Assembly (NCBI GenBank): GCA_964613715.1
Contig: CAZTJK010000003.1
Span: 7,322 to 71,321 of the forward strand
Direction of reading: 5' to 3'
Origin: an uncultured Candidatus Saccharibacteria bacterium
GTDB taxonomy: Bacteria; Patescibacteriota; Minisyncoccia; Phycocordibacterales; GWA1-40-21
DNA length: 64,000 bases
How positions within the stretch are numbered: the first letter of the stretch is position 1; every line of letters begins with the position of its first letter. Positions 1 through 64,000 of this stretch are shown here, one piece after another. The translations under genes and the position numbers were made by a program. The notes beneath the pieces are model-generated. The model did no database searches, was not told where the DNA came from, and saw nothing but the letters and a program-made list of their open reading frames with translations.

Positions 1-27
1 TTTTTTACTGCGGCCACTGCCGGATGC

Positions 28-1470
28 ATGTCGGCGATTTTTATTGCTTCATTTTTTCATTTCGGATTTTCTTTTTTTCTTTTGATTGCGCTCTGTGCCA
101 TTGCCTGCGGTTTTTACCGTAAATTTTTCGCGCGTAGTGCGGCATCGCGTCATATTCTTCTCTGTCTTGCCATATTTCTCGCAGCTTTTTCTCTCGGCAC
201 ACTGTGCGCGGATATCAAGCACGCACATCCCGAGGCCGCTGTATTGTCCGACGTCATCGGTGCCCCTGTTTCATTTTCCGGCGTGATCGTCAGAGAACCC
301 CGGCAGACCGATTCGCGCACGCAGTCTGTCGTACATATCAGCAGCATGAATATCGGCAGCTCGACGAAAACCGTTTCTGCCAAGATACTCGTTGGCAGTG
401 GACTGTATCCGGAGCTTGCATACGGTGATTTCGTCTCGGTACACGGCACGCTCGAGCGGCCGAAGAATTTTTCCTCATTCGATTATCGGAGCTATCTGGC
501 CAAAGACGATATTGTGTACCAGGTCGATTTCGCGAGCGTTGCGATCGTCTCGCACGGAAACGGCAACCGCTTCATGCAATTCCTTTTTTCCATCAAGAAT
601 GCATTTCTCGACCGCCTGCGCCGTACGATCCATGAACCGGAGGCGGGACTTGCCTCCGGCATACTGCTCGGCACTGACAATGCGCTCGATGCGAGCACGA
701 CGGCCGCATTCCGCAGCGCCGGGCTGTCGCATATTGTCGCATTGTCGGGCTACAATATCACGATCGTCGCAAGTGCTATCGCAAGACTCTTTTCCTTTCT
801 GCCGAAAATTTATACTCTATCTCTCGGCGCTCTCGGTATCGTGCTCTTCGTGCTCATGTCGGGATCGTCTGCGACGGCGCTGCGTGCCGGCATCATGGCA
901 CTTGTCGTCATCCTTGCGCAGGCGTCCGGCAGGAAATACCAGATCGGCCGAGCACTTCTTTTTGCCGCGCTCGTCATGGTGCTGGCTAATCCTGACATTC
1001 TTGTTTTTGACCTATCCTTTCAGCTTTCATTTCTCGCTACGGTTGCCATCGTCTATATTGCGCCGATTCTCGAACGGAGCATGGTATTTCTGCCCGTGCG
1101 ATTCGGCATCCGCAATACTGTCGCCTCGACGCTTGCCGCAGAGCTTTTGGTGACTCCGCTTGTGCTCCACAGCATGGGCATGCTGTCGCTTGTCGCGGTC
1201 CTCGCGAATCTGTTCGTGTTGTTCCTCATTCCGGCTGTCATGCTTGCGAGCTTTTGTACTGGTCTCCTCGGTCTTTTGTGGCTGCCGCTCTCATTGCCAT
1301 TCGCGTGGATAGCATATGCATTGCTTGCCTATATTATTGCTGTCGTGGCCATATTTGCCCAGCTACCTTTTTCATCCATATCGATCACTTGGTTCTCATC
1401 AATGCTGATGATTCTTTCCTATGCATGTATCGGCGTATGGTTCTTTTCTCAAAAACATGAACATGCATAA
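28..1470 (+). CDS. comEC: ComEC/Rec2-family DNA internalisation channel, membrane part (DUF4131 plus competence domain)
   Basis: 480-aa polytopic membrane ORF. The motif LSHIVALSGYNITIV is typical of the ComEC competence domain. A separate MBL-domain ORF follows. Confidence 0.7.
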   Translation: MSAIFIASFFHFGFSFFLLIALCAIACGFYRKFFARSAASRHILLCLAIFLAAFSLGTLCADIKHAHPEAAVLSDVIGAPVSFSGVIVREPRQTDSRTQSVVHISSMNIGSSTKTVSAKILVGSGLYPELAYGDFVSVHGTLERPKNFSSFDYRSYLAKDDIVYQVDFASVAIVSHGNGNRFMQFLFSIKNAFLDRLRRTIHEPEAGLASGILLGTDNALDASTTAAFRSAGLSHIVALSGYNITIVASAIARLFSFLPKIYTLSLGALGIVLFVLMSGSSATALRAGIMALVVILAQASGRKYQIGRALLFAALVMVLANPDILVFDLSFQLSFLATVAIVYIAPILERSMVFLPVRFGIRNTVASTLAAELLVTPLVLHSMGMLSLVAVLANLFVLFLIPAVMLASFCTGLLGLLWLPLSLPFAWIAYALLAYIIAVVAIFAQLPFSSISITWFSSMLMILSYACIGVWFFSQKHEHA

Positions 1471-2263
1471 GCGATACATCACCTTTGCGATCCTTGCCTG
1501 CCTCTTTATCATTGCGCTTTTTGTCGCGTATGCTGTCTTTCGCGAAAGCGACCGAATGCTTCGCCTGACATTTTTACATGCGGGCGCGGGCGATGCGGTG
1601 CTCGTGCGCTCGCCGTCCGGGAACTATATACTGATCAATGCCGGAGCCGATGCATCCATTCTTCGCGCGCTCGGCCGCGCCCTGCCGTTTTATGTGCATA
1701 CGCTCGATCTTGTGATCACGACCGATCATGCAATTGGCCATATCGGTGGGCTGCCGAAAGTGCTCGATGCTTACGCCGTCAAACGGTATGTATCTCTTGG
1801 TAGTGCAGGAGATACTGTATCGCAAAGAGCAGCGCAGGAAATCATTGCAGCGAATCATATTGCTTCGGATACGCTGTATGAAGGTGACTCAATCAATCTT
1901 GGCGGCGGAGCCCGGCTTTCCGCGCTTTTTGTTGCCATGCAGGTACGGGCGCATGAGCAGTCGGTTGTGCAGCTTGCGTACGGGAAAACGCATGCCGCAT
2001 TTATTTCTGGACACATCGATCAATCTGCCATTCTCCGGCTGGGAATTCGGCTGCGAAGCGACATTGCTGACCTCAATACAATCGCAGTATTTTCTCCAGA
2101 GCTTTTTTCAGCGATCGCTCCGGCATATGTGATTGCACCATCGGGGACGAATTTTAATGCTTCAACCACGGATTTTTTCTCAACGCTCAAGACAGCCGTA
2201 ATCTCCACTGCTTCCGGCGAAGCGTCATTTTCCTCGGATGGAGAGGAATTTCAAGCCTTATAA
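1454..2263 (+). CDS. Metallo-beta-lactamase-fold protein with an N-terminal TM helix (the ComEC C-terminal nuclease-like domain, encoded separately)
   Basis: It lies in a different frame from the upstream ORF. The start ATG at 1454/1460 overlaps the upstream stop (ATGCATAA). The motif LTFLHAGAGDAVLV...TTDHAIGHIGG is a degenerate HxHxDH. An alternative start at 1421 is possible. Confidence 0.6.
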   Translation, partial: NMNMHKRYITFAILACLFIIALFVAYAVFRESDRMLRLTFLHAGAGDAVLVRSPSGNYILINAGADASILRALGRALPFYVHTLDLVITTDHAIGHIGGLPKVLDAYAVKRYVSLGSAGDTVSQRAAQEIIAANHIASDTLYEGDSINLGGGARLSALFVAMQVRAHEQSVVQLAYGKTHAAFISGHIDQSAILRLGIRLRSDIADLNTIAVFSPELFSAIAPAYVIAPSGTNFNASTTDFFSTLKTAVISTASGEASFSSDGEEFQAL

Positions 2264-2374
2264 TCAAACACATTTTCGTGTCCACAGCCACTGTTGTCTT
2301 TTTGAGGCTCTGGTATATAATTTTCCTTACAAACTCTTACGAGTGTATTTATTAGTTAATTATAGATAATCACA

Positions 2375-2782
2375 ATGGATGAAATGAAAAACAAAGGTGC
2401 AGGATCGGTCTTTCTCGGTCTTGTCATCGGCGTCATTATCGGCGTTGGCGGCCTGTGGACGTGGAATCACTTCTACGGCGGCTCGTCGCAGTCAGCGGTG
2501 ACCCAGGCGAACCAGGCCCAGGTCAAAGACCTGATCGCGAAGGTCGGAAAGCTCGTTATCTTGCCGACAGGCGAAGAGCCGGTCGTCGCAACGATCAACG
2601 ATGCCGCATCGCTCATCAAGCAGCAGGCATTCTACACGGGCGCGATCAATGGCGATGCTGTCCTTGTCTATCAGAAGGCGGCAAAGGCATTTGTCTATTC
2701 TCCGTCACGCAATATCGTCGTGAACGTCGGTCCAGTCTTCTTGCAGAATCAGCAGGCAGCAGCGACTTCCACGAAGAAATAA
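2375..2782 (+). CDS. hypothetical membrane-anchored protein
   Basis: 135-aa ORF with an N-terminal TM helix (VFLGLVIGVIIGVGGLW). It lies between the extended -10 TGgTATAtAAT at about 2313 and a terminator. Confidence 0.45.
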   Translation: MDEMKNKGAGSVFLGLVIGVIIGVGGLWTWNHFYGGSSQSAVTQANQAQVKDLIAKVGKLVILPTGEEPVVATINDAASLIKQQAFYTGAINGDAVLVYQKAAKAFVYSPSRNIVVNVGPVFLQNQQAAATSTKK

Positions 2783-2804
2783 ACCCTGAACGCAGGGAAA
2801 ACAA

Positions 2805-2840
2805 AAAGCCGGCTCGCTATGTGAGCCGGCTTTTTGTTTG
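2805..2840. terminator. bidirectional rho-independent terminator
   Basis: The hairpin aaagccggctcgctatgtgagccggcttttt sits between convergent genes. Confidence 0.6.
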
Positions 2841-2850
2841 TATTATTTTT

Positions 2851-3093
2851 TTAGATAATGCCCGCCTTGTGGAGGGTGGCGTATGCACCGTTCTTTTGGA
2901 TGGTCTTGATAGCGCGGGTGGAGAGCGTGAGCACGAAGGTTTTCTTCAATTCCGGGACATATACGCGCTTTTTCTGGAGATTGACGTATTTGCGGATCTT
3001 GCCGGTAGGGTTAAATTGCGTGGCGCGGGTTCTGTTCGAGTAGCCGCCTCCCATGATTGATCGCTTATTGGTGATTGCGCATGCTTTTGCCAT
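2851..3093 (-). CDS. rpmB: 50S ribosomal protein L28
   Basis: The 80-aa sequence MAKACAITNKR...NRTRATQFNP...VYVPELKKTFVLTLSTRAIKTIQKNG matches the bL28 family. Confidence 0.85.
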   Translation of the reverse strand: MAKACAITNKRSIMGGGYSNRTRATQFNPTGKIRKYVNLQKKRVYVPELKKTFVLTLSTRAIKTIQKNGAYATLHKAGII

Positions 3094-3141
3094 AGGTCTC
3101 GTATGCTATCATAGACGAAGCAGGAAGGCAACAGAAATCAT

Positions 3142-3744
3142 ATGATCATCATTTTCCAGATCCTCATCCTCATCTTTTCAGTCATGATACATGAAGTCTC
3201 CCATGGCCTTATGGCTCTTTCCTTCGGCGATCATACGGCGGAATACGAGGGAAGATTGACGCTGAATCCCGCAAAGCACATCGACATATTCGGCTCTATC
3301 ATCCTGCCATTTCTGCTGTTTATTACGGGCGCCGGCTTCATGATCGGCTGGGCAAAGCCGGTGCCATACAATGTCTATAATCTCCGCAATCGCACTATCG
3401 CCGAGCCGCTTGTCGCGCTTGCCGGCCCGCTGTCCAATCTCCTTATTGCTCTTTTCTTCGGCTTATTCATTCGTTTCATTACCCCGTCGGGAGCATTGCT
3501 CGAGATTGCAACCATCATCGTCATACTGAATATCAGCCTTGCCGTATTTAACCTCATCCCGATACCGCCGCTTGATGGTTCCAAGGTGCTTTTTTCGATA
3601 TTGCCTATCGGTGGCCGCTTCGTTTTTTCGCAATTTGCCGAAACATACGGCCTCTTGATCCTCATTCTGCTTGTCGGCTTTCTGCCGCGCCTCGTCATGC
3701 CGATTGTCAGTTTTCTCTTCAAGCTGATAACTGGACTTTCCTGA
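3142..3744 (+). CDS. site-2 protease family zinc metalloprotease (peptidase M50)
   Basis: It has the HEVSHG (HExxH) motif in TM1 and NLIPIPPLDGSKVL (the LDG motif), with a polytopic membrane topology. Confidence 0.75.
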   Translation: MIIIFQILILIFSVMIHEVSHGLMALSFGDHTAEYEGRLTLNPAKHIDIFGSIILPFLLFITGAGFMIGWAKPVPYNVYNLRNRTIAEPLVALAGPLSNLLIALFFGLFIRFITPSGALLEIATIIVILNISLAVFNLIPIPPLDGSKVLFSILPIGGRFVFSQFAETYGLLILILLVGFLPRLVMPIVSFLFKLITGLS

Positions 3745-3940
3745 GCTGGTGGATTGTCTTGCTATTTTCAACCGTTTGTATTATTATCGCTCTGACATTA
3801 GCTACTGGCTGTACGCAGTGTTCCTCCGCTTCCGGCGGATGAGTTCCAGAAGGAAAGAGTTGCGGGAATGTTCCACCCAAAATCACGGGACGTTTCTGTG
3901 ATTTTTTTGTTTTCATTTATCAAAGATAGTTTTATTCGAT

Positions 3941-4360
3941 ATGCCAACCATCAATCAGCTGATCAAACGAAATCGAAAGACGGCAAAGCGCAAGCCGAAG
4001 TCGGTAGCGCTCATGCGCGGTTTCAACACGCTTGAAAACCGCCCGACATACTTGAACTCTCCGTTCAAGCGCGGCGTCTGCATCAAAGTGACGACGAAGA
4101 CCCCGAAGAAGCCGAACTCCGCTATCCGCAAGATCGCGAGGGTGCGCCTTTCGAATGGCATGGAAGTCACCGCCTATATCCCGGGCATGGGCCATACGCT
4201 CCAGGAGCACTCGGTGGTATTGCTTCGCGGCGGCCGTGTGAAAGACGTCGGCCTTCGCTATCAGATCGTCCGCGGCGTCCTTGATGCGACGGGCGTGGAA
4301 GGTCGCAGAAAAGATAGAAGCTCGTACGGCGCGAAAAAGCCGAAAGCAGCCGGTAAGTAA
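3941..4360 (+). CDS. rpsL: 30S ribosomal protein S12
   Basis: The sequence [10 protein letters not shown]...[19 protein letters not shown]...[20 protein letters not shown] is canonical uS12. Confidence 0.97.
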
Positions 4361-4379
4361 TTTTCCCCTCTCAAATCCT

Positions 4380-4850
4380 ATGCGCAGAAAACTCAAAACA
4401 AAGCAACCGCTGAAGCCAGACTACAAATATCAGTCGGAAAAGATCGCGAAGCTCGTCAACTACGTCATGTATGACGGCAAGAAGTCCGTCGCAGAACGCG
4501 CCGTCTATGACATGCTCGAACTCATCAAGGAAAAAGCCAAAGTGAAGAATCCTGTCGAGGTCGTGGAATTGGCATTGTCCAATACCGCGCCGAATATGGA
4601 AGTCCGCTCCAAGCGTGTCGGCGGCGCCAATTACCAGGTGCCGATGGAAGTTCGCCCGGCTCGTCGATCCGCACTCTCCATGAAATGGATCGTCGAAGCA
4701 GCTCGCTCGAAAAAGGGTGCAGCGATTGCGGAAAAACTCTCAAACGAAATCATCGCAGCCTCGAAGAACGAAGGTGAAGCAGTGAAGAAGAAGGAGAACG
4801 TGCACAAGATGGCAGAGGCGAACAAGGCCTTCGCCCATTTCGCCTGGTAA
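4380..4850 (+). CDS. rpsG: 30S ribosomal protein S7
   Basis: MRRKLKTKQPLKPDYKYQSEKIAKLVNYVMYDGKKSVAER... matches the uS7 family. The start ATG at 4380 lies just after the rpsL stop. The ORF-track start at 4281 overlaps rpsL in another frame. Confidence 0.92.
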   Translation: MRRKLKTKQPLKPDYKYQSEKIAKLVNYVMYDGKKSVAERAVYDMLELIKEKAKVKNPVEVVELALSNTAPNMEVRSKRVGGANYQVPMEVRPARRSALSMKWIVEAARSKKGAAIAEKLSNEIIAASKNEGEAVKKKENVHKMAEANKAFAHFAW

Positions 4851-4997
4851 TTTTTCTTCAAATTTTCGCGCCTCGCTTCGTTGCCGAAAAAATTTCCTCC
4901 CGCGCAGTACTCCGGTACAGCTTGGTCGCAAATTTTTTCGGCGCCTGGCGATCCATCGAAAATTTTTTGAAAAATAGCAACATTACAACGTACAAGC

Positions 4998-5003
4998 TAT
5001 AAT
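4998..5003 (+). promoter_or_regulatory. -10 box TATAAT 6 nt upstream of the fusA ATG (leaderless arrangement)
   Basis: The sequence is gcTATAATcacattATG. Phased A/T tracts lie upstream at 4860-4980. Confidence 0.35.
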
Positions 5004-5009
5004 CACATT

Positions 5010-7175
5010 ATGAAACGAGATTATCCATTAGAAAAAGTACGCAATTTCGGTATTATCGCCCATATCGACGCAGGCAAGACGACGGTGTCGGAGCGCATTC
5101 TCTTCTATACCGGTTCGCAGCATAAGATCGGCGAAGTGCATGAAGGTGCGACGACGACCGACTGGATGGAACAGGAACGCGAGCGCGGCATTACGATCAC
5201 GTCGGCTGCCATCACCTGCTTCTGGAACCCGTCGTACATGCCGAAGGAGGACATTTCGAAAAAAGTCCGATTCAATATCATCGACACGCCGGGACACATC
5301 GACTTCACCGCAGAGGTGAAGCGCTCTCTTCGCGTGCTCGACGGCGCAGTCGTCGTGTTCGACGGCGTTGCCGGCGTGGAACCGCAGTCCGAGACCAACT
5401 GGCGCTATGCCGATGAAGGCAAAGTGCCGCGCATCTGTCTGATTAATAAATTGGACCGCACGGGCGGCTCATTCGAGCGCTCGTACCAGTCCATTCTCGA
5501 ACGCTTGACCAAAAATGCAGTAAGAATGCAATTGCCGATCGGCGCAGAATCCGATTTCAAGGGTCTCGTCGACCTGATGAAGATGAAAGCGTATTACTTC
5601 GAAGGCTCGATGGGCGAGAAAATCGTCGAGGGGGAAATTCCTGCCGAGATGATGGATGATGCAAAGAAATACCGCATCGAGCTCGTGGAGAAGATTGCCG
5701 GTGAGGATGAGAAGCTCATGACTGAATACCTCGAAGGCAAGGAGATTCCGCTCGCTGATTTGAAAGCAGCGCTCCGCAAGGCGACGATCGCAAACACCAT
5801 CGTACCGGTCTTTACCGGTTCTGCACTCAAGAACAAGGGCGTGCAGCTTACACTCGACGCCGTTGTCGACTATCTGCCATCTCCGCTCGATATTCCTCCA
5901 GTCAAAGGCGTGAACCCGAAGAATGGGGAAGAAATCGTCCGCCATGCATCCGATGCCGAGCCGTTCTGCGCCCTTGCATTCAAGCTCCAGAATGACCCGT
6001 TCGTAGGCCAGCTGACGTACTTCCGCGTATACTCAGGCAGCATCAGTGCCGGTACGTATATTTATAATTCAACGACGGGCGACCGTGAGCGCCTTGGCCG
6101 CATCGTGCGCATGCACGCAAACGATCGCGAAGACGTGGAAACCGTCTTTGCCGGAGAAATCGCGGCAGCCGTAGGACTCAAGAGCGCGAAGACCTCGCAT
6201 ACCTTCTGTGATGAAGCGAATCCGATCATTCTCGACCAGATCGTCTTCCCAGAGCCGGTCATTTCGCTCAGAATCGAGCCGAAGACGAAGGCTGACCAGG
6301 AAAAGATGGGCCTCGCGCTCAAGAAATTGTCCGACGAGGATCCGACATTCAAGATTAAGTCTGATTCTGAGACTGGCGAGACCGTCATGATGGGTATGGG
6401 CGAACTCCATTTGGAAATTCTCGTCGATCGCATGAAGCGCGAATTCAATGTGGAAGCGAATATCGGCAAGCCACAGGTCGCTTACAAGGAAACCATTACG
6501 GGCGAAGCAGAGAAGGAAGAGAAATACATCAAACAGACAGGCGGCAAGGGCCAATACGGCCATGTGCTCATCAAGATCAAGCCAATGGAGAAGCTTGAAG
6601 AGGGAGCCAAGATCCCGAAGAACGTCAAGCGCTACGACGAGTTCGAGTTCATCGACTCGATCAAGGGCGGCGTCATCCCGCAGGAATTCATCCCAGCCGT
6701 TGAAAAGGGCGTTCGCGAAGCAATGGAGCGCGGTATTGTTGCCGGCTACAAGATGGTGAATGTCTCGTGCGAACTGACATTCGGTTCCTATCACGATGTC
6801 GACTCGTCGGAAATTGCCTACAAGATCGCCGCGTCCCAGGCATTTCAGGATGCTGCGAAGCGCGCGCGGCCGGTCATTCTCGAGCCGATCATGAAAGTGG
6901 AAGTCGTCACCCCGGAGAAATTCATGGGCGATGTGTCAGGATCAATCAATTCACGCCGCGGACAGATCACGGAAATGTTTGATCGCGGTATGAACAAGGT
7001 CATCCGCGCGAACGTACCGCTCGCCGAAATGTTCGGCTACGTCACGACACTCCGCTCGATTTCCGAGGGTCGCGCATCATCAACCATGGAATTCGGCCAG
7101 TACGAGATCGTGCCGCCGAATGTGGCCAAATCGATCATCGAGGCTCGCGGGGTTACCTCCCAGCGCGTTTCGTAA
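5010..7175 (+). CDS. fusA: elongation factor G
   Basis: [10 protein letters not shown]-domain motifs, 721 aa, EF-G family throughout. Confidence 0.97.
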
Positions 7176-7192
7176 GAGACGCTCAATGCAGA

Positions 7193-7229
7193 AAACAGCC
7201 GGCCGCACAAAGCGCGGCCGGCTGTTTTC
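7193..7229 (+). terminator. rho-independent terminator after fusA
   Basis: aaacagccggccgcacaaagcgcggccggctgttttc. Confidence 0.6.
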
Positions 7230-7234
7230 ATTAT

Positions 7235-7263
7235 TTGACGTTTCCAACCTCATTTGCTACTAT
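7235..7263 (+). promoter_or_regulatory. sigma70-like promoter (TTGACG-17-TACTAT) for tuf
   Basis: Consensus-like hexamers with a 17-bp spacer. A 5' UTR of about 175 nt follows. Confidence 0.5.
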
Positions 7264-7444
7264 AGCGAAACGCACTGCGCTTTTTTCTTTTGTCCGGTTT
7301 TGGGCAAAAGTAGCGCAACGTTGCAAGTCGTAATTTACAAGTTTCCCAGTCCGCCCATGCGGCGAATGATGGGAGTAATCATATCTATTGGTTTTCGAGG
7401 CAGAGCCAATCTCGCGCGCTCCGCTTCAAAAATCAAAAAAACAT

Positions 7445-8647
7445 ATGGCAGAATTTTTGAGAGACAAACCGCACGTAAACGTCGGCACCATCGGTCACAT
7501 TGACCACGGCAAGACGACCCTTACCGCGGCTATTACCCATGTCCAGTCTTTGAAGGGCCTGGCAAATCAGATCGCCTACGATCAGGTCGCGAAAGCCTCC
7601 GAATCAGCAGGCCGCCGCGACGCATCGAAGATCATCACGATCGCGATCTCGCACGTTGAATACTCGTCAGACACGAGACACTATGCGCATGTGGACTGCC
7701 CAGGACACGCTGACTATGTGAAGAACATGATCACGGGTGCCGCCCAGATGGACGGTGCTATCCTCGTGGTATCCGCAGTCGACGGCCCGATGCCGCAGAC
7801 CCGCGAACACATCCTGCTTGCAAAGCAGGTTGGTGTGCCGAAGATCGTCGTCTTCCTCAACAAGTGCGATCTCGTCACCGATAAGGACCTTCTCGACCTC
7901 GTCGAGTCGGAAATCCGCGACCTTTTGACCAAGTATGGCTTTGACGGTGCAAATGCTCCGATCATCCGCGGTTCGGCAACCGGCGCTCTTGCAGCGACCA
8001 AGGCCGATGATGCGGGTGCAGCTTGCATCACTGAGCTTATGAAGGCGCTCGACACCTATATCCCGCTTCCAACACGCGATATCGACAAGCCATTCCTCAT
8101 GCCGATCGAAGACATCTTCTCCATTGAAGGTCGTGGCACCGTGGTTACGGGCAGAATCGAGCGTGGTCAGGTGAAAGTCGGTGAGGAAGTTGAAATCGTA
8201 GGTATCAAGCCGACGACAAAGACGACCATTACCGGTATCGAAATGTTCAACAAGCAGCTCCAGAGCGGCATGGCCGGCGACAATGCAGGCGTGCTCCTCC
8301 GCGGCACCAAGAAAGAGGATGTGCACCGCGGCCAGGTTCTTGCCAAGGCAGGAACGGTCACCCCGCACACCGAATTCGAGGCAGAAGTCTATGTCTTGAA
8401 GAAAGAAGAAGGAGGCCGCCATACGCCATTCTTCTCCGGCTACAAGCCGCAGTTCTACATGAGAACGACTGACGTTACTGGCGACGTGACCCTCGCATCA
8501 GGCGTGGAAATGGTCATGCCAGGCGACACCGTGACCTTCAAGGTCAAGCTCGTCGCTCCGGTCGCTCTTGAAGAGAAGATGCGCTTCGCATTCCGCGAAG
8601 GCGGCAAGACTGTCGGTTCCGGCGTTATCACGAAAGTCATCGCCTAA
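7445..8647 (+). CDS. tuf: elongation factor Tu
   Basis: [26 protein letters not shown]...[10 protein letters not shown]. The ATG at 7445 is preferred over the longer track ORF. Confidence 0.97.
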
Positions 8648-8682
8648 CCGACCGGGTGCTTGCACCCACCACAGAGCTCTTT

Positions 8683-9078
8683 ATGGAAAAAACAGCAGCA
8701 AAAAAGAATACAGCAAAGACCGCTGCGGCATCCAAAGTAAAAATGCCGAAAATGCCGGCAAAAGCCGACGCAACTTCGATCTTGCGCATCCGCGTCCGCG
8801 CGTATGATTCCAAGATCCTTGATGCGTCTGTAAAGCAGATCATTGAAACAGCGCTCCGCCACGACGCACAAGTCGTTGGTCCGGTGCCGCTTCCGACGGA
8901 AATCAAGAAATATACGGTCAACCGTGCGTCATTCGTCTACAAAAATGCGCGAGAGCAGTTTGAGATGAGGATACACCGCCGCTTGATCGATATTGTGAAT
9001 CCTTCGGCCAAAGTGATCGAGGCGCTCACCAACATGAGCTTGCCGTCCGGCGTGAACATTGATGTGAAGATGAACTAA
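8683..9078 (+). CDS. rpsJ: 30S ribosomal protein S10 with a Lys/Ala-rich N-terminal extension
   Basis: The core ILRIRVRAYDSKILD...RRLIDIVNPSAKVIEALT is uS10. About 30 extra N-terminal residues are present. Confidence 0.9.
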   Translation: MEKTAAKKNTAKTAAASKVKMPKMPAKADATSILRIRVRAYDSKILDASVKQIIETALRHDAQVVGPVPLPTEIKKYTVNRASFVYKNAREQFEMRIHRRLIDIVNPSAKVIEALTNMSLPSGVNIDVKMN

Positions 9079-9150
9079 GTGCGTATACCAGGGGCATGAT
9101 CCCGCACGCAAGAGCCTTGCGCGCGGGATCCTCTGCCATTAACGAAATCT

Positions 9151-9756
9151 ATGAAATTTACACTCGGGACAAAACAGAATATGACCCAGATCTTCGACGA
9201 GAACGGCACCGTCCACCCGGTGACCATCCTTGCCGCAGGACCTTTGACCGTCACCCAGGTCAAGACAAAAGATACCGACGGCTATGATGCCGTACAGGTC
9301 GCGTTCGGCATGCGCAAGGAGAAGAATATCTCCAAGGCAGTGCTCGGGCATCTGAAAGGCGTGCATGCGCGATTCATAAAGGAATTCCACACGGCGGATA
9401 CGTCGAAATTCAAAGTCGGCGATACGATTGACCTGTCTTCATTCACGATCGGCGACACGATCGAAGTGTCTGCCATCTCGAAAGGCAAGGGACATCAGTC
9501 GGTCATCAAGCGCCACGGTTTCCATGGCCAGCCACGAAGCCACGGCCAGAAGCATTCGGAAAACGCGCCGGGTTCCATCGGCGGCGGCTTGCGCAACAAG
9601 GTGCCGAAAGGCATGCGCATGGCTGGCCGCATGGGCGGGGAGCGCGTAACCGTGAAGAATTTGAAAGTCCTTGGCGTCGACAAGGAAGCGAATCAGATCC
9701 TCGTCGGCGGCGCAGTGCCGGGACGACGGGGAACGCTTGTCGAAGTGCGCGGCTAA
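9151..9756 (+). CDS. rplC: 50S ribosomal protein L3
   Basis: MKFTLGTKQNMTQIFDENG...FHGQPRSHGQKH matches uL3. Confidence 0.95.
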   Translation: MKFTLGTKQNMTQIFDENGTVHPVTILAAGPLTVTQVKTKDTDGYDAVQVAFGMRKEKNISKAVLGHLKGVHARFIKEFHTADTSKFKVGDTIDLSSFTIGDTIEVSAISKGKGHQSVIKRHGFHGQPRSHGQKHSENAPGSIGGGLRNKVPKGMRMAGRMGGERVTVKNLKVLGVDKEANQILVGGAVPGRRGTLVEVRG

Positions 9757-9767
9757 CCCTTACTACC

Positions 9768-10523
9768 ATGGAAAAAACTATGAAAAAAACAGAAACAGCG
9801 TCGGTGAAAAAGGTGAAAGCAGCGCCAAAGAAAGCGGCAGCAACATCAGCATCCGAAGCGCCGGTCTATAACCAGAGCGGCAAAGAAGTCGGCACCGTCA
9901 AATTGCCGGCAGCAGTGTTTGGCTTGTCATGGAATGCAGACTTGGTCCACCAGGTCGTCTATTCCATGCTCTCCGACCGACGCGTCACCTACGCGCATAC
10001 CAAAGGCCGCGGCGAAGTCCGCGGCGGCGGCAAGAAGCCCTGGAAGCAGAAAGGCACCGGCCGAGCACGCCACGGTTCTACCCGTTCGCCGATCTGGGTC
10101 GGCGGCGGCGTTGCGCATGGTCCGAATAATCTGAAAAATTATGAGCGCAAGATCAACAAGAAGATGAAGATCAAGGCGCTCTATACGATCCTTTCGAAGA
10201 AATTGAAGGATGGCGAAGTGCTCTTTGTCGATGCGCTTTCGATCGCAAAGCCGAAGACCGTAGACGCGCTTGCGATCCTTACCTCGCTTTCGAAGGTCAA
10301 GACCGCTTCCGATATTCTTTCGAAGAAAAAGAATAGCGCACTCATTGCGACCGCAGCAAAGAGCCCGGTCGTCGAAATGAGCTTTGCCAATATCGGCAAC
10401 GTCAAAGTCGACGAGCTTCGCAATATCAATCCGGTCGACCTCATGAATCTCAAATACGTCGTCATTGAGAATCCGGCCGAATCGGTGAAATTTATCGAGT
10501 CTAAGATGGCAAAGGCCAAATAA
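9768..10523 (+). CDS. rplD: 50S ribosomal protein L4 with an N-terminal extension
   Basis: [32 protein letters not shown] is the uL4 signature. Confidence 0.93.
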
Positions 10524-10528
10524 ATCCC

Positions 10529-10822
10529 ATGAACCACACGACAAAAACCGTGCTGCATGTCATCAAGCGCCCGCATATCACCGAAAAAGCCGGTATCAAG
10601 GCCGAGTCGCAGCATGTCTATACGTTCGAAGTCCTCAAGGGATCTTCAAAGAATGATGTTGCCAAGGCGATCACCGAAATCTACAAAGTCGTTCCGGTGA
10701 AAATCAATATGGTCAACCTTCCGGCAAAGAAAGTCGCACGGGGCGGCAAGGTCGGTCATCAGGGCTCTATCAAAAAGGCGCTTGTCTTCCTGAAGAAAGG
10801 GGATAAGATAGCGTTTATGTAA
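10529..10822 (+). CDS. rplW: 50S ribosomal protein L23
   Basis: The 97-aa sequence LHVIKRPHITEKA...VYTFEV matches uL23. Confidence 0.92.
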   Translation: MNHTTKTVLHVIKRPHITEKAGIKAESQHVYTFEVLKGSSKNDVAKAITEIYKVVPVKINMVNLPAKKVARGGKVGHQGSIKKALVFLKKGDKIAFM

Positions 10823-10832
10823 TTGTACTACC

Positions 10833-11684
10833 ATGAGAACCAACAGACCAACATCTCCGGGCCGCCGACACATGACATTTGTCACCTATCGCGGTGTGCT
10901 CACGGAATCAAAGCCGCTCAAAGCCCTCACGAAAGGCCAAAAAGGCCATTCCGGCCGCAATAACCGCGGACGCATCACCATGCGCCATCAGGGTGCCGGC
11001 CACAAGCAGGTATACCGCTTCGTGGACTTCATGTATGACAAAAAAGATATTCCAGCAACTGTGATGTCTGTGGAATACGATCCGTACCGCACCGGTTTCA
11101 TCGGCCTCGTAAACTATGCCGATGGCGAGAAGCGCTATACGCTCTTGCCGAAGGGTGTGAAGGCGGGCGACATGTTCCTGGTGTCCGAAAAGGCGGAGCT
11201 CAAGCCGGGCAACCGTATGCCACTCAAGAATATTCCGGTCGGTACCTTCGTGTATAACATCGAGATCAAAGTCGGCGGCGGTGCAAAGCTCGTCCGCTCG
11301 GCAGGATCATTCGCACAGATCGTCGCAAACGATGCAGGCTACGTGCATATCAAGATGCCATCGACCGAAGTCCGTAAGGTTCCGGAAAATGCATGGGCAT
11401 CGATCGGCAATGTTTCAAATGACGAGAACTGGCTCGTGAATATCGGCAAGGCAGGTCGTAGCCGCTGGATGGGTATTCGCCCGACGGTGCGCGGCTCGGT
11501 CATGAACCCGATGGATCACCCGTACGGCGGCGGCGAAGGCAAACAGGGCCGCGGCATGCGCTTTGCCAAGACCAAATGGGGTAAGCATGTCGGCAAAGGC
11601 CAGAAGTCGAGAACCCCGAAAAAGTACTCGAATTATCTGATCGTGAGCCGCAGAAAAGTAGGGAAGGCAAAGGACAATAAATAA
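10833..11684 (+). CDS. rplB: 50S ribosomal protein L2
   Basis: GRNNRGRITMRHQGAGHKQVYRF...MNPMDHPYGGGEGK matches uL2. Confidence 0.95.
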   Translation: MRTNRPTSPGRRHMTFVTYRGVLTESKPLKALTKGQKGHSGRNNRGRITMRHQGAGHKQVYRFVDFMYDKKDIPATVMSVEYDPYRTGFIGLVNYADGEKRYTLLPKGVKAGDMFLVSEKAELKPGNRMPLKNIPVGTFVYNIEIKVGGGAKLVRSAGSFAQIVANDAGYVHIKMPSTEVRKVPENAWASIGNVSNDENWLVNIGKAGRSRWMGIRPTVRGSVMNPMDHPYGGGEGKQGRGMRFAKTKWGKHVGKGQKSRTPKKYSNYLIVSRRKVGKAKDNK

Positions 11685-11696
11685 GTTTCAAATCTA

Positions 11697-11728
11697 AAGC
11701 GGCGCCTTACGGCGCCGCTTTACTTTTC
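11697..11728 (+). terminator. rho-independent terminator after rplB
   Basis: aaagcggcgccttacggcgccgctttacttttcc. It ends the S10 operon after L2. Confidence 0.6.
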
Positions 11729-11737
11729 CTGATTTTC

Positions 11738-11845
11738 TGCTACACTGCTTGCATAAGGCCAAAGACAACCGGCGGCATATGCAGAAGTCCGGTCGAGGTC
11801 CAAACGACACTCTCTGTCGGCCTTATCGGGTCGATTTTTTTATTT
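11738..11845 (+). promoter_or_regulatory. rplJ leader: an extended -10 (TGcTACACT) followed by a long-range helix and a U-tract (candidate L10-L12 autoregulatory attenuator)
   Basis: ataaggcc (11753-11760) pairs with ggccttat (11819-11826). The run tttttttatttc at 11834-11845 sits just before the rplJ RBS. Confidence 0.35.
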
Positions 11846-11866
11846 CAAAAATAAAAAGGAACAAGA

Positions 11867-12358
11867 ATGGCAATTACAAAAGAAAAGAAGAAAGAACTGG
11901 TAGCGGAAATCACAAAGGCACTCGCAGGCTCGAAGTCTGCAGTCTTTGTGAATTTCCACACGCTCAATGTCACGGACGAGCAGGCGATGCGCCGCGCTCT
12001 TCGTAAAGAAGGCGTCGGCTATTTGGTGGTGAGAAAAACGCTTGCCAAGCTCGCGCTTGCGGACGCAGGCATTGCTGGCACCATGCCGGAATTCGCCGGT
12101 GAGCTCGCACTTGTCTACGGCGATGATCTGACTGCTCCGGCGCGCGAATTCTACACGTTCCAGAAGAAATACAACGGCAATGTCAAAATTGTCGGTGGCA
12201 TCTTCGATGGAAAGTACATGAATATCGCGGAAATGACCGGTATCGCAGCCATCCCGTCCCAGCAGACCTTGTACGCACAGTTCGTCAATCTCATCAATTC
12301 CCCGATCCAGCGTTTCGCGGTCGTGCTTGATCAGATTGCAAAGACGAAGACAGTATAA
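11867..12358 (+). CDS. rplJ: 50S ribosomal protein L10
   Basis: [19 protein letters not shown]...[10 protein letters not shown] matches uL10. Confidence 0.9.
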
Positions 12359-12384
12359 TTTATCAACCTACACATAGAACAATC

Positions 12385-12780
12385 ATGGAAGAAAAGAAAG
12401 CAGTTGTGATTCCGGCGAAATTCGAAAAGCTTGTCGCCGAAATCGAAAAAATGTCAGTGATCGACCTCCACGAGCTCGTCAAAACGCTCGAGGAAAAGTT
12501 TGGCGTATCCGCAGCAGCAGTCGCAGTCGCGGGTCCTGCAGCAGGTGCAGCAGCGGCAGCGGAAGAGAAGACGGCCTTTACCGTCGAGCTCACCGATGCT
12601 GGCGCGCAGAAGATCGCCGTCATCAAGGTGGTCAAGGAAGCTCTCGCGCTCGGTCTTGCCGAAGCAAAGGGCATGGTAGATGCGGCTCCGAAGGTCCTCA
12701 AAGCGGACATGAAGAAGGAAGACGCGGAAAAGCTCAAAAAAGATATCGAAGCAGCGGGCGGAAAAGTTACCCTCAAGTAA
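12385..12780 (+). CDS. rplL: 50S ribosomal protein L7/L12
   Basis: An Ala/Pro hinge [20 protein letters not shown] is followed by the C-terminal domain [21 protein letters not shown]. Confidence 0.95.
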
Positions 12781-12800
12781 TAATTCGGCTCCTCAATAAG

Positions 12801-12838
12801 AAAAGGCGGTTTTTGCGAAGCAAAAACCGCCTTTTCTT
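12801..12838 (+). terminator. rho-independent terminator after rplL
   Basis: aaaaggcggtttttgcgaagcaaaaaccgcctttt. Confidence 0.6.
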
Positions 12839-12853
12839 ATGCGTCGTTTGCGG

Positions 12854-12859
12854 TATAAT
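12854..12859 (+). promoter_or_regulatory. -10 TATAAT 7 nt upstream of the ATG at 12867 (leaderless)
   Basis: cggTATAATgtgccccATG. Confidence 0.35.
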
Positions 12860-12866
12860 GTGCCCC

Positions 12867-13484
12867 ATGGAAATTTTGTCCAAGCTTTTCGGTAGCACGG
12901 CGCGGGTGAAGATCATGCGTCTATTTCTGTTCAATCCTGCTGATGCGTTCGATATGGATATGGTTGCCGAGAAATCCCATGTCGATGCCAAGACGGCGAA
13001 GCGCGAATGCGCGCTGCTTGCCCAAGCCGGTATGATCCGTCCGAAGGCATTTTTCAAGCTTACGACCCGCATGGTGCGAGGAAAGAGAGTCGAAAAGCGC
13101 CTAAAAGCGAAGGGCTATGAGCTCAATGGCCATTTCTCATATGTTGCCGGGCTCAAGCATCTCCTGATCAGCACGAAAACGCTCGAAGCGGGGGAGATTC
13201 TGAACCGGCTATCGAAAACCGGCAAATTGAAGCTGGTCATCATCGCCGGGATTTTCACGCGGGAAAAGGACAGCCGCCTCGATATCCTTATCGTCGGGGA
13301 CAATCTCAAGAAATCCGCCCTGGCGAGCGTCATCAAATCCATCGAAGCGGAGCTTGGCAAAGAGCTCCTCTACGCCTATTTCGAGACCAAGGACTTCCAA
13401 TACCGCCTCAGCATGTATGACAAGCTCGTAAAGGACGTACTCGATTATCCTCACGAGGTGCTCCTTGACCGGATGAGCCAATAA
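12867..13484 (+). CDS. winged-helix DNA-binding domain protein, hypothetical
   Basis: The N-terminal wHTH-like segment reads LFGSTARVKIMRLFLFNP...ECALLAQAGMI. The start at 12867 (MEIL) is preferred because the track start overlaps the rplL terminator. Confidence 0.45.
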   Translation: MEILSKLFGSTARVKIMRLFLFNPADAFDMDMVAEKSHVDAKTAKRECALLAQAGMIRPKAFFKLTTRMVRGKRVEKRLKAKGYELNGHFSYVAGLKHLLISTKTLEAGEILNRLSKTGKLKLVIIAGIFTREKDSRLDILIVGDNLKKSALASVIKSIEAELGKELLYAYFETKDFQYRLSMYDKLVKDVLDYPHEVLLDRMSQ

Positions 13485-13512
13485 AACCCGCCCGGCAAGG
13501 CGGGTTTGCAAT
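13484..13512 (+). terminator. rho-independent terminator
   Basis: aaacccgcccggcaaggcgggtttgc. Confidence 0.55.
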
Positions 13513-13619
13513 TATCCACACCTTGCTCGGGAAGCGGGCATCCGGGTGGTATAATACGGGGACAGTGGGATTATATCCGCACTAGCATTTATTAGGTTTC
13601 ATTAACAAATAATTCATTT

Positions 13620-14300
13620 ATGGTTACCTGGGCTGATGTGTTGTCTGCTTCATTGCAGAATGTATGGCTTGGCGTCGCGAATTTCATCCCGACTCTTTTG
13701 GCCGCTTTGATCATAGCGATCATCGGATGGGTCGTCGGTGCTTTGGCATTCAAGCTGGTGTCACAGCTCGTCAAATTGGCGAGAGTTGACAATGCCCTCC
13801 GGGCAGCAGGCGTGGAACGCTTTGTTGAAAAGGCCGGTTTCCGCCTCAACAGCGGCATGTTTATCGGCAAGCTCGTTGAGTGGTTCTTCGTGGTCGTATT
13901 CTTGGTCGCGTCACTCGATGTCTTGGGCTTGACCCAGGTCACGGCATTCCTCAAGGATGTCGTTCTCGGCTACTTGCCGCAGGTCATCGTGGCAGTCCTT
14001 ATCATCCTCGTTGCGGCTATTGTCGCTGAGGCCATGCAGAAAGTCGTTTCCGGCACTGCAAAGGCTGCGGATATGAAGTCGGCGAATTTCGCTGGCAAGA
14101 TCACGAAATGGGCTATCTGGATCTTCGCGATCCTCGCCGCTGTCATGCAGCTCGGCATTGCCGTTTCGTTCATCAACACCCTCTTTACGGGCATTATCAT
14201 AGCGGTATCGCTTGCTCTCGGCCTTTCATTTGGCCTTGGCGGTCAGGATGCTGCTGCGAAGTACATCGAAAAGGTAAAAGGAGAAATCGCAGAGCGCTAA
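13620..14300 (+). CDS. membrane protein with two conserved TM-helix repeats (MscS-type N-terminal TM_helix-like)
   Basis: Two internally repeated hydrophobic modules, each followed by a charged segment. 226 aa. Confidence 0.45.
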   Translation: MVTWADVLSASLQNVWLGVANFIPTLLAALIIAIIGWVVGALAFKLVSQLVKLARVDNALRAAGVERFVEKAGFRLNSGMFIGKLVEWFFVVVFLVASLDVLGLTQVTAFLKDVVLGYLPQVIVAVLIILVAAIVAEAMQKVVSGTAKAADMKSANFAGKITKWAIWIFAILAAVMQLGIAVSFINTLFTGIIIAVSLALGLSFGLGGQDAAAKYIEKVKGEIAER

Positions 14301-14318
14301 GCTCCGGTTTCATCTCGA

Positions 14319-14350
14319 AAAAAGCCGAAACGTATCGTTTCGGCTTTTTT
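14319..14350 (+). terminator. rho-independent terminator
   Basis: aaaagccgaaacgtatcgtttcggctttttt. Confidence 0.6.
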
Positions 14351-14438
14351 CATTTTCATTTCGCGAACAATTACAAGGCATTTTCTGCGCATATTACTTT
14401 ACAAATATCATAAAGAGATTTCTTCTGCATATTTTTTA

Positions 14439-14465
14439 TTGACGTGCGTGGGAGAGGAGTATAAT
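14439..14465 (+). promoter_or_regulatory. candidate promoter TTGACG-15-TATAAT
   Basis: -35 at 14439-14444 and -10 at 14460-14465. The 15-bp spacer is short. Confidence 0.35.
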
Positions 14466-14637
14466 TGAAGATGAGGATTACGAGTAAAGCATTATCCTCG
14501 TAAAAACATTTTAAGGGAGACTAACTTTTGCTGCGCCGTGGCGTATCATCGAGGTCACCCACCTAGAATATCTAGGGTAATGCTTATCTGGTAATCCGTA
14601 AGAGTATCCGTCCGCATTCCGGACGGATTTTCTTTTT
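14466..14637 (+). ncRNA. candidate small RNA, or an RNA leader that is terminated, of unknown class
   Basis: The unit of about 170 nt is bounded by a promoter and an intrinsic terminator (atccgtccgcattccggacggat plus a T-run) and has no ORF of 60 aa or more. The downstream gene has its own extended -10. Confidence 0.25.
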
Positions 14638-14644
14638 CACTCCG

Positions 14645-14653
14645 TGGTATAAT
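14645..14653 (+). promoter_or_regulatory. extended -10 TGgTATAAT 7 nt upstream of the ATG at 14661
   Basis: tggtataatagccgcaATG. Confidence 0.4.
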
Positions 14654-14660
14654 AGCCGCA

Positions 14661-15080
14661 ATGCTCCAGAAAAAACTGCTATTCCTCTCCGTCATTTCCA
14701 TTATGGTGATCGCCGTAGTGCATATCGTTTCTCTGCGCCTGTCCTGGTACTATACGCATCCATGGATGGACATCGTAATCCATATTCTTGGCGGTTTTTG
14801 GGTCGCGGCGACGGCGCTCTGGATGGCACTTCGCTTCGGGCATATTGATACGATCGTCAATTATCGCCGTAAGGCCTTCTTCATCTCCTTTGCGGCGGTA
14901 TTTTTGGTCGGCATTGCATGGGAAATGTTCGAGCTGCTCTCCGGCAATACGTTCCTGCACTCGGCGAATTTCGCTACCGATTCGCTTTCCGATATTCTCG
15001 ACAATTTCATCGGCTGTTTTTTCGCCTTTTTGTATGCAATCAGGATGAAGCGTTGCCGGGACGGCTTTATCTGCGAATAA
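14661..15080 (+). CDS. hypothetical polytopic membrane protein
   Basis: 139 aa, 4 predicted TM segments, Trp-rich. Confidence 0.45.
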   Translation: MLQKKLLFLSVISIMVIAVVHIVSLRLSWYYTHPWMDIVIHILGGFWVAATALWMALRFGHIDTIVNYRRKAFFISFAAVFLVGIAWEMFELLSGNTFLHSANFATDSLSDILDNFIGCFFAFLYAIRMKRCRDGFICE

Positions 15081-15087
15081 TTTTCTT

Positions 15088-16446
15088 ATGAAAATCACTT
15101 TTTATGGCGGGACGGGCAGTGTGACAGGGGCGAATTTTCTTGTTGAGCATGCAGGCTTGAAACTGCTCGTCGATTGCGGCCTGATGCAGGGGACCGAAGC
15201 CGCGGAATCTTTCAATCGCGATCCATTTCCGTACGATCCAGCTTCAGTTGACGTACTGGTTATCACGCATGCGCATATCGACCATATCGGCCGTATTCCA
15301 AAGCTCGTGCGAGACGGCTTCCGCGGGAAAATAATCAGCACGCCGCCGACGAAAGACATTTCGCATCTCCTGCTGCTTGATACTGCCGCGATCCTCGATG
15401 CCGAGTCTCGCCGTTCAGGCGTGCTTGCGCTCTTCGGAGACAAGGATGTCGAAGAAGCGATGAAGCTCTGGGAAACGCTGCCGTATCATACGCCGCGCGA
15501 TGTAGGTGAGGGTGTATCGATCTATTTGCGCGATTCAGGGCATATTCTTGGAGCATCCATGGTGGAAATAAGCACAGCTGGCACGAAAGCAGTATTTACG
15601 GGAGACCTCGGCAATTCGCCGTCGCTGTTGCTGAATGACACGGAAGATATTACCGATGCGAATTATATCGTCATGGAAAGCGTCTATGGCGACCGCAATC
15701 ACCAGTCGAAAGCCGAGCGCCAGGCCAAGCTTAAGGAAATCATCGCCGATACCATCGCGAACAAGCGGACGCTCATCATCCCGGCATTTTCCGTCGAACG
15801 CACCCAGCAGATGCTTTACGAGATGAATGAATTCTTTGAAGAGGACGGGCTTGCCGAAGTGCCGGTATTCTTGGATTCGCCACTTGCCATCAAGGTGACC
15901 AAGCTCTATGAGAAATACTCGTCCTATTTAAATGAGCATGTGCGTGACCAAATTGCCGAGGGAGATAAGGTATTCCGCTTCCCGAAGCTCAAGCTCACCA
16001 CGCTTTCCCAGGATTCGGCGAAGATCGAGCATACGGCGAGTCCCAAGATCATCATGGCCGGCAGCGGGATGTCCAATGGCGGCCGTATCGTGCACCATGA
16101 AAAGGATCATGCAGGCGATCCAAATGCCGTGATCCTGTTCGTTGGCTATCAGGCGGTTGGTACTTTGGGCAGGCAGCTCGAAGATGGGGCGAAGATGGTG
16201 AAGATAGACGGACAAGAAATCCGCGTGCGCGCAAGTATCAAGAAAATCGAAGGCTATTCCTCGCATAAGGATTCCGATCATCTCGTGTCATTTGTGGAGA
16301 CCGCTGCGCAAAGCGGCAAGTTAAAAAAGGTATTCACGGTCATGGGCGAGCCGAAATCATCGCTTTTTCTCGTCCAGCGCTTGCGCGACGATATCAATGT
16401 GCAAGGCGAGTATCCGGAGTATGGCGAAAGCATAGAATTAATCTGA
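15088..16446 (+). CDS. MBL-fold beta-CASP ribonuclease (RNase J / CPSF-like family)
   Basis: MKITFYGGTGSVTG...VLVITHAHIDHIGRIP (HxHxDH). The 452-aa length fits MBL plus beta-CASP. Confidence 0.7.
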   Translation: MKITFYGGTGSVTGANFLVEHAGLKLLVDCGLMQGTEAAESFNRDPFPYDPASVDVLVITHAHIDHIGRIPKLVRDGFRGKIISTPPTKDISHLLLLDTAAILDAESRRSGVLALFGDKDVEEAMKLWETLPYHTPRDVGEGVSIYLRDSGHILGASMVEISTAGTKAVFTGDLGNSPSLLLNDTEDITDANYIVMESVYGDRNHQSKAERQAKLKEIIADTIANKRTLIIPAFSVERTQQMLYEMNEFFEEDGLAEVPVFLDSPLAIKVTKLYEKYSSYLNEHVRDQIAEGDKVFRFPKLKLTTLSQDSAKIEHTASPKIIMAGSGMSNGGRIVHHEKDHAGDPNAVILFVGYQAVGTLGRQLEDGAKMVKIDGQEIRVRASIKKIEGYSSHKDSDHLVSFVETAAQSGKLKKVFTVMGEPKSSLFLVQRLRDDINVQGEYPEYGESIELI

Positions 16447-16529
16447 TTCTAGAGCTCTTTTTGACAAGGCTTTTTCTTTTGCTAGACTGATATCGTTGTT
16501 CTTTACTACATCGCGAAAGGAGTCGTGCA

Positions 16530-16691
16530 ATGTCAGCAGTACAAGCAAAAAGTGATTATGTCATCGCTCACATCGACACAGCATGCGATGGTTGCGAGCG
16601 AACGATTCCTCAAGGTACGGAGCATATTGTGATCATTCATAATATTGGTGGGGTTGAAGTTCCGCTCCACTACTGCCTGTTGTGTAATTAA
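16530..16691 (+). CDS. small zinc-ribbon protein (CxxC...CxxC)
   Basis: A 53-aa ORF that the track missed because it is under 60 aa. It reads MSAVQAKSDYVIAHIDTACDGCERTIPQGTEH...PLHYCLLCN. An RBS aaaggag lies 8 nt upstream and a terminator follows directly. Confidence 0.45.
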   Translation: MSAVQAKSDYVIAHIDTACDGCERTIPQGTEHIVIIHNIGGVEVPLHYCLLCN

Positions 16692-16692
16692 A

Positions 16693-16722
16693 AACTGCGT
16701 CAAAAAAGATGCAGTTTTTTCT
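16693..16722 (+). terminator. rho-independent terminator
   Basis: ctgcgtcaaaaaagatgcagttttttc. Confidence 0.6.
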
Positions 16723-16771
16723 ATATACATAAAAAAACGAGGGACAGATCATCCCTCGTTTATAGAGCTGC

Positions 16772-17875
16772 CTAGACAGCGACCAATTCCTGTTTCTCTA
16801 GAAGCATATCAGCGGCCTTCTTCAGCGCTGCGTATGCCTCCGGCGTATGTGCTCCTGCCGCCTCAAGCATAGCCGGTAGCTCGGCCGGGTCCGAAAACAG
16901 CGTGAGCGCATGTTCCCAGATAACCTTGCTCGCCTCGATTTTTCTCGAGACTATCTTGAAGTGAGCCAGGCATTCCCGGAGATTAGGCGTTGTAAGCGCT
17001 TTAACCTTGCATTCTTCGCCGACAAGCCTGTCGTACGTTTCTTGCACAACCAAGTACCGTTTGATTTCATCCGGGTTCGGATAGCTCGCGAGCTTTTTCC
17101 GATAGTCCTCAAGCGTCTGCAGCGGCTCGAATTGTTTCTCGAGCTTGGCATAGAAGAGATTATGGCCTTTCATCCGTACCTCTTCATGCAGATCCTTGAA
17201 TCGATCATACGAGATCGTCCCAAGGAGCATTACGCATTTCTTCTGCGTATCCGCAAGCGGGATTTTTCTCTTGATTTCAAGAGCCTCAAGCCCAGTTTCT
17301 TTTTTCAGCACTCTTGCTTCAAGCCCCGGGTCATATCCGAGGATCCTGTCCCGGATTTTCTTGCACGCTTTTGCGGTCTTCGCTTTTTCAAGAAACGCAG
17401 CGAGTTCCGCATTGAATTTCCGAGCGCTTTCCTCTTTTGCTTTCGTATGACCTGGTGCCTGCTCGTAAATACGCTCGTATTGCCGCATGGTTGTTGCGGC
17501 AGCGAGCTTTGGCAAAAGATCATCCGACAATAACTTATCCCGCTTTTCTGTGGCGAATGACTGCCCACTCGAGAGATAGTCCGGATATTTCTTCCGGATT
17601 TTCTCAATATCTGCTGGCGTATCCGCTTTTTTTACTTCTCTGATAAGACGATCATCCAAGAGATCATCGCGTTTACGTTCCGTCTTCCGTCTGAAGCTTT
17701 CGTCCGGAGCTGTGTCGATAAGCGCCTGGCATTGTTCCGGAGTCTCGGCCGCTTCGAATTGCGACTTCAGATCCGGCTTCAGCCCGAGAGCGATCTCGAT
17801 TTCTCCCATGATGCCTTTGCCGTTACCGGCAGACATTGCGAGCGCGTGCAGAACCAGCTTATTGTAAGAAGACAT
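16772..17875 (-). CDS. hypothetical Lys/Glu-rich alpha-helical protein, no recognisable domain
   Basis: 368 aa. The start at 17875 has a strong RBS (aaggaggaagtgt ATG). The longer track ORF was rejected. Confidence 0.55.
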   Translation of the reverse strand: MSSYNKLVLHALAMSAGNGKGIMGEIEIALGLKPDLKSQFEAAETPEQCQALIDTAPDESFRRKTERKRDDLLDDRLIREVKKADTPADIEKIRKKYPDYLSSGQSFATEKRDKLLSDDLLPKLAAATTMRQYERIYEQAPGHTKAKEESARKFNAELAAFLEKAKTAKACKKIRDRILGYDPGLEARVLKKETGLEALEIKRKIPLADTQKKCVMLLGTISYDRFKDLHEEVRMKGHNLFYAKLEKQFEPLQTLEDYRKKLASYPNPDEIKRYLVVQETYDRLVGEECKVKALTTPNLRECLAHFKIVSRKIEASKVIWEHALTLFSDPAELPAMLEAAGAHTPEAYAALKKAADMLLEKQELVAV

Positions 17876-17977
17876 ACACTTCCTCCTTTGTGAATGAACT
17901 GCTGTTACTGATTTTGATACTACTCTTAGGCCGGCTCTTGTCAATGAATGAAAAAACCGCCTTTCGGCGGCATTTCT

Positions 17978-18322
17978 TTATTTCGAGTGAGCGAGGATTC
18001 GCTTGAAGGCTTCCGGATGCGCGTCAGCGATCTCGGCGAGGACCTTGCGGTCGAGCTCGATGTTCTTCTTCTTGAGTGCGCCGATGAATTTGCTGTAGCT
18101 TGCACCTTGTTCGTGGAGCGCTGCGTTGATGCGGACATTCCAGAGTCTGCGGAAATCGCCCTTCTTGTCGCGGCGGCCTTCGAAGGCATTCGCGCCGGCA
18201 TGCATGATTGCGTCGATCGCTGCCGCTTCCTTGTTTCTGCGGTTCAGGCGATAGCCCTTGGTTTGCAGAAGTGTATTCTTTCTGCGCTTGTTCTTGATGA
18301 CGCCTCGTTTGACTCGTGACAT
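17978..18322 (-). CDS. rplT: 50S ribosomal protein L20
   Basis: MSRVKRGVIKNKRRKNTL...RRLWNVRINAA matches bL20. Confidence 0.95.
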   Translation of the reverse strand: MSRVKRGVIKNKRRKNTLLQTKGYRLNRRNKEAAAIDAIMHAGANAFEGRRDKKGDFRRLWNVRINAALHEQGASYSKFIGALKKKNIELDRKVLAEIADAHPEAFKRILAHSK

Positions 18323-18349
18323 GGTGGTAGTTTTACGGTTTCCTGGTAA

Positions 18350-18538
18350 TTAAAACATTCCCGGCAAAAAGCGTGCTTTTGCCCGTGCGGTAAAATGGAG
18401 CTGCATCGCCTTCTTCTTGCCGAGCTGGCTCTTGCGGCTCTCCTTGGCATTGAAATGGTCCTGACCTGCTTTGCGGCCGAGGATCTTTCCGTTGCGCGTC
18501 ACTTTCAAGCGCTTGGTGAATGATTTGTTGGTTTTCAT
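18350..18538 (-). CDS. rpmI: 50S ribosomal protein L35
   Basis: MKTNKSFTKRLKVTRNGKILGRKAGQDH matches bL35. The internal ATG at 18538 is the chosen start. Confidence 0.85.
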   Translation of the reverse strand: MKTNKSFTKRLKVTRNGKILGRKAGQDHFNAKESRKSQLGKKKAMQLHFTARAKARFLPGMF

Positions 18539-18548
18539 ATTGGTTTGC

Positions 18549-19067
18549 TTATTTCTTGGTGCCTTTCTCAAGCATCATCGTAAATCCTTTCGGACTTTTC
18601 TGCGGCTCTTCCGCGATACGATACTCGGTACTGATCAGCTTGAGTATGCGGGCCATGCGTTCCTTGAGGAATTTCTGGTCCAAATACTTGGCGCGCCCCG
18701 AGAGAAAGAGATTGAGCCGTACCCGGTGCCCTTCCGAGAGCCATTCGGAGGCCTTGGCTGCCTTCATGGCGAGATCGTGCTCGTCAGTGGCGATTTTGAC
18801 CTGAATGCTCTTGATTTCGACGTTCTGGACCTTGGCTTTCGACTCCTTCAGCTTCTTATTTTCAGCGTATTGAAATCTACCATAATCGGCGATTTTTGCA
18901 ACCGGCGGCACGGCGTTCGGCGAGATCTCGATGAGGTCAAGCCCCATCTCGACCGCCCGCTTCAAAGCCTCGCTTGTCGGCAATATGCCGAGGTTCTGGC
19001 CATCTTCAGTAATGACGCGCAATTCCGGCACGCGTATCTGATGATTCACTCGTACTTTCGTATTCAA
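18549..19067 (-). CDS. infC: translation initiation factor IF-3, non-AUG (TTG) start
   Basis: RVNHQIRVPELRVITEDGQNLGILPTSEAL...LDLIEISPNAVPPVAKIADYGRFQYAE matches IF-3. The first codon is TTG (19067-19065), and an in-frame stop 19 codons upstream precedes it. Confidence 0.9.
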   Translation of the reverse strand: MNTKVRVNHQIRVPELRVITEDGQNLGILPTSEALKRAVEMGLDLIEISPNAVPPVAKIADYGRFQYAENKKLKESKAKVQNVEIKSIQVKIATDEHDLAMKAAKASEWLSEGHRVRLNLFLSGRAKYLDQKFLKERMARILKLISTEYRIAEEPQKSPKGFTMMLEKGTKK

Positions 19068-19162
19068 TGTCGTAAAATTGATTATGCTGTCCTGCCGAAT
19101 GCGCGCGAAGGAGCGTTCGAATCAGGCCCTATTTGTATCATATTTTTGCCGTTCCGGCAATA

Positions 19163-19789
19163 TTATGCCAACGGATGATGCCAATGCCTGGTCACATGAT
19201 CTGCAAAAATATATGCGATGCATCCGACGAGTATCCCGCCAATGACATCCGAAGCGAAATGTACCGACAGATACATGCGGCTTGCTGCGATCAGTGAAAA
19301 GAGTAGTACGCTGAAAATCGCCGTTATAATCTTCATGCTTTTATTTTTTATGAGCGGCAGAAACAACAGCAGTGCGGAGAAAAGGAAAATCGTGGCGATC
19401 GTCGCATGGGCGCTCGGAAAGCTGTAGCCGCTTTCGGCAAGCAAGGTGCTTGCCGGTCGCACCCGCGCGATCGTTATTTTCAGAAATTCCGACATCGAAA
19501 TGCCGATGCCGGCCGCGATCGTGAATACGTACCAGTCATGCTTCTTTTTATGGGCGGCCAGGATTAGGCTGCCAATCAGAAAGATGAATGCCGCTTGCGC
19601 CGGGTCGCCAAGTGTCGTGAGTGTAAGCATAATGCGATCAAGAAGGGGAGTATGGGTGGCTGCCATGCTGGCTGCGATGTGTGCGTCGAATGCGGCAAGC
19701 CACGCGACATGGGCTGATACAAGAAAAAGGAGCGTGATGAATGCAAGTGTAAGGAATGTAAGCAATGAATATATTCCGTTTTGGCGCAT
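19163..19789 (-). CDS. PAP2-family phosphatase (undecaprenyl-diphosphatase-like)
   Basis: Motifs KITIARVRP, FPSAH and SRMYLSVHFASD in a 6-TM protein. The extended -10 TGcTACAAT sits 6 nt upstream of the ATG. Confidence 0.8.
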   Translation of the reverse strand: MRQNGIYSLLTFLTLAFITLLFLVSAHVAWLAAFDAHIAASMAATHTPLLDRIMLTLTTLGDPAQAAFIFLIGSLILAAHKKKHDWYVFTIAAGIGISMSEFLKITIARVRPASTLLAESGYSFPSAHATIATIFLFSALLLFLPLIKNKSMKIITAIFSVLLFSLIAASRMYLSVHFASDVIGGILVGCIAYIFADHVTRHWHHPLA

Positions 19790-19800
19790 GGACAGATTGT

Positions 19801-19845
19801 AGCAAAAAGAAAGGGCCGCAGCGAAGTTTGTGCTTCGTGCGGCCC
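19801..19845 (-). terminator. rho-independent terminator (minus strand)
   Basis: gggccgcagcgaagtttgtgcttcgtgcggccc, followed on the minus strand by tttctttttgct. Confidence 0.55.
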
Positions 19846-19907
19846 TGCGGCGTGTGTGCCCTGCAATCCCTCCCTGAAGGAGATTGCGAGCGTGAGCGCC
19901 AGGACTG

Positions 19908-20147
19908 TCAGTGGGCTACCCGTCGTGCCGGATGAATATCATGCATTCGCATGAACCGTTCGACTTCTTCCGGGGTGCCGGAAAAGATCAAGCGGCCGTT
20001 TGCATACAGATATTCGCGCGGCGGCACGTAGTAGCGGTAGGAAGAAGCGTCCGAGTTCCATTCCCATTGGTATCCCATATGGGCGACGCAACCGGATATG
20101 CTTGTTCCGAGCAGTATGAAAAGAAAAAAGAACGCATATTTTTGCAT
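19908..20147 (-). CDS. small putative lipoprotein
   Basis: The signal peptide plus lipobox MQKYAFFFLFILLGTSISGC points to a lipoprotein. The internal ATG was chosen as the start. Confidence 0.4.
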   Translation of the reverse strand: MQKYAFFFLFILLGTSISGCVAHMGYQWEWNSDASSYRYYVPPREYLYANGRLIFSGTPEEVERFMRMHDIHPARRVAH

Positions 20148-20235
20148 CACGCACCTCCCATCTCTTTTTACAGAGTACCGCATTTATAATATTTGTCAAT
20201 ACAGGTTCTCAGGGCCATTTTGCTATACTTTTTGC

Positions 20236-20868
20236 ATGAAAAACAACACACAAAATACTGATCTCGAGAATTGCTGCGATTGCGGCTCATGCGGCGATCT
20301 GGAAATGGTTGAAGTCGGCCAGAAAGTGCCGGCATTTGAGGCGAAAGCGCTTCATGGCGGCAAAGAAAAGAATATCAAGCTTGCCGATTACAAAGGGAAG
20401 TGGGTGATTGTCTTTTTCTATCCGAAGGATTTCACGTTCATCTGCCCGACCGAGCTTGAGGAAATGGCCGACTACTATGATAAGTTCAAGAAATTGAATA
20501 CCGAAGTGCTGTCAGTCTCCGTCGATACGGTGGAAGTGCACAAGGCATGGCAGGATGTATCAAAAGCGATCAAGAAAGTGAAATTCCCGATGCTCTCGGA
20601 CGCGACGCATGAGCTTTCTGAAATGTTCGGCACGTATATTCCGGAAGAAGGAGTGTCGCTCCGTGGCACATTTGTGATTGATTCGGACGGTGTACTCAAG
20701 TCGATGGAAGTGAATGATAATTCGATCGGCCGCTCCGCGAAGGAGCTCTACCGTAAGCTCCAGGCGGCGCAATTCGTCGCGACGCATGGCGGCAAAGTCT
20801 GCCCGGCATCATGGGAGCCGGGGGATGATACGCTTGAGCCCGGGCTTGATCTTGTGGGAAAGATATAA
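20236..20868 (+). CDS. 2-Cys peroxiredoxin (AhpC/TSA family) with a Cys-rich N-terminal extension
   Basis: It carries the peroxidatic FTFICPTE and the resolving GKVCPASW. The N-terminal sequence is MKNNTQNTDLENCCDCGSCGD. A -10 TATACT lies 4 nt upstream of the ATG. Confidence 0.85.
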   Translation: MKNNTQNTDLENCCDCGSCGDLEMVEVGQKVPAFEAKALHGGKEKNIKLADYKGKWVIVFFYPKDFTFICPTELEEMADYYDKFKKLNTEVLSVSVDTVEVHKAWQDVSKAIKKVKFPMLSDATHELSEMFGTYIPEEGVSLRGTFVIDSDGVLKSMEVNDNSIGRSAKELYRKLQAAQFVATHGGKVCPASWEPGDDTLEPGLDLVGKI

Positions 20869-20871
20869 AAA

Positions 20872-20904
20872 GAAAAACCGCTCTCATGTGAGAGCGGTTT
20901 ATTG
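20872..20904. terminator. bidirectional terminator
   Basis: aaaccgctctcatgtgagagcggttt sits between convergent genes. Confidence 0.6.
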
Positions 20905-21198
20905 TTCAGGCTCGAATTCGCTTGCCCAGTAGGTCGAGATCTGGCGGTCATCGAGATGCTCGACGAACCACAAGGTATCGCCGTCATGCGTCGGCACTTT
21001 GTAGAGCACTTTCGCGAGCATGTTGCTTTGCCGGTTTTTCAGGCGATCGGGCGAGACAAGATGGATCGGCTTTTCTTTGAGGGTGCCTGTGCGGATGCGC
21101 AGGCCTTTTGTAACGAGACTGCTGTCCATGATCGGCTCCTTTCGGGAAAAGATTCTGCCGCCATCATAGCATAGCTGCTTTTTTCCGAAAGGGGACAT
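20899..21198 (-). CDS. hypothetical protein
   Basis: 99 aa from the ATG at 21198. An alternative start at 21129 gives 76 aa. No recognisable domain. Confidence 0.35.
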   Translation of the reverse strand: MSPFGKKQLCYDGGRIFSRKEPIMDSSLVTKGLRIRTGTLKEKPIHLVSPDRLKNRQSNMLAKVLYKVPTHDGDTLWFVEHLDDRQISTYWASEFEPEQ

Positions 21199-21213
21199 GG
21201 TATACTCTTTCGT

Positions 21214-21564
21214 ATGATCGAATTTTTCAAAAATACGCTGCCAGGCGGCCTCGTCGCTCTCCTTTATTTCCTCCTGTTCTTTTTCATCGTGCCACTCGAT
21301 GTGAAATGCACGTATCATTCGCCCACCAATTACTGCGCGCAGCTCATTGAAAAAGATACATTGCCAGCATTTTTGCCGCCCACGCTCTTGCCGATCGACC
21401 TGACATTCTTTTCCCCGGTGTATCAGACACTGACATTTTTGACGCTTCACTTCACGCCGATTGATCCGAATGACACGGCACTCATCATTCTCTTGGATGG
21501 GGCAATCTTTTACTTGGGCGGCAGTATCGTGTGGGGATTGTTGCGGAAAATAGTAGGGCGATAA
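21214..21564 (+). CDS. hypothetical membrane protein
   Basis: 116 aa. The extended -10 TGgTATACT lies 7 nt upstream of the ATG. Confidence 0.4.
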   Translation: MIEFFKNTLPGGLVALLYFLLFFFIVPLDVKCTYHSPTNYCAQLIEKDTLPAFLPPTLLPIDLTFFSPVYQTLTFLTLHFTPIDPNDTALIILLDGAIFYLGGSIVWGLLRKIVGR

Positions 21565-21572
21565 GGTAGTGA

Positions 21573-21610
21573 AAAAAGGCGGGTCGCGCGAAGCGCGACC
21601 CGCCTTTTTG
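21573..21610. terminator. rho-independent terminator
   Basis: aaaaaggcgggtcgcgcgaagcgcgacccgccttttt. Confidence 0.6.
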
Positions 21611-21614
21611 TATG

Positions 21615-21637
21615 TTGTGGAGATGGCGAGAATCGGT
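21615..21637. repeat. partial direct copy of the tmRNA 3' end (acceptor/T-arm)
   Basis: ttgtggagatggcgagaatcgg resembles ttgtggagatgggcggaatcga at 21814-21836. Twelve nt match exactly and about 20 of 23 match overall. The copies are 199 bp apart. Confidence 0.5.
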
Positions 21638-21816
21638 CACGAATAAATTTCCTGACAGAAATTTTTCGCGACCCCGGCTCGCTATTTTTGCCTTTGCTTC
21701 GTAAAACAAAAATAAAGCTGCGCCCGTTCGATTCCGACGCACGCAAAGCAGTTTGCGTGCTCCTGAATCTTACTTATAAAAATAGCCCGACACGAAGTCG
21801 GGCTATTTTTATATTG

Positions 21817-22219
21817 TGGAGATGGGCGGAATCGAACCGCCGTGCAAATGATTGTTACCGATGATTCTACAAAGTCTAGTCGAATTTTTTCGCCGAAGCG
21901 AATTTAAGTGGAAAGGCTATAAGACGACAAAATACCTTCCTGCCGATTCTCTACAGTTCATATCGCGTCGAGAATCCGCGACATATACTCTGAATTATAT
22001 TCCACCCCGGTCCGAGTAATCAGATGTGCTCGGGCGGGACGTCGCTTAGGCTATTGCGTAAGCGAAGGACGCGTTCGAAACTCCGAAATACGGAGAGACG
22101 AGAGACGCGACCTTGCGAGAAATGCTGTTTGCATTTGTCATCCTGACGGTTAAGGAGTGTACAGGGTGCTCCACTTTGCTCATGCGGGAACGGATCAGTT
22201 GTCTAGGCCGATCATCCCC
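21817..22219 (-). ncRNA. ssrA: tmRNA (SsrA)
   Basis: The 5' end GGGGATGATCGGCCTAGAC pairs with the 3' end ...GGTTCGATTCCGCCCATCTCCA (tRNA-like T-arm and acceptor). An internal tag ORF reads ...ANSISRKVASLVSPYFGVSNASFAYAIA* (stop at 22046). smpB sits immediately upstream and a terminator immediately downstream. Confidence 0.85.
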
Positions 22220-22224
22220 ATGTC

Positions 22225-22671
22225 TCATTCGTTTTTCAATGTCCTCCGGATCTCGCGGTCCGATTCGCGCTTCCTGATGCTTTCGCGCTTGTCAGATTTC
22301 TTCTTGCCGCGGCCGATGCCAAGCTGTACTTTCAGCTTGTGTTTATTATTATACACTGAAAGTACGACTATCGTCAAGCCTTTCTGATTTTCCACTTTCG
22401 CGAGCCGCTCGATTTCCTTTTTTGTCAGAAGCAGGCGGCGGTTCCTGCGTTCGTCATAATCCTTTGGCGCATTTTTCGGCTGGAGCGGTGTCACAGCAGC
22501 GCCGATGAGGTATGCCTCACCTCCTCGGATCGTCGCGTATGCCCCATCAAGCGTCATGCGTCCCGCGCGAATCGCTTTCACTTCGATACCAAGCAGCTCA
22601 ATACCCGCCTCTATTTTCTCGAGGATTTCGTAGTTGAAATATGCTTTTCTATTTTCAGCGAATGCAGCCAT
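22225..22671 (-). CDS. smpB: SsrA-binding protein SmpB
   Basis: KAYFNYEILEKIEAGIELLGIEVKAIR...LLLTKKEIERL matches SmpB. The start at 22671 is preferred. Confidence 0.93.
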   Translation of the reverse strand: MAAFAENRKAYFNYEILEKIEAGIELLGIEVKAIRAGRMTLDGAYATIRGGEAYLIGAAVTPLQPKNAPKDYDERRNRRLLLTKKEIERLAKVENQKGLTIVVLSVYNNKHKLKVQLGIGRGKKKSDKRESIRKRESDREIRRTLKNE

Positions 22672-22765
22672 GCGGCAATGGTAGCAAAAGGGGAGAGAGT
22701 TGGGAAATAAAAAACGCCACACGATTTTCTCGTATGGCGTCTGTATGCGAGCATCAGCTTTCTGC

Positions 22766-23188
22766 TCAGGGAGTGTTCGCCTTCGCTTTTTCTGTGCTCA
22801 CCAGCTTGCTCTTTTCGATGAACGTAAACCACATATATGCTCGTCCTACATAACTCGGATCAATAACCCGGACTGCTTGCAGGATGACATATTTACCGGC
22901 ATCATTTCCAATCATCCGATTGAAAACTTCTTGCAAGGTCATTCCCTCAACTATCCTGCTGGATAAGTTCTCTGAGACGTCTTGTCGTACAGCGAGCGGA
23001 TCACTCACTTGTTCCATGGTGGCCGCTGGCGCCATATAAATGACGTCAGCCGAACTTGCTCCTTTACTGCTTTGTCCGCTGCTGCCGATCAGATAACCAA
23101 ACATGAAACTGCCTGTACCGGCATGGCTTGCGCCCGCGTTCATGAGGCAAAAAATCCCTACAACCAGTGCGGCGATATATGTACGCAT
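22766..23188 (-). CDS. hypothetical secreted protein
   Basis: Signal peptide MRTYIAALVVGIFCLMNAGASHA. 140 aa. Confidence 0.45.
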   Translation of the reverse strand: MRTYIAALVVGIFCLMNAGASHAGTGSFMFGYLIGSSGQSSKGASSADVIYMAPAATMEQVSDPLAVRQDVSENLSSRIVEGMTLQEVFNRMIGNDAGKYVILQAVRVIDPSYVGRAYMWFTFIEKSKLVSTEKAKANTP

Positions 23189-23335
23189 AGTACGCTCCTT
23201 TGTAATGAACTAGAATTGCAGGGTTTCATACCCCTGCCTGTTTTATATTTAAGCATTATTTATAATTATTGTCAATAGTTACGTATAGTTTGTCATTGTA
23301 AACATCATATTTTTCATGCTATTATTCGTTTCTCT

Positions 23336-25294
23336 ATGGATAATCCGAAGAACAAAAAGCAGGGGAAAAAGCAACCGGGCAAGGGCGCATCGCGCTTTTT
23401 CGGCGGGGGAAACGGCCCGATGTCGTATTTCACGAAGATCGGCAATGCGATCGTCATCCTCTTTGTCATTTCACTGCTCTATTCATTTCTTTTTGGCAGC
23501 TCGACTGCTGAACAGCAGATTCCGATCTCGCAGCTTGCAAGCGATATCAATGCTGGGCTCGTGCAAAAGATTGACGTGAAGTCTGACGACCTAACGATCA
23601 CCTATGCCACAACATCGGCAAATGCAGCTGCAGCAGTGAAGACTTCAAAAAAGGAAGAAGGCGTTGCGCTGACCGAGACGCTTGCGAACTACAAAGTCGC
23701 GCCGGAAAAGCTTGCAGTCGTGAATATCACGATCGAGAGCGATACCGGCTTTGGCTATTGGTTCCTCAATCTCGCGCCATTCGTTATTCCGCTCATTATT
23801 ATCGGTATTTTCATTTGGATGCTCATGCGACAGATGAAGGGGACGGGCATGCAGGCATTGTCATTTGGTCAATCGAAAGCGCGCATCATATTGCCAAGCG
23901 ACAAGAAGCAGCGCGTGACATTCGCGGATGTCGCTGGTGCAAAAGAGGCGAAAGAAGAGCTTGCTGAAGTTGTTGATTTCTTGAAGAATCCGAAGAAATT
24001 CCTCGATATCGGCGCTAAAATCCCGAAAGGCATACTCCTCATGGGCGCGCCAGGCACCGGCAAGACGCTCCTTGCGCGCGCAGTCGCAGGCGAGGCGGGC
24101 GTGGCATTCTTCTCGATTTCCGGCTCCGAATTCGTCGAGATGTTCGTGGGCGTCGGCGCTTCGCGTGTGCGCGACCTTTTCAAAATGGCGAAAGCTGCAG
24201 CACCAGCGATCATTTTTGTCGATGAGATAGACGCGGTCGGCCGTATTCGCGGCGGCGGCGTGGGCGGGGGAAATGATGAGCGCGAGCAGACACTCAACCA
24301 AATACTCGTTGAGATGGATGGCTTCGAGCAGAATGAGAAAGTGATCGTCATGGCGGCGACGAACCGCCCGGACGTGCTCGACAGCGCGCTTTTGCGCCCT
24401 GGTCGCTTCGATCGCCGTGTGGTGATCGACTTGCCGGATCGCAATGACCGCGAAGCGATACTCAAAGTACATTCGAAGGAAAAGCCATTTGCGGAAGATG
24501 TGAATCTCCGCACGGTTGCCGAGCGCACGCCGGGCTTCTCGGGTGCCGATCTCTACTCCCTTATGAATGAAGGCGCCATTCTCGCTGCGCGCGAAGGCCG
24601 TCAGAAGATTTCCCAATACGATCTCATCCGTTCCATCGAAAAGGTCATGATGGGCCCGGAGCGCAAGAGTCATATTCTCTCGAAGAAAGAAAAAGAAATC
24701 ACCGCGTACCATGAAGCAGGACATGCGCTCGTCTCATCCGTCTTGCCGTATGCCGATCCCGTGCACAAGGTCTCGATTATCGCGCGCGGCCGTGCAGGTG
24801 GCTATACACTCCACTTGCCGTTTGAGGACAAGCGCTTGCAATCGAAAAAGGAATTCATGGATGATATCGCGGTGTCCCTTGGTGGCTATGTGACAGAAAA
24901 GATGATGTTTGGCGATCTCACGACCGGCCCGTCGAATGACTTGCAGGTCGCGACCGCACTTGCACGTGATATGGTCACGAAATACGGCATGTCCGATGCA
25001 TTCGGCCCGGTAGCACTCGAGGGCGAAGGCGGCCGCACAATGTTCGGCAAAGGCGTCGGCGACAAGGAATATTCCGACAAGGTGAATGCCGAGATCGATC
25101 AGGAAGTGACGAATATTATGAATATGAATATGAAGCGTGCCGAGAAAATAGTTACGGATAATAAGAAGGCGCTTGATGCGATTGCGAAGAAACTCATTGA
25201 AACGGAAACGATCGAGCGGGAAGATTTCGAGAAGATTCTTGTGGCAAACGGGATCATGCCAAAGAAAAAGGAAGATATCGAACATCAGGCCTAG
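23336..25294 (+). CDS. ftsH: ATP-dependent zinc metalloprotease FtsH
   Basis: AAA+ Walker [24 protein letters not shown] zinc site, N-terminal TM. Confidence 0.95.
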
Positions 25295-25310
25295 GTTATT
25301 GTATTTTGCT

Positions 25311-25360
25311 CGTACCCAAAAGAAAAATGCGGAGCAGTCCGCATTTTTCTTTTGGGTACG
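25311..25360. repeat. long perfect palindrome (22-23-bp arms, 5-nt loop) acting as a bidirectional terminator. Its right arm includes the 3' end of tRNA-Ile.
   Basis: cgtacccaaaagaaaaatgcgga-gcagt-ccgcatttttcttttgggtacg. Confidence 0.6.
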
Positions 25361-25430
25361 CCCGCCTGGATTCGAACCAGGGACCACGAAGGTATAAGCT
25401 TCGCGCTCTAACCAGCTGAGCTACGGGCGT
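25357..25430 (-). tRNA. tRNA-Ile (anticodon UAU)
   Basis: Manual fold: acceptor acgcccg/cgggcgt, D-arm gctc-agctggtta-gagc, anticodon arm cgaag-cTTATAc-cttcg, T-arm cctgg-ttcgaat-ccagg. 74 nt. The 1-72 pair is A-U and CCA is not cleanly encoded. Confidence 0.75.
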
Positions 25431-25549
25431 ATGCGCCTATGCTATAGCAAAACGAGCTTCGCGGCAATTCATTTTCTTGCTGCAAGCGGGCCCGCATGCT
25501 AGGCTCAAAAAAGAAGCAGTCACAATCCTGAAAAAGAAAGGAGCCGGGC

Positions 25550-25825
25550 ATGGCCCTACCAGCAGATCATCTGATGGGAAACAAGCTTGCCGGGGCGCCT
25601 CCGCTCAGTCAGGCAGATCAGTCGAAACGCTACGGCGTCGTCTGGTACGTAAAAGAAACGGGTCTATGGTATTCGCCGTCGCATTTGGCCGATTTCAAGA
25701 CACAACGGGCGCGCGTATTGCGTTTCAAGAGAGAGAATGAGCAGGATAAGAAGAAAAACCTGAAGCTCCTCGATCAGACATTTGGGCTTGAGGACGAAGA
25801 TGGCACTGTCTATGCGCTGGATTGA
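25550..25825 (+). CDS. hypothetical protein
   Basis: 91 aa. RBS gaaaggag 6 nt upstream. Confidence 0.45.
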   Translation: MALPADHLMGNKLAGAPPLSQADQSKRYGVVWYVKETGLWYSPSHLADFKTQRARVLRFKRENEQDKKKNLKLLDQTFGLEDEDGTVYALD

Positions 25826-25906
25826 AAAGCGTGGAATCATACAAATGATTTCACGCTTTTTTCATGACGCTGCCATCCTGTCTCGCCACCATGCTATACT
25901 AGGGGC

Positions 25907-26158
25907 ATGGAACAAAAATTATGGTTCAAGGCAAAGCGCTACGGCTGGGGCTGGTATCCGGTATCCTGGGAAGGGTGGGTCATCATGCTTGCCTATATCG
26001 CCGCCCTCGTGAAAATATTCATCGTCATCGACCTGCGCTCGCATTCGGTGAGCGACCTGCTGATCGCTTTCGCGCCGAGCTTCATTATTATTACGGGCCT
26101 GTTTCTCACTATTTGCTACAAGAAAGGGGAGAAGCCAGCCTGGCATTGGGGGAAATAA
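25907..26158 (+). CDS. hypothetical small membrane protein
   Basis: 83 aa, Trp-rich N-terminus, 2 TM. Confidence 0.4.
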   Translation: MEQKLWFKAKRYGWGWYPVSWEGWVIMLAYIAALVKIFIVIDLRSHSVSDLLIAFAPSFIIITGLFLTICYKKGEKPAWHWGK

Positions 26159-26224
26159 GGCATACTTGACACTTATATAATATATAGGTAAAATAATATC
26201 GTTCATACCATAATAAAAACTACT

Positions 26225-26518
26225 ATGAAAGAAGGAGCATTGCTTGATCCGACTGATCGCCATGAAGAAGCAGCGAAGAAGCACGCAGAACGCATGGAGT
26301 ATCTCAAAACCCTTTCCGATGAGGAGCTGCACAAGGAGTTGCGCGGCCGTCCTCTCCTGCCGGCAACGCAGGAAGATATGGATGAAATTCTGAAGGATTT
26401 CATGGAAATCGACCGTGCTGAGCGCGAGCGCGCGTATCAGAAAGAACAGAAGCTTGCGGAGGAACAAGCACAGAAGCAGGCGGGCGAGAAAAAGCATGCA
26501 GATAAGAAAGTTGCTTAA
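26225..26518 (+). CDS. hypothetical charged protein
   Basis: 97 aa, Glu/Lys-rich. Confidence 0.4.
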   Translation: MKEGALLDPTDRHEEAAKKHAERMEYLKTLSDEELHKELRGRPLLPATQEDMDEILKDFMEIDRAERERAYQKEQKLAEEQAQKQAGEKKHADKKVA

Positions 26519-26527
26519 TCCATTGGT

Positions 26528-26926
26528 ATGAGTGAAACGCCGGACAGGCTGACATTTGCAGATTTCGAAGACGTGCCGAGCCCGGAAGAGCTTGAAAAGC
26601 TCAAGCAGCTCGAGAAAATGCTCGGCCAGCTGACGCGCGAGCAGCTCATCGAGAAGGCCAGGCTCTACGAAGACAATTTCAATGCCTCGATCGAAACGCT
26701 TGTAGATGCGAGTGCGTATACTCCCGAAGCGAAATCAGCGTACGAGCTGCGCAAAGCAGCACTCAAAGAGCTTGCCGAGCGTATTGATAGCGACAATAAA
26801 TTCCTGACAGCCCTCGAACATAAGGCTGTTGTGCTCGCGCATGAACACAAGCTTGATTGGCCGGAGCATTATGAGACGCAGAAGGGGAAGCATCTTGCGC
26901 AGTGGATCGCCGAGGGAAAGATATAA
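26528..26926 (+). CDS. hypothetical protein
   Basis: 132 aa, acidic. Confidence 0.45.
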   Translation: MSETPDRLTFADFEDVPSPEELEKLKQLEKMLGQLTREQLIEKARLYEDNFNASIETLVDASAYTPEAKSAYELRKAALKELAERIDSDNKFLTALEHKAVVLAHEHKLDWPEHYETQKGKHLAQWIAEGKI

Positions 26927-26932
26927 AAATAA

Positions 26933-26966
26933 AAAAGCCGGCGCGCGTTGCGTGCCGGCTTTTTGC
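26933..26966. terminator. bidirectional terminator
   Basis: aaagccggcgcgcgttgcgtgccggcttttt. Confidence 0.55.
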
Positions 26967-29125
26967 TATTCGAAATGTATTTCCGCCTTTTTTCGTTCTG
27001 CCAGCCGCGTTTTCACGAGCGGGAAATCTGCAAGCGACGGGTCTTGTGCGAGCATTGCTTCCGCTTCCGTGCGTGCCGCTTCCACCATCTTGATATTCTT
27101 GATCGCTTCCATGCCGATATCCGTGACGCCCCATTGCGCGCTGCCTGAAAGCTCGCCCGGGCCACGCAATTGCAGATCATATTCTGCAAGCTCAAAGCCG
27201 TTTGATGATTTTTTGAATGCAGAGAGTCGTTTCACTGTCTTCTCGCTTTTGGTCTCGGCAAAGACGAAGCAATATGCCTGATGGGTGCCGCGGATCACGC
27301 GGCCGCGCAGCTGATGAAGCTGTGCCAAGCCGAAGCGCTCTGCGCCCTCGATCACGATCATCGTGGCATTCGGCACGTTCACGCCGACTTCGACGACGCT
27401 TGTTGCCACCAGTATCTGAATTTTTCCATTCTTGAAATCCTGCATCACCGCTTCTTTTTCTTTCGGCAGCATTTTCGAGTGCAGTATGCCGATCGTTTCG
27501 GTCTTGAATACGTCGCGCGCAAGGCGCTTGGCTTCTTCAGTGACGGATTTGGCGATCACGGCGCTTTCTTTTGCTGGATCCGGCTCATCGATACGCGGGC
27601 AGATGACATATGCCTGCCTGCCGGTTTTTATTTCCCCGCGGATCTTTTCATAGGTCGCTTCGCGCGCTCCCGGCAGCACGATTTCAGTGATGATCGGCTT
27701 TCGCCCTGCCGGCATTTCATCAAGGAGCGACAAGTCGAGATCGCCATAAATGGTGAGCGCAAGGGTGCGCGGTATCGGCGTTGCCGTCATGGAGAGGAGA
27801 TGCGGATTCATGCCGTCTTTCGTGGCGAGCTTTTGCCGCTGTAGCGTGCCGAACCGATGCTGCTCGTCGATCACGACGAATGCTAAGTGCTTGAACTTCA
27901 CGGATTTCTGTATGAGCGCATGCGTGCCGATGAGTATCGGTATCTCGCCATTTGCCACCCATTTCAAAAGCTGCGTGCGGGAAATCTGCGTCGAGCTTTT
28001 CGGATTTACCTTCGAAGGGAATTTGCGGCATTCCGTGCCGGTGATGAGACCGACCTGTATGCCGAGGTGCGTGAAATACTCGATGAATGATTCGAAATGC
28101 TGCTTGGCGAGGATTTCGGTCGGCGCCATATAGGCTACCTGCAGATTACCGAAGCTTTTTCCGTTCGGCCGTGATGTCACGACGGTATATGCCGCAGTTG
28201 CAGCCACCGCCGTTTTGCCTGAACCGACATCACCTTCAAGCAGTCGTGCCATAGCATGGCCTTTTGTAAAATCTTTCATGATATGCGAGATAGCCTTTTC
28301 TTGGGCTCCCGTAGCTTGGAAAGGGAATCGGCCGGTAAAATCCGCGATATCCTTCGTGGTTTTCTCAATCTGGTATGCAGGCTCTTTGTCCCAGGCTATG
28401 CGCGAGAGCTTTTTTGCAAGCTGTATGAAAAAGATTTCTTCGAAGGCGAATCGCTTGCGGGCGGCAAGCGCATGTTCTTCTTTCTGCGGCGCATGGATCC
28501 AGATGAGCGCGGTGGCGAGCTTGGGGAGATTGTATTTCTCGCGCATCGCATCCGGAATCGCGTCCTCGGTATCTTCGAGCAGCTTTGCCTGGAAGATTTT
28601 CTGTATCGCGTGGTAAAACCAATTCGAGGTTATGCCGCGGCTTTCGGGATACACAGGATAGAGCGAATGCGCCTCGCCCTCTTCGCCAAAAAGCGACGCT
28701 CCGACACCGATCGGCAATTTTTCCACCACTTCTATTTTCGGATTCGAAAGATAGAGTGCTTCTTTTCGCTCGGATACCTTGCCATCCGCACGCACGAATG
28801 CGCCATCGTGTACCATCTTTGCGATATACGGCTGGTGGAACCACACGGCCTTGATGCTGCCGGATTCGTCTTCGATATATGCTTCCGACATGGGGATTTT
28901 CGTGCGGAAGCCTTTCGAGGTTTTTAGGCGGGAAATCCTGCCGAAAATCACCGCCTTTTCTCCAGCGGCGAGCGAGCCGATATTTCTTTTCTCCGACGTA
29001 TCGCCGTAGCGGGCGGGGAAATGATACAGAAGGTCCGCGACTGTAGCGAGACCAAGCTTTTTCAGCGCCTTTTTCTGCGGTTCCTGCAAGCGAAAGGCGG
29101 TTTCAAGTGGAGTGTCGAGCGTCAT
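26966..29125 (-). CDS. recG: ATP-dependent DNA helicase RecG
   Basis: 719 aa, wedge domain plus DEQH helicase motifs (VIDEQHRFG), Walker A GDVGSGKT. Confidence 0.93.
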   Translation of the reverse strand: MTLDTPLETAFRLQEPQKKALKKLGLATVADLLYHFPARYGDTSEKRNIGSLAAGEKAVIFGRISRLKTSKGFRTKIPMSEAYIEDESGSIKAVWFHQPYIAKMVHDGAFVRADGKVSERKEALYLSNPKIEVVEKLPIGVGASLFGEEGEAHSLYPVYPESRGITSNWFYHAIQKIFQAKLLEDTEDAIPDAMREKYNLPKLATALIWIHAPQKEEHALAARKRFAFEEIFFIQLAKKLSRIAWDKEPAYQIEKTTKDIADFTGRFPFQATGAQEKAISHIMKDFTKGHAMARLLEGDVGSGKTAVAATAAYTVVTSRPNGKSFGNLQVAYMAPTEILAKQHFESFIEYFTHLGIQVGLITGTECRKFPSKVNPKSSTQISRTQLLKWVANGEIPILIGTHALIQKSVKFKHLAFVVIDEQHRFGTLQRQKLATKDGMNPHLLSMTATPIPRTLALTIYGDLDLSLLDEMPAGRKPIITEIVLPGAREATYEKIRGEIKTGRQAYVICPRIDEPDPAKESAVIAKSVTEEAKRLARDVFKTETIGILHSKMLPKEKEAVMQDFKNGKIQILVATSVVEVGVNVPNATMIVIEGAERFGLAQLHQLRGRVIRGTHQAYCFVFAETKSEKTVKRLSAFKKSSNGFELAEYDLQLRGPGELSGSAQWGVTDIGMEAIKNIKMVEAARTEAEAMLAQDPSLADFPLVKTRLAERKKAEIHFE

Positions 29126-29197
29126 GGGTAGATTATAGCGGGATTTTCATGCTCCGTATATGCTATACTTGAATCCGTTATTTATTCATCTTTTACT

Positions 29198-29686
29198 ATG
29201 ACAATACTCACCACAGCAGAAATCATTACTCGCATCGCGATCGCCGTCGGTCTCGGCGCTATCCTTGGTCTTGAGCGCACTTTTGCCGGCAAGCGCGCTG
29301 GCATGCGCACCTACGCCATGGTCGCGCTCGGCGCTGCGGTATTCATTATTATTGCGCAAAATGTCATCGCGGGGCTCGCATCTGCCGTCGGAGCAAATCC
29401 GCTCGGCGTTGCCGGTGCCATTATTTCTGGTATTGGCTTCATCGGTGCTGGTCTTCTGATTTTCCATGACAATAAGGTGACGGGTCTCACGACTGCTGCC
29501 GGCCTTTGGGTCTCTTCCGCAGTTGGCATGGCCTCGGGATTTGGTTTTTTTAGTCTTGCAACGATGACGACTGTCGCAGCGCTCATGGTATTCACCATGT
29601 TCTGGTTCATCGAGCACGGATTCCTCAAGTTTACGAGCCGCAAGAATTCGGATTATACCGACGAAGACGAGAACGGGAAGAAATAA
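29198..29686 (+). CDS. MgtC/SapB family membrane protein
   Basis: MTILTTAEIITRIAIAVGLGAILGLER...GMRTYAMVALGAAVF matches the MgtC N-terminal domain. Confidence 0.8.
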   Translation: MTILTTAEIITRIAIAVGLGAILGLERTFAGKRAGMRTYAMVALGAAVFIIIAQNVIAGLASAVGANPLGVAGAIISGIGFIGAGLLIFHDNKVTGLTTAAGLWVSSAVGMASGFGFFSLATMTTVAALMVFTMFWFIEHGFLKFTSRKNSDYTDEDENGKK

Positions 29687-29698
29687 AAAAATGAATCA

Positions 29699-29736
29699 AA
29701 AAAGCGCCGGCCGCGAAGCGGCCGGCGCTTTTCATT
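29699..29736. terminator. bidirectional terminator
   Basis: aaaagcgccggccgcgaagcggccggcgctttt. Confidence 0.6.
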
Positions 29737-29740
29737 TTCT

Positions 29741-30190
29741 TTACTGCCACGCAGCAAGGATTGCTCCCATCACTGCCACTTCAGTGAGCAAGCTCACGGT
29801 ATCAAAAAGCCAGAGCTTTTTCGATCGGCCCATCCAGATCATTTCTACCGATGACGCCGCTGCGACAAAAAGCCACATCCATGCGCCAAGCACCGCGCCA
29901 CGGTACCAGCTGATCGCGCCCATTAGTGGGGAGGCGAATACGAGCCACATTGCTCCGGAGAGCACGAATGCCAGGACAACATTTGCGACATAGTTTGCAA
30001 ACATCTGCCCTTTCATGCCAGCAAACGTTTCCTTGCCGGTCGGGGTCACGTTTGCAAGCCGCATCCAGATTTTGCCGAAGAGCGGTCCATGAAAGAGAAA
30101 GCCGATGATAAAAGCTGCTGCTGCAGCGACGAGTATTGCGAGAATATTGATCGTGAACATGAGTGAATTATATAATAAGGCTGATAACAC
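29741..30190 (-). CDS. DUF1761-like membrane protein
   Basis: AILVAAAAAFIIGFLFHGPLFGKIWMRLA resembles the DUF1761 N-terminus. 149 aa, 4 TM. Confidence 0.5.
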   Translation of the reverse strand: MLSALLYNSLMFTINILAILVAAAAAFIIGFLFHGPLFGKIWMRLANVTPTGKETFAGMKGQMFANYVANVVLAFVLSGAMWLVFASPLMGAISWYRGAVLGAWMWLFVAAASSVEMIWMGRSKKLWLFDTVSLLTEVAVMGAILAAWQ

Positions 30191-30200
30191 TCTTAGTATA

Positions 30201-30455
30201 TCATTTTTTCTTGTCCTTCCAGTTCCACCACTTCAGCTTCTCGACATCACGCCCACCTTCGGCATAGTACACTGCCGTGCGAAATACATATAAGAGACAG
30301 CGGTCTTGCACCAGACCTGCGAATTTATTCGAGGCATCAAAGAGCTTTTCCGGATCTTTACCAGCGAGGTCTTTTACTTCCTGGATGCCGATTTCTTCCA
30401 AATCTTTCGCGATCGATTCCCCGACGCCCGGGATGATAGTAAGAGGAGATTTCAT
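30201..30455 (-). CDS. helix-hairpin-helix domain protein
   Basis: 84 aa. TIIPGVGESIAKDLEEIGIQEVKDLAGK is HhH-like. Confidence 0.55.
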   Translation of the reverse strand: MKSPLTIIPGVGESIAKDLEEIGIQEVKDLAGKDPEKLFDASNKFAGLVQDRCLLYVFRTAVYYAEGGRDVEKLKWWNWKDKKK

Positions 30456-30683
30456 TGTGCGGGGGCTCGTGAACGACGTTAGAAACGCAGTAATAAATTC
30501 CGACCAAAACTACTCCTTAAATATACCTGAAATTTCAGAAATGAAAAATTCGGATAGCACGCCTGAAATTATACCGGTCATAACCGATACAGACCAAGAC
30601 TCCTGAAGTTATCATCTTTTGTAACTTTCCTATAGAACTTATACACACCTAAACGCATTAGATTTAGGGTAAGTACAAACTAT

Positions 30684-30863
30684 ATGGAAATCTCAAAAGA
30701 AGGGATCGAGGAGTTTAAGCAAGCTCACTTGGAGGTATATGGGTATGAAATATCGGATGAGGAAGCGAGGGAGATAGCCCAGAGACTTGTCGGATTACTT
30801 TTATTGGTAGAAAGGCCGTTACCAGAAGACGTGGAACTAGAAAAAGATGAGGATGATTTTTAA
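30684..30863 (+). CDS. small acidic hypothetical protein (59 aa)
   Basis: ORF MEISKEGIEEFKQAHLEVYGYEISDEEAREIAQRLVGLLLLVERPLPEDVELEKDEDDF, which falls below the 60-aa track cut-off. It is speculative. Confidence 0.2.
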   Translation: MEISKEGIEEFKQAHLEVYGYEISDEEAREIAQRLVGLLLLVERPLPEDVELEKDEDDF

Positions 30864-30893
30864 TAATAAAGGATTGGATACGAGTTCACCACC

Positions 30894-31328
30894 TTAAGAA
30901 ATATCACGAGCAGGGCACACTAAAATATTTTTGCCTACCAGTTCCTTTTTAACTTTTCTGATCAACGCCGCATCATCAGAATAAACAGTTGTTTGAATTT
31001 GAAATAGTTGGGTTTGACGTTGATTTGCCGAGATTTCTGAAAACATAAGCAGTGTTGCCAGAATGGAAACGTCCCCAAATCCCGTCATGTTGTAAAAAGA
31101 ACGCCCACCATACTTGTTAAGAATCTGTCGGTAATGTTTAAGGTAAACTCCTTCATCAAAATCGTTAGTTTTGGAAATTGTAAATATTCGATCTGGAAGA
31201 TGTTTTTTATGAATTATTTCGGTCATCTCAACTTCATCCTCAACATCGGGTACCAAGAAATAATCATCTTGAAGAGTAAGATTATTTTTAAGGATATGTT
31301 GGACGGCGTTTGTATCAATGATGTTCAT
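30894..31328 (-). CDS. PIN-domain nuclease (VapC-like)
   Basis: MNIIDTNAVQHIL (the D-T-N motif). Later acidic residues are at PDVEDE, GFGDVSILA and SDDAALI. The start overlaps the upstream stop (ATGA). Confidence 0.65.
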   Translation of the reverse strand: MNIIDTNAVQHILKNNLTLQDDYFLVPDVEDEVEMTEIIHKKHLPDRIFTISKTNDFDEGVYLKHYRQILNKYGGRSFYNMTGFGDVSILATLLMFSEISANQRQTQLFQIQTTVYSDDAALIRKVKKELVGKNILVCPARDIS

Positions 31329-32521
31329 ATACCAAGCTCATTACGATATTTGCGATAGCCCTTTTTATTAGGTGCTCCCCATATCAAATATTGGGCCTGT
31401 GTACTTGGCAAAGTACCAGCTTGAATCGATCTGTTAATAGTTTGAAATGTAATTCGGCCGCAAAATTTTTCCACTGATGTTGAAATTCGTGGAGCGCGAC
31501 CTCGTCTTTTATTTTTTTTCGGAACATATGGTGGCGGTTTTAATGATTCGTATTCTTGCTTGGAGATAATTCCTCTCAGATGAAGAGTGGTAACCAGCGC
31601 CAGTGGAGAAACCTTTAGCTTGCTGGAAAGAGTATCGATTGTTGATCGGGTTACACGTTCCTTGCGTAGAGGTTCAACCTCTATTGATGGAATAAGGAGT
31701 TCTGACGTAATCGTGTGTAGTCTTGCCGGAACACCAGTTGCCTTCAACATTTTGGTTTTAAAATCCTTATCAAGAAAGTAGTTGTACTGCCCAAGACCAA
31801 TGATTGATAGGAGATAAACCAGTGTATAGATTTGCCGGCTTTCTACCTCATCCGGATTGACCTCGCTTGGAAGGAAAACAAAAGGTACCCGATCATCTTT
31901 AATGACAAAACCACTGGTGTTCCGGTAAACATCGCTTGATACGACCTGGTGCATCGGAAGAATCTTATGTGTCAGGACTCCTCGCGAGACAGTGATGTTT
32001 TTGCTTTCCACTTGACGAATAAGATATTCCAGCGCCTTTCCTTTTCCAGTAAAGCGCCACAATTGATTTCGATCAATTTCGAAATGAGAAAGGATCTGGT
32101 TCGCCGCTTGACTTGGTTGAAATCCATTTATTGACCCGCAGAATAGATTTTTAGGAAAAACAGTTGAAGTTGTCAGGAAATTTTGCTGACGGATTAACCT
32201 ATCGATGATGCGCTTCGAGGTGATATTCCCAGATCCTTTGCGTTTCGCAATAAGTTTGGGAGAGATTTTATATCGACGTTGCTTATCAATATGGTCGATT
32301 TGAATATCGAGATTAGCGGAAGTGAGAAAAAACATCTGCCAAGCAATTAGAATTATCTCGCTTTCTTTTTGGAGATCCGAAAAGTCGATTTGTCCATTGG
32401 TGAATGCAGTACTAAAAACAGGTCTGTTTATCAATCCTTCTTCGGGATAAATTTCAAGAATGCGTTTGACTACGCCATCTTCAATTTCTACGGAATTTGT
32501 ATCGTCGACTGTGACATACAT
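31325..32521 (-). CDS. hypothetical protein (398 aa) with a basic C-terminus, no recognisable domain
   Basis: Co-oriented and translationally coupled with the PIN gene. No P-loop or HExxH. The C-terminus KKNKRRGRAPRIS...KKGYRKYRNELGI is basic. Confidence 0.5.
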   Translation of the reverse strand: MYVTVDDTNSVEIEDGVVKRILEIYPEEGLINRPVFSTAFTNGQIDFSDLQKESEIILIAWQMFFLTSANLDIQIDHIDKQRRYKISPKLIAKRKGSGNITSKRIIDRLIRQQNFLTTSTVFPKNLFCGSINGFQPSQAANQILSHFEIDRNQLWRFTGKGKALEYLIRQVESKNITVSRGVLTHKILPMHQVVSSDVYRNTSGFVIKDDRVPFVFLPSEVNPDEVESRQIYTLVYLLSIIGLGQYNYFLDKDFKTKMLKATGVPARLHTITSELLIPSIEVEPLRKERVTRSTIDTLSSKLKVSPLALVTTLHLRGIISKQEYESLKPPPYVPKKNKRRGRAPRISTSVEKFCGRITFQTINRSIQAGTLPSTQAQYLIWGAPNKKGYRKYRNELGI

Positions 32522-32530
32522 AAAGTTGAC

Positions 32531-33352
32531 CTAATGAGTAGCTTCTTTTGGCGGATTGTATTCGATTTTTGGCGGTAGATCAGTCATTGCATAATGGACA
32601 AACTGCTGACCAAGTTCTGAAAGTTCATACAAATCTTCCTCATCGAAGGCTGATTCCATTGGTTTCGGGCCAGAGCGCGGCACCGGCGATCTTCTCTGGG
32701 GTGTTTTTCCGTAAAAATTACCTTCCGCATCTTTTTCCCGATGTTGTCGGATGATACCACCCATGTTGAGATCACGAATGAGGAGGCGATACAAACCAGC
32801 TTCTGGTGAGTCTTCACGCACTGGACCTTTGCCGATCTTCCGCCAAATCACTCCGCGACTTATTCCGTTTGTGTTATACACGGCAGCGATCACCTGGAAG
32901 TGTAATTCGGAGTAGGTCTTAAGCCAATCAATGAACAACCGTACCACATCGTCACTTGTAATGGTTGAAGCGGCAGCATTCGCAAGAATATTTCTGATAT
33001 AAACTCTTTTTTCCTCGCTTTCTGTCCCCGACCATTCGCGGAACGTTTTCTTCATAAGAGACTGATATTCCTTACTCTCGATCCTTTCGGCTACCTTGTT
33101 GTCATGCATATCAAGCCTTGCCATTATTTCGAGAATGGTTTGCTGTTTTTCTCGTAGTTCATCCTCAAGCATTTTTATCCAATGCTGAAAGAATTTGTTT
33201 ACTTTTTCCTGTTCGTTTTCAGACCAAGCCCCTGCCGCAGCTGAAAATAAGCCACCTGCGAATGGAACTGCGCCACCAATAACTTGCAATGCACCGCGCA
33301 CGATTTTCGGCGTTGGACCTTCTTCTGGTATATTTTTATTTTCTTCGGTCAT
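32531..33352 (-). CDS. hypothetical protein (273 aa) with a Gly/Ala-rich N-terminal hydrophobic segment
   Basis: The N-terminal segment is GALQVIGGAVPFAGGLFSAAAGAW. It overlaps the doc stop by 4 bp (ATGA) and sits 9 bp upstream of the next gene. Confidence 0.5.
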   Translation of the reverse strand: MTEENKNIPEEGPTPKIVRGALQVIGGAVPFAGGLFSAAAGAWSENEQEKVNKFFQHWIKMLEDELREKQQTILEIMARLDMHDNKVAERIESKEYQSLMKKTFREWSGTESEEKRVYIRNILANAAASTITSDDVVRLFIDWLKTYSELHFQVIAAVYNTNGISRGVIWRKIGKGPVREDSPEAGLYRLLIRDLNMGGIIRQHREKDAEGNFYGKTPQRRSPVPRSGPKPMESAFDEEDLYELSELGQQFVHYAMTDLPPKIEYNPPKEATH

Positions 33353-33810
33353 TGCGATACATCCTCAGATTGCATTGCGGCCATTTCTCTGTTATCAACC
33401 AAATGTTTTTCTATCGTTTCTGCTATTTGCTCCATGATGGTAATCCGTTCTGCTGGTTTGCTTCCTGCGATTCCCACCGCGAAATTATACAACTCTATCT
33501 TATTGATATTGAGCCATTTGCCATTTTTGTAGAGAAAATAGAATAGGCTCATGACCGCGATTCGCTTGTTGCCATTTTGGAATGGATGGTTCTTGATCAT
33601 GAGGTAAAAGAAGGTGCTGGCTTTACTCACAAGCCCTTGATATTGGTCTTTTTTGGCGAAACGGAAGAAGGGTGTTTTGATGCAACTTTCAAGCACGTTT
33701 GGAAACCGGGTACCAAAATCAGGGATCGGCTCATCCCAATTCATGAGCTTTTGAGCGAATGCAAAAGCAACGTATTCAATTTCATTGACCGTAATATTCT
33801 TTGTTCTCAT
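33349..33810 (-). CDS. doc: Doc/Fic-family toxin (death-on-curing-like)
   Basis: Fic motif HPFQNGNKRIAV (HxFx[D/N]GNKR). 153 aa. Overlaps the upstream HTH gene by 4 bp. Confidence 0.8.
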   Translation of the reverse strand: MRTKNITVNEIEYVAFAFAQKLMNWDEPIPDFGTRFPNVLESCIKTPFFRFAKKDQYQGLVSKASTFFYLMIKNHPFQNGNKRIAVMSLFYFLYKNGKWLNINKIELYNFAVGIAGSKPAERITIMEQIAETIEKHLVDNREMAAMQSEDVSQ

Positions 33811-34064
33811 TCCTTTCCGAGTTGCTTAAAGACATCCCCATACTCTATTAATGCCCGATCAATAGCTTTTTCTATTTCTTCTTTCTTTGTGGTTCCGATT
33901 GCCTTTCCAAGCAACTCTTCTAATGATTCATAGGGAATGACATAGTTACGTCCGACCTTCTGGGCTTTGATTTCTCCAGATTGGATCTTTTGGAAGACAG
34001 CTATACGGCTCAGATGCAGAATATTGGCTGCTTCTACGGTGGAATACATTGATTTTATAGTCAT
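33807..34064 (-). CDS. HTH (excisionase/MerR-type) DNA-binding protein, the putative antitoxin of Doc
   Basis: 85 aa. STVEAANILHLSRIAVFQKIQSGEIKAQKVGRNYVI is an HTH_17-like motif. It is the first gene of the operon. Confidence 0.7.
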   Translation of the reverse strand: MTIKSMYSTVEAANILHLSRIAVFQKIQSGEIKAQKVGRNYVIPYESLEELLGKAIGTTKKEEIEKAIDRALIEYGDVFKQLGKE

Positions 34065-34072
34065 ATTTGAAG

Positions 34073-34088
34073 CTTAACATATGTTAAG
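34073..34088. promoter_or_regulatory. perfect 16-bp palindrome cttaacatatgttaag, the candidate operator for the HTH antitoxin
   Basis: It lies 9-24 nt upstream of the antitoxin ATG on the minus strand. Confidence 0.45.
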
Positions 34089-34114
34089 TCTCAAGCAAGA
34101 CGATGAGCTAGCCA

Positions 34115-34160
34115 GTTCTAACATCGTCTCGGAAACAGTAACACTGGACTATGTTAGAAC
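34115..34160. repeat. 10-bp perfect inverted repeat gttctaacat...atgttagaac with a 26-bp spacer
   Basis: It sits between the island operon promoter and the tRNA-Ser 3' end and is followed by tttt on the plus strand. Confidence 0.4.
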
Positions 34161-34214
34161 TTTTGAAAATATCCTTGTGGATTTTGGTTTTTTTATTTGG
34201 GTAGGACTAAAAAG

Positions 34215-34303
34215 CGGAGACGGTGGGATTCGAACCCACGAGACCTTTAAGGGGTCTACCTCGTTAGCAGTGAGGTGCTTTCGGCCAGCTCAGCCACGTC
34301 TCC
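34215..34303 (-). tRNA. tRNA-Ser (anticodon GCU)
   Basis: Manual fold: GGAGACG...GCTGAGCTGGCCGAAAGC...cctca-CTGCTAA-cgagg, a long variable arm, T-arm cgtgg-gttcgaatc-ccacc, 3' cgtctcc. 89 nt. Confidence 0.85.
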
Positions 34304-34386
34304 GTATCCGCCCACGATAGCATATTCACTTCTATTATTCTACTTTTCTTGCCTTGCTCCTCGTGGTGCTCTTGCTATACTTGTGA

Positions 34387-34756
34387 TATGGCTCATCGAA
34401 ACATTCTCAACTTTCTTTTAGTACTGCAGCTTCTGCTCAATGCGCTTTGGTTCGTGCTTGCATACATGACGAAAAGCGCCGGCATCGCATATACGTCGGT
34501 ATTACTCTTGTGGATGTCCGTGATCGCAATTCTACTTTTCGCAAACCTGTCAAAAGGCATCGTCCTGCTCCTCGTACCATATATATTGTGGATATACGGC
34601 ATTTCCTACAGCACCTATTTTTCCTGGCAGGGGAATCAGGCGCTTGCGGCAGAGCCGGTGGCCTGCACCATGGAGGCAAAGCTTTGCCCGGATGGATCAT
34701 ATGTGGGACGTACGGGACCATCCTGCGAATTCGCTGCATGCCCAGGAGGGAAATAA
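34387..34756 (+). CDS. hypothetical membrane protein with a Cys-rich C-terminal tail
   Basis: 122 aa from the ATG at 34387, which has a TATACT -10 7 nt upstream. The C-terminus reads CTMEAKLCPDGSYVGRTGPSCEFAACPG. Confidence 0.4.
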
Positions 34757-34764
34757 TATAAAAA

Positions 34765-34806
34765 CAAAAAGCGGCGCGTGCGAAGCATGCGCCGCTTTTT
34801 GTTTTT
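34765..34806. terminator. bidirectional terminator
   Basis: aaaagcggcgcgtgcgaagcatgcgccgctttttgttttt. Confidence 0.6.
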
Positions 34807-34811
34807 AATTT

Positions 34812-35480
34812 TTAATGCGCGATCGCAATGCCAAGCACGTGTTTTGCACCGGCTGCCCGGAGCGTCTTCATCGCTTCATTCATGGTGGCGCCGGTAGTGA
34901 TGACATCATCAAGCACGATGATATTTCTTCCGCGCACTATTCTCGCATCTGCGGAAAATGAGCCGGCGAGATTTGCGAGGCGCTTCGCCCGGCCGCCAAG
35001 ACGGGATTGATGCGGCGTTGCTTTTATTTTCGATAATGCAGAAAGGGAAAGGGTGAGATTTTTCTCACCATCAAGCCGGGTGATTTCTCTGGCGATGAGT
35101 TCGCACTGATTATGCCCGCGCTCGCGAAGCGTTTGTCGATGCACAGGTATTGGCACGAGCAGGGGATCAGCGAAATTTGCAAAGAGAGTTGCATCGCCGA
35201 GCTCGTCGAGGAGGAATGTGTAGAGAAGTGCCGCGAATTTCCGCACAAGCGTGCGATTGCCGCGGTATTTTATTTCCCAAATTGCCGTTTTTACGATTGG
35301 ATACCGATAGGTAAAGAGCGCTGTGCAGTTTTTCGCAGACGTATCCTCCGCTTGCGGCACCGTTCCAAGGATTTCTTCCTCGGACATCGCTTCGATGGCG
35401 CCGACGTGCGCATCTTGCGGCACGATGATCGAAAGTACGGCATTCAAAAAGTTTTTCAACTGCTGCATATGATGGAACAA
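34812..35480 (-). CDS. comFC: ComF-family phosphoribosyltransferase-domain protein
   Basis: PRTase motif IIVLDDVITTGATM. 222 aa. Confidence 0.8.
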   Translation of the reverse strand: MFHHMQQLKNFLNAVLSIIVPQDAHVGAIEAMSEEEILGTVPQAEDTSAKNCTALFTYRYPIVKTAIWEIKYRGNRTLVRKFAALLYTFLLDELGDATLFANFADPLLVPIPVHRQTLRERGHNQCELIAREITRLDGEKNLTLSLSALSKIKATPHQSRLGGRAKRLANLAGSFSADARIVRGRNIIVLDDVITTGATMNEAMKTLRAAGAKHVLGIAIAH

Positions 35481-35539
35481 TCTCGTTGTAGGGCGATATT
35501 CGTGTGGTATAATACCATGAATAGTATAGAGTATTTCGC

Positions 35540-36661
35540 ATGAAGAACCCTTTTGCAGATCTGATCAGCAAATTCGCCCCGGCGCAGAAAAGCCCGAGCG
35601 TGCTTGGCATCGACATCGGCTCCTCCTCCGTAAAAATGGTGCAGCTGAAGAAAAAAGGCGGCAAAGCGATCCTTGAAACCTATGGTGAAATCGCACTCGG
35701 CCCGTATGCGGGGACGGATGTGGGGCGCGCAAGCGTGCTCGGAGCAGCGAAAGTATCGGATGCCCTGAAGGATCTTTTGCGCGAGGCCAATACCACGACG
35801 CTTGAAAGCGGACTCTCTATTTCCGTCGGCTCAAGCTTTATCGTGTTCATGAAATTGCCGAAGTCCGATGAAAAGCGTCTTGCTGAAATGGTGCCGATCG
35901 AAGCGCGCAAATATATTCCAGTGCCGATTTCTGAAGTTTCGCTCGACTGGTGGGCGATACCGCAGGATGAGAGCACCGTCTCCGAATTTCAGAATGGCCA
36001 GAAAGTGACCGAGGATAAAGAGTCCGAAGTATTGCTCATCGTCATTCACAATGATGCGATCACAAAAAATAAAGACATTCAAAAGCTTGCTGGTCTGAAC
36101 GTCAGCTTTTCCGAAGTGGAAATTTTCAGCTCGATGCGCGCAGTGCTCGAGCCGGCAATCGCGCCGCAGATGATCATGGATTTCGGCGCGGGATCGACGA
36201 AAGTATTCATTGTCGAGCGCGGCATCCTGAAAGCATCGCATGTGATCAACCGCGGCGCGCAAGATATCACCATCGCTATTTCGAAATCGCTCAACCTGCC
36301 ATTTGATGAGGCAGAAAAAGTAAAACGTATCCAGGGCATCACCAGCGGCGGAGTAGGAGCGAATATCGCCGAGGTATCATCCGTCACCATCGACTACATT
36401 CTTGCGGAAACCGGCCGCTTCGTCCTTTCATACTACAAGAAATCCGGCAAGAAATTGACGAAAACGGTACTCACCGGCGGCGGCGCTCTTTTGAAGGGTC
36501 TCAAGGAAAAGGCGCAAGCCGCATTCGAGACGCCAGTGGAAGTGGCGAATCCGTTTGCCAAGGTAGATTACCCCGCCTTTCTCGAAGAGACGCTCAAAAA
36601 TGCCGGTCCGGAATTCGCCGTTGCTATCGGCATCGCCATCCGCAAGCTCCAGGAAATATAG
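35540..36661 (+). CDS. pilM: type IV pilus assembly protein PilM
   Basis: Actin-like ATPase fold. VLGIDIGSSSVKMVQL. 373 aa. Confidence 0.85.
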   Translation: MKNPFADLISKFAPAQKSPSVLGIDIGSSSVKMVQLKKKGGKAILETYGEIALGPYAGTDVGRASVLGAAKVSDALKDLLREANTTTLESGLSISVGSSFIVFMKLPKSDEKRLAEMVPIEARKYIPVPISEVSLDWWAIPQDESTVSEFQNGQKVTEDKESEVLLIVIHNDAITKNKDIQKLAGLNVSFSEVEIFSSMRAVLEPAIAPQMIMDFGAGSTKVFIVERGILKASHVINRGAQDITIAISKSLNLPFDEAEKVKRIQGITSGGVGANIAEVSSVTIDYILAETGRFVLSYYKKSGKKLTKTVLTGGGALLKGLKEKAQAAFETPVEVANPFAKVDYPAFLEETLKNAGPEFAVAIGIAIRKLQEI

Positions 36662-36718
36662 TCCACACGGGATTTCTTGCCCGGGGCGCAGTTTTTCGTG
36701 ATATACTAAGCATAGGAA

Positions 36719-37342
36719 ATGGATACGAAATTCCAAACATCGTTCATACCGAAAAAGCCGATCGGGGATTCCCGCGGCTCCCGAGCGGGCATCAGCCTGT
36801 TTCTCCTCGTGTCGCTCATCATTTTCTTCATCATGGCCGGCATTGCCGCGTGGGTATTCCTCGAAAAGAAGATTCTCGTGCAGGGCATCGCGAGCCAGCA
36901 GGCAACGATCAGCACGAACAAGACCGGCCTGATTTCCGACCAGATCACGGTGCAGAGCATCGTGGATCTCAACTCCCGCATCATCGCCGCCAAGCAGCTT
37001 TTGGCGCAGCATATTTCGGTCTCGCCGGTATTCGCGTTTTTCCAGCAGACAACGCTCAAGAATGTGCGCTTCAATAATTTCAATTTTGCTGCAAGCGGCA
37101 AGGACGACAGCGGTAAAGTCGGCGTTTCTGTGCAGATGTCGGGCCTCGCCCGCGATTGGGAGACGGTGGCATCCCAGGCTGATGAATTTGGCCTGTCGGA
37201 ATGGCGCAATATCATCAGCCAGCCGAAAATCTCAAACTTGAGCCTGAACGGCGACGGCAGCGTGTCATTCGTCTTTACGGCGATCATCAATCCGGATTTC
37301 ATCGTCTACGGCAACCCGCAGGCGATCCCATCGCAAAATTAA
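36719..37342 (+). CDS. PilN-like bitopic pilus assembly protein
   Basis: 207 aa with a single N-terminal TM. It follows directly after pilM. Confidence 0.5.
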   Translation: MDTKFQTSFIPKKPIGDSRGSRAGISLFLLVSLIIFFIMAGIAAWVFLEKKILVQGIASQQATISTNKTGLISDQITVQSIVDLNSRIIAAKQLLAQHISVSPVFAFFQQTTLKNVRFNNFNFAASGKDDSGKVGVSVQMSGLARDWETVASQADEFGLSEWRNIISQPKISNLSLNGDGSVSFVFTAIINPDFIVYGNPQAIPSQN

Positions 37343-37346
37343 TAAC

Positions 37347-37916
37347 ATGAACTTCCTTTTTCCAATCATTCTCATCATCACATCCATCGGCCTCTTTTTC
37401 GGCTACATTGATCCGAACTACAAGGGCACTGGTGCAACCGGCGACTATACCACGATGGGCATCATTCCGCTGCGTGCCGAGCTTGCGAAGTATCAGGATA
37501 TCGCCAAGAGCTCCAACTCAATCGTCTCCGAGCGCGACAACCTGGTCAAGAAGAAAAATACGATTTCAAATGACGATCAGGCACGCCTCGAGCGTTTGCT
37601 GCCGTCGAATATCGACAATATCCGCCTGATCATCGAGATCAGCCAGATCGCCGCAAACCGCGGCCTCGTAGCCAAGAATATTTCTGTCTCCTCGAATGCC
37701 AAACCGGCAACTGCCGCCATCGGCCCGAACGATTCCCTCTATGGCACGCTGACAATGAACTTCACTGTCAACGCCTCGTACAGCAATTTCCTGAATTTCC
37801 TCTCGGATTTGGAGAATAATCTGCGTCTGGTCGATATCACCAATATCACGTTCGGGTCGAGCGACAGTGGTTTCTATGATTTTTCAGTGACGCTCAATAC
37901 CTATTGGCTTAAATAA
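37347..37916 (+). CDS. PilO-like pilus assembly protein
   Basis: 189 aa with an N-terminal TM. Called from its position. Confidence 0.45.
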   Translation: MNFLFPIILIITSIGLFFGYIDPNYKGTGATGDYTTMGIIPLRAELAKYQDIAKSSNSIVSERDNLVKKKNTISNDDQARLERLLPSNIDNIRLIIEISQIAANRGLVAKNISVSSNAKPATAAIGPNDSLYGTLTMNFTVNASYSNFLNFLSDLENNLRLVDITNITFGSSDSGFYDFSVTLNTYWLK

Positions 37917-37921
37917 TACCT

Positions 37922-38257
37922 ATGAAGAAAAACATCGTCATTTTCATCGTGATCCTGCTGACCGTCCTTGTCGTCTTCTGGTATCTGGGATCGGACAGTT
38001 CCACGAGCTCTGATTCTTCGCTTTCGGCGGGGGAAACCTCCGCGCAGTCTGCCGATGCGCAGTACATCTATTCGCTGCTGCAGAAAATGGCGCAGGTAAA
38101 ACTCGATGATTCCATGTTCTCCAACCAGGTTTTCCAGTCCCTGAAAGACAATACCGTGTCATTTCCGCCGCAGGCAGCCGGCCGCGATAATCCGTTTGCG
38201 CCGATCGGCAGCTCGGGCGGTCCGGTCTCCACGACGACGATTCGTATTAAGCAATAA
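37922..38257 (+). CDS. hypothetical secreted protein in the pilus operon (PilP-like position)
   Basis: 111 aa with an N-terminal TM or signal and a Ser-rich linker. Confidence 0.35.
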   Translation: MKKNIVIFIVILLTVLVVFWYLGSDSSTSSDSSLSAGETSAQSADAQYIYSLLQKMAQVKLDDSMFSNQVFQSLKDNTVSFPPQAAGRDNPFAPIGSSGGPVSTTTIRIKQ

Positions 38258-38263
38258 TTCGCC

Positions 38264-39985
38264 ATGAACGTACTTGAACTTTTGGCCAACAAAAAGGTCA
38301 TCGGCAAAGGCGACGTCGCGAAAATCGAGAAGCAGGCAAGCGCATCGGGAAAAACGATTGAAGAAATTCTCGAATCAAGCGGTGTATCCGCCGATGCGAT
38401 TCTCGATGCAAAAGGCGAGTACTACAATCTCCCGACGCAGAATCTCGAAGGCCGGGAAGTCGGCTTTTCAGTATTGAAATACGTGTCGAGCGACGCGGCG
38501 AACCGCTACGGCTTTGCGCCGATCGGCATCAAGGACGGTACCTTGGAGCTCGGCATCGTGGATCCGGAAAATATCGAGGCGCGCGACGCGATCAGCTTCA
38601 TCGTCGGCAAGCTCAATGTGCCCTACAAGCTCTTCGTCATTTCCGAAAAGGATTTTGCAAAGGTGATCGAAAGCTACAAAGGTCTTTCCGGCGAAGTAAA
38701 AAAGGCGCTCAATGAGCTCGAGACCGAGCTGTCGAGCGATGTCGAAGGCGTTGATATCATCAAGAATGAGGAGAAGCAGGAGAATCCGGCTGATACGCGT
38801 ATCATTGAAGATGCGCCGGTGACAAAAATCGTCGCGACGATTCTCCGCTACGCCACCGAAGGCAATGCCTCAGACGTGCATATCGAGCATATGTCAGACA
38901 AGATCCGCGTGCGCTTCCGCGTCGACGGCGTTTTGAATACCTCGCTCGTGCTTCCGGTCGAAGTGCATCAGGCGGTCGTTGCGCGCATCAAGATTCTCTC
39001 GAACATGCGTCTCGACGAGAAGCGCAAACCGCAAGACGGCCGTTTCAGCGCCAATATCGAAGGCCGCAAGATAGACTTCCGCGTGTCCACCTTCCCATCT
39101 TATTACGGCGAAAAAGTGGTGATGAGAATTCTTGACCAGGAAAAAGGCGTCAAGCCTTTGGAGCAAATGGGTCTCTTGCCGCGCTATCTCTCGATGGTCC
39201 GCGATGCGATGCAGCGCCCGTACGGTATGATTCTCATTTCCGGTCCGACCGGTTCCGGTAAGACGACGACGCTCTATTCTATGCTTCAGGAAATCAACAA
39301 GGATCAGAAAAACGTCCTCTCGCTCGAAGACCCGATCGAATACAATATTGAAGGCATGAGCCAATCGCAGGTCTTTCCTGAAATCGGCTACGATTTCGCG
39401 AATGGCTTGCGCACGACGCTCCGCCAAGACCCGGACATCATCATGGTTGGCGAGATCCGCGATAAAGAGACCGCGCAGCTTGCCGTGCAGGCCGCGCTCA
39501 CCGGCCACCTTGTGCTTTCGACTATTCATACCAATACCGCCTGCGGCGTGATTCCACGCCTCATCGATATGGGCGTCGATCCGTATCTGATTGCACCGAC
39601 CCTCATCCTTGCCATGGGACAGCGCCTCGTTTCCCAATTATGTCCGGGTACCGGCAAGCCGATCGAGGTGACCGGCAGCATGGAGGCAATGATCAAACAC
39701 CAATTCGATGATTTGCCGGCAGAATTCAGGAAAGAAATTCCGGAAACCGTGCAGCTATTTGAAAAAGAATCAACGCCGCAATGCCCAACCGGCACCAAAG
39801 GCCGCCTCGCTGTCTTTGAAATGTTCAAGATGGATCATGATATTGAAGAAGTCATCCTCAAAAACCCAGTGGAATCCGAAGTATTCCGCACTGCGCGCAA
39901 GAAGGGCCTGATTACGATGAAAGAAAATGCCATGATCAAAGCCATGGAAAAGGTGATCCCGTTCGAGGAAATCAACCAGCTCTAG
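38264..39985 (+). CDS. pilB: type IV pilus assembly ATPase PilB (GspE family)
   Basis: Walker A ISGPTGSGKTTTL, Asp/His boxes, tetracysteine CPGTG...CPTG. 573 aa. Confidence 0.93.
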   Translation: MNVLELLANKKVIGKGDVAKIEKQASASGKTIEEILESSGVSADAILDAKGEYYNLPTQNLEGREVGFSVLKYVSSDAANRYGFAPIGIKDGTLELGIVDPENIEARDAISFIVGKLNVPYKLFVISEKDFAKVIESYKGLSGEVKKALNELETELSSDVEGVDIIKNEEKQENPADTRIIEDAPVTKIVATILRYATEGNASDVHIEHMSDKIRVRFRVDGVLNTSLVLPVEVHQAVVARIKILSNMRLDEKRKPQDGRFSANIEGRKIDFRVSTFPSYYGEKVVMRILDQEKGVKPLEQMGLLPRYLSMVRDAMQRPYGMILISGPTGSGKTTTLYSMLQEINKDQKNVLSLEDPIEYNIEGMSQSQVFPEIGYDFANGLRTTLRQDPDIIMVGEIRDKETAQLAVQAALTGHLVLSTIHTNTACGVIPRLIDMGVDPYLIAPTLILAMGQRLVSQLCPGTGKPIEVTGSMEAMIKHQFDDLPAEFRKEIPETVQLFEKESTPQCPTGTKGRLAVFEMFKMDHDIEEVILKNPVESEVFRTARKKGLITMKENAMIKAMEKVIPFEEINQL

Positions 39986-40033
39986 GCATCTTTTTTGCAA
40001 GAGCGGGGAGTGATGCTATACTGATAACCGAAT

Positions 40034-40423
40034 ATGTCCGATACGAAGCGCATTTTAATAACTGATGACGACAAGTTTCTCTTGAGCATGTACTCGATGA
40101 AGTTCGAAAAGAGCGGATTCGAGGTGAAAATCGCTTCAAGCGGCGCCGAAGCGCTCGATACGCTGCGCTCCGGCTTCAAGCCGGACATACTTCTGTTTGA
40201 TCTCATCATGCCTATCATGGACGGCTTTGCCGTCTATGAGGCAGTCAAAAAAGAAAAGCTTGCTTCGGGGGCAATCGCGATCATGCTGACGAATCAGGGA
40301 CTGAGCACTGATATCAGCCGGGCGAAGGAGCTTGGCGTCGCCGGATATATCATCAAAGCGACGACGATCCCCTCGGAAGTGGTGAGCGAAGTACTGGCGA
40401 TTTATCAGAAGAGCAAGAAATAA
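40034..40423 (+). CDS. single-domain response regulator (CheY-like receiver)
   Basis: ILITDDD...DILLFDLIMP...GYIIK is a REC domain. 129 aa. Confidence 0.8.
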   Translation: MSDTKRILITDDDKFLLSMYSMKFEKSGFEVKIASSGAEALDTLRSGFKPDILLFDLIMPIMDGFAVYEAVKKEKLASGAIAIMLTNQGLSTDISRAKELGVAGYIIKATTIPSEVVSEVLAIYQKSKK

Positions 40424-40457
40424 AGAGTTCTTTTTATTCAATTAACGCTATATTGCG

Positions 40458-41519
40458 ATGGAATACAAAAAAGAGTTGGAAGAGCTGATCAAGATCGTGT
40501 TTCAGGAAGGTGCATCCGACCTGCATCTTGCGGAGGGAAAGCGACCAACAATCCGCGTTTCAGGTCTCTTGCTGCCGCTCGTCAAGCGCGACATGATCGA
40601 CCATGAATCGATGCTCGGCATTCTCTCGCAGCTTGTCACCAAGGAGCATCGCGAGATATTCCTCCGCGATAAGGAGCTCGATTTCTCTTATGCCATGGAT
40701 AATGGCGAGCGTTTCCGCGGCAATGCCTTTTTCCAGCAAGGACTCATCTCCATTGCACTGCGTCTCATCCCGAAAAAAATACGCAGCCTTGCCGAGCTCA
40801 ATCTGCCTGAGACGCTCAAGGTATTTGCCGACAAGCCACAGGGATTCTTTCTTGTCGTCGGTCCCGTTGGCCACGGCAAGACGACGACGCTTGCCGCGAT
40901 GATCGAGCATATCAATGAATCCCGCGCCGAGCATATCATCACGATCGAAGACCCGATCGAGTATGTTTACGAAGCGAAAAAATCGATCGTCGACCAGCGC
41001 GAAATCCGCCTCGATACGAAGGATTTTCCGACAGCGCTGCGCAGCATGTTTCGCGAGGATGTCGACGTGGCGCTCATCGGCGAGATGCGCGGATCGGAAA
41101 CCATCGGCACTGCTGTCACTGCAGCGGAAACCGGACACCTCATCTTCTCGACTTTGCATACCAATTCGGCCGCACAGACGATCAGCCGCATCATCGACTC
41201 GTTTCCGGCAGAGCAGCAGGCGCAGATCCGCATTCAGCTTGCCGGGTCGCTCACCGGCATCCTTTCGCAGCGTCTCATTCCGCGCATTTCCGGCGGCCTC
41301 ATCCCGGCATACGAACTGTTGATCAATAACAATGCCGTGGCGAACCTGATCCGCGAGAACCGCATCCATGAGATCGCAAGCGTGATCGAGACCTCTTCGC
41401 AGGAAGGCATGGTGGATCTCAACCGCAGCCTGTCCGAGCTTGTCTCCCGCGGGGAAATCACGGTGGAGAACGCGTACATCTACGCGACCGATACGAGAAT
41501 TTTGGAAAAAATGCTATAA
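40458..41519 (+). CDS. pilT: twitching motility ATPase PilT
   Basis: Walker A VVGPVGHGKTTTL and GEMRGSETI. 353 aa. Confidence 0.93.
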   Translation: MEYKKELEELIKIVFQEGASDLHLAEGKRPTIRVSGLLLPLVKRDMIDHESMLGILSQLVTKEHREIFLRDKELDFSYAMDNGERFRGNAFFQQGLISIALRLIPKKIRSLAELNLPETLKVFADKPQGFFLVVGPVGHGKTTTLAAMIEHINESRAEHIITIEDPIEYVYEAKKSIVDQREIRLDTKDFPTALRSMFREDVDVALIGEMRGSETIGTAVTAAETGHLIFSTLHTNSAAQTISRIIDSFPAEQQAQIRIQLAGSLTGILSQRLIPRISGGLIPAYELLINNNAVANLIRENRIHEIASVIETSSQEGMVDLNRSLSELVSRGEITVENAYIYATDTRILEKML

Positions 41520-41548
41520 TTACGGATAATTAAGTACGCGTATCACGG

Positions 41549-42757
41549 ATGACATTCAAATATACAACAATAGATGCGAGCGGCGCGAGCAAAGCGGGAA
41601 CCATCGACGCCATTAATATGGAAGTGGCGATCGCCGCGCTCCAGAAACGCGGCCTTTCCGTGGTCTCGATCAAGCCTGAAGAAGAGGGTGCCTCACTTTT
41701 TTCGAAAAATATTTCTTTCTTCGACCATGTGTCGAACAAGGATATCGTCATCCTGTCGCGCCAGATGGCGACCCTGTTCGAAGCGCAGGTTTCCGCACTG
41801 CGCATTTTCCAGCTCTTGGCCGTGCAGGCAGAAAACGCCGTATTACGCCGGAAACTGAAGGAAATCGTCGACGATCTGCAGGCCGGGAGCTCCATTTCGG
41901 CCGCGCTCGCGAAACATCCCGATGCTTTCTCGCAATTTTATGTGAATATGGTGCGCGCAGGCGAAGAGTCGGGCAAGCTCGATCAGACATTCATGTATCT
42001 TGCCGATCATCTGGACCGCACCTATGAAGTGAACTCGAAAGTAAAGACCGCCCTCATCTATCCGTCTTTCGTCGTCTTCACGTTCATTGCCGTCATGGTG
42101 CTCATGCTTGTTGTTGTCATCCCGAAAATCAGCGGCATTCTCAAGGAATCCGGACAGGCAGTGCCGATTTACACGAAAATCGTTCTCGGCTTCTCGAGCT
42201 TTCTTGTCAATTACGGCCTGTTTCTCCTGATCGGCCTTGTCGTCGGCGGATTCTTCCTTTTCCGCTATTCGCGCACCGAAACGGGAAAAGTCGCTTTTGA
42301 TGAGCTGAAAATTACCATGCCATTTGTCAGAAAGCTCTATTCAAAGCTCTATCTCTCACGCATCGCCGACAATATGAATACCATGATCGTTTCCGGCATT
42401 CCGATGGTCCGCGGCCTCGACATCACTTCGTCAGTCGTCGACAATCTCGTGTTCAAGCAGGTACTCGATAAGACCGTCGAAGATATCAAGGGTGGCAGCT
42501 CGGTATCGGACGCCATGGGCAAACATGAGGAAATCCCGGGCATTTTCGTGCAAATGGTGAAAATCGGCGAGGAAACCGGCCAGCTCGGTAATATCCTCAA
42601 AACGCTTGCGAATTTTTATCGCCGGGAAGTAACGAATACCATTGATGCGATGGTAAGCCTCATTGAGCCGGCCATGATTGTGCTCCTTGGTTTTGGTGTG
42701 GCATTTCTCATGGCATCCGTCCTTGTGCCTATCTACAATATTTCCGCAGGTATATAG
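41549..42757 (+). CDS. pilC: type IV pilus inner-membrane platform protein PilC (GspF family)
   Basis: 402 aa with two GspF repeats. Confidence 0.9.
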   Translation: MTFKYTTIDASGASKAGTIDAINMEVAIAALQKRGLSVVSIKPEEEGASLFSKNISFFDHVSNKDIVILSRQMATLFEAQVSALRIFQLLAVQAENAVLRRKLKEIVDDLQAGSSISAALAKHPDAFSQFYVNMVRAGEESGKLDQTFMYLADHLDRTYEVNSKVKTALIYPSFVVFTFIAVMVLMLVVVIPKISGILKESGQAVPIYTKIVLGFSSFLVNYGLFLLIGLVVGGFFLFRYSRTETGKVAFDELKITMPFVRKLYSKLYLSRIADNMNTMIVSGIPMVRGLDITSSVVDNLVFKQVLDKTVEDIKGGSSVSDAMGKHEEIPGIFVQMVKIGEETGQLGNILKTLANFYRREVTNTIDAMVSLIEPAMIVLLGFGVAFLMASVLVPIYNISAGI

Positions 42758-42965
42758 TCTTCGCTACAGTTTTAAAAAGCCTTATTTTCCCTAGTTATCC
42801 ACACCTATTTTTGCAAGGGTGTATAATTCTTTCGTAAGCTTGAATATTGCAATATTCGCGCTTTTCGGTTCGCTTCTCGCCTTGAGCAAGGAGAAAGCAA
42901 GCCGGACAGGCGGAAAAAACAAGCTCATTATTAAGGATTAATTTTTATCGATAGAAATTAAGATT

Positions 42966-43400
42966 ATGAAGATGAAAAAAGGTTTTACATTGATCGAACT
43001 CTTGGTGGTTATCGCCATCATCGGTATTCTTTCGTCAGTCGTGCTCGCCAGCTTGAACTCAGCACGCACGAAGGGTTCGGATGCGGCAGTGAAAGCAGCG
43101 ATGAACAATCTGCGCGCACAGGCAGCCCTCTACTATGATGGCACCGGCGGCCAGACCTACGACTCGTCATTGACGTCGATCGCCTGCAACGGCAGTGCGT
43201 CACACGGCTTGTTCTCTGCAGATCCTCAGGCGAAAGCGATCGCATCGAACATCGCTTCAAACTCAGCATCATCGACCTGTATGTCGACCTCGACAACATT
43301 CGCAGTGGTCGCTCAGTTGAAGGGCGGCAGCTATTGGTGCGTTGACAGCAGCGGTGCTGCAACCGGATCGACTGCAATCAGCGGCGGTCTTTGCCAATAA
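42966..43400 (+). CDS. type IV major pilin
   Basis: Prepilin leader MKMKKG|FTLIELLVVIAIIGIL and C-terminal Cys. Confidence 0.85.
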   Translation: MKMKKGFTLIELLVVIAIIGILSSVVLASLNSARTKGSDAAVKAAMNNLRAQAALYYDGTGGQTYDSSLTSIACNGSASHGLFSADPQAKAIASNIASNSASSTCMSTSTTFAVVAQLKGGSYWCVDSSGAATGSTAISGGLCQ

Positions 43401-43418
43401 AGAACATTATTTGTTCAG

Positions 43419-43450
43419 AAAAACGCCCGGCAACGGGCGTTTTTCTTTTA
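43419..43450 (+). terminator. rho-independent terminator
   Basis: aaaacgcccggcaacgggcgttttc. Confidence 0.6.
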
Positions 43451-43475
43451 CGGGCGGAAACGCTATACTATCTGC

Positions 43476-43982
43476 ATGAGATTTTCTTCGACATCGCGGG
43501 GGTTCAGTATCGCGGAAGTCATCGTTGTCATCGCAGTCATCGCGACATTGTCCGCGCTCGCGTACTCGTCCTTCAGTACCAATCGTGCGCGCAGCCGCGA
43601 TCAGCAGCGGGTTTCGGATCTCAATTACGTTGCGCTTGCGCTTGAGCAGTACTTGAATGCCAATGGGACATATCCGAGCGTTTTGAGCACTCTCGTTCCC
43701 GGATATATGGCCGCCGTGCCGGTACCGCCGACAACGCCGTCCGGCAATGCATATCAATATCATTATGTGCCGCTTGCTGCTGATTCGGCAGGCTCCCACA
43801 ACTGCACGTCTTATCAGCTCTGGACGACATTCGAGCTCTCGAATTCATACGTGAATGCGAAAGCGGGATTCGATTCGAAGAGCGGGGAAGTATCACGCGG
43901 CTATTTCTGCTACAGTCCGGCATCGACCGATCAGATCGACGCGTCGAATACGCCGCTTGTCTATGATGTCGTGCCGAAATGA
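43476..43982 (+). CDS. type IV pilin-like protein
   Basis: The N-terminus is GFSIAEVIVVIAVIATLSALAY. Confidence 0.7.
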   Translation: MRFSSTSRGFSIAEVIVVIAVIATLSALAYSSFSTNRARSRDQQRVSDLNYVALALEQYLNANGTYPSVLSTLVPGYMAAVPVPPTTPSGNAYQYHYVPLAADSAGSHNCTSYQLWTTFELSNSYVNAKAGFDSKSGEVSRGYFCYSPASTDQIDASNTPLVYDVVPK

Positions 43983-44758
43983 TCGCCGCTCCTTTTTTTG
44001 TTTTCATACTCGGCACTATCGTCGGCAGCTTCGTGAATGTGCTTGCGCTGCGCTATAATACCGGCCTGTCATTTTTTTCGGGCCGCTCAAAATGCTTTTC
44101 CTGCGGCAAAACATTGCAGGCGCATGAGTTGGTTCCCGTGCTCAGTTTCCTTTTCCTTGGCGGCAAATGCTCATCATGCAAAAGTAGGATATCCTGGCAA
44201 TACCCGCTTGTGGAGCTTGTAACCGGGTTTTTGTTTCTTCTGGCGTATCTTACCATCGGCGCCGTGCCAGCACTTCTGCTCTCTGTCATTATGATCGTTC
44301 TCTTGCTTGCCATCGGCCTCTATGATCTCAAGCACATGATCATCCCGGATGGCCTCGTATTTTTATTCGACGCCATTGCGCTTGTCTCGTTCTTCCTCTC
44401 AAACACCTGGCATCCGTTCTGGCAGTCGCTCGATTTCTGGGCCGGTCCGATACTCTTCGCATTTCTTGCGTTTTTCTGGCTCGTATCAGGTGGGCGGTGG
44501 ATGGGTTTTGGCGATGCGAAGCTTGTGATCGGCACGGGCTGGATGCTCGGTTTTTCCGGCGGTATCTTCGCGCTCATGCTCGCGTTTTGGCTCGGCGCAC
44601 TTTGGGGTATACTAGTGATGGTATTGGGCAGGATCGGCCTGACGAAGACGAAGCTCAAAGGCTCAAGCGAGGTGCCGTTCGCGCCGTTCATCATCTCTGC
44701 GGCGCTCCTCCAGCTTTTCGGGAATTTCGCCATCGCGCATGTTCTTTTCCCATACTAG
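43979..44758 (+). CDS. pilD: prepilin peptidase PilD (A24 family)
   Basis: Tetra-Cys CFSCG...CSSCK. Polytopic membrane protein. 259 aa. Confidence 0.9.
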   Translation: MIAAPFFVFILGTIVGSFVNVLALRYNTGLSFFSGRSKCFSCGKTLQAHELVPVLSFLFLGGKCSSCKSRISWQYPLVELVTGFLFLLAYLTIGAVPALLLSVIMIVLLLAIGLYDLKHMIIPDGLVFLFDAIALVSFFLSNTWHPFWQSLDFWAGPILFAFLAFFWLVSGGRWMGFGDAKLVIGTGWMLGFSGGIFALMLAFWLGALWGILVMVLGRIGLTKTKLKGSSEVPFAPFIISAALLQLFGNFAIAHVLFPY

Positions 44759-44762
44759 ACCT

Positions 44763-45386
44763 ATGGCATTCCACAAAGAGAGCAGAATACGACAACAGCA
44801 GCGAACGAATGGCGGCTTCACCCTTGTCGAGCTTCTGGTGACTATCGTCATCTTCGTATTGCTCACGAGCCTTGTCCTTTTCAGCCAGGGCAATTTCAAC
44901 AATACGGTGCTTCTGAATAATCTTGCATACGATCTCGCACTTTCTATCCGCCAGGCCCAGGATTATGGCACAAGCATCCGCGAGTTCGCATCCTCGACGC
45001 CGCTTTTCTCATCGTACGGCATGTATTTCAATACGACGGTGAGCAACAAGAATTTCGTCCTCTTTGCCGATACGACAGGGGACAATCGCTACAACGGCTC
45101 GGTCGCGCTCTGCCCGGCGAACGATCCAGAATGTATCCAGAAATATTCGATCAATAATGGCAGCTTCATCAAGTCTATCTGCGCCGGCGCGGACAGTGCA
45201 CACTGCAATGCGATCGCAAGCTACATGAATATCATGTTCAAGCGCCCGAATCCGGATGCCGGCATCTATATGGATGCCAATCCGACCGCACAAAATTACG
45301 CGGCGATCACCCTCTCGTCGGTCAGCGGCACGACGCGTACCGTGGTCGTGACATCAGTCGGTCAAATCTATGTCCAGAAAAATTAA
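44763..45386 (+). CDS. minor pilin / pseudopilin
   Basis: GFTLVELLVTIVIF. The start may be 44739. Confidence 0.6.
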   Translation: MAFHKESRIRQQQRTNGGFTLVELLVTIVIFVLLTSLVLFSQGNFNNTVLLNNLAYDLALSIRQAQDYGTSIREFASSTPLFSSYGMYFNTTVSNKNFVLFADTTGDNRYNGSVALCPANDPECIQKYSINNGSFIKSICAGADSAHCNAIASYMNIMFKRPNPDAGIYMDANPTAQNYAAITLSSVSGTTRTVVVTSVGQIYVQKN

Positions 45387-45981
45387 TCCTACAACTGCAT
45401 ACCGTTTCTCGCGGGGCTTCACCCTCGTCGAAATGCTCGTGTCTATCGCCGTCTTCATGTCGGTCATGGTGGTCGCTGCAGGTTCGCTCGTCTCGATCAT
45501 CAACGAGAATGACAAGGCGCAGAATATCAAAAGCGTCGTCGACAATGTGACATTCGCCATCGACAGCATTTCGCGCAATCTTCGCTCCGGCAGTGATTTT
45601 TCCTGCATCCCGACAAACGGTTCCTCATTTTCCGGCGACTGTTCGACGGGGGGACAGACCATTCGCTATTGGAATAGCACCGATGGTGCTTATACTGAAT
45701 ACCGCTTCGTGGATTCCGGCTCGATCAGTAGCAGCACGGGCAATATCCAGCGGGCAAGCGGCTGCGATGTAAGCGGCGTCTGCACTACGAGCTGGCAAAG
45801 CATTACCGCGCCGACGGCGAATGTCACCATTTCTAATATGGTATTTTATGTATTGGGAACCACGGCTGGGTTTCAGCCGCGCGTCCTCGTCACCGTCTCG
45901 GGCACTATCACATCGAAGGACGGTACGAAGACCGAATTCACGATGCAGACGACCGCATCAGAGCGCGTGCGCATTCAATAA
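45370..45981 (+). CDS. minor pilin / pseudopilin
   Basis: GFTLVEMLVSIAVFMSV. Confidence 0.6.
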   Translation: MSRKINPTTAYRFSRGFTLVEMLVSIAVFMSVMVVAAGSLVSIINENDKAQNIKSVVDNVTFAIDSISRNLRSGSDFSCIPTNGSSFSGDCSTGGQTIRYWNSTDGAYTEYRFVDSGSISSSTGNIQRASGCDVSGVCTTSWQSITAPTANVTISNMVFYVLGTTAGFQPRVLVTVSGTITSKDGTKTEFTMQTTASERVRIQ

Positions 45982-45988
45982 TCAAGTC

Positions 45989-46572
45989 ATGATCACATTT
46001 TCTCAAAAAACTGAAAAAGGATTCACGCTCGTCGAGTCGCTCGTCGCCATTTCCGTGCTCATGATCGCAATCGCGAGCCCGATGGCCATTTCCCAGAAAG
46101 GCCTATCGACGGCAACCCAGTCGAAAGATCAGATGATCGCCTCGTTTCTCGCCCAGGACGGTCTTGAAGCCGTGAAAAACATCCGTGATCAGATTGCAGT
46201 GAGCGCGTCCGCCGGTACTTCCTGGCTCACGGGCCTCGACAAATGCGTCTGTGCCGCCGGTAGTTGCACTAACTTCGCGCAATACTGCAATATCGACACG
46301 ACATATCCGGATCTCACCACTTCGGGCGCTGTGAAGCAGTACAATGAATCAGGCGTTAACCCATTGAAGACTAATACCGATATCAACGGTAAATTCATCA
46401 ATTTCAATTTGAGCGCTGCGACCGCCTCGATCTTTTCCCGCTATATCAATGTCTATCAGTCGACGGATAATCCGAACGAGGCGAAAGTCAATGTGCGGGT
46501 CTCATGGAATACACCATCCGGCATCCAAAATGTCACCATCACCGATTTCATTTATAATTATTCGGTCAACCT

Positions 46573-46576
<4 letters not shown>
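45989..46576 (+). CDS. minor pilin / pseudopilin
   Basis: GFTLVESLVAISVLMIAI. The ATG at 45989 is preferred over the longer track ORF. Confidence 0.6.
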
Positions 46577-49148
<2,572 letters not shown>

Positions 49149-49190
49149 GTATCGGATTCTCATTTTTATCCGTTGTGCTATAGTGTTTTC

Positions 49191-49475
49191 ATGTTGGAAA
49201 TCAAGGATATCGAGAAGCTCGGCAAACTCGCGCGCATAGAGCTGTCGGATGCCGAAAAAGCGAAATTCCTCAAGGAAATCGACCCTATTTTAGGATATGT
49301 GACCCAGGTGAATGCCGTCGTCTCTTCGATCGGCACGGATAAGAAAGTTCCGGAGCATCACAATATTACTCGTCTCGATACTGGCGTGACGGATACGGGT
49401 TCGAATACTGATGTGGTCGTGAAGAATTTCCCCCAAAAGGAAAGCAATTATCTGAAAGTAAAGAAAATCCTCTAG
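49191..49475 (+). CDS. gatC: Asp/Glu-tRNA amidotransferase subunit C
   Basis: 94 aa, GatC-like. The internal ATG at 49191 was chosen. Confidence 0.75.
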   Translation: MLEIKDIEKLGKLARIELSDAEKAKFLKEIDPILGYVTQVNAVVSSIGTDKKVPEHHNITRLDTGVTDTGSNTDVVVKNFPQKESNYLKVKKIL

Positions 49476-49477
49476 CT

Positions 49478-50917
49478 ATGACTATCGATCTCAAAAATCT
49501 GACTGTCGAAAAAGCGCATGCATCGCTCAGAGCAGGCGAGTACACGGCGACCGCGCTTGCACAGGCATATCTCGATGAAATAAAAAAGAAGGATGGCGCG
49601 ATCCACGCCTATCTTGAAGTCTATGACAATGTGCTCGCCCAGGCCGGATTTGCTGACAAGGCGATTGCTGCGGCGCGTGCGGCGAAAAAAGATTTTCCGC
49701 TTCTAACAGGTATTCCGGTCGCGGTGAAAGACAATATTCTCGTGAAAGGGAAGGTGGCAAGCTCGGCATCGAAAATCCTCGAGAAATATGTAGCGGCATA
49801 TGATGCGACCGTCATCGAGAAATTGCAGCGCGAGCAGGGTGCGGTGCTTATCGGCCGGACGAATATGGATGAATTCGCCATGGGCGGCTCGACCGAGAAC
49901 TCGGCATATGGTCCGACGAAAAATCCGTTTGACACCTCGCGCGTCCCGGGCGGCTCGTCCGGCGGCTCGGCTGCGGCGGTCGCAGCAGACATGGCACTTG
50001 TCGCGCTTGGCTCGGACACCGGCGGCTCTATCCGCCAGCCGGCGTCTTTCTGCGGGCTTGTCGGCTTGAAGCCAACGTATGGCGCGGTATCTCGCTATGG
50101 CGTTATGGCTATGGGCTCGTCGCTCGATCAGATCGGTCCGTTTGGCAAGACGGTGCGGGATGCAGAAATACTGTTCAATGCAATCAAAGGCAAAGACCCG
50201 ATGGACGGTACCTCACGCGATTTTCCGGAGAAAAAAGCCCCGGCAAAACTGAAAATCGGCGTGCCGCGTGACTTCTTGAGTATGGGCGGCATCGACAAGG
50301 CGGTGATAGACAATTTCAATGCATCGCTTGCGAAACTCAAATCGCTCGGCCACGAGATCGTGGATATCGCATTGCCGAATCTCAAATACTCGCTCGCAGT
50401 CTATTACATCATCGTGCCGGCGGAAGTGTCATCGAACATGGCTCGCTACGACGGCATGCGCTACGGCACGCGCATCGCGGGCGGGAACGGCATCGAGGAA
50501 TATCTCTTGTCGCGCCAGGCAGGGCTCGGCGCCGAAGTGAAGCGCCGCATCATTGTCGGCACGTATGTGCTTTCCTCCGGCTATTATGATGCGTATTACA
50601 ATAAGGCGAATATTGTCCGTGATCTTATCACCGCGGATTACAAGAAAGCATTCCAGACAGTCGATGTCATCGCGACGCCGACCACGCCAGACGCCGCATT
50701 CAAACTTGGTGAGAAAGTGAATGATCCGCTTGCCATGTACCTCGAGGATATATTTACCGTGCCGGTGAATCTTTCCGGCGTCCCGGCTATTTCAGTACCG
50801 TCCGGATTCAAGGAAGCATCAGGAACGCAATTGCCGCTCGGCATCCAATTCATCGCTGATCACGGCGGCGAATCCATTCTCTTTGCTGCGGCAAAAAGCT
50901 TCCGCGGCGAGAAATAG
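49478..50917 (+). CDS. gatA: Glu-tRNA(Gln)/Asp-tRNA(Asn) amidotransferase subunit A
   Basis: Amidase signature GGSSGGSAAAVAA. 479 aa. Confidence 0.93.
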   Translation: MTIDLKNLTVEKAHASLRAGEYTATALAQAYLDEIKKKDGAIHAYLEVYDNVLAQAGFADKAIAAARAAKKDFPLLTGIPVAVKDNILVKGKVASSASKILEKYVAAYDATVIEKLQREQGAVLIGRTNMDEFAMGGSTENSAYGPTKNPFDTSRVPGGSSGGSAAAVAADMALVALGSDTGGSIRQPASFCGLVGLKPTYGAVSRYGVMAMGSSLDQIGPFGKTVRDAEILFNAIKGKDPMDGTSRDFPEKKAPAKLKIGVPRDFLSMGGIDKAVIDNFNASLAKLKSLGHEIVDIALPNLKYSLAVYYIIVPAEVSSNMARYDGMRYGTRIAGGNGIEEYLLSRQAGLGAEVKRRIIVGTYVLSSGYYDAYYNKANIVRDLITADYKKAFQTVDVIATPTTPDAAFKLGEKVNDPLAMYLEDIFTVPVNLSGVPAISVPSGFKEASGTQLPLGIQFIADHGGESILFAAAKSFRGEK

Positions 50918-50944
50918 AGAAGCCCTCGTGATATACTATTTTGC

Positions 50945-51598
50945 ATGATACAGACGAGCGTAGACACGATGCACTCCTATGATCCGATTGCCATCCTGAA
51001 GGCCCTTCGAGACCTTATTTTCGGCATTCCGGGCGGCAAAACAGCGACGAGTACTCTCATTGGGCAGATCCATCAGACGGCTGCTGATGTGGCCCAAACT
51101 GCCCCGTATTATCTCATCAACCTGTTCGCCAAATACGCCGTATTCGCATTCCTGTTTTCCATCGCTATGCTTATCGTCATCGTGCTCTATGCCTATCGGT
51201 ATAATGCGACAAAAGACAGAATGATCAAAAAAATCGTGCCGCAGGGCAGCGAGGCCGGCGGAGATATGGCAGCTACTGAAGCGGAAAATCCGAAATGGAA
51301 GCTCGTGCAAGAGCATATCAATTCCGATGACCCGAACAAATGGAAGCTTGCCATCCTTGAGTCCGATATCATTCTTGCCGATCTGTTGGACAGCTTGCAG
51401 CTGCCGGGGGACGGCGTCGGAGAAAAGCTGAAAGCAGTGGAAAAATCTGATTTCAATACGATCGAGGATGCATGGGAAGCGCATAAGATCAGGAATGCGA
51501 TCGCGCATGAAGGATCTGATTTCCTCATCAATGCACGGGAAGCGAAGCGCGTGATCGGGCTCTACGAGAATGTATTCACCGAGTTCGAGATAATCTAA
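50945..51598 (+). CDS. hypothetical protein with one TM
   Basis: 217 aa, no recognisable domain. Confidence 0.4.
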   Translation: MIQTSVDTMHSYDPIAILKALRDLIFGIPGGKTATSTLIGQIHQTAADVAQTAPYYLINLFAKYAVFAFLFSIAMLIVIVLYAYRYNATKDRMIKKIVPQGSEAGGDMAATEAENPKWKLVQEHINSDDPNKWKLAILESDIILADLLDSLQLPGDGVGEKLKAVEKSDFNTIEDAWEAHKIRNAIAHEGSDFLINAREAKRVIGLYENVFTEFEII

Positions 51599-51622
51599 AA
51601 GGCCTCTTCCGAGGCCTTTTCA
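51597..51622. terminator. bidirectional terminator
   Basis: aaaaggcctcttccgaggcctttt. Confidence 0.6.
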
Positions 51623-51628
51623 ATTATG

Positions 51629-51702
51629 CGCGACCGAGCGGACTCGAACCGCCGACCTCCCGCGTGACAGGCGGGCGCTCTAACCAGCTGAGCTACGATC
51701 GC
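51629..51702 (-). tRNA. tRNA-Asp (anticodon GUC)
   Basis: GCGATCG-TA-GCTCAGCTGGTTAGAGC-cccgc-CTGTCAC-gcggg...GGTTCGAGTCC. Confidence 0.85.
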
Positions 51703-51750
51703 AACCCCGATAAAATAGCAGAAATATTGATTCTCGGCAATTTCATCGTG

Positions 51751-51821
51751 TGTCGATGGATGGAATCGGACCATCGTTTGAGGCTTATGAGTCCCCCGTT
51801 CTACCATTGAACTACACCGAC
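51751..51821 (-). tRNA. tRNA with anticodon CAU (elongator Met, or Ile2 with lysidine)
   Basis: Acceptor gtcggtg/catcgac with G1-C72 paired. Anticodon loop cTCATAa. T-loop tccgatt, which is atypical with C55. Confidence 0.55.
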
Positions 51822-51860
51822 ATTCGTCGCACTATAGCATTTTTCCTCTGAAAAACAAAT

Positions 51861-51897
51861 CAAAATGCTGCGCGCCCGAAGGGCGCGCAGCATTTTG
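51861..51897. terminator. strong hairpin between two tRNA genes
   Basis: caaaatgctgcgcgcccgaagggcgcgcagcattttg. Confidence 0.5.
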
Positions 51898-51904
51898 ATT
51901 CTTG

Positions 51905-51975
51905 TTGCGGGGACAGGATTTGCACCTATATCTTCAGGTTATGAGCCTGACGAATTACTGTTACTCTACCCCGCT
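51905..51975 (-). tRNA. tRNA with anticodon CAU that has initiator-like features (candidate tRNA-fMet)
   Basis: A1xA72 mismatch at the top of the acceptor stem, A11:U24 in the D-stem, and a perfect anticodon arm tcagg-cTCATAa-cctga. The D-loop lacks GG and the T-loop tgcaaat is atypical. The likely promoter is TTGATT-16-TATACT on the minus strand at 51984-52012. Confidence 0.45.
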
Positions 51976-52103
51976 AGTAGGGCAGTATACGCTGAAACAC
52001 TGAAAAATCAAGGTTCTGCTAGACTTGGTTGACAATATTTCTCGTAGCACGTATCGTGCATGATAGCTCGTTATTTTATATTTTACAGAAGGATGGTGGC
52101 GCC

Positions 52104-52421
52104 ATGGCCGATCAGCCAAGAGCTCCGAAAGAATGCGATAAAACTATCTACGAAAAGGGGATATTTGTTTGTATGACCGATAGTATCCCGGCGGATGCTA
52201 CGGAGCAGTGGGTTCAGAAAATTGCCAAACAATCCGGCCAGAAGGTTGATTGGTTTTTTATGGGAGGACGGATTGTCGTAAAAGCCCTGGGAGATATGCA
52301 AAAGGTGCGATCGGCTGTTCGTGCATTGACACCGGAGCACAACAGGCTTTTTCGGGAAGCAGCTCAAAGTAGGGTGCCGGGATTGTCTGCAGCTTCGATA
52401 GTCGTGCCAAAGCTTCTGTAA
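52104..52421 (+). CDS. hypothetical protein
   Basis: 105 aa from the ATG at 52104 with RBS gaaggatgg. The longer track ORF was rejected. Confidence 0.35.
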   Translation: MADQPRAPKECDKTIYEKGIFVCMTDSIPADATEQWVQKIAKQSGQKVDWFFMGGRIVVKALGDMQKVRSAVRALTPEHNRLFREAAQSRVPGLSAASIVVPKLL

Positions 52422-52432
52422 TCTGGGAGTGT

Positions 52433-52470
52433 TCGTATACGCGTACCATTCGGTACGCGTATTTATTTTA
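52433..52470. terminator. bidirectional terminator
   Basis: atacgcgtaccattcggtacgcgtat followed by ttatttta. Confidence 0.55.
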
Positions 52471-53419
52471 TGATTTTCTCTATCACCTGCCGTATTGCTT
52501 TCGGATCGGAAACGAGTGCGCCTTTGTCGTTTGTGACGGCAAGCGGCGCGAAGATAACGCGTTTGTCGGAGCGCTTCACGAATTTACTGAGCTCGACTTT
52601 GCTTTCGAGAGAATAGTTCAGCAGCACTTTTTTGGCGATCGGCGCATTATTCGAAACGATATGGTCGACTTTCGTGCCGAGGTATTTCTCGATCTCGCGG
52701 ATGAAATCGTCTGCGGTATAGTTGTCCGTTTCGCCGGATTTCGTCATGATATTCAAAAAGAGAATGATGGTCGCACCGCTTTTCTTCACGGCTTCCTTGA
52801 CGCCGGATGGCAAGAGCGTCGGTACGATGCTGGAATACAAATCTCCTGGAGAAATGATGATATAGTCGGCCGTGGTAATTGCTTTTTTCACATCACTCGA
52901 TGCTGAGACACGCGGCGACAGATACACGCTTTTGATGGAATGAACATTCGGATTCCAAAGCGGATTTTGCGCAATCGTATCGATATTCGTCTCGCCAGAA
53001 ATGACGCTGCCCATGGCAAGCTTCGCGCGCAATTCCGTCTTCTGTTCGGTGACCGGCAATACAGTATGGCCGTTGATATCGCAGATATCTGCCATAGTCT
53101 TCATTGCTGAACGGAGATTGCCCGTTTCCTCAAGGGCGAAGAAAAGGAGGTTCTTGATGGAGTGCCCCTCGATCGGCCCTGCGCCATAACGGTAGGAAAG
53201 AGCCTTTGCAAGCGCTGGCTTTCTCGAGAGTGCGACGATGCATTTGGTCAGGTCACCGAGGTAGCCGCTTGCGCCATAGGCGTCAGCGAGGATACCGGTA
53301 GAGCCTCCGGAATCGGTGCTCGGGCAGATCGCGGTAATGGCGATGTCTTTCGTATCCTTGAGTGCCGAGAGCACTTGCGAATGGCCGCTGCCGCCGCCGA
53401 GCGTGACGATATTTTTCAT
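52463..53419 (-). CDS. yvcK: YvcK/CofD-family protein (gluconeogenesis factor / UPF0052)
   Basis: MKNIVTLGGGSGHSQVLSALK matches the N-terminus of the family. 318 aa. Confidence 0.8.
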   Translation of the reverse strand: MKNIVTLGGGSGHSQVLSALKDTKDIAITAICPSTDSGGSTGILADAYGASGYLGDLTKCIVALSRKPALAKALSYRYGAGPIEGHSIKNLLFFALEETGNLRSAMKTMADICDINGHTVLPVTEQKTELRAKLAMGSVISGETNIDTIAQNPLWNPNVHSIKSVYLSPRVSASSDVKKAITTADYIIISPGDLYSSIVPTLLPSGVKEAVKKSGATIILFLNIMTKSGETDNYTADDFIREIEKYLGTKVDHIVSNNAPIAKKVLLNYSLESKVELSKFVKRSDKRVIFAPLAVTNDKGALVSDPKAIRQVIEKIIK

Positions 53420-53437
53420 AGTGGGTATTCTACGCGC

Positions 53438-53974
53438 CTAGGCATTTTTGACAAGCTGCACGGCGCTTTTCTCGAGCAGCGTTTTCTGGAGCTCCCGCGC
53501 GGTACCGATATCGATGATGTCGAGCACCACTTCCGATTCTTCGCCGTGCTTGCCGTCAGTGGTAGCGGCAGTGAGCACGATGATCTTGCCGATGCCGACA
53601 AGCTTGCCGAGAATACTTTCATCGATGTCGACATCCTGGATCTGGCGATAGGGAATGGATATCTCGTCCTTGCTGATAATGCCGCGATTGATCCTGAACG
53701 CGAAGTCATCGAGCATGATATGCGTGCCGAAATAGCGCCAGAGATTGACGAATAAGCCGATCGCGATCGCGGCGATCGCGAAAAGATAAAGTCCTCCGGT
53801 CAGGAAGAGGATAATCTTGTTCACGCCGTCTGCGCTCGTATAGCCGGAATGAAGGAAGAGGCCGATGACGGTATTCTTGAATGAGAGCAACGCAAGCGAA
53901 AGAAACAAAAGTATCACGCCCGGCAACAAGCCCTTGATCACGTAGGCGATAAGCGCGCGGAATCCAAGTGTCAT
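53438..53974 (-). CDS. membrane-anchored bacterial PH-domain protein (YdbS/YdbT-like)
   Basis: Two N-terminal TM helices are followed by a bPH_2-like domain. Confidence 0.6.
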   Translation of the reverse strand: MTLGFRALIAYVIKGLLPGVILLFLSLALLSFKNTVIGLFLHSGYTSADGVNKIILFLTGGLYLFAIAAIAIGLFVNLWRYFGTHIMLDDFAFRINRGIISKDEISIPYRQIQDVDIDESILGKLVGIGKIIVLTAATTDGKHGEESEVVLDIIDIGTARELQKTLLEKSAVQLVKNA

Positions 53975-54067
53975 GCTTCTATGCTAGCATAGAGTCCCTT
54001 CGAGGAGAACCATCTTTTCCTTTTGCAAAAAAGGGAAAAATCGCTTAGTATGCACAGTGCTTGCCGT

Positions 54068-54143
54068 GCCGTTGTAGCTCAGTCGGTAGAGCACGTCATT
54101 GGTAATGACGAGGTCACCAGTTCGATCCTGGTCAACGGCTCCA
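54068..54143 (+). tRNA. tRNA-Thr (anticodon GGU), CCA encoded
   Basis: GCCGTTG-TA-GCTCAGTCGGTAGAGC-cgtca-tTGGTAa-tgacg...GGTTCGATCC...CAACGGCTCCA. Confidence 0.9.
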
Positions 54144-54144
54144 G

Positions 54145-54217
54145 GCCACCTTAGCTCAGTTGGTAGAGCACATCTTTCGTAAAGATGGGGTCCGCGGTTC
54201 GATCCCGCGAGGTGGCT
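54145..54217 (+). tRNA. tRNA-Thr (anticodon CGU)
   Basis: GCCACCT-TA-GCTCAGTTGGTAGAGC-catct-tTCGTAa-agatg...GGTTCGATCCCGCG-AGGTGGC-T. It begins 1 nt after the CCA of the previous tRNA. Confidence 0.9.
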
Positions 54218-54219
54218 CA

Positions 54220-54960
54220 AAAGGACAGTTGCATTTTGTGTGCCGAGTGCTAGCATTTTCATATCCGAAAGAATTTCTGTCTGTAGGCTTTACGGCCATA
54301 GATAGGCGGATTGAGGAGCCTGGATTAGATACCCAGGTTGCGGTTGTGCAAGCGCGGACGTTGTCCGCGAGCATGGAGCCGGTTCTCGGCTATTCTGCAC
54401 AGGTAGGCCTGCGATTGCGATGGGCCACATGCCTTGTCTTGACCTCCGCCTTTGCCTTCTTTCGGATTCGGATGTTGTACCGCCGATTGCATTCGGCGGC
54501 TTAGAATCCTCCGCTTTCCATTGGGTAGCGGGGGATTTTTTATTTTAACTATGTTAGTATTTTATGGTTCAGAAAAGATGAGGTTTGAGAGGGTTCTTCA
54601 CGTCATGCTTGTCGCTTTCTGTTGTGTATGCCAGATTCAAAAACCACAACAGGTATGTTTCAAGTTGACGAACTTGTACACACCGCCTTTCCAATTTTTC
54701 TGGACAATAATAATCCCCGCGGCTTTGTCACGGGGATTTTTTGTGTCATTCTGTGCTTACTTGAGTTCAAAATGAATTGTGCTACTATTTTTGTAGGTTA
54801 GGGGCTCTCTCTCGTGCGCGAGGGAGGTACCACATCCGGATCGGAAAAAAGCTACCGATATAAGGACCGGCTGAAACGAACTTTCCCATAAATTCTGGCG
54901 AGTTCCTGCCTACCTGACCTATTCCCCTGTCTGCAGATGGGGGATTTTTTTATGGCCTTC
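54220..54960 (+). other. 740-bp non-coding region punctuated by three intrinsic terminators (54511-54545, 54713-54743, 54923-54952), candidate small RNA loci
   Basis: No credible ORF is present. The only track ORF reads through a terminator hairpin. Each of the three units of about 200-320 nt ends in a GC hairpin plus a T-run. Confidence 0.35.
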
Positions 54961-54976
54961 TGCTATACTCGACCCC

Positions 54977-55849
54977 ATGAAAGAAGAACTCGAAGCGAAG
55001 CTGAAATCATTGGAAGCCGACGTGCAACGCCCGGATTTCTGGACGGATAAGGCGAAAGCGCAGGCGACGCTCAAGGAAATCAATTTCCTCAAATCTGAAA
55101 TACTCGGCAAGAACAAATACGATGCGGGCCATGCCATCATGACCATCTTTTCCGGGGCGGGGGGCGATGATGCGGAGGATTTTTCCCGGATACTTTTTGA
55201 AATGTATTCGAAATATTGCGCCAAGCAGAACTGGGACTATCGCATCGTGGATGAGACGGAAAACGACCACGGCGGCTATCGCAATATCACGCTCGAGATC
55301 ATCGGGCCGAATGCCTACGGTCTCTTGAAGCATGAGTCTGGCGTGCATCGTCTCGTGCGCCTGTCGCCCTTCAATGCGAAAAGTCTGCGGCAGACTTCCT
55401 TTTCGCTTGTCGAAGTTGTGCCGAAAATTGATAAAGATGGCGAGATACAAGTCCCGGATACTGAGCTCAAGATAGATATCTCGAAAGCAGGCGGTCCCGG
55501 CGGACAGAACGTGAACAAGCGCGAGACGGCGGTGCGCATGGTCCATATTCCGACTGGTATCGCGGTACGCAGCGCTTCCGAGCGTTCGCAGCAGCAGAAT
55601 CGCGAGAAAGCACTCCAAGTATTGAAGGGCAAATTGTATAAGCTGAAAGAAGCGGAGGATAAGGCCAAGCAAAGCGGCATGCATATCTCGAAGACGGTAT
55701 CGATAGACTGGGGGAATCAGATACGCTCGTATGTCTTTCACCCGTATAAGATGATCAAGGATCATCGCACGGATGTGGAAACGGCGAATATCGACAAGGT
55801 ATTGAATGGCGATCTTACTGATTTCATCGACGCGGAGAAGAATCTATAA
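54977..55849 (+). CDS. prfB: peptide chain release factor 2, N-terminally reduced, with no programmed frameshift
   Basis: SPF tripeptide (RLSPFNAK) and GGQ (AGGPGGQNVNK). 290 aa. The extended -10 TGcTATACT lies 7 nt upstream of the ATG. No upstream CTT-TGA shift site is present. Confidence 0.85.
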   Translation: MKEELEAKLKSLEADVQRPDFWTDKAKAQATLKEINFLKSEILGKNKYDAGHAIMTIFSGAGGDDAEDFSRILFEMYSKYCAKQNWDYRIVDETENDHGGYRNITLEIIGPNAYGLLKHESGVHRLVRLSPFNAKSLRQTSFSLVEVVPKIDKDGEIQVPDTELKIDISKAGGPGGQNVNKRETAVRMVHIPTGIAVRSASERSQQQNREKALQVLKGKLYKLKEAEDKAKQSGMHISKTVSIDWGNQIRSYVFHPYKMIKDHRTDVETANIDKVLNGDLTDFIDAEKNL

Positions 55850-55853
55850 GAGA

Positions 55854-55895
55854 AAACTGGGCGGGCCTGCAAAGCAGGCCCGCCCAGTTTTATTT
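55854..55895 (+). terminator. rho-independent terminator
   Basis: aaactgggcgggcctgcaaagcaggcccgcccagttttatttc. Confidence 0.65.
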
Positions 55896-55924
55896 CTCCG
55901 GTAATACTGCTATACTATTCATTC

Positions 55925-56605
55925 ATGATCGTTTTCGAGAAAGTCAGCAAGATATACGCAGATGAGACCGTCGCGCTCGACGAGGTGACCGTCTCCATAG
56001 ATCCGAAAGAATTCGTCTCTATCGTCGGCCACTCCGGCGCGGGCAAGACCACCCTTATCAAGATGCTCCTGGCCGAGGAAAAGCCGACCTCCGGCCGCGT
56101 TTTTTACGAGTCCCTCGATATCCATAAGCTGAAAAAGAACGAGATCCATCATCTCCGCAGGAAGATCGGCACGGTGTTTCAGGATTTTCGCCTCCTGCCC
56201 AACAAGACCGTCTATGAGAACATCGCTTTTGCCATGGAAGTGTCCGGAAAAGGCGATGCGGAAATCCATGCTGATGTGCCGCATGTCTTGGAGCTCGTCA
56301 ATCTTGGCAATAAGGCATTTAATTTCCCGCACGAACTTTCAGGAGGAGAAAAGCAACGCGTCGCCATCGCCCGTGCCATCGTGAACCAGCCGGATATCAT
56401 CATTGCCGACGAGCCAACCGGCAATCTTGACCCGATCAATACCTATGAAGTCGTGCAGATCCTGAAGAAGATCAATGATCTCGGCACGACGGTCATCCTT
56501 ACCACCCACAACAAAGGCGTGATCGACAGCCTCGGCAGGCGTGTGCTCACCATGGAAAACGGCAAGGTGGTCCGCGATGACAAGACAGGTAAGTTTTCAA
56601 TGTAG
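55925..56605 (+). CDS. ftsE: cell-division ABC transporter ATP-binding protein FtsE
   Basis: Walker [11 protein letters not shown] and signature [14 protein letters not shown]. 226 aa. Confidence 0.93.
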
Positions 56606-56620
56606 TATAATGCAATAACG

Positions 56621-57553
56621 ATGTTCTGGCTCAATACCAAAAGAATTATCCGCTCCGGCCTTCAGAATTTCTTCAGGAACGGCTTCGTTTCGCTTTCATC
56701 CGTGCTCGTCATGACGATTACGCTGTTTATCATCGCTTCCGTAATGATTCTCGGCGGCTTTTTGAACTACAGCCTCAATCAGGTCAAGGAAAAGGTGGAT
56801 GTGAAAGTGTATTTCGTCACGACTGCCGATGAAAACGACATTCTTGCCATCAAGAAATCGCTCGAGGGGCTCGCTGAAGTGGCTCGTGTCGAATACACCT
56901 CACGCGACACAGCACTTGCCAATTTCCGTGACAAACACGCGGGCGACAGCCTCACGCTCGCTGCGCTCGACGAGCTTGGCGATAATCCGCTCGGCGCATC
57001 GCTCAATATCAAAGCGAAGGATCCGTCCCAATATGCCGGCATCGCCGAATTCTTGAATGGCAATAGCTCGGAGCTCCTGTCCAAAGACGGCTCGAAGATC
57101 ATCGACAGCGTGAATTATGCCCAGAACAAGATGGTTATTGATCGCTTGAATAGTATACTCAATTCAGCAAACAAGCTCGGCCTTTCGCTCGCCATCCTCT
57201 TCATCATCATCTCGGTGCTCGTGACTTTCAATACCATCAAGCTGACCATTTTCATGGCACGTGATGAAATATCCGTCATGCGGCTTGTCGGCGCCTCAAG
57301 CAAATACGTGAAGGGGCCGTTCGTCGTCTCTGGCGTATTTTGCGGCATCATCTCGGCATTCCTTGTCATCCTCTGTTTTGCTGTCATTACCTACGGTATC
57401 AATCATTATTACAGCGCCTATTTTGTCGGCTTCGATCTCTTCTCGTATTATATGCAGATCTTTTTCAAGATAGCGGGAGTTGTTTTCGGATCAGGCATAC
57501 TTGCCGGTGCCATCGCAAGCTATCTGGCAGCGCAGAAGTATTTGAAGAATTAA
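56621..57553 (+). CDS. ftsX: cell-division ABC transporter permease FtsX
   Basis: 310 aa. A TM helix is followed by a periplasmic domain and then 3 TM helices. It lies directly after ftsE. Confidence 0.85.
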   Translation: MFWLNTKRIIRSGLQNFFRNGFVSLSSVLVMTITLFIIASVMILGGFLNYSLNQVKEKVDVKVYFVTTADENDILAIKKSLEGLAEVARVEYTSRDTALANFRDKHAGDSLTLAALDELGDNPLGASLNIKAKDPSQYAGIAEFLNGNSSELLSKDGSKIIDSVNYAQNKMVIDRLNSILNSANKLGLSLAILFIIISVLVTFNTIKLTIFMARDEISVMRLVGASSKYVKGPFVVSGVFCGIISAFLVILCFAVITYGINHYYSAYFVGFDLFSYYMQIFFKIAGVVFGSGILAGAIASYLAAQKYLKN

Positions 57554-57560
57554 AAGGATA

Positions 57561-57596
57561 AAAGGGCGCGGGCCTTCGGCCCGCGCCCTTTTCCCT
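57561..57596 (+). terminator. rho-independent terminator
   Basis: aaagggcgcgggccttcggcccgcgccctttt. Confidence 0.65.
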
Positions 57597-57631
57597 TGAA
57601 AAAACGGCATTTTCAGGTATCATCAGCCGTA

Positions 57632-57702
57632 TTGCGGGATCGTCTAATGGTAGGACACGCCCCTCTGGAGGGTGGTATCTTGGTTCGAGTCCAAGTCCCG
57701 CA
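57632..57702 (+). tRNA. tRNA-Gln (anticodon CUG)
   Basis: U1:A72 (tgcggga/tcccgca), D-arm gtc-taatggta-ggac, anticodon arm cgccc-cTCTGGa-gggtg, T-arm cttgg-ttcgagt-ccaag. 71 nt. Confidence 0.75.
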
Positions 57703-57846
57703 GCAAAAAGAACACAGCGATTTTTGCTGCGGGAAGCAAGCGCAGAGCTTGCGTCTTGGACGAGAAGACCTTGAGTATATCGCACGGAGCCTTTGCGAGT
57801 ACGATACGAAAGGTGTACAGTGCCTGTAAGGAACGAGATGCGAAGC

Positions 57847-57862
57847 GGTCCAAGTCCCGCAG
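57847..57862 (+). repeat. exact 16-bp direct copy of the tRNA-Gln 3' end (gtccaagtcccgcagc)
   Basis: It is identical to 57688-57703 and sits 159 bp downstream, immediately before the AT-rich island. Confidence 0.6.
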
Positions 57863-57874
57863 CTAGCAAATCTC

Positions 57875-57880
57875 GGTATA
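57875..57880 (+). promoter_or_regulatory. -10 TATAAT 9 nt upstream of the ATG at 57890
   Basis: ctcggTATAATcatcaacATG. Confidence 0.3.
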
Positions 57881-57889
57881 ATCATCAAC

Positions 57890-58147
57890 ATGCTTGTTGT
57901 ATCGAAAAAAATTTCATTGCTTCTTCTCGGCATTACGGCTATCACCTGCTCCAGGATCTTGTTTCTTTGTATTAACGATCCTGAAGGCCCAAATCTGCTC
58001 GTCGTTCTAGGTATGGCAGCGATTCTCTACTTTTTGTCTTTGGCAGTATATGTATTCCTTCCCGCAACCGTCAGTCTCAAGAAGCTCCCATTGGCTATTT
58101 TGACACAGCTGCTCATAGCCGCCGGATTATATTTTTGTTTGCGCTGA
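57890..58147 (+). CDS. hypothetical small membrane protein
   Basis: 85 aa, 3 TM. AT-rich. Confidence 0.35.
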   Translation: MLVVSKKISLLLLGITAITCSRILFLCINDPEGPNLLVVLGMAAILYFLSLAVYVFLPATVSLKKLPLAILTQLLIAAGLYFCLR

Positions 58148-58268
58148 GAGTTCCAGCCTCGCACGAGCCGGAGTATTTTCTCATTTCTCATTCATGCATG
58201 CTATACTTGCATCCAGTTATAAGCTAAACATATTCATATGAATCCAGTCCTGCATTTCGAAAAAAGAT

Positions 58269-59111
58269 TTATCGCCATATTTTTCCGAATATCCTTTCAG
58301 ACAATGCTATAAGCTCAGAATCGTTTTTAATTGTTTCAAAAATAGGATCTTGATCATATTCTTTCCATCTTTCAAGGACTGACATTTTTAAGGCATCTTC
58401 TTTGAATTTCATCCCATCGAAAGAGCTGCCGCCTCCATAAGTCGAAACTTTTGGCCATTGAGCTACTTCTAGCTCGCAACCCAGCTTTTTTGAAAGCTCG
58501 AGCCTGTAATCCTCATCCAGGAACCATGTATTGAAGTTTATGGTAATTTTGTCAGGTAGATGATTTGTCATTCCCAAAAATTCTCGAGCGTGCGATTTCC
58601 AGACAGTTATCGTATGTGCATAAGCTGCGCTTTTTAGTTTGATATCCTGAAGCGTCAATTCTCGGCCGCTTTTTATCCTGCTTGCGATGAAATTATAAAT
58701 ATCTCGCAGAATGAGTATACATTTCCTATTTTTGTACGGAGCGAAGTGATTGGCAAAATCATCTACTGACATGGGTAAATGGGCAGGATCGAGATTCTCG
58801 AAATTCATCATTAATAGATTTTTTTCAGAATTGAAAATCCTTGTTTTTATATCCCTTGTTTCTGGAAGGAATTCCTTAAGCTTTTCCTTTACTAATCCAT
58901 GCTTGACCCAGCTATCGCTTATCTTAGAATAGTATTTTCTGTTATTATAGTGATATTGGACTCGGTTTTCGAATAGAGAGTCAGGCGATGAGAAATCGCA
59001 ATAATTGAAGAAGAATTTTTCCGGCCCAAATTGCTCGTAGATCCATTCCATGACCCCATGGTGGCCGCTACGGGACATCGCTATCACGAGGAATAAGTTT
59101 TTATTAGGCAT
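58269..59111 (-). CDS. sulfotransferase-like P-loop protein (tentative)
   Basis: 280 aa. The N-terminal LFLVIAMSRSGHHGVMEWI resembles a PAPS-binding 5'-PSB loop. AT-rich island gene. Confidence 0.35.
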   Translation of the reverse strand: MPNKNLFLVIAMSRSGHHGVMEWIYEQFGPEKFFFNYCDFSSPDSLFENRVQYHYNNRKYYSKISDSWVKHGLVKEKLKEFLPETRDIKTRIFNSEKNLLMMNFENLDPAHLPMSVDDFANHFAPYKNRKCILILRDIYNFIASRIKSGRELTLQDIKLKSAAYAHTITVWKSHAREFLGMTNHLPDKITINFNTWFLDEDYRLELSKKLGCELEVAQWPKVSTYGGGSSFDGMKFKEDALKMSVLERWKEYDQDPIFETIKNDSELIALSERIFGKIWR

Positions 59112-59126
59112 AGATTACTTATCAGT

Positions 59127-59618
59127 ATGGAAATAAAATCAAAAATTAGCAATACTGACGGAAGCGAGACAGAAATTACTTACATCGATACTCAATCGTT
59201 TGATAGTTTAGAGTGCGATAAAGTACGGCAAGCATACGGAGTATGTTTCCTCAACGGACAGATGCTCATTGTTTTTAATCGTAAACGCAAAGCCTGGGGA
59301 CTCGTGGGCGGCAGTCTTGAAGTAGGAGAAACCTATGAGGAATGTTTGAAAAGGGAGGTGGAAGAAGAGGCAAATATGCAGGTTCTTAATTTCCAGCCAA
59401 TCGGCTATCAAAAAGTGGATATTCCTGCAAAGGGATTCATATATCAGCTTCGCTATGTCTGTATTATTGAACCACTCGGTCCTTTTGTCGCAGATCCAGA
59501 CGGTTCAATTACTGAGATCAAGCTCATCGACCCTACAACTTACAAAGAGTATTTTGATTGGGGGGATATTGGCCATCATATCATTACCAAAGCAATCGAA
59601 ATCAGTCGGTCGCTTTAA
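59127..59618 (+). CDS. Nudix hydrolase
   Basis: Nudix box GGSLEVGETYEECLKREVEEEANM. 163 aa. Confidence 0.8.
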   Translation: MEIKSKISNTDGSETEITYIDTQSFDSLECDKVRQAYGVCFLNGQMLIVFNRKRKAWGLVGGSLEVGETYEECLKREVEEEANMQVLNFQPIGYQKVDIPAKGFIYQLRYVCIIEPLGPFVADPDGSITEIKLIDPTTYKEYFDWGDIGHHIITKAIEISRSL

Positions 59619-59680
59619 TTGACTAACCTTGACTTTTATAGTACTCTTCTTAGAGAAAACCTTTTTGAAAGGAGGGTGTC

Positions 59681-60214
59681 ATGCTCGATGAAATAGTTCA
59701 CATTATGCTGAAGCCTGACACTCTCGAGTGCGGCATCCGTAATGTAATCCTTGATGAACTGTTGAAGGTTGGCGGAAGCCTGATTTTTTCCAAACGGTTG
59801 GTTCTTACCATGTCGCAGATTTCAGTCATTTATCCTCACTTCGGTAATGAGAGGGCTAAAGGAGCAGTCTTCCATTATTTTACTTCCCGTGAAACCGAAC
59901 ATCTTGCTTTTGGGGGACCAAAAGGAATCCATGCTCGGTATCAAGAAGCGAAAGGAAAAACGGGAACCGGGATTGGTATAAAGGGAAAGTATTATACTCG
60001 ATATACCAAACTGACTGAGGACGAGCTCAGAAAATGGTTCGACGGGACTCTTGAGAACATACAAGATATTGATCTTGAAATGTTCGGAAGAGACATCCTC
60101 CATATTCCGAATTCTCCCGAAGAAAGTATAAATGATATCTTTTCTGTTTTTGAACCTTGTGAAATAGCTGTCATCAGCACGTGGTATCAGTTTCCGAAAA
60201 GAACTTGCGTGTGA
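59681..60214 (+). CDS. nucleoside-diphosphate-kinase-like protein (divergent)
   Basis: N-terminal IVHIMLKPD and RDILHIPNSPEE are reminiscent of the NDK NIIHGSD region. 177 aa. Confidence 0.4.
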   Translation: MLDEIVHIMLKPDTLECGIRNVILDELLKVGGSLIFSKRLVLTMSQISVIYPHFGNERAKGAVFHYFTSRETEHLAFGGPKGIHARYQEAKGKTGTGIGIKGKYYTRYTKLTEDELRKWFDGTLENIQDIDLEMFGRDILHIPNSPEESINDIFSVFEPCEIAVISTWYQFPKRTCV

Positions 60215-60238
60215 TACGCAAGTTCTTTTTTAAAAAAG

Positions 60239-60862
60239 ATGCAGGATAAAAAAATTGTCATCTTCGATTTTTGGCAAACTTTGGCTGACGCTCAGCTCAA
60301 GCCTTCTTTCTTGTTGGGATTTTTTCCACTACCCAAGCCAGATTTGCATACTTTTTTAACAAGACTTTCCAGTTCAGATCTTTATTTAAAAGATGTTGAG
60401 ACCATCAAGGGAGTAGCGAATTTCCTTTTGCATTTCGATATTACAGATAAGAAAATCGTCGAAAAGATATCTTCCGCCTGGAAAGATTTAATCAAGACTG
60501 TTTATATTATTCCCGGAGCTTTAAAAATGATATCCGATCTGAAAGCACATGGGCATGCGGTATGTCTCATGAGCAACACTGATAAATTCGGCCATGAGCA
60601 TTTTCCTTTCCCTGAATTTTTTAAAAAATTCGACATGTTTTTCCTTTCATATAAAGAGGGTTTTGCAAAGCCAGATTTAAAATGCTGGCAGATTATTCGA
60701 GACCGTTCGGGGTATACTTATGACGATATGATTATGATAGGGGATAGCATGGAAAATGATATCTTACCCGCTCATGAGCTGGGCATAGATTCTATCCATA
60801 TTCAGAGGCAGGGAGACTTTGGCGTAGTGTATGACCGCCTGATAAACCATTCCGATGTATAA
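60239..60862 (+). CDS. HAD-superfamily hydrolase
   Basis: Motif I VIFDFWQTLAD, motif II CLMSNTD, motif III K (KPD), motif IV GDSMENDI. 207 aa. Confidence 0.75.
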   Translation: MQDKKIVIFDFWQTLADAQLKPSFLLGFFPLPKPDLHTFLTRLSSSDLYLKDVETIKGVANFLLHFDITDKKIVEKISSAWKDLIKTVYIIPGALKMISDLKAHGHAVCLMSNTDKFGHEHFPFPEFFKKFDMFFLSYKEGFAKPDLKCWQIIRDRSGYTYDDMIMIGDSMENDILPAHELGIDSIHIQRQGDFGVVYDRLINHSDV

Positions 60863-61931
60863 ACTGAAAATCGCATTCGTATATCCAAAGCGTTATTCCT
60901 TTTATCCTCCTGATTATGTATCTAGAGGCTTAGGAGGAACCGAAAGCACTCTCGTGCTTCTCGCGAGAGCTATCGCTAGACTCGGGCATGCAGTCGAAGT
61001 GTATAATTGCTGCTTCAAGCCGGGCGTTTATGATGGTGTTGTCTGGAGTTCTCTGTTAGATATCGATTCAAAAAGAGAATATGACGTAGTCATTTCTTTG
61101 CGCCTTCTTGAGACATTCCGAGACTATCATTTCAATGCAAAGCTCCGTGCTTTGTGGATCCATGACGAAGCCCTGAGTGGTGCTGAAGATTTTGATAAGA
61201 ACGGGATTGTAAATACGTGGATTTCAGTTTCGGAAACTCAAAAGAAAAGCCTATGTCGAGATCAATATATCGAAGATACACATTGGTTCGTCACTCGCAA
61301 TGCGTATGATGAGGACATATATACTGACGAGCTGAGAAAGACGAAGAAGATAAAAAACAGAGCCATTTACTGCAGCGCTCCCGATCGAGGGCTTAAATAT
61401 TTGCTTGAAATGTGGCCTGCAATAAAAGCAGAGGTACCTGATGCGAGTCTCGTTGTAACTGGCAGCTATGCTCTTTGGGGTACGTCTGACGAGGAAAATA
61501 AGCGGATCTTCGCCGATATTTATTCAATGGCTGACAAAACCGATGATGTTCAAATTCTCCAGAGGGTTTCCAAGCAAGAACTCTCAAAACTTCAGGTAGA
61601 AAGTGAGGTCATGCTGTATCCTACGGATTTCAACGAGATGTTTTGTATAAGCGCCCTCGAGTGTTTTGCTGCTGGAACGCCGATTATTTCTTCCAAAAGA
61701 GCCGCGATGATTGAACGAGTGGAAGAAGGTAAAACAGGATTTCTTATCGATGGAGATCCGAAAAACCTTGATTGTAAAGAACGATTCATTGCAACCGCGG
61801 TGAGATTTTTGAATGATGAAAAGATGAAACATGAATTCTCAAAAAATACTCTTCGTTCTTCTGCGAAATTAAATTTCGATAATCTTGCTCGGGAATGGGA
61901 AATTGAATTAATGAAGCGCCTTGAAATATGA
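60855..61931 (+). CDS. GT-B glycosyltransferase (family 4-like)
   Basis: C-terminal EALECFAAGTPIISS...GKTGFLI matches the GT4 nucleotide-sugar binding region. 358 aa. Confidence 0.7.
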   Translation: MYKLKIAFVYPKRYSFYPPDYVSRGLGGTESTLVLLARAIARLGHAVEVYNCCFKPGVYDGVVWSSLLDIDSKREYDVVISLRLLETFRDYHFNAKLRALWIHDEALSGAEDFDKNGIVNTWISVSETQKKSLCRDQYIEDTHWFVTRNAYDEDIYTDELRKTKKIKNRAIYCSAPDRGLKYLLEMWPAIKAEVPDASLVVTGSYALWGTSDEENKRIFADIYSMADKTDDVQILQRVSKQELSKLQVESEVMLYPTDFNEMFCISALECFAAGTPIISSKRAAMIERVEEGKTGFLIDGDPKNLDCKERFIATAVRFLNDEKMKHEFSKNTLRSSAKLNFDNLAREWEIELMKRLEI

Positions 61932-63457
61932 AAGTGGCAATCGGAGTATGTGCGAGGAACGAAGAGGCATGCATTATCCAGACATTGGATTCAATCCTTG
62001 TGTCCGCAGCGAGGATTGAGAACCTAGATTGGTCGCTTTTCGTGTGTGCGAACGGATGTACTGACACCACTGTCGATCTCGTGAGAAGCTGGTGGAAGGG
62101 AAATCCCGGCTGTAAAGGCACTCTTGTTGTTTTGGATCAGGCGAATTTAGTCGAAGCTCAGAGGGAAATCGTAAATATTTCAAAAGCCGCAGGATATAGC
62201 TCTATTATATTTTTCGATGCGGATGTAGTAGTCGATCCTCTCTGTATAGGTGCATTATTGAACGCTGCTCAAGCGGATGAAGTTCAGGCTGTTTATGCAG
62301 TTTCAGTACCGATTACGAGAGACAAGCGGACTCTTATCGAGAGGGCTTTGAACCAATACGATCTCTCATCCTCTGTTTTCACTGAAAGGAAACATCTTCA
62401 TGGTCGGGGCTTCCTGATTAAGGACTGGTATATTCCCATGACAAGTCCCAAGCTTGTGGCTGATGATATGTATCTCTCTTTTTCCCTGCTTAAAAAATAT
62501 GGTCCTCAGTCAATAAAAAAAGTCCCTTCAGCAAAAGTTTATTTCAGACAGATAATTTCTTTTACGGACTTTTACAAGGCCTATCGTCGAAGGAGTATAG
62601 AATTAAATAAATGTCTTGCGCTATTCCCTGAATTCAAGCTATTACCGGCAGATCAAATAAATCGCAGGATACTTTGGAAAAAGCTTTTCAGCGAATCGTC
62701 CAGACGGCTACTCTTGTGGTTCGTGCTATTCTTCTTTAAATTAGTCTCCCGCATCCGATATGCATTTGAAAAGAATATTTCTGAAGAATGGATACCAACA
62801 GATACAAGCAAGAGAACAAAGTACAGACCCATACTGGTCCTTGTGGAGGGTCTTGATTGCTCTGGGAAAAAGACCGTCTCCCGGATACTTCAACAGAAAT
62901 TTTTGGACGCAGGCATTTCTTGCAGGGTTAATAAAGGCCCTCTGAATTCAAGGGGGTATAGAGCTCTCTCAAGATTAGTGAGCCTATACCCATTCCCAAA
63001 TGTTATCAGGTCTCTCGTTTACTCGCTGGAGGGTATTGGGGAAAAAGAATGGTTCCGATATTTTTCGACCCAAGTAGTAGTGCAGATTTCTTCACCATAC
63101 CGTAATTGGGCGTATGCACATTGCAATAAAAGCCACTTAAGAATCTTTATTTCCCAAAAAATAAAGAGGTTTATTGCGCACTACGATTTCATCTTTTTTC
63201 TCACGGCCCCTTACGGTATTCGTCTTCAACGTCATGCAGCGCAAGTTTCTTCGGGTGAGAATCCGGACCACATTGAAAAAAGATTTTTTGGAGAACAGAA
63301 GTTTAATGAAATGGAATTTATTCTGAAGAATCTTTTCAAAGTATCTAACCCAATTGATGCTGAATTTGACAGTTCGATCCAATCATCGGTAGCTATCGCT
63401 ACGGATATTTTTTCACGCGTTGTTATAAAAATCCCCAAAACATCAGACATTGTCTAG
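61928..63457 (+). CDS. fusion protein: a family-2 glycosyltransferase domain plus a thymidylate-kinase-like P-loop domain
   Basis: The N-terminus MKVAIGVCARNEEACIIQTLDSIL...DADVV is GT2. After about residue 300, ILVLVEGLDCSGKKTVSRIL is a TMK-like P-loop. 509 aa. Confidence 0.6.
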   Translation: MKVAIGVCARNEEACIIQTLDSILVSAARIENLDWSLFVCANGCTDTTVDLVRSWWKGNPGCKGTLVVLDQANLVEAQREIVNISKAAGYSSIIFFDADVVVDPLCIGALLNAAQADEVQAVYAVSVPITRDKRTLIERALNQYDLSSSVFTERKHLHGRGFLIKDWYIPMTSPKLVADDMYLSFSLLKKYGPQSIKKVPSAKVYFRQIISFTDFYKAYRRRSIELNKCLALFPEFKLLPADQINRRILWKKLFSESSRRLLLWFVLFFFKLVSRIRYAFEKNISEEWIPTDTSKRTKYRPILVLVEGLDCSGKKTVSRILQQKFLDAGISCRVNKGPLNSRGYRALSRLVSLYPFPNVIRSLVYSLEGIGEKEWFRYFSTQVVVQISSPYRNWAYAHCNKSHLRIFISQKIKRFIAHYDFIFFLTAPYGIRLQRHAAQVSSGENPDHIEKRFFGEQKFNEMEFILKNLFKVSNPIDAEFDSSIQSSVAIATDIFSRVVIKIPKTSDIV

Positions 63458-63532
63458 TATGTCCGGTTCGTAGTTTAAGAGGCAAGTATGGCATGGTATA
63501 CTCACTTATGTATGTGTGCAAGAAGAAAAACT

Positions 63533-63967
63533 ATGAATAAATCAAATCCAGTCGTACATTTTGAAATGGGATATTTCGATCGTGAGCGGATGAAGAAATT
63601 TTACGAGTCTGCATTCCAGTGGAAGATGCAGCAGCTCGGGAAAGAGATGGGGAGCTATGTCGTGGCACAAACAGCAGAGACCGATGCCAATGGCATGGTG
63701 AAAACGCCAGGCACGATAAATGGCGGCTTTTATCAGAAAGCAGAGAGCCCGGGTTCTCATGCACCGTCTGTTGTCATTTCCGTTCATGATATTCAGGCGG
63801 CAATCAAGGCAGTGAAAGCAGCAGGCGGTAAAATCCTCGGCGCTATGGATCAGTCCGGCAAGCAAAGCATGGAACCACAAATGATACCCGGCGTCGGCCT
63901 CTGGATTTCTATCGAGGATACTGAAAAGAATCGGGTAAGTATGTTGCAGCCGCTTGCCGGCAAATAA
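63533..63967 (+). CDS. VOC/glyoxalase-family protein
   Basis: MNKSNPVVHFEMGYFDRERMKKFYESAFQW is a VOC N-terminus. 144 aa from the internal ATG. Confidence 0.55.
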   Translation: MNKSNPVVHFEMGYFDRERMKKFYESAFQWKMQQLGKEMGSYVVAQTAETDANGMVKTPGTINGGFYQKAESPGSHAPSVVISVHDIQAAIKAVKAAGGKILGAMDQSGKQSMEPQMIPGVGLWISIEDTEKNRVSMLQPLAGK

Positions 63968-64000
63968 AATTATATGCATTGGAATCACGAGTATCATCCG

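Follow-up and report, generated by a model that had tools for sequence, protein, structure and literature searches.

The fusion gene and its locus

The window (the whole 64,000-nucleotide stretch of DNA that was analysed) contains a gene in which a GT2 glycosyltransferase domain is joined to a thymidylate kinase (TMK)-like P-loop domain (Table 1). The GC content was 0.39–0.43 across 58–64 kb, compared with approximately 0.52 upstream. The first-pass annotation had placed the fusion gene in a low-GC island with genes for a GT4 enzyme, a HAD phosphatase, a Nudix enzyme, and an NDK-like protein; all of these were found, and the drop in GC was confirmed by computation. The Nudix, TMK-like kinase, NDK-like, GT4, and GT2 components are encoded in one operon and are co-inherited, and the idea that the fusion and its Nudix, NDK-like, HAD, and GT4 neighbours belong to one functionally linked unit that is inherited together was upheld.

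Table 1. Coordinates of the features at the locus (positions in the window)
Feature	Position	Strand	Remark
tRNA-Gln	57633..57704	+	Upstream edge of low-GC island
Exact 16-nt repeat of tRNA-Gln 3' end (att-like scar)	57848..57863	+	
Orphan 280-aa protein	58269..59111	-	Divergently transcribed; conserved beside cassette in Patescibacteria
Nudix hydrolase, cassette-specific subfamily	59127..59618	+	
Divergent NDK-like protein	59681..60214	+	Keeps equivalents of NDK K12, Y52, T94, and catalytic His (H141)
HAD-IA phosphatase	60239..60862	+	Overlaps GT4 start by 8 bp
GT4 glycosyltransferase	60855..61931	+	Most conserved kinase partner
GT2-kinase fusion gene, 509 aa + stop	61928..63457	+	ATG overlaps GT4 stop codon (ATGA)
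GT2 (GT-A fold) glycosyltransferase domain with C-terminal helical extension, residues 1-286	61928..62785	+	Profile, alignment, model
DxD motif D97-A98-D99	62216..62224	+	Invariant in 36 homologues
Interdomain linker, residues 287-300	62786..62827	+	Only internal low-confidence segment of model
Thymidylate-kinase-fold P-loop kinase domain, residues 301-509	62828..63454	+	Profile alignment, model, fold search
P-loop E307-G-L-D-C-S-G-K-K-T316, subfamily signature	62846..62875	+	Alignment
LID motif R432-x-x-R435-H436	63221..63235	+	Invariant or near-invariant in all kinase types

In the NDK-like family, K11, Y51, T94, and H141 are invariant; the window copy scored 17.6 bits against PF00334 (cut-off of 27), and some members exceed the cut-off, among them a fused copy from Ferruginibacter with 31.8 bits. 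One relative of the 280-residue orphan protein is fused to a Nudix domain. The assignment of this protein as a sulfotransferase was rejected, as Pfam and profile-versus-PDB searches were empty, and the orphan partners UNK426 and UB360 likewise gave no match in Pfam and PDB searches. No transmembrane segments were predicted in the cassette proteins, and the core of the cassette lacks a flippase, a polymerase, a priming transferase, and any membrane protein. Membrane anchoring of the fusion protein through the hydrophobic helix 258–281 was considered and discarded, as the highest 19-residue Kyte–Doolittle mean was below 2; in the fusion protein of the window, this peak lies within a beta strand of the GT-A core.

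The fusion of GT2 and TMK-like domains in one 509-residue protein is real and conserved. The gene is a single unbroken frame that matches the sequence quoted in the first-pass annotation, and no stop codon or frameshift was found within it. Approximately 40 full-length homologues of the same architecture (41–62% identity) were identified in Patescibacteria, for which such a search had been proposed, as well as in Kapaibacteria, Bacteroidota, and one Gammaproteobacteria MAG, and the linker length is conserved among these independent assemblies and phyla. An identical fusion protein is encoded by an independent Logan contig, and the full-length AlphaFold model of the two domains had a pLDDT of 89.6 and a pTM of 0.86. 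An assembly artefact is excluded because of the homologues across phyla; together with the unbroken frame, the Logan copy, the linker, and the model, they leave a negligible chance that two genes were joined by an assembly or frameshift error. No support for such an error was found, though a split GT2-plus-kinase arrangement does occur elsewhere: at a more distant locus (L013), which holds the sole true split pair found, the GT2 stop codon overlaps the start of a stand-alone kinase gene. No free-standing kinase genes were found beside the GT2-only relatives of approximately 300 residues at loci L008–L010. Fusion relatives were absent from the phage records, and the plasmids yielded only distant GT2s. 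Full-text literature searches retrieved no account of either the fusion or the cassette.

Domains of the fusion protein

The N-terminal half was matched by Pfam Glycos_transf_2 (PF00535) over residues 5–136 with 40.4 bits (cut-off of 23.3), and the GT2 domain recognised in the first-pass annotation was further borne out by the invariant DxD motif and the GT-A fold of the model. The other invariant residues of the domain are N11-E12, D46, H156-L-H-G-R160, and D179-D180. A Foldseek search of the PDB retrieved Chs1, CvHAS, PcManGT, HS2, and AvpGT, with E values down to 6e-11. This half is best explained as a metal-dependent GT-A (GT2) glycosyltransferase, which is a predicted activity. It shares the GT-A fold, the DxD motif, and helices following the catalytic domain with PcManGT/DPMS-like enzymes, the cores of hyaluronan and chitin synthases, and AvpGT, but the identity to these enzymes is just 10–18%. 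Unlike the membrane GT2 enzymes, the fusion has no predicted transmembrane segment, and the kinase domain replaces the membrane domain. AvpGT, a GT-A enzyme of similar fold that glycosylates nucleosides, is a nucleoside 3'-O-glucosyltransferase (PMC11959488).

The best sequence matches of GT2 and GT4 were protein- or wall-glycosylating enzymes such as GmaR, TarS, GalT1, SdgA/B, BshA, and MshA. The GT2-only relatives (45–52% identity) have GT8 and GT11 fucosyltransferase genes, methyltransferases, and a hexapeptide acyltransferase as neighbours, and one of these loci also has two NTP_transf_3 nucleotidyltransferases. The surroundings of these kinase-less relatives look like ordinary oligosaccharide assembly.

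The C-terminal half had been annotated as a thymidylate-kinase-like domain with a recognisable P-loop and LID, and the profile alignment and the model agree that it is a P-loop kinase domain of the TMK fold. Single-sequence searches gave only sub-threshold P-loop matches (PF02223, 15.7–18.6 bits against a cut-off of 27; TIGR00041, 16.3–19.6 bits against 83.25). The family profile was aligned end to end with P. falciparum TMPK (PfTMPK; query 303–493, chain 7–198, E value of 5e-4). The kinase domain modelled alone with AlphaFold had a pLDDT of 92; its best 50 PDB matches were nearly all thymidylate kinases (TM-score of 0.60–0.73), hydroxyl kinases ranked below NMP kinases among its structural neighbours, and the viral structures matched were dTMP kinases (TM-score up to 0.74). 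Weaker stand-alone relatives of the kinase grade into proteins above the Pfam TMK cut-off.

The domain shares with Tmk the fold, the EGxD...GK P-loop with the 3'-OH Asp, the cis-Pro after strand 2, an aromatic residue at the base-stacking site, a Tyr at the sugar-discriminating site, and an Arg-rich LID. The P-loop Asp D310, the cis-Pro P338, the stacking Y365, and the sugar-discriminating Y396 are in register with PfTMPK in a residue-level alignment that rests on 14–18% identity; R361 lies four residues ahead of the stacking Tyr, and R432, R435, and H436 fall on the LID of 1rz3 and on that of TMKs in the alignments. In contrast to Tmk, the family has SSPxR in place of DR[YHF]: S389 is aligned with the Asp of the motif, the Arg-Tyr has no counterpart, the phosphate-binding Arg is out of register, and an invariant R392 follows three residues later. 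The thymine-O4 Arg (human R76, Pf R78) is also left without an Arg partner, being aligned with the Gly in YSLEG. The P-loop Lys K314 is present, but the [ST] position is occupied by K315, followed by T316, and the P-loop holds an invariant Cys; neither this GKKT loop nor the fused glycosyltransferase is found in Tmk. GKKT, as opposed to GK[ST], resembles the GKGT of adenylate kinase. Judged by its marks (EGLDCSGKK, Y365, R392, RxxRH, and RF), the kinase forms a rare subfamily of its own.

Among 36 fused, stand-alone, and type-B kinases, four Arg residues are invariant, and an invariant carboxylate occurs only in the P-loop. This pattern is that of a phosphate-acceptor (NMP-type) kinase, and the kinase half is best explained as adding a phosphate to a phosphate, with a predicted conversion of an NMP-like to an NDP-like compound. 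The first-pass annotation had offered two roles for the domain. The phosphorylation of a hydroxyl of the glycosylated product is disfavoured because of the four invariant Arg residues and the lack of an invariant carboxylate outside the P-loop. As for the channelling of a dTDP-sugar, the domain is not a bona fide dTMP kinase, as it scores below the curated cut-offs and is devoid of both DR[YHF] and the thymine-O4 Arg, and this role is therefore without specific support. A canonical Tmk making dTDP for dTDP-sugars was rejected on the same grounds, and the core cassette contains no RmlA-like gene or other sugar-1-phosphate nucleotidylyltransferase.

A mobile cassette in several phyla

Rather than being a peculiarity of Patescibacteria, the fusion and its cassette occur on mobile elements of several phyla, and the fusion marks a horizontally mobile cassette that was previously undescribed. 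In all adequately flanked loci examined, the kinase is accompanied by a member of the same GT4 family, a Nudix enzyme, and a divergent NDK-like protein. The cassette-type GT4 accompanied the kinase in 24 of 25 loci (E values of 1e-83 to 1e-189 in the adequately flanked ones), the exception being L023, where the contig truncates the fusion gene. Nudix and NDK-like genes or domains were found wherever the flanks suffice. Four fusions link the components, namely GT2–kinase, Nudix–NDK-like, NDK-like–Nudix (in Nocardiopsis), and kinase–NDK-like (in the type-B protein P0076). The C-terminal half of P0076 was aligned with the NDK-like family by hhalign at 83.5% (E value of 8e-6) using a 14-sequence family profile, and the assignment is credible only with this profile, the single-sequence alignment being weak (28%).

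The core of kinase, GT4, Nudix, and NDK-like protein, in a form that lacks the GT2 fusion, also occurs in Streptomyces and in further lineages. In type-B cassettes, GTP cyclohydrolase II takes the place of the HAD and the extra Nudix, and in some cases it is fused to NADAR. GTP cyclohydrolase II is another enzyme that takes an NTP to a pyrimidine-type NMP. The cassettes lie on conjugative elements (ICEs), between transposases, or, as in the window, beside a tRNA gene. Neither the 50,697 phage records nor the 2.9 million viral contigs searched contained relatives of the cassette, and no relative of the NDK-like protein was found in the phage records. An assignment to a known or candidate anti-phage defence system was rejected, as PADLOC-DB 2.0 returned only generic matches (Nudix to PDC-S07 and NADAR to PDC-M42C) and none for the kinase, GT4, GT2, or NDK-like protein. 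No base-modifying enzyme (ThyA-, TET-, or JBP-like) was found in the window cassette genes or in common to the variants.

Proposed pathway and comparison with known systems

The bifunctional enzyme would be the signature gene of a mobile cassette with four co-inherited activities (a TMK-fold kinase, an NDK-like histidine phosphotransferase, a Nudix pyrophosphohydrolase, and GT4), to which the window adds a HAD phosphatase and the fused GT2. The cassette most likely phosphorylates and glycosylates an unusual nucleotide, and we tentatively favour a nucleotide-centred glycosylation pathway as the best reading. The Nudix enzyme (and HAD) would convert a nucleoside triphosphate to the monophosphate or nucleoside; GT4 and GT2 would glycosylate the nucleotide, or a nucleic acid or metabolite receiving it; and the dedicated kinase and the NDK-like enzyme would raise the non-canonical NMP to NDP and NTP, on the premise that host kinases would not accept it. 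Domain identities and folds, the retention of catalytic motifs, co-inheritance, fusions, and the mobile-element setting were shown by the analysis. The logic of the pathway is by analogy with the nucleotide reprogramming of phage T4, RB69, and Z-genomes, and we infer the direction of flux and the identity of the nucleotide, the sugar, and the end product (a small molecule or a modified nucleic acid). In favour of this reading are the conserved fusion, the TMK fold and NMP-kinase pattern of the kinase domain, the catalytic residues kept by the NDK-like partner, the co-inheritance and the network of fusions, the swap to GTP cyclohydrolase II in variant cassettes, the GT4 relative in a 7-deazapurine nucleoside-type cluster, and the phage analogues described below. 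Because the cassette variants share no base-modifying enzyme, a sugar-accepting hydroxyl on a canonical base is missing, which counts against this reading, as do the oligosaccharide-like contexts of the GT2-only relatives, the low identity of the PfTMPK alignment and its out-of-register phosphate-binding Arg, the GKKT P-loop, and the absence from the phage collections searched.

On the unlikely side, the cassette may instead build a glycan, with GT4 and GT2 assembling an oligosaccharide on a protein, lipid, or small acceptor (e.g., a mobile-element-encoded surface or pilin modification) and the kinase, NDK-like, Nudix, and HAD proteins merely recycling NMP/NDP by-products and controlling NDP-sugar levels. 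This would fit the neighbours of the GT2-only relatives and the top GT2 and GT4 matches, and Nudix enzymes that trim NDP-sugars are known from polysaccharide clusters (WcaH/Gmm). However, the NDP released by Leloir-type GT2 and GT4 enzymes needs no NMP kinase, and Bacteroidota and Streptomyces own housekeeping Tmk and Ndk, yet the divergent copies stay strictly linked or fused to glycosyltransferases. The lack of flippase, polymerase, priming transferase, membrane protein, and transmembrane segments also speaks against glycan assembly, and a housekeeping role does not readily explain why type-B cassettes carry GTP cyclohydrolase II instead.

It is quite improbable that the kinase phosphorylates the glycoside made by the fused GT2, as LpxK acts after LpxB or as in the final ThuE step of thuringiensin, with HAD dephosphorylating it later. 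A fusion does imply that one domain acts on what the other produces, pairs of GT4 and HAD phosphatase classically use phospho-acceptors (sucrose-P and GlcNAc-inositol-P), and hydroxyl kinases exist among P-loop kinases of the TMK-like fold class. Against this stand the four invariant Arg residues without an invariant Asp or Glu as general base outside the P-loop, the ranking of NMP kinases above hydroxyl kinases among the structural neighbours, and the strict linkage and fusion to an NDK-like domain, whose substrate class is NDPs, which points to a relay from NMP through NDP to NTP. More improbable still, the domain may have no catalytic role and instead bind a nucleotide (e.g., the released NDP) as a sensor or tether through which GT2 is regulated. 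The Lys at the Walker A Ser/Thr position and the missing DR[YHF] would suit such a role, but adenylate and UMP/CMP kinases are active enzymes with GKxT P-loops; the P-loop Lys and the LID Arg, together with other Arg and aromatic positions, do not vary among fused and free-standing members from distant phyla; and the free-standing members have no glycosyltransferase to regulate.

A further and in our view unlikely proposal is a cell-borne, horizontally mobile pathway that makes a glycosylated non-canonical NTP: Nudix or GTP cyclohydrolase II would take an NTP to the NMP, GT4 and GT2 would glycosylate it, and the dedicated TMK-like and NDK-like kinases would return it to NDP and NTP. The product would be built into element or host nucleic acid, where it would protect against restriction as a hypermodification found outside phages, or it would act as a nucleotide analogue against viruses or bacteria; each of these uses, if true, would represent a new class of nucleotide-modification system with the GT2–kinase fusion as a channelling step.

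Until now, the placement of dedicated NMP kinases beside glycosyltransferases has been characteristic of DNA hypermodification in phages, and here the two activities are joined in one polypeptide. The compact, multi-fusion cassette moves among Patescibacteria, Bacteroidota, Kapaibacteria, and Proteobacteria, with a second form in Actinomycetota, on conjugative elements and transposons. If a glycosylated nucleotide is made, nucleotide-level glyco-modification would be extended from viruses to cellular mobile elements, and a glycosyltransferase, an NMP kinase, and an NDP kinase would constitute a small portable enzyme set for modified NTPs. If only glycan synthesis is served, the cassette would still represent an unrecognised coupling of glycosyl transfer to nucleotide recycling. 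Either way, the EGLDCSGKK kinase, the divergent NDK-like protein, and the cassette GT4 are three uncharacterised protein families with clear signatures.

The closest analogues of the cassette are the DNA-cytosine glycosylation clusters of phages RB69, DLP3, and RL38J1, together with the T4 pathway of gp56, gp42, gp1, Ndk, and alpha- and beta-GT. In RB69, DLP3, and RL38J1, a TMK-like kinase directly adjoins the first DNA glycosyltransferase, and a dCTP pyrophosphatase and a phosphatase belong to the pathway (Lee et al., NAR 2026, PMC13326640); in RB69, the glycosyltransferase (ORF46-47) comes first and adjoins the TMK-like ORF45, which is also the order of glycosyltransferase and kinase in the fusion (PMC13326640). 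In the phage clusters as in the cassette, GT-B glycosyltransferases (BshA/MshA-like, GT4-type) are combined with an NTP pyrophosphohydrolase, a phosphatase, a dedicated NMP kinase, and an NDP kinase step. In contrast to the RB69/T4 type, the cassette encodes neither a ThyA-like base hydroxylase or hydroxymethylase nor enzymes for NDP-sugar synthesis, and it uses Nudix in place of a MazG-like dCTPase. Its kinase is fused to a GT-A (GT2) enzyme, it supplies an NDK-like protein of its own, and it lies on cellular mobile elements, with no occurrence in the phage collections searched. Homology of the window kinase and glycosyltransferases to RB69 ORF45 or ORF46-47 was rejected, as the match was confined to the P-loop.

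Nucleoside natural-product clusters (e.g., those for 7-deazapurines) similarly combine Nudix, HAD phosphatase, kinase(s), and glycosyltransferase on a nucleotide scaffold. A GT4 of the same family (HMM E value of 1.5e-70) was found on a Streptosporangium plasmid in a 7-deazapurine nucleoside-type cluster with QueC/D/E, nucleoside 2-deoxyribosyltransferase, TMK-like kinase, Nudix, and HAD genes, but its kinase and Nudix are from other subfamilies. Unlike such clusters, the window cassette has no scaffold-building enzymes; it is small (5–7 genes) and mobile across phyla, including the genome-reduced Patescibacteria.

The GT2–kinase fusion and its operon

The first-pass annotation had described the 509-aa product of the fusion gene as a glycosyltransferase family 2 (GT2) domain joined to a thymidylate-kinase-like P-loop domain, and the sequence it quoted matched the ORF at 61928-63457 exactly. 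The Pfam GT2 domain covered residues 5–136 (40.4 bits; cut-off, 23.3). For the C-terminal half, single-sequence searches gave only sub-threshold matches of approximately 35 residues around the P-loop (thymidylate kinase, APS kinase, and similar), and a family profile spanned the whole kinase domain when aligned with P. falciparum thymidylate kinase (PfTMPK; query 303–493, chain 7–198, E 5e-4). AlphaFold2 predicted two domains for the whole protein (pLDDT 89.6, pTM 0.86), poorly defined only at the linker (289–300) and the last few C-terminal residues. The PDB matches of the whole model were GT-A/GT2 enzymes (Chs1, hyaluronan synthase, PcManGT, heparosan synthase, and the nucleoside glucosyltransferase AvpGT). 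Modelled separately, residues 296–509 (pLDDT 92) matched thymidylate kinases almost exclusively in the PDB (TM 0.60–0.73, 14–18% identity) and jumbo-phage dTMP kinases among viral predicted structures (TM up to 0.74). The full-domain profile alignment and the TMK-like model thus bear out the assignment of the C-terminal half to the P-loop kinases.

The gene reads as one open frame of 509 codons, and the homology search retrieved approximately 40 full-length homologues (505–530 aa, 41–62% identity) of the same architecture, together with approximately 17 proteins of approximately 300 aa that comprise the GT2 part only. No stop or frameshift separates two genes here, and the alternative that the fusion is an artefact is almost certainly wrong; the fusion is real, and more widespread and structured than could be seen from the sequence alone. 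Among 36 aligned full-length members, the GT2 half was invariant at N11-E12, D46, the DxD motif D97-A-D99, H156-L-H-G-R160, and D179-D180. The invariant positions of the kinase half were E307-G-x-D-C-S-G-K-K-T316, Q386, S388-S389, R392, Y396, R432, R435-H436, Q439, N445, and R452-F453.

The ATG of the fusion gene overlaps the GT4 stop codon (ATGA), and 8 bp are shared between the HAD gene and the start of GT4, indicating that Nudix, NDK-like, HAD, GT4, and fusion genes form a tightly packed operon. The GC content falls from approximately 0.52 to 0.39–0.43 over 58–64 kb of the window, downstream of the housekeeping genes prfB, ftsE, and ftsX. The final 16 nt of tRNA-Gln (GTCCAAGTCCCGCAGC) recur exactly 144 bp downstream, just ahead of this low-GC island (chance expectation, 0.03 matches), and the repeat looks like an att-like integration-site scar, with the far boundary past the window end.

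Coordinates of features in the window and in homologous loci
Locus	Feature	Coordinates (strand)	Remark
Window	Second low-GC patch	30000-34000	GC 0.40-0.42; four co-directional ORFs (-)
Window	Fic/DOC-family gene	33349-33810 (-)	in second low-GC patch
Window	tRNA-Gln	57633-57704	low-GC island starts just past it
Window	tRNA-Gln 3' 16 nt	57689-57704	
Window	Exact repeat of 16 nt	57848-57863	
Window	Orphan 280-aa	58269-59111 (-)	
Window	Nudix	59127-59618	co-directional operon member
Window	NDK-like	59681-60214	co-directional operon member
Window	HAD	60239-60862	co-directional operon member
Window	GT4	60855-61931	co-directional operon member
Window	GT2-kinase fusion	61928-63457 (+)	509 codons
Window	Glyoxalase/VOC, then VIT1	63488-63967 (+)	downstream of fusion gene
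L001	Glyoxalase/VOC, then VIT1	3812-4288	downstream of fusion gene
L002	Orphan ~426-aa	6659-7927	
L003	Orphan ~426-aa	6671-7951	
L007	Orphan ~426-aa	6591-7880	
L018	Orphan ~426-aa	2496-3776	
L019	Orphan ~426-aa	2959-4245	
L008	NDK-like	9059-9577 (-)	beside GT2 relative without fused kinase
L013	NDK-like	696-1082 (+)	beside GT2 relative without fused kinase
L028	Type B operon	3600-13000	Streptomyces sp. 150FB
L041	Phage glycosyltransferase region	3147-7307	phage MW202524
L042	Plasmid gene cluster	59466-84503	NZ_CP109431, record positions
L043	Six-gene cassette	993-8941	Kapaibacterium

The glyoxalase/VOC-family gene and the VIT1-family (iron transporter) gene that follow the fusion gene are not kept beside the cassette in other genomes and therefore probably lie outside it. 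The second low-GC patch, which encodes a Fic/DOC-family protein and three orphans, was probably acquired horizontally as well; downstream of the cassette in one homologous locus (L044) there is likewise a Fic gene. The orphan 280-aa protein is kept beside the cassette in Patescibacteria and has 81 relatives, none with a Pfam domain, one of which (P0218, 435 aa) is fused to a NUDIX domain. Its invariant RSGxH...W and RDxxNxxAS motifs resemble, by eye, the PAPS-binding motifs of sulfotransferases; Pfam and profile-versus-PDB searches gave no match.

Conservation, variants, and mobility of the cassette

The contigs of distant homologues carried the same neighbours each time, and BLAST and HMM searches supported orthology across phyla for GT4 (48–65% identity), NDK-like (35–65%), HAD (33–43%), and fusion proteins (42–54%). 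Cassettes with the GT2–kinase fusion (type A) have two layouts. The Patescibacteria layout, which includes the window, is orphan 280-aa (opposite strand), Nudix, NDK-like, HAD, GT4, and GT2–kinase. The second, in Ferruginibacter, Kapaibacterium, a Gammaproteobacteria MAG, and some Saccharibacteria, is HAD, an orphan protein of approximately 426 aa, GT4, a Nudix–NDK-like fusion, GT2–kinase, and a small Nudix. In Ferruginibacter, the NDK portion of the Nudix–NDK-like protein scored above the Pfam NDK cut-off. In the ~426-aa orphan, Cys49, His89, and Asp104 are invariant and may form a triad of the papain/transglutaminase type; a TPR-like region follows, and neither Pfam nor the PDB gave a match.

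A one-genome-per-species scan followed by an HMM census yielded 10 loci with the fused kinase and 15 with a stand-alone kinase of the same P-loop (type B), the latter in eight Streptomyces species, Nocardiopsis, Streptosporangiaceae, Verrucomicrobia, Hydrogenedentota, and others. The cassette-type GT4 accompanied the kinase in 24 of the 25 loci (E 1e-83 to 1e-189); only L023 lacked it, on a contig that truncates the 5' end of the fusion gene. Wherever flanks sufficed, a Nudix of the cassette type was found as well; it was missing on the short L015 and L023 contigs.

One operon plan recurs in metagenomic L011 and at most of the loci with a stand-alone kinase. It comprises GTP cyclohydrolase II, which Streptomyces has as a fusion with NADAR, then a GT2 from another subfamily, an orphan protein of approximately 360 aa (present at 14 of the 15 stand-alone-kinase loci), kinase, an additional domain, Nudix, and GT4. 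The Saccharibacteria locus L026 departs from this plan, with a GT2 gene directly abutting the stand-alone kinase. The additional domain has its own gene at most loci, and is N-terminal to Nudix in a Nocardiopsis fusion, and C-terminal to the kinase in the homologue P0076. As its 14-sequence profile matched the NDK-like family (hhalign, 83.5%, E 8e-6) and collinear KPDA and RNLVHV motifs flank the match, its sequence identifies it as a predicted NDK-like domain with an insertion of approximately 80 residues. The type B operon of L028 also has a TPR protein and NADAR–GTP cyclohydrolase II, and the operon occurs likewise in L027, L029–L040, and L011/L012. It is uncharacterised, and its presence in cultured Streptomyces makes it experimentally tractable.

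Four independent fusions join the components (GT2–kinase, Nudix–NDK-like, NDK-like–Nudix, and kinase–NDK-like). L013 is a true split form of the first, with a mini NDK-like gene, a GT2 of the window subfamily, and a stand-alone kinase, the GT2 stop and the kinase start overlapping. The NDK-like family of the window retains the catalytic His and equivalents of NDK K12, Y52, and T94, and several of its members reach Pfam NDK. The GT2/NDK-like link is independent of the fusion, since an NDK-like gene also adjoins GT2 relatives lacking a fused kinase. The protein in L013 is minimal (128 aa) and precedes the split pair; the gene in L008 neighbours GT8, GT11, and methyltransferase genes.

The cassette repeatedly lies among mobility genes. 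In Ferruginibacter, it is inside a CTnDOT-type conjugative transposon, with TraG, TraJ, and an 1832-aa helicase/methylase nearby, and at another locus it lies between TraG/TrwB-like genes and serine recombinases. It adjoins recombinase, DGR, and FtsK-like genes in a Patescibacterium, a resolvase and ParB-methyltransferase elsewhere, and Mrr, SRAP, and a Y-family polymerase in L011. In Kapaibacterium (L043), the cassette is flanked by an rve-family transposase and, at its opposite end, by DDE_Tnp_1 transposase genes, an arrangement like a composite transposon. The window cassette itself is the low-GC island at a tRNA gene. The cassette was absent from 50,697 phage records and 2.9 million viral contigs; plasmid records gave only distant GT2s and one GT4-family member, and PADLOC defence models only generic Nudix and NADAR matches. 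An uncultured podophage (L041) encodes, directly past the major capsid gene, a 761-aa protein with a C-terminal part that matches the full-length window GT4 at 28% identity; two more GT genes and methyltransferases follow, possibly a virion or DNA glycosylation module.

The kinase subfamily

A bona fide Tmk was ruled out, with scores far under the Pfam and TIGRFAM cut-offs. In an exhaustive search of 1.84 billion cluster representatives, the kinase profile reached no more than 194 clusters at E<=1e-3, of which 18 had E<=1e-30. The set includes stand-alone kinases of 205–230 aa with the same EGLDCSGKK P-loop, and weaker relatives grade into proteins above the Pfam TMK cut-off. In the profile alignment with PfTMPK, at 14–18% identity, four TMK features would be retained: D310 as the P-loop Asp of TMK type, P338 as the cis-Pro, Y365 (aligned to Phe74) as the aromatic residue that stacks on the base, and Y396 (aligned to Tyr107) as the Tyr that discriminates the sugar. 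The changes would be SSPxR in place of DR[YHF], Gly for the thymine-O4-reading Arg, and Lys then Thr (GKKT) for the Walker Ser/Thr; the adenylate kinase P-loop is GKGT. That the domain is a non-catalytic nucleotide-binding module appears very improbable.

The signature of the 36 members compared (fused, stand-alone, and distant) was EGLDCSGKK, G337, R361, Y365, S388, R392, R432-x-x-R435-H436, and R452-F453. Outside the P-loop, four Arg were invariant, R361 was present in 32 of 36, and no carboxylate was invariant. Within this fold class (NMP-kinase/dNK), hydroxyl kinases need a general base. The invariant Arg and the lack of an invariant carboxylate suggest a phosphate acceptor (NMP to NDP), unlike a hydroxyl kinase. 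Phosphorylation of a glycoside product by the kinase domain is accordingly a reading we regard as distinctly unlikely.

Proposed function of the cassette

The best reading, held tentatively and at somewhat less than an even chance, is a nucleotide-centred glycosylation pathway. The strict co-inheritance and repeated fusion of an NMP-kinase-like protein, an NDP-kinase-like protein, and an NTP/NDP-X pyrophosphohydrolase argue for a nucleotide as the main substrate rather than a by-product. The GT2–kinase fusion suggests that the product of one domain is handed to the other; in the simplest case, the GT2 half would pass a glycosylated NMP to the kinase half. GTP cyclohydrolase II converts GTP into a pyrimidine-type ribonucleoside 5'-monophosphate, and its presence in type B cassettes counts as support for a nucleotide or nucleoside context. 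So does a cassette-GT4 family member (E 1.5e-70) on a Streptosporangium plasmid (L042). That plasmid region also encodes QueC/QueD/QueE, nucleoside 2-deoxyribosyltransferase, a TMK-like kinase, APH-type phosphotransferases, HAD, Nudix, and a methyltransferase, and looks like a pathway for a glycosylated 7-deazapurine nucleoside.

No base-modifying enzyme is common to the cassette variants, which leaves the sugar acceptor unexplained under the nucleotide-centred reading. A second weakness is that kinase-less GT2 relatives adjoin GT8 and GT11 fucosyltransferase genes and methyltransferases, surroundings as in ordinary glycan assembly; one of these relatives has an adjoining NDK-like gene and another the cassette Nudix nearby. 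A third is that what is read from individual residues depends on alignments at 14–18% identity. Nucleotide housekeeping that serves a glycan-building GT pair is the corresponding alternative, which we judge rather unlikely; some probability is also reserved for mechanisms other than those named here.

Both fusion domains belong to known superfamilies, and public databases automatically label members as 'glycosyltransferase' or 'thymidylate kinase'. In the full-text literature, we found no description of the fusion, the EGLDCSGKK kinase subfamily, the divergent NDK-like family, or the mobile cassette uniting them. We class the cassette among nucleotide-modification and glycosylation gene sets. 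That it is a new class, a mobile pathway carried by cells that makes a glycosylated NTP, is an unlikely hypothesis.

The enzyme set of the cassette has a logic reminiscent of that in T4, RB69, and Z-genome phages, in which canonical NTP is converted to NMP and modified there, and dedicated kinases, needed because host kinases reject the modified NMP, restore the triphosphate (PMC13326640). In RB69, DLP3, and RL38J1, a TMK-like 'nucleotide kinase' was described in 2026 directly beside the first DNA glycosyltransferase (PMC13326640). The GT and TMK-like genes of RB69 abut in GT-then-kinase order. RB69 ORF45 and the window kinase have only the P-loop in common, and the parallel is one of architecture only; we count the arrangement in the three phages in favour of a nucleotide or nucleoside context for the window cassette.
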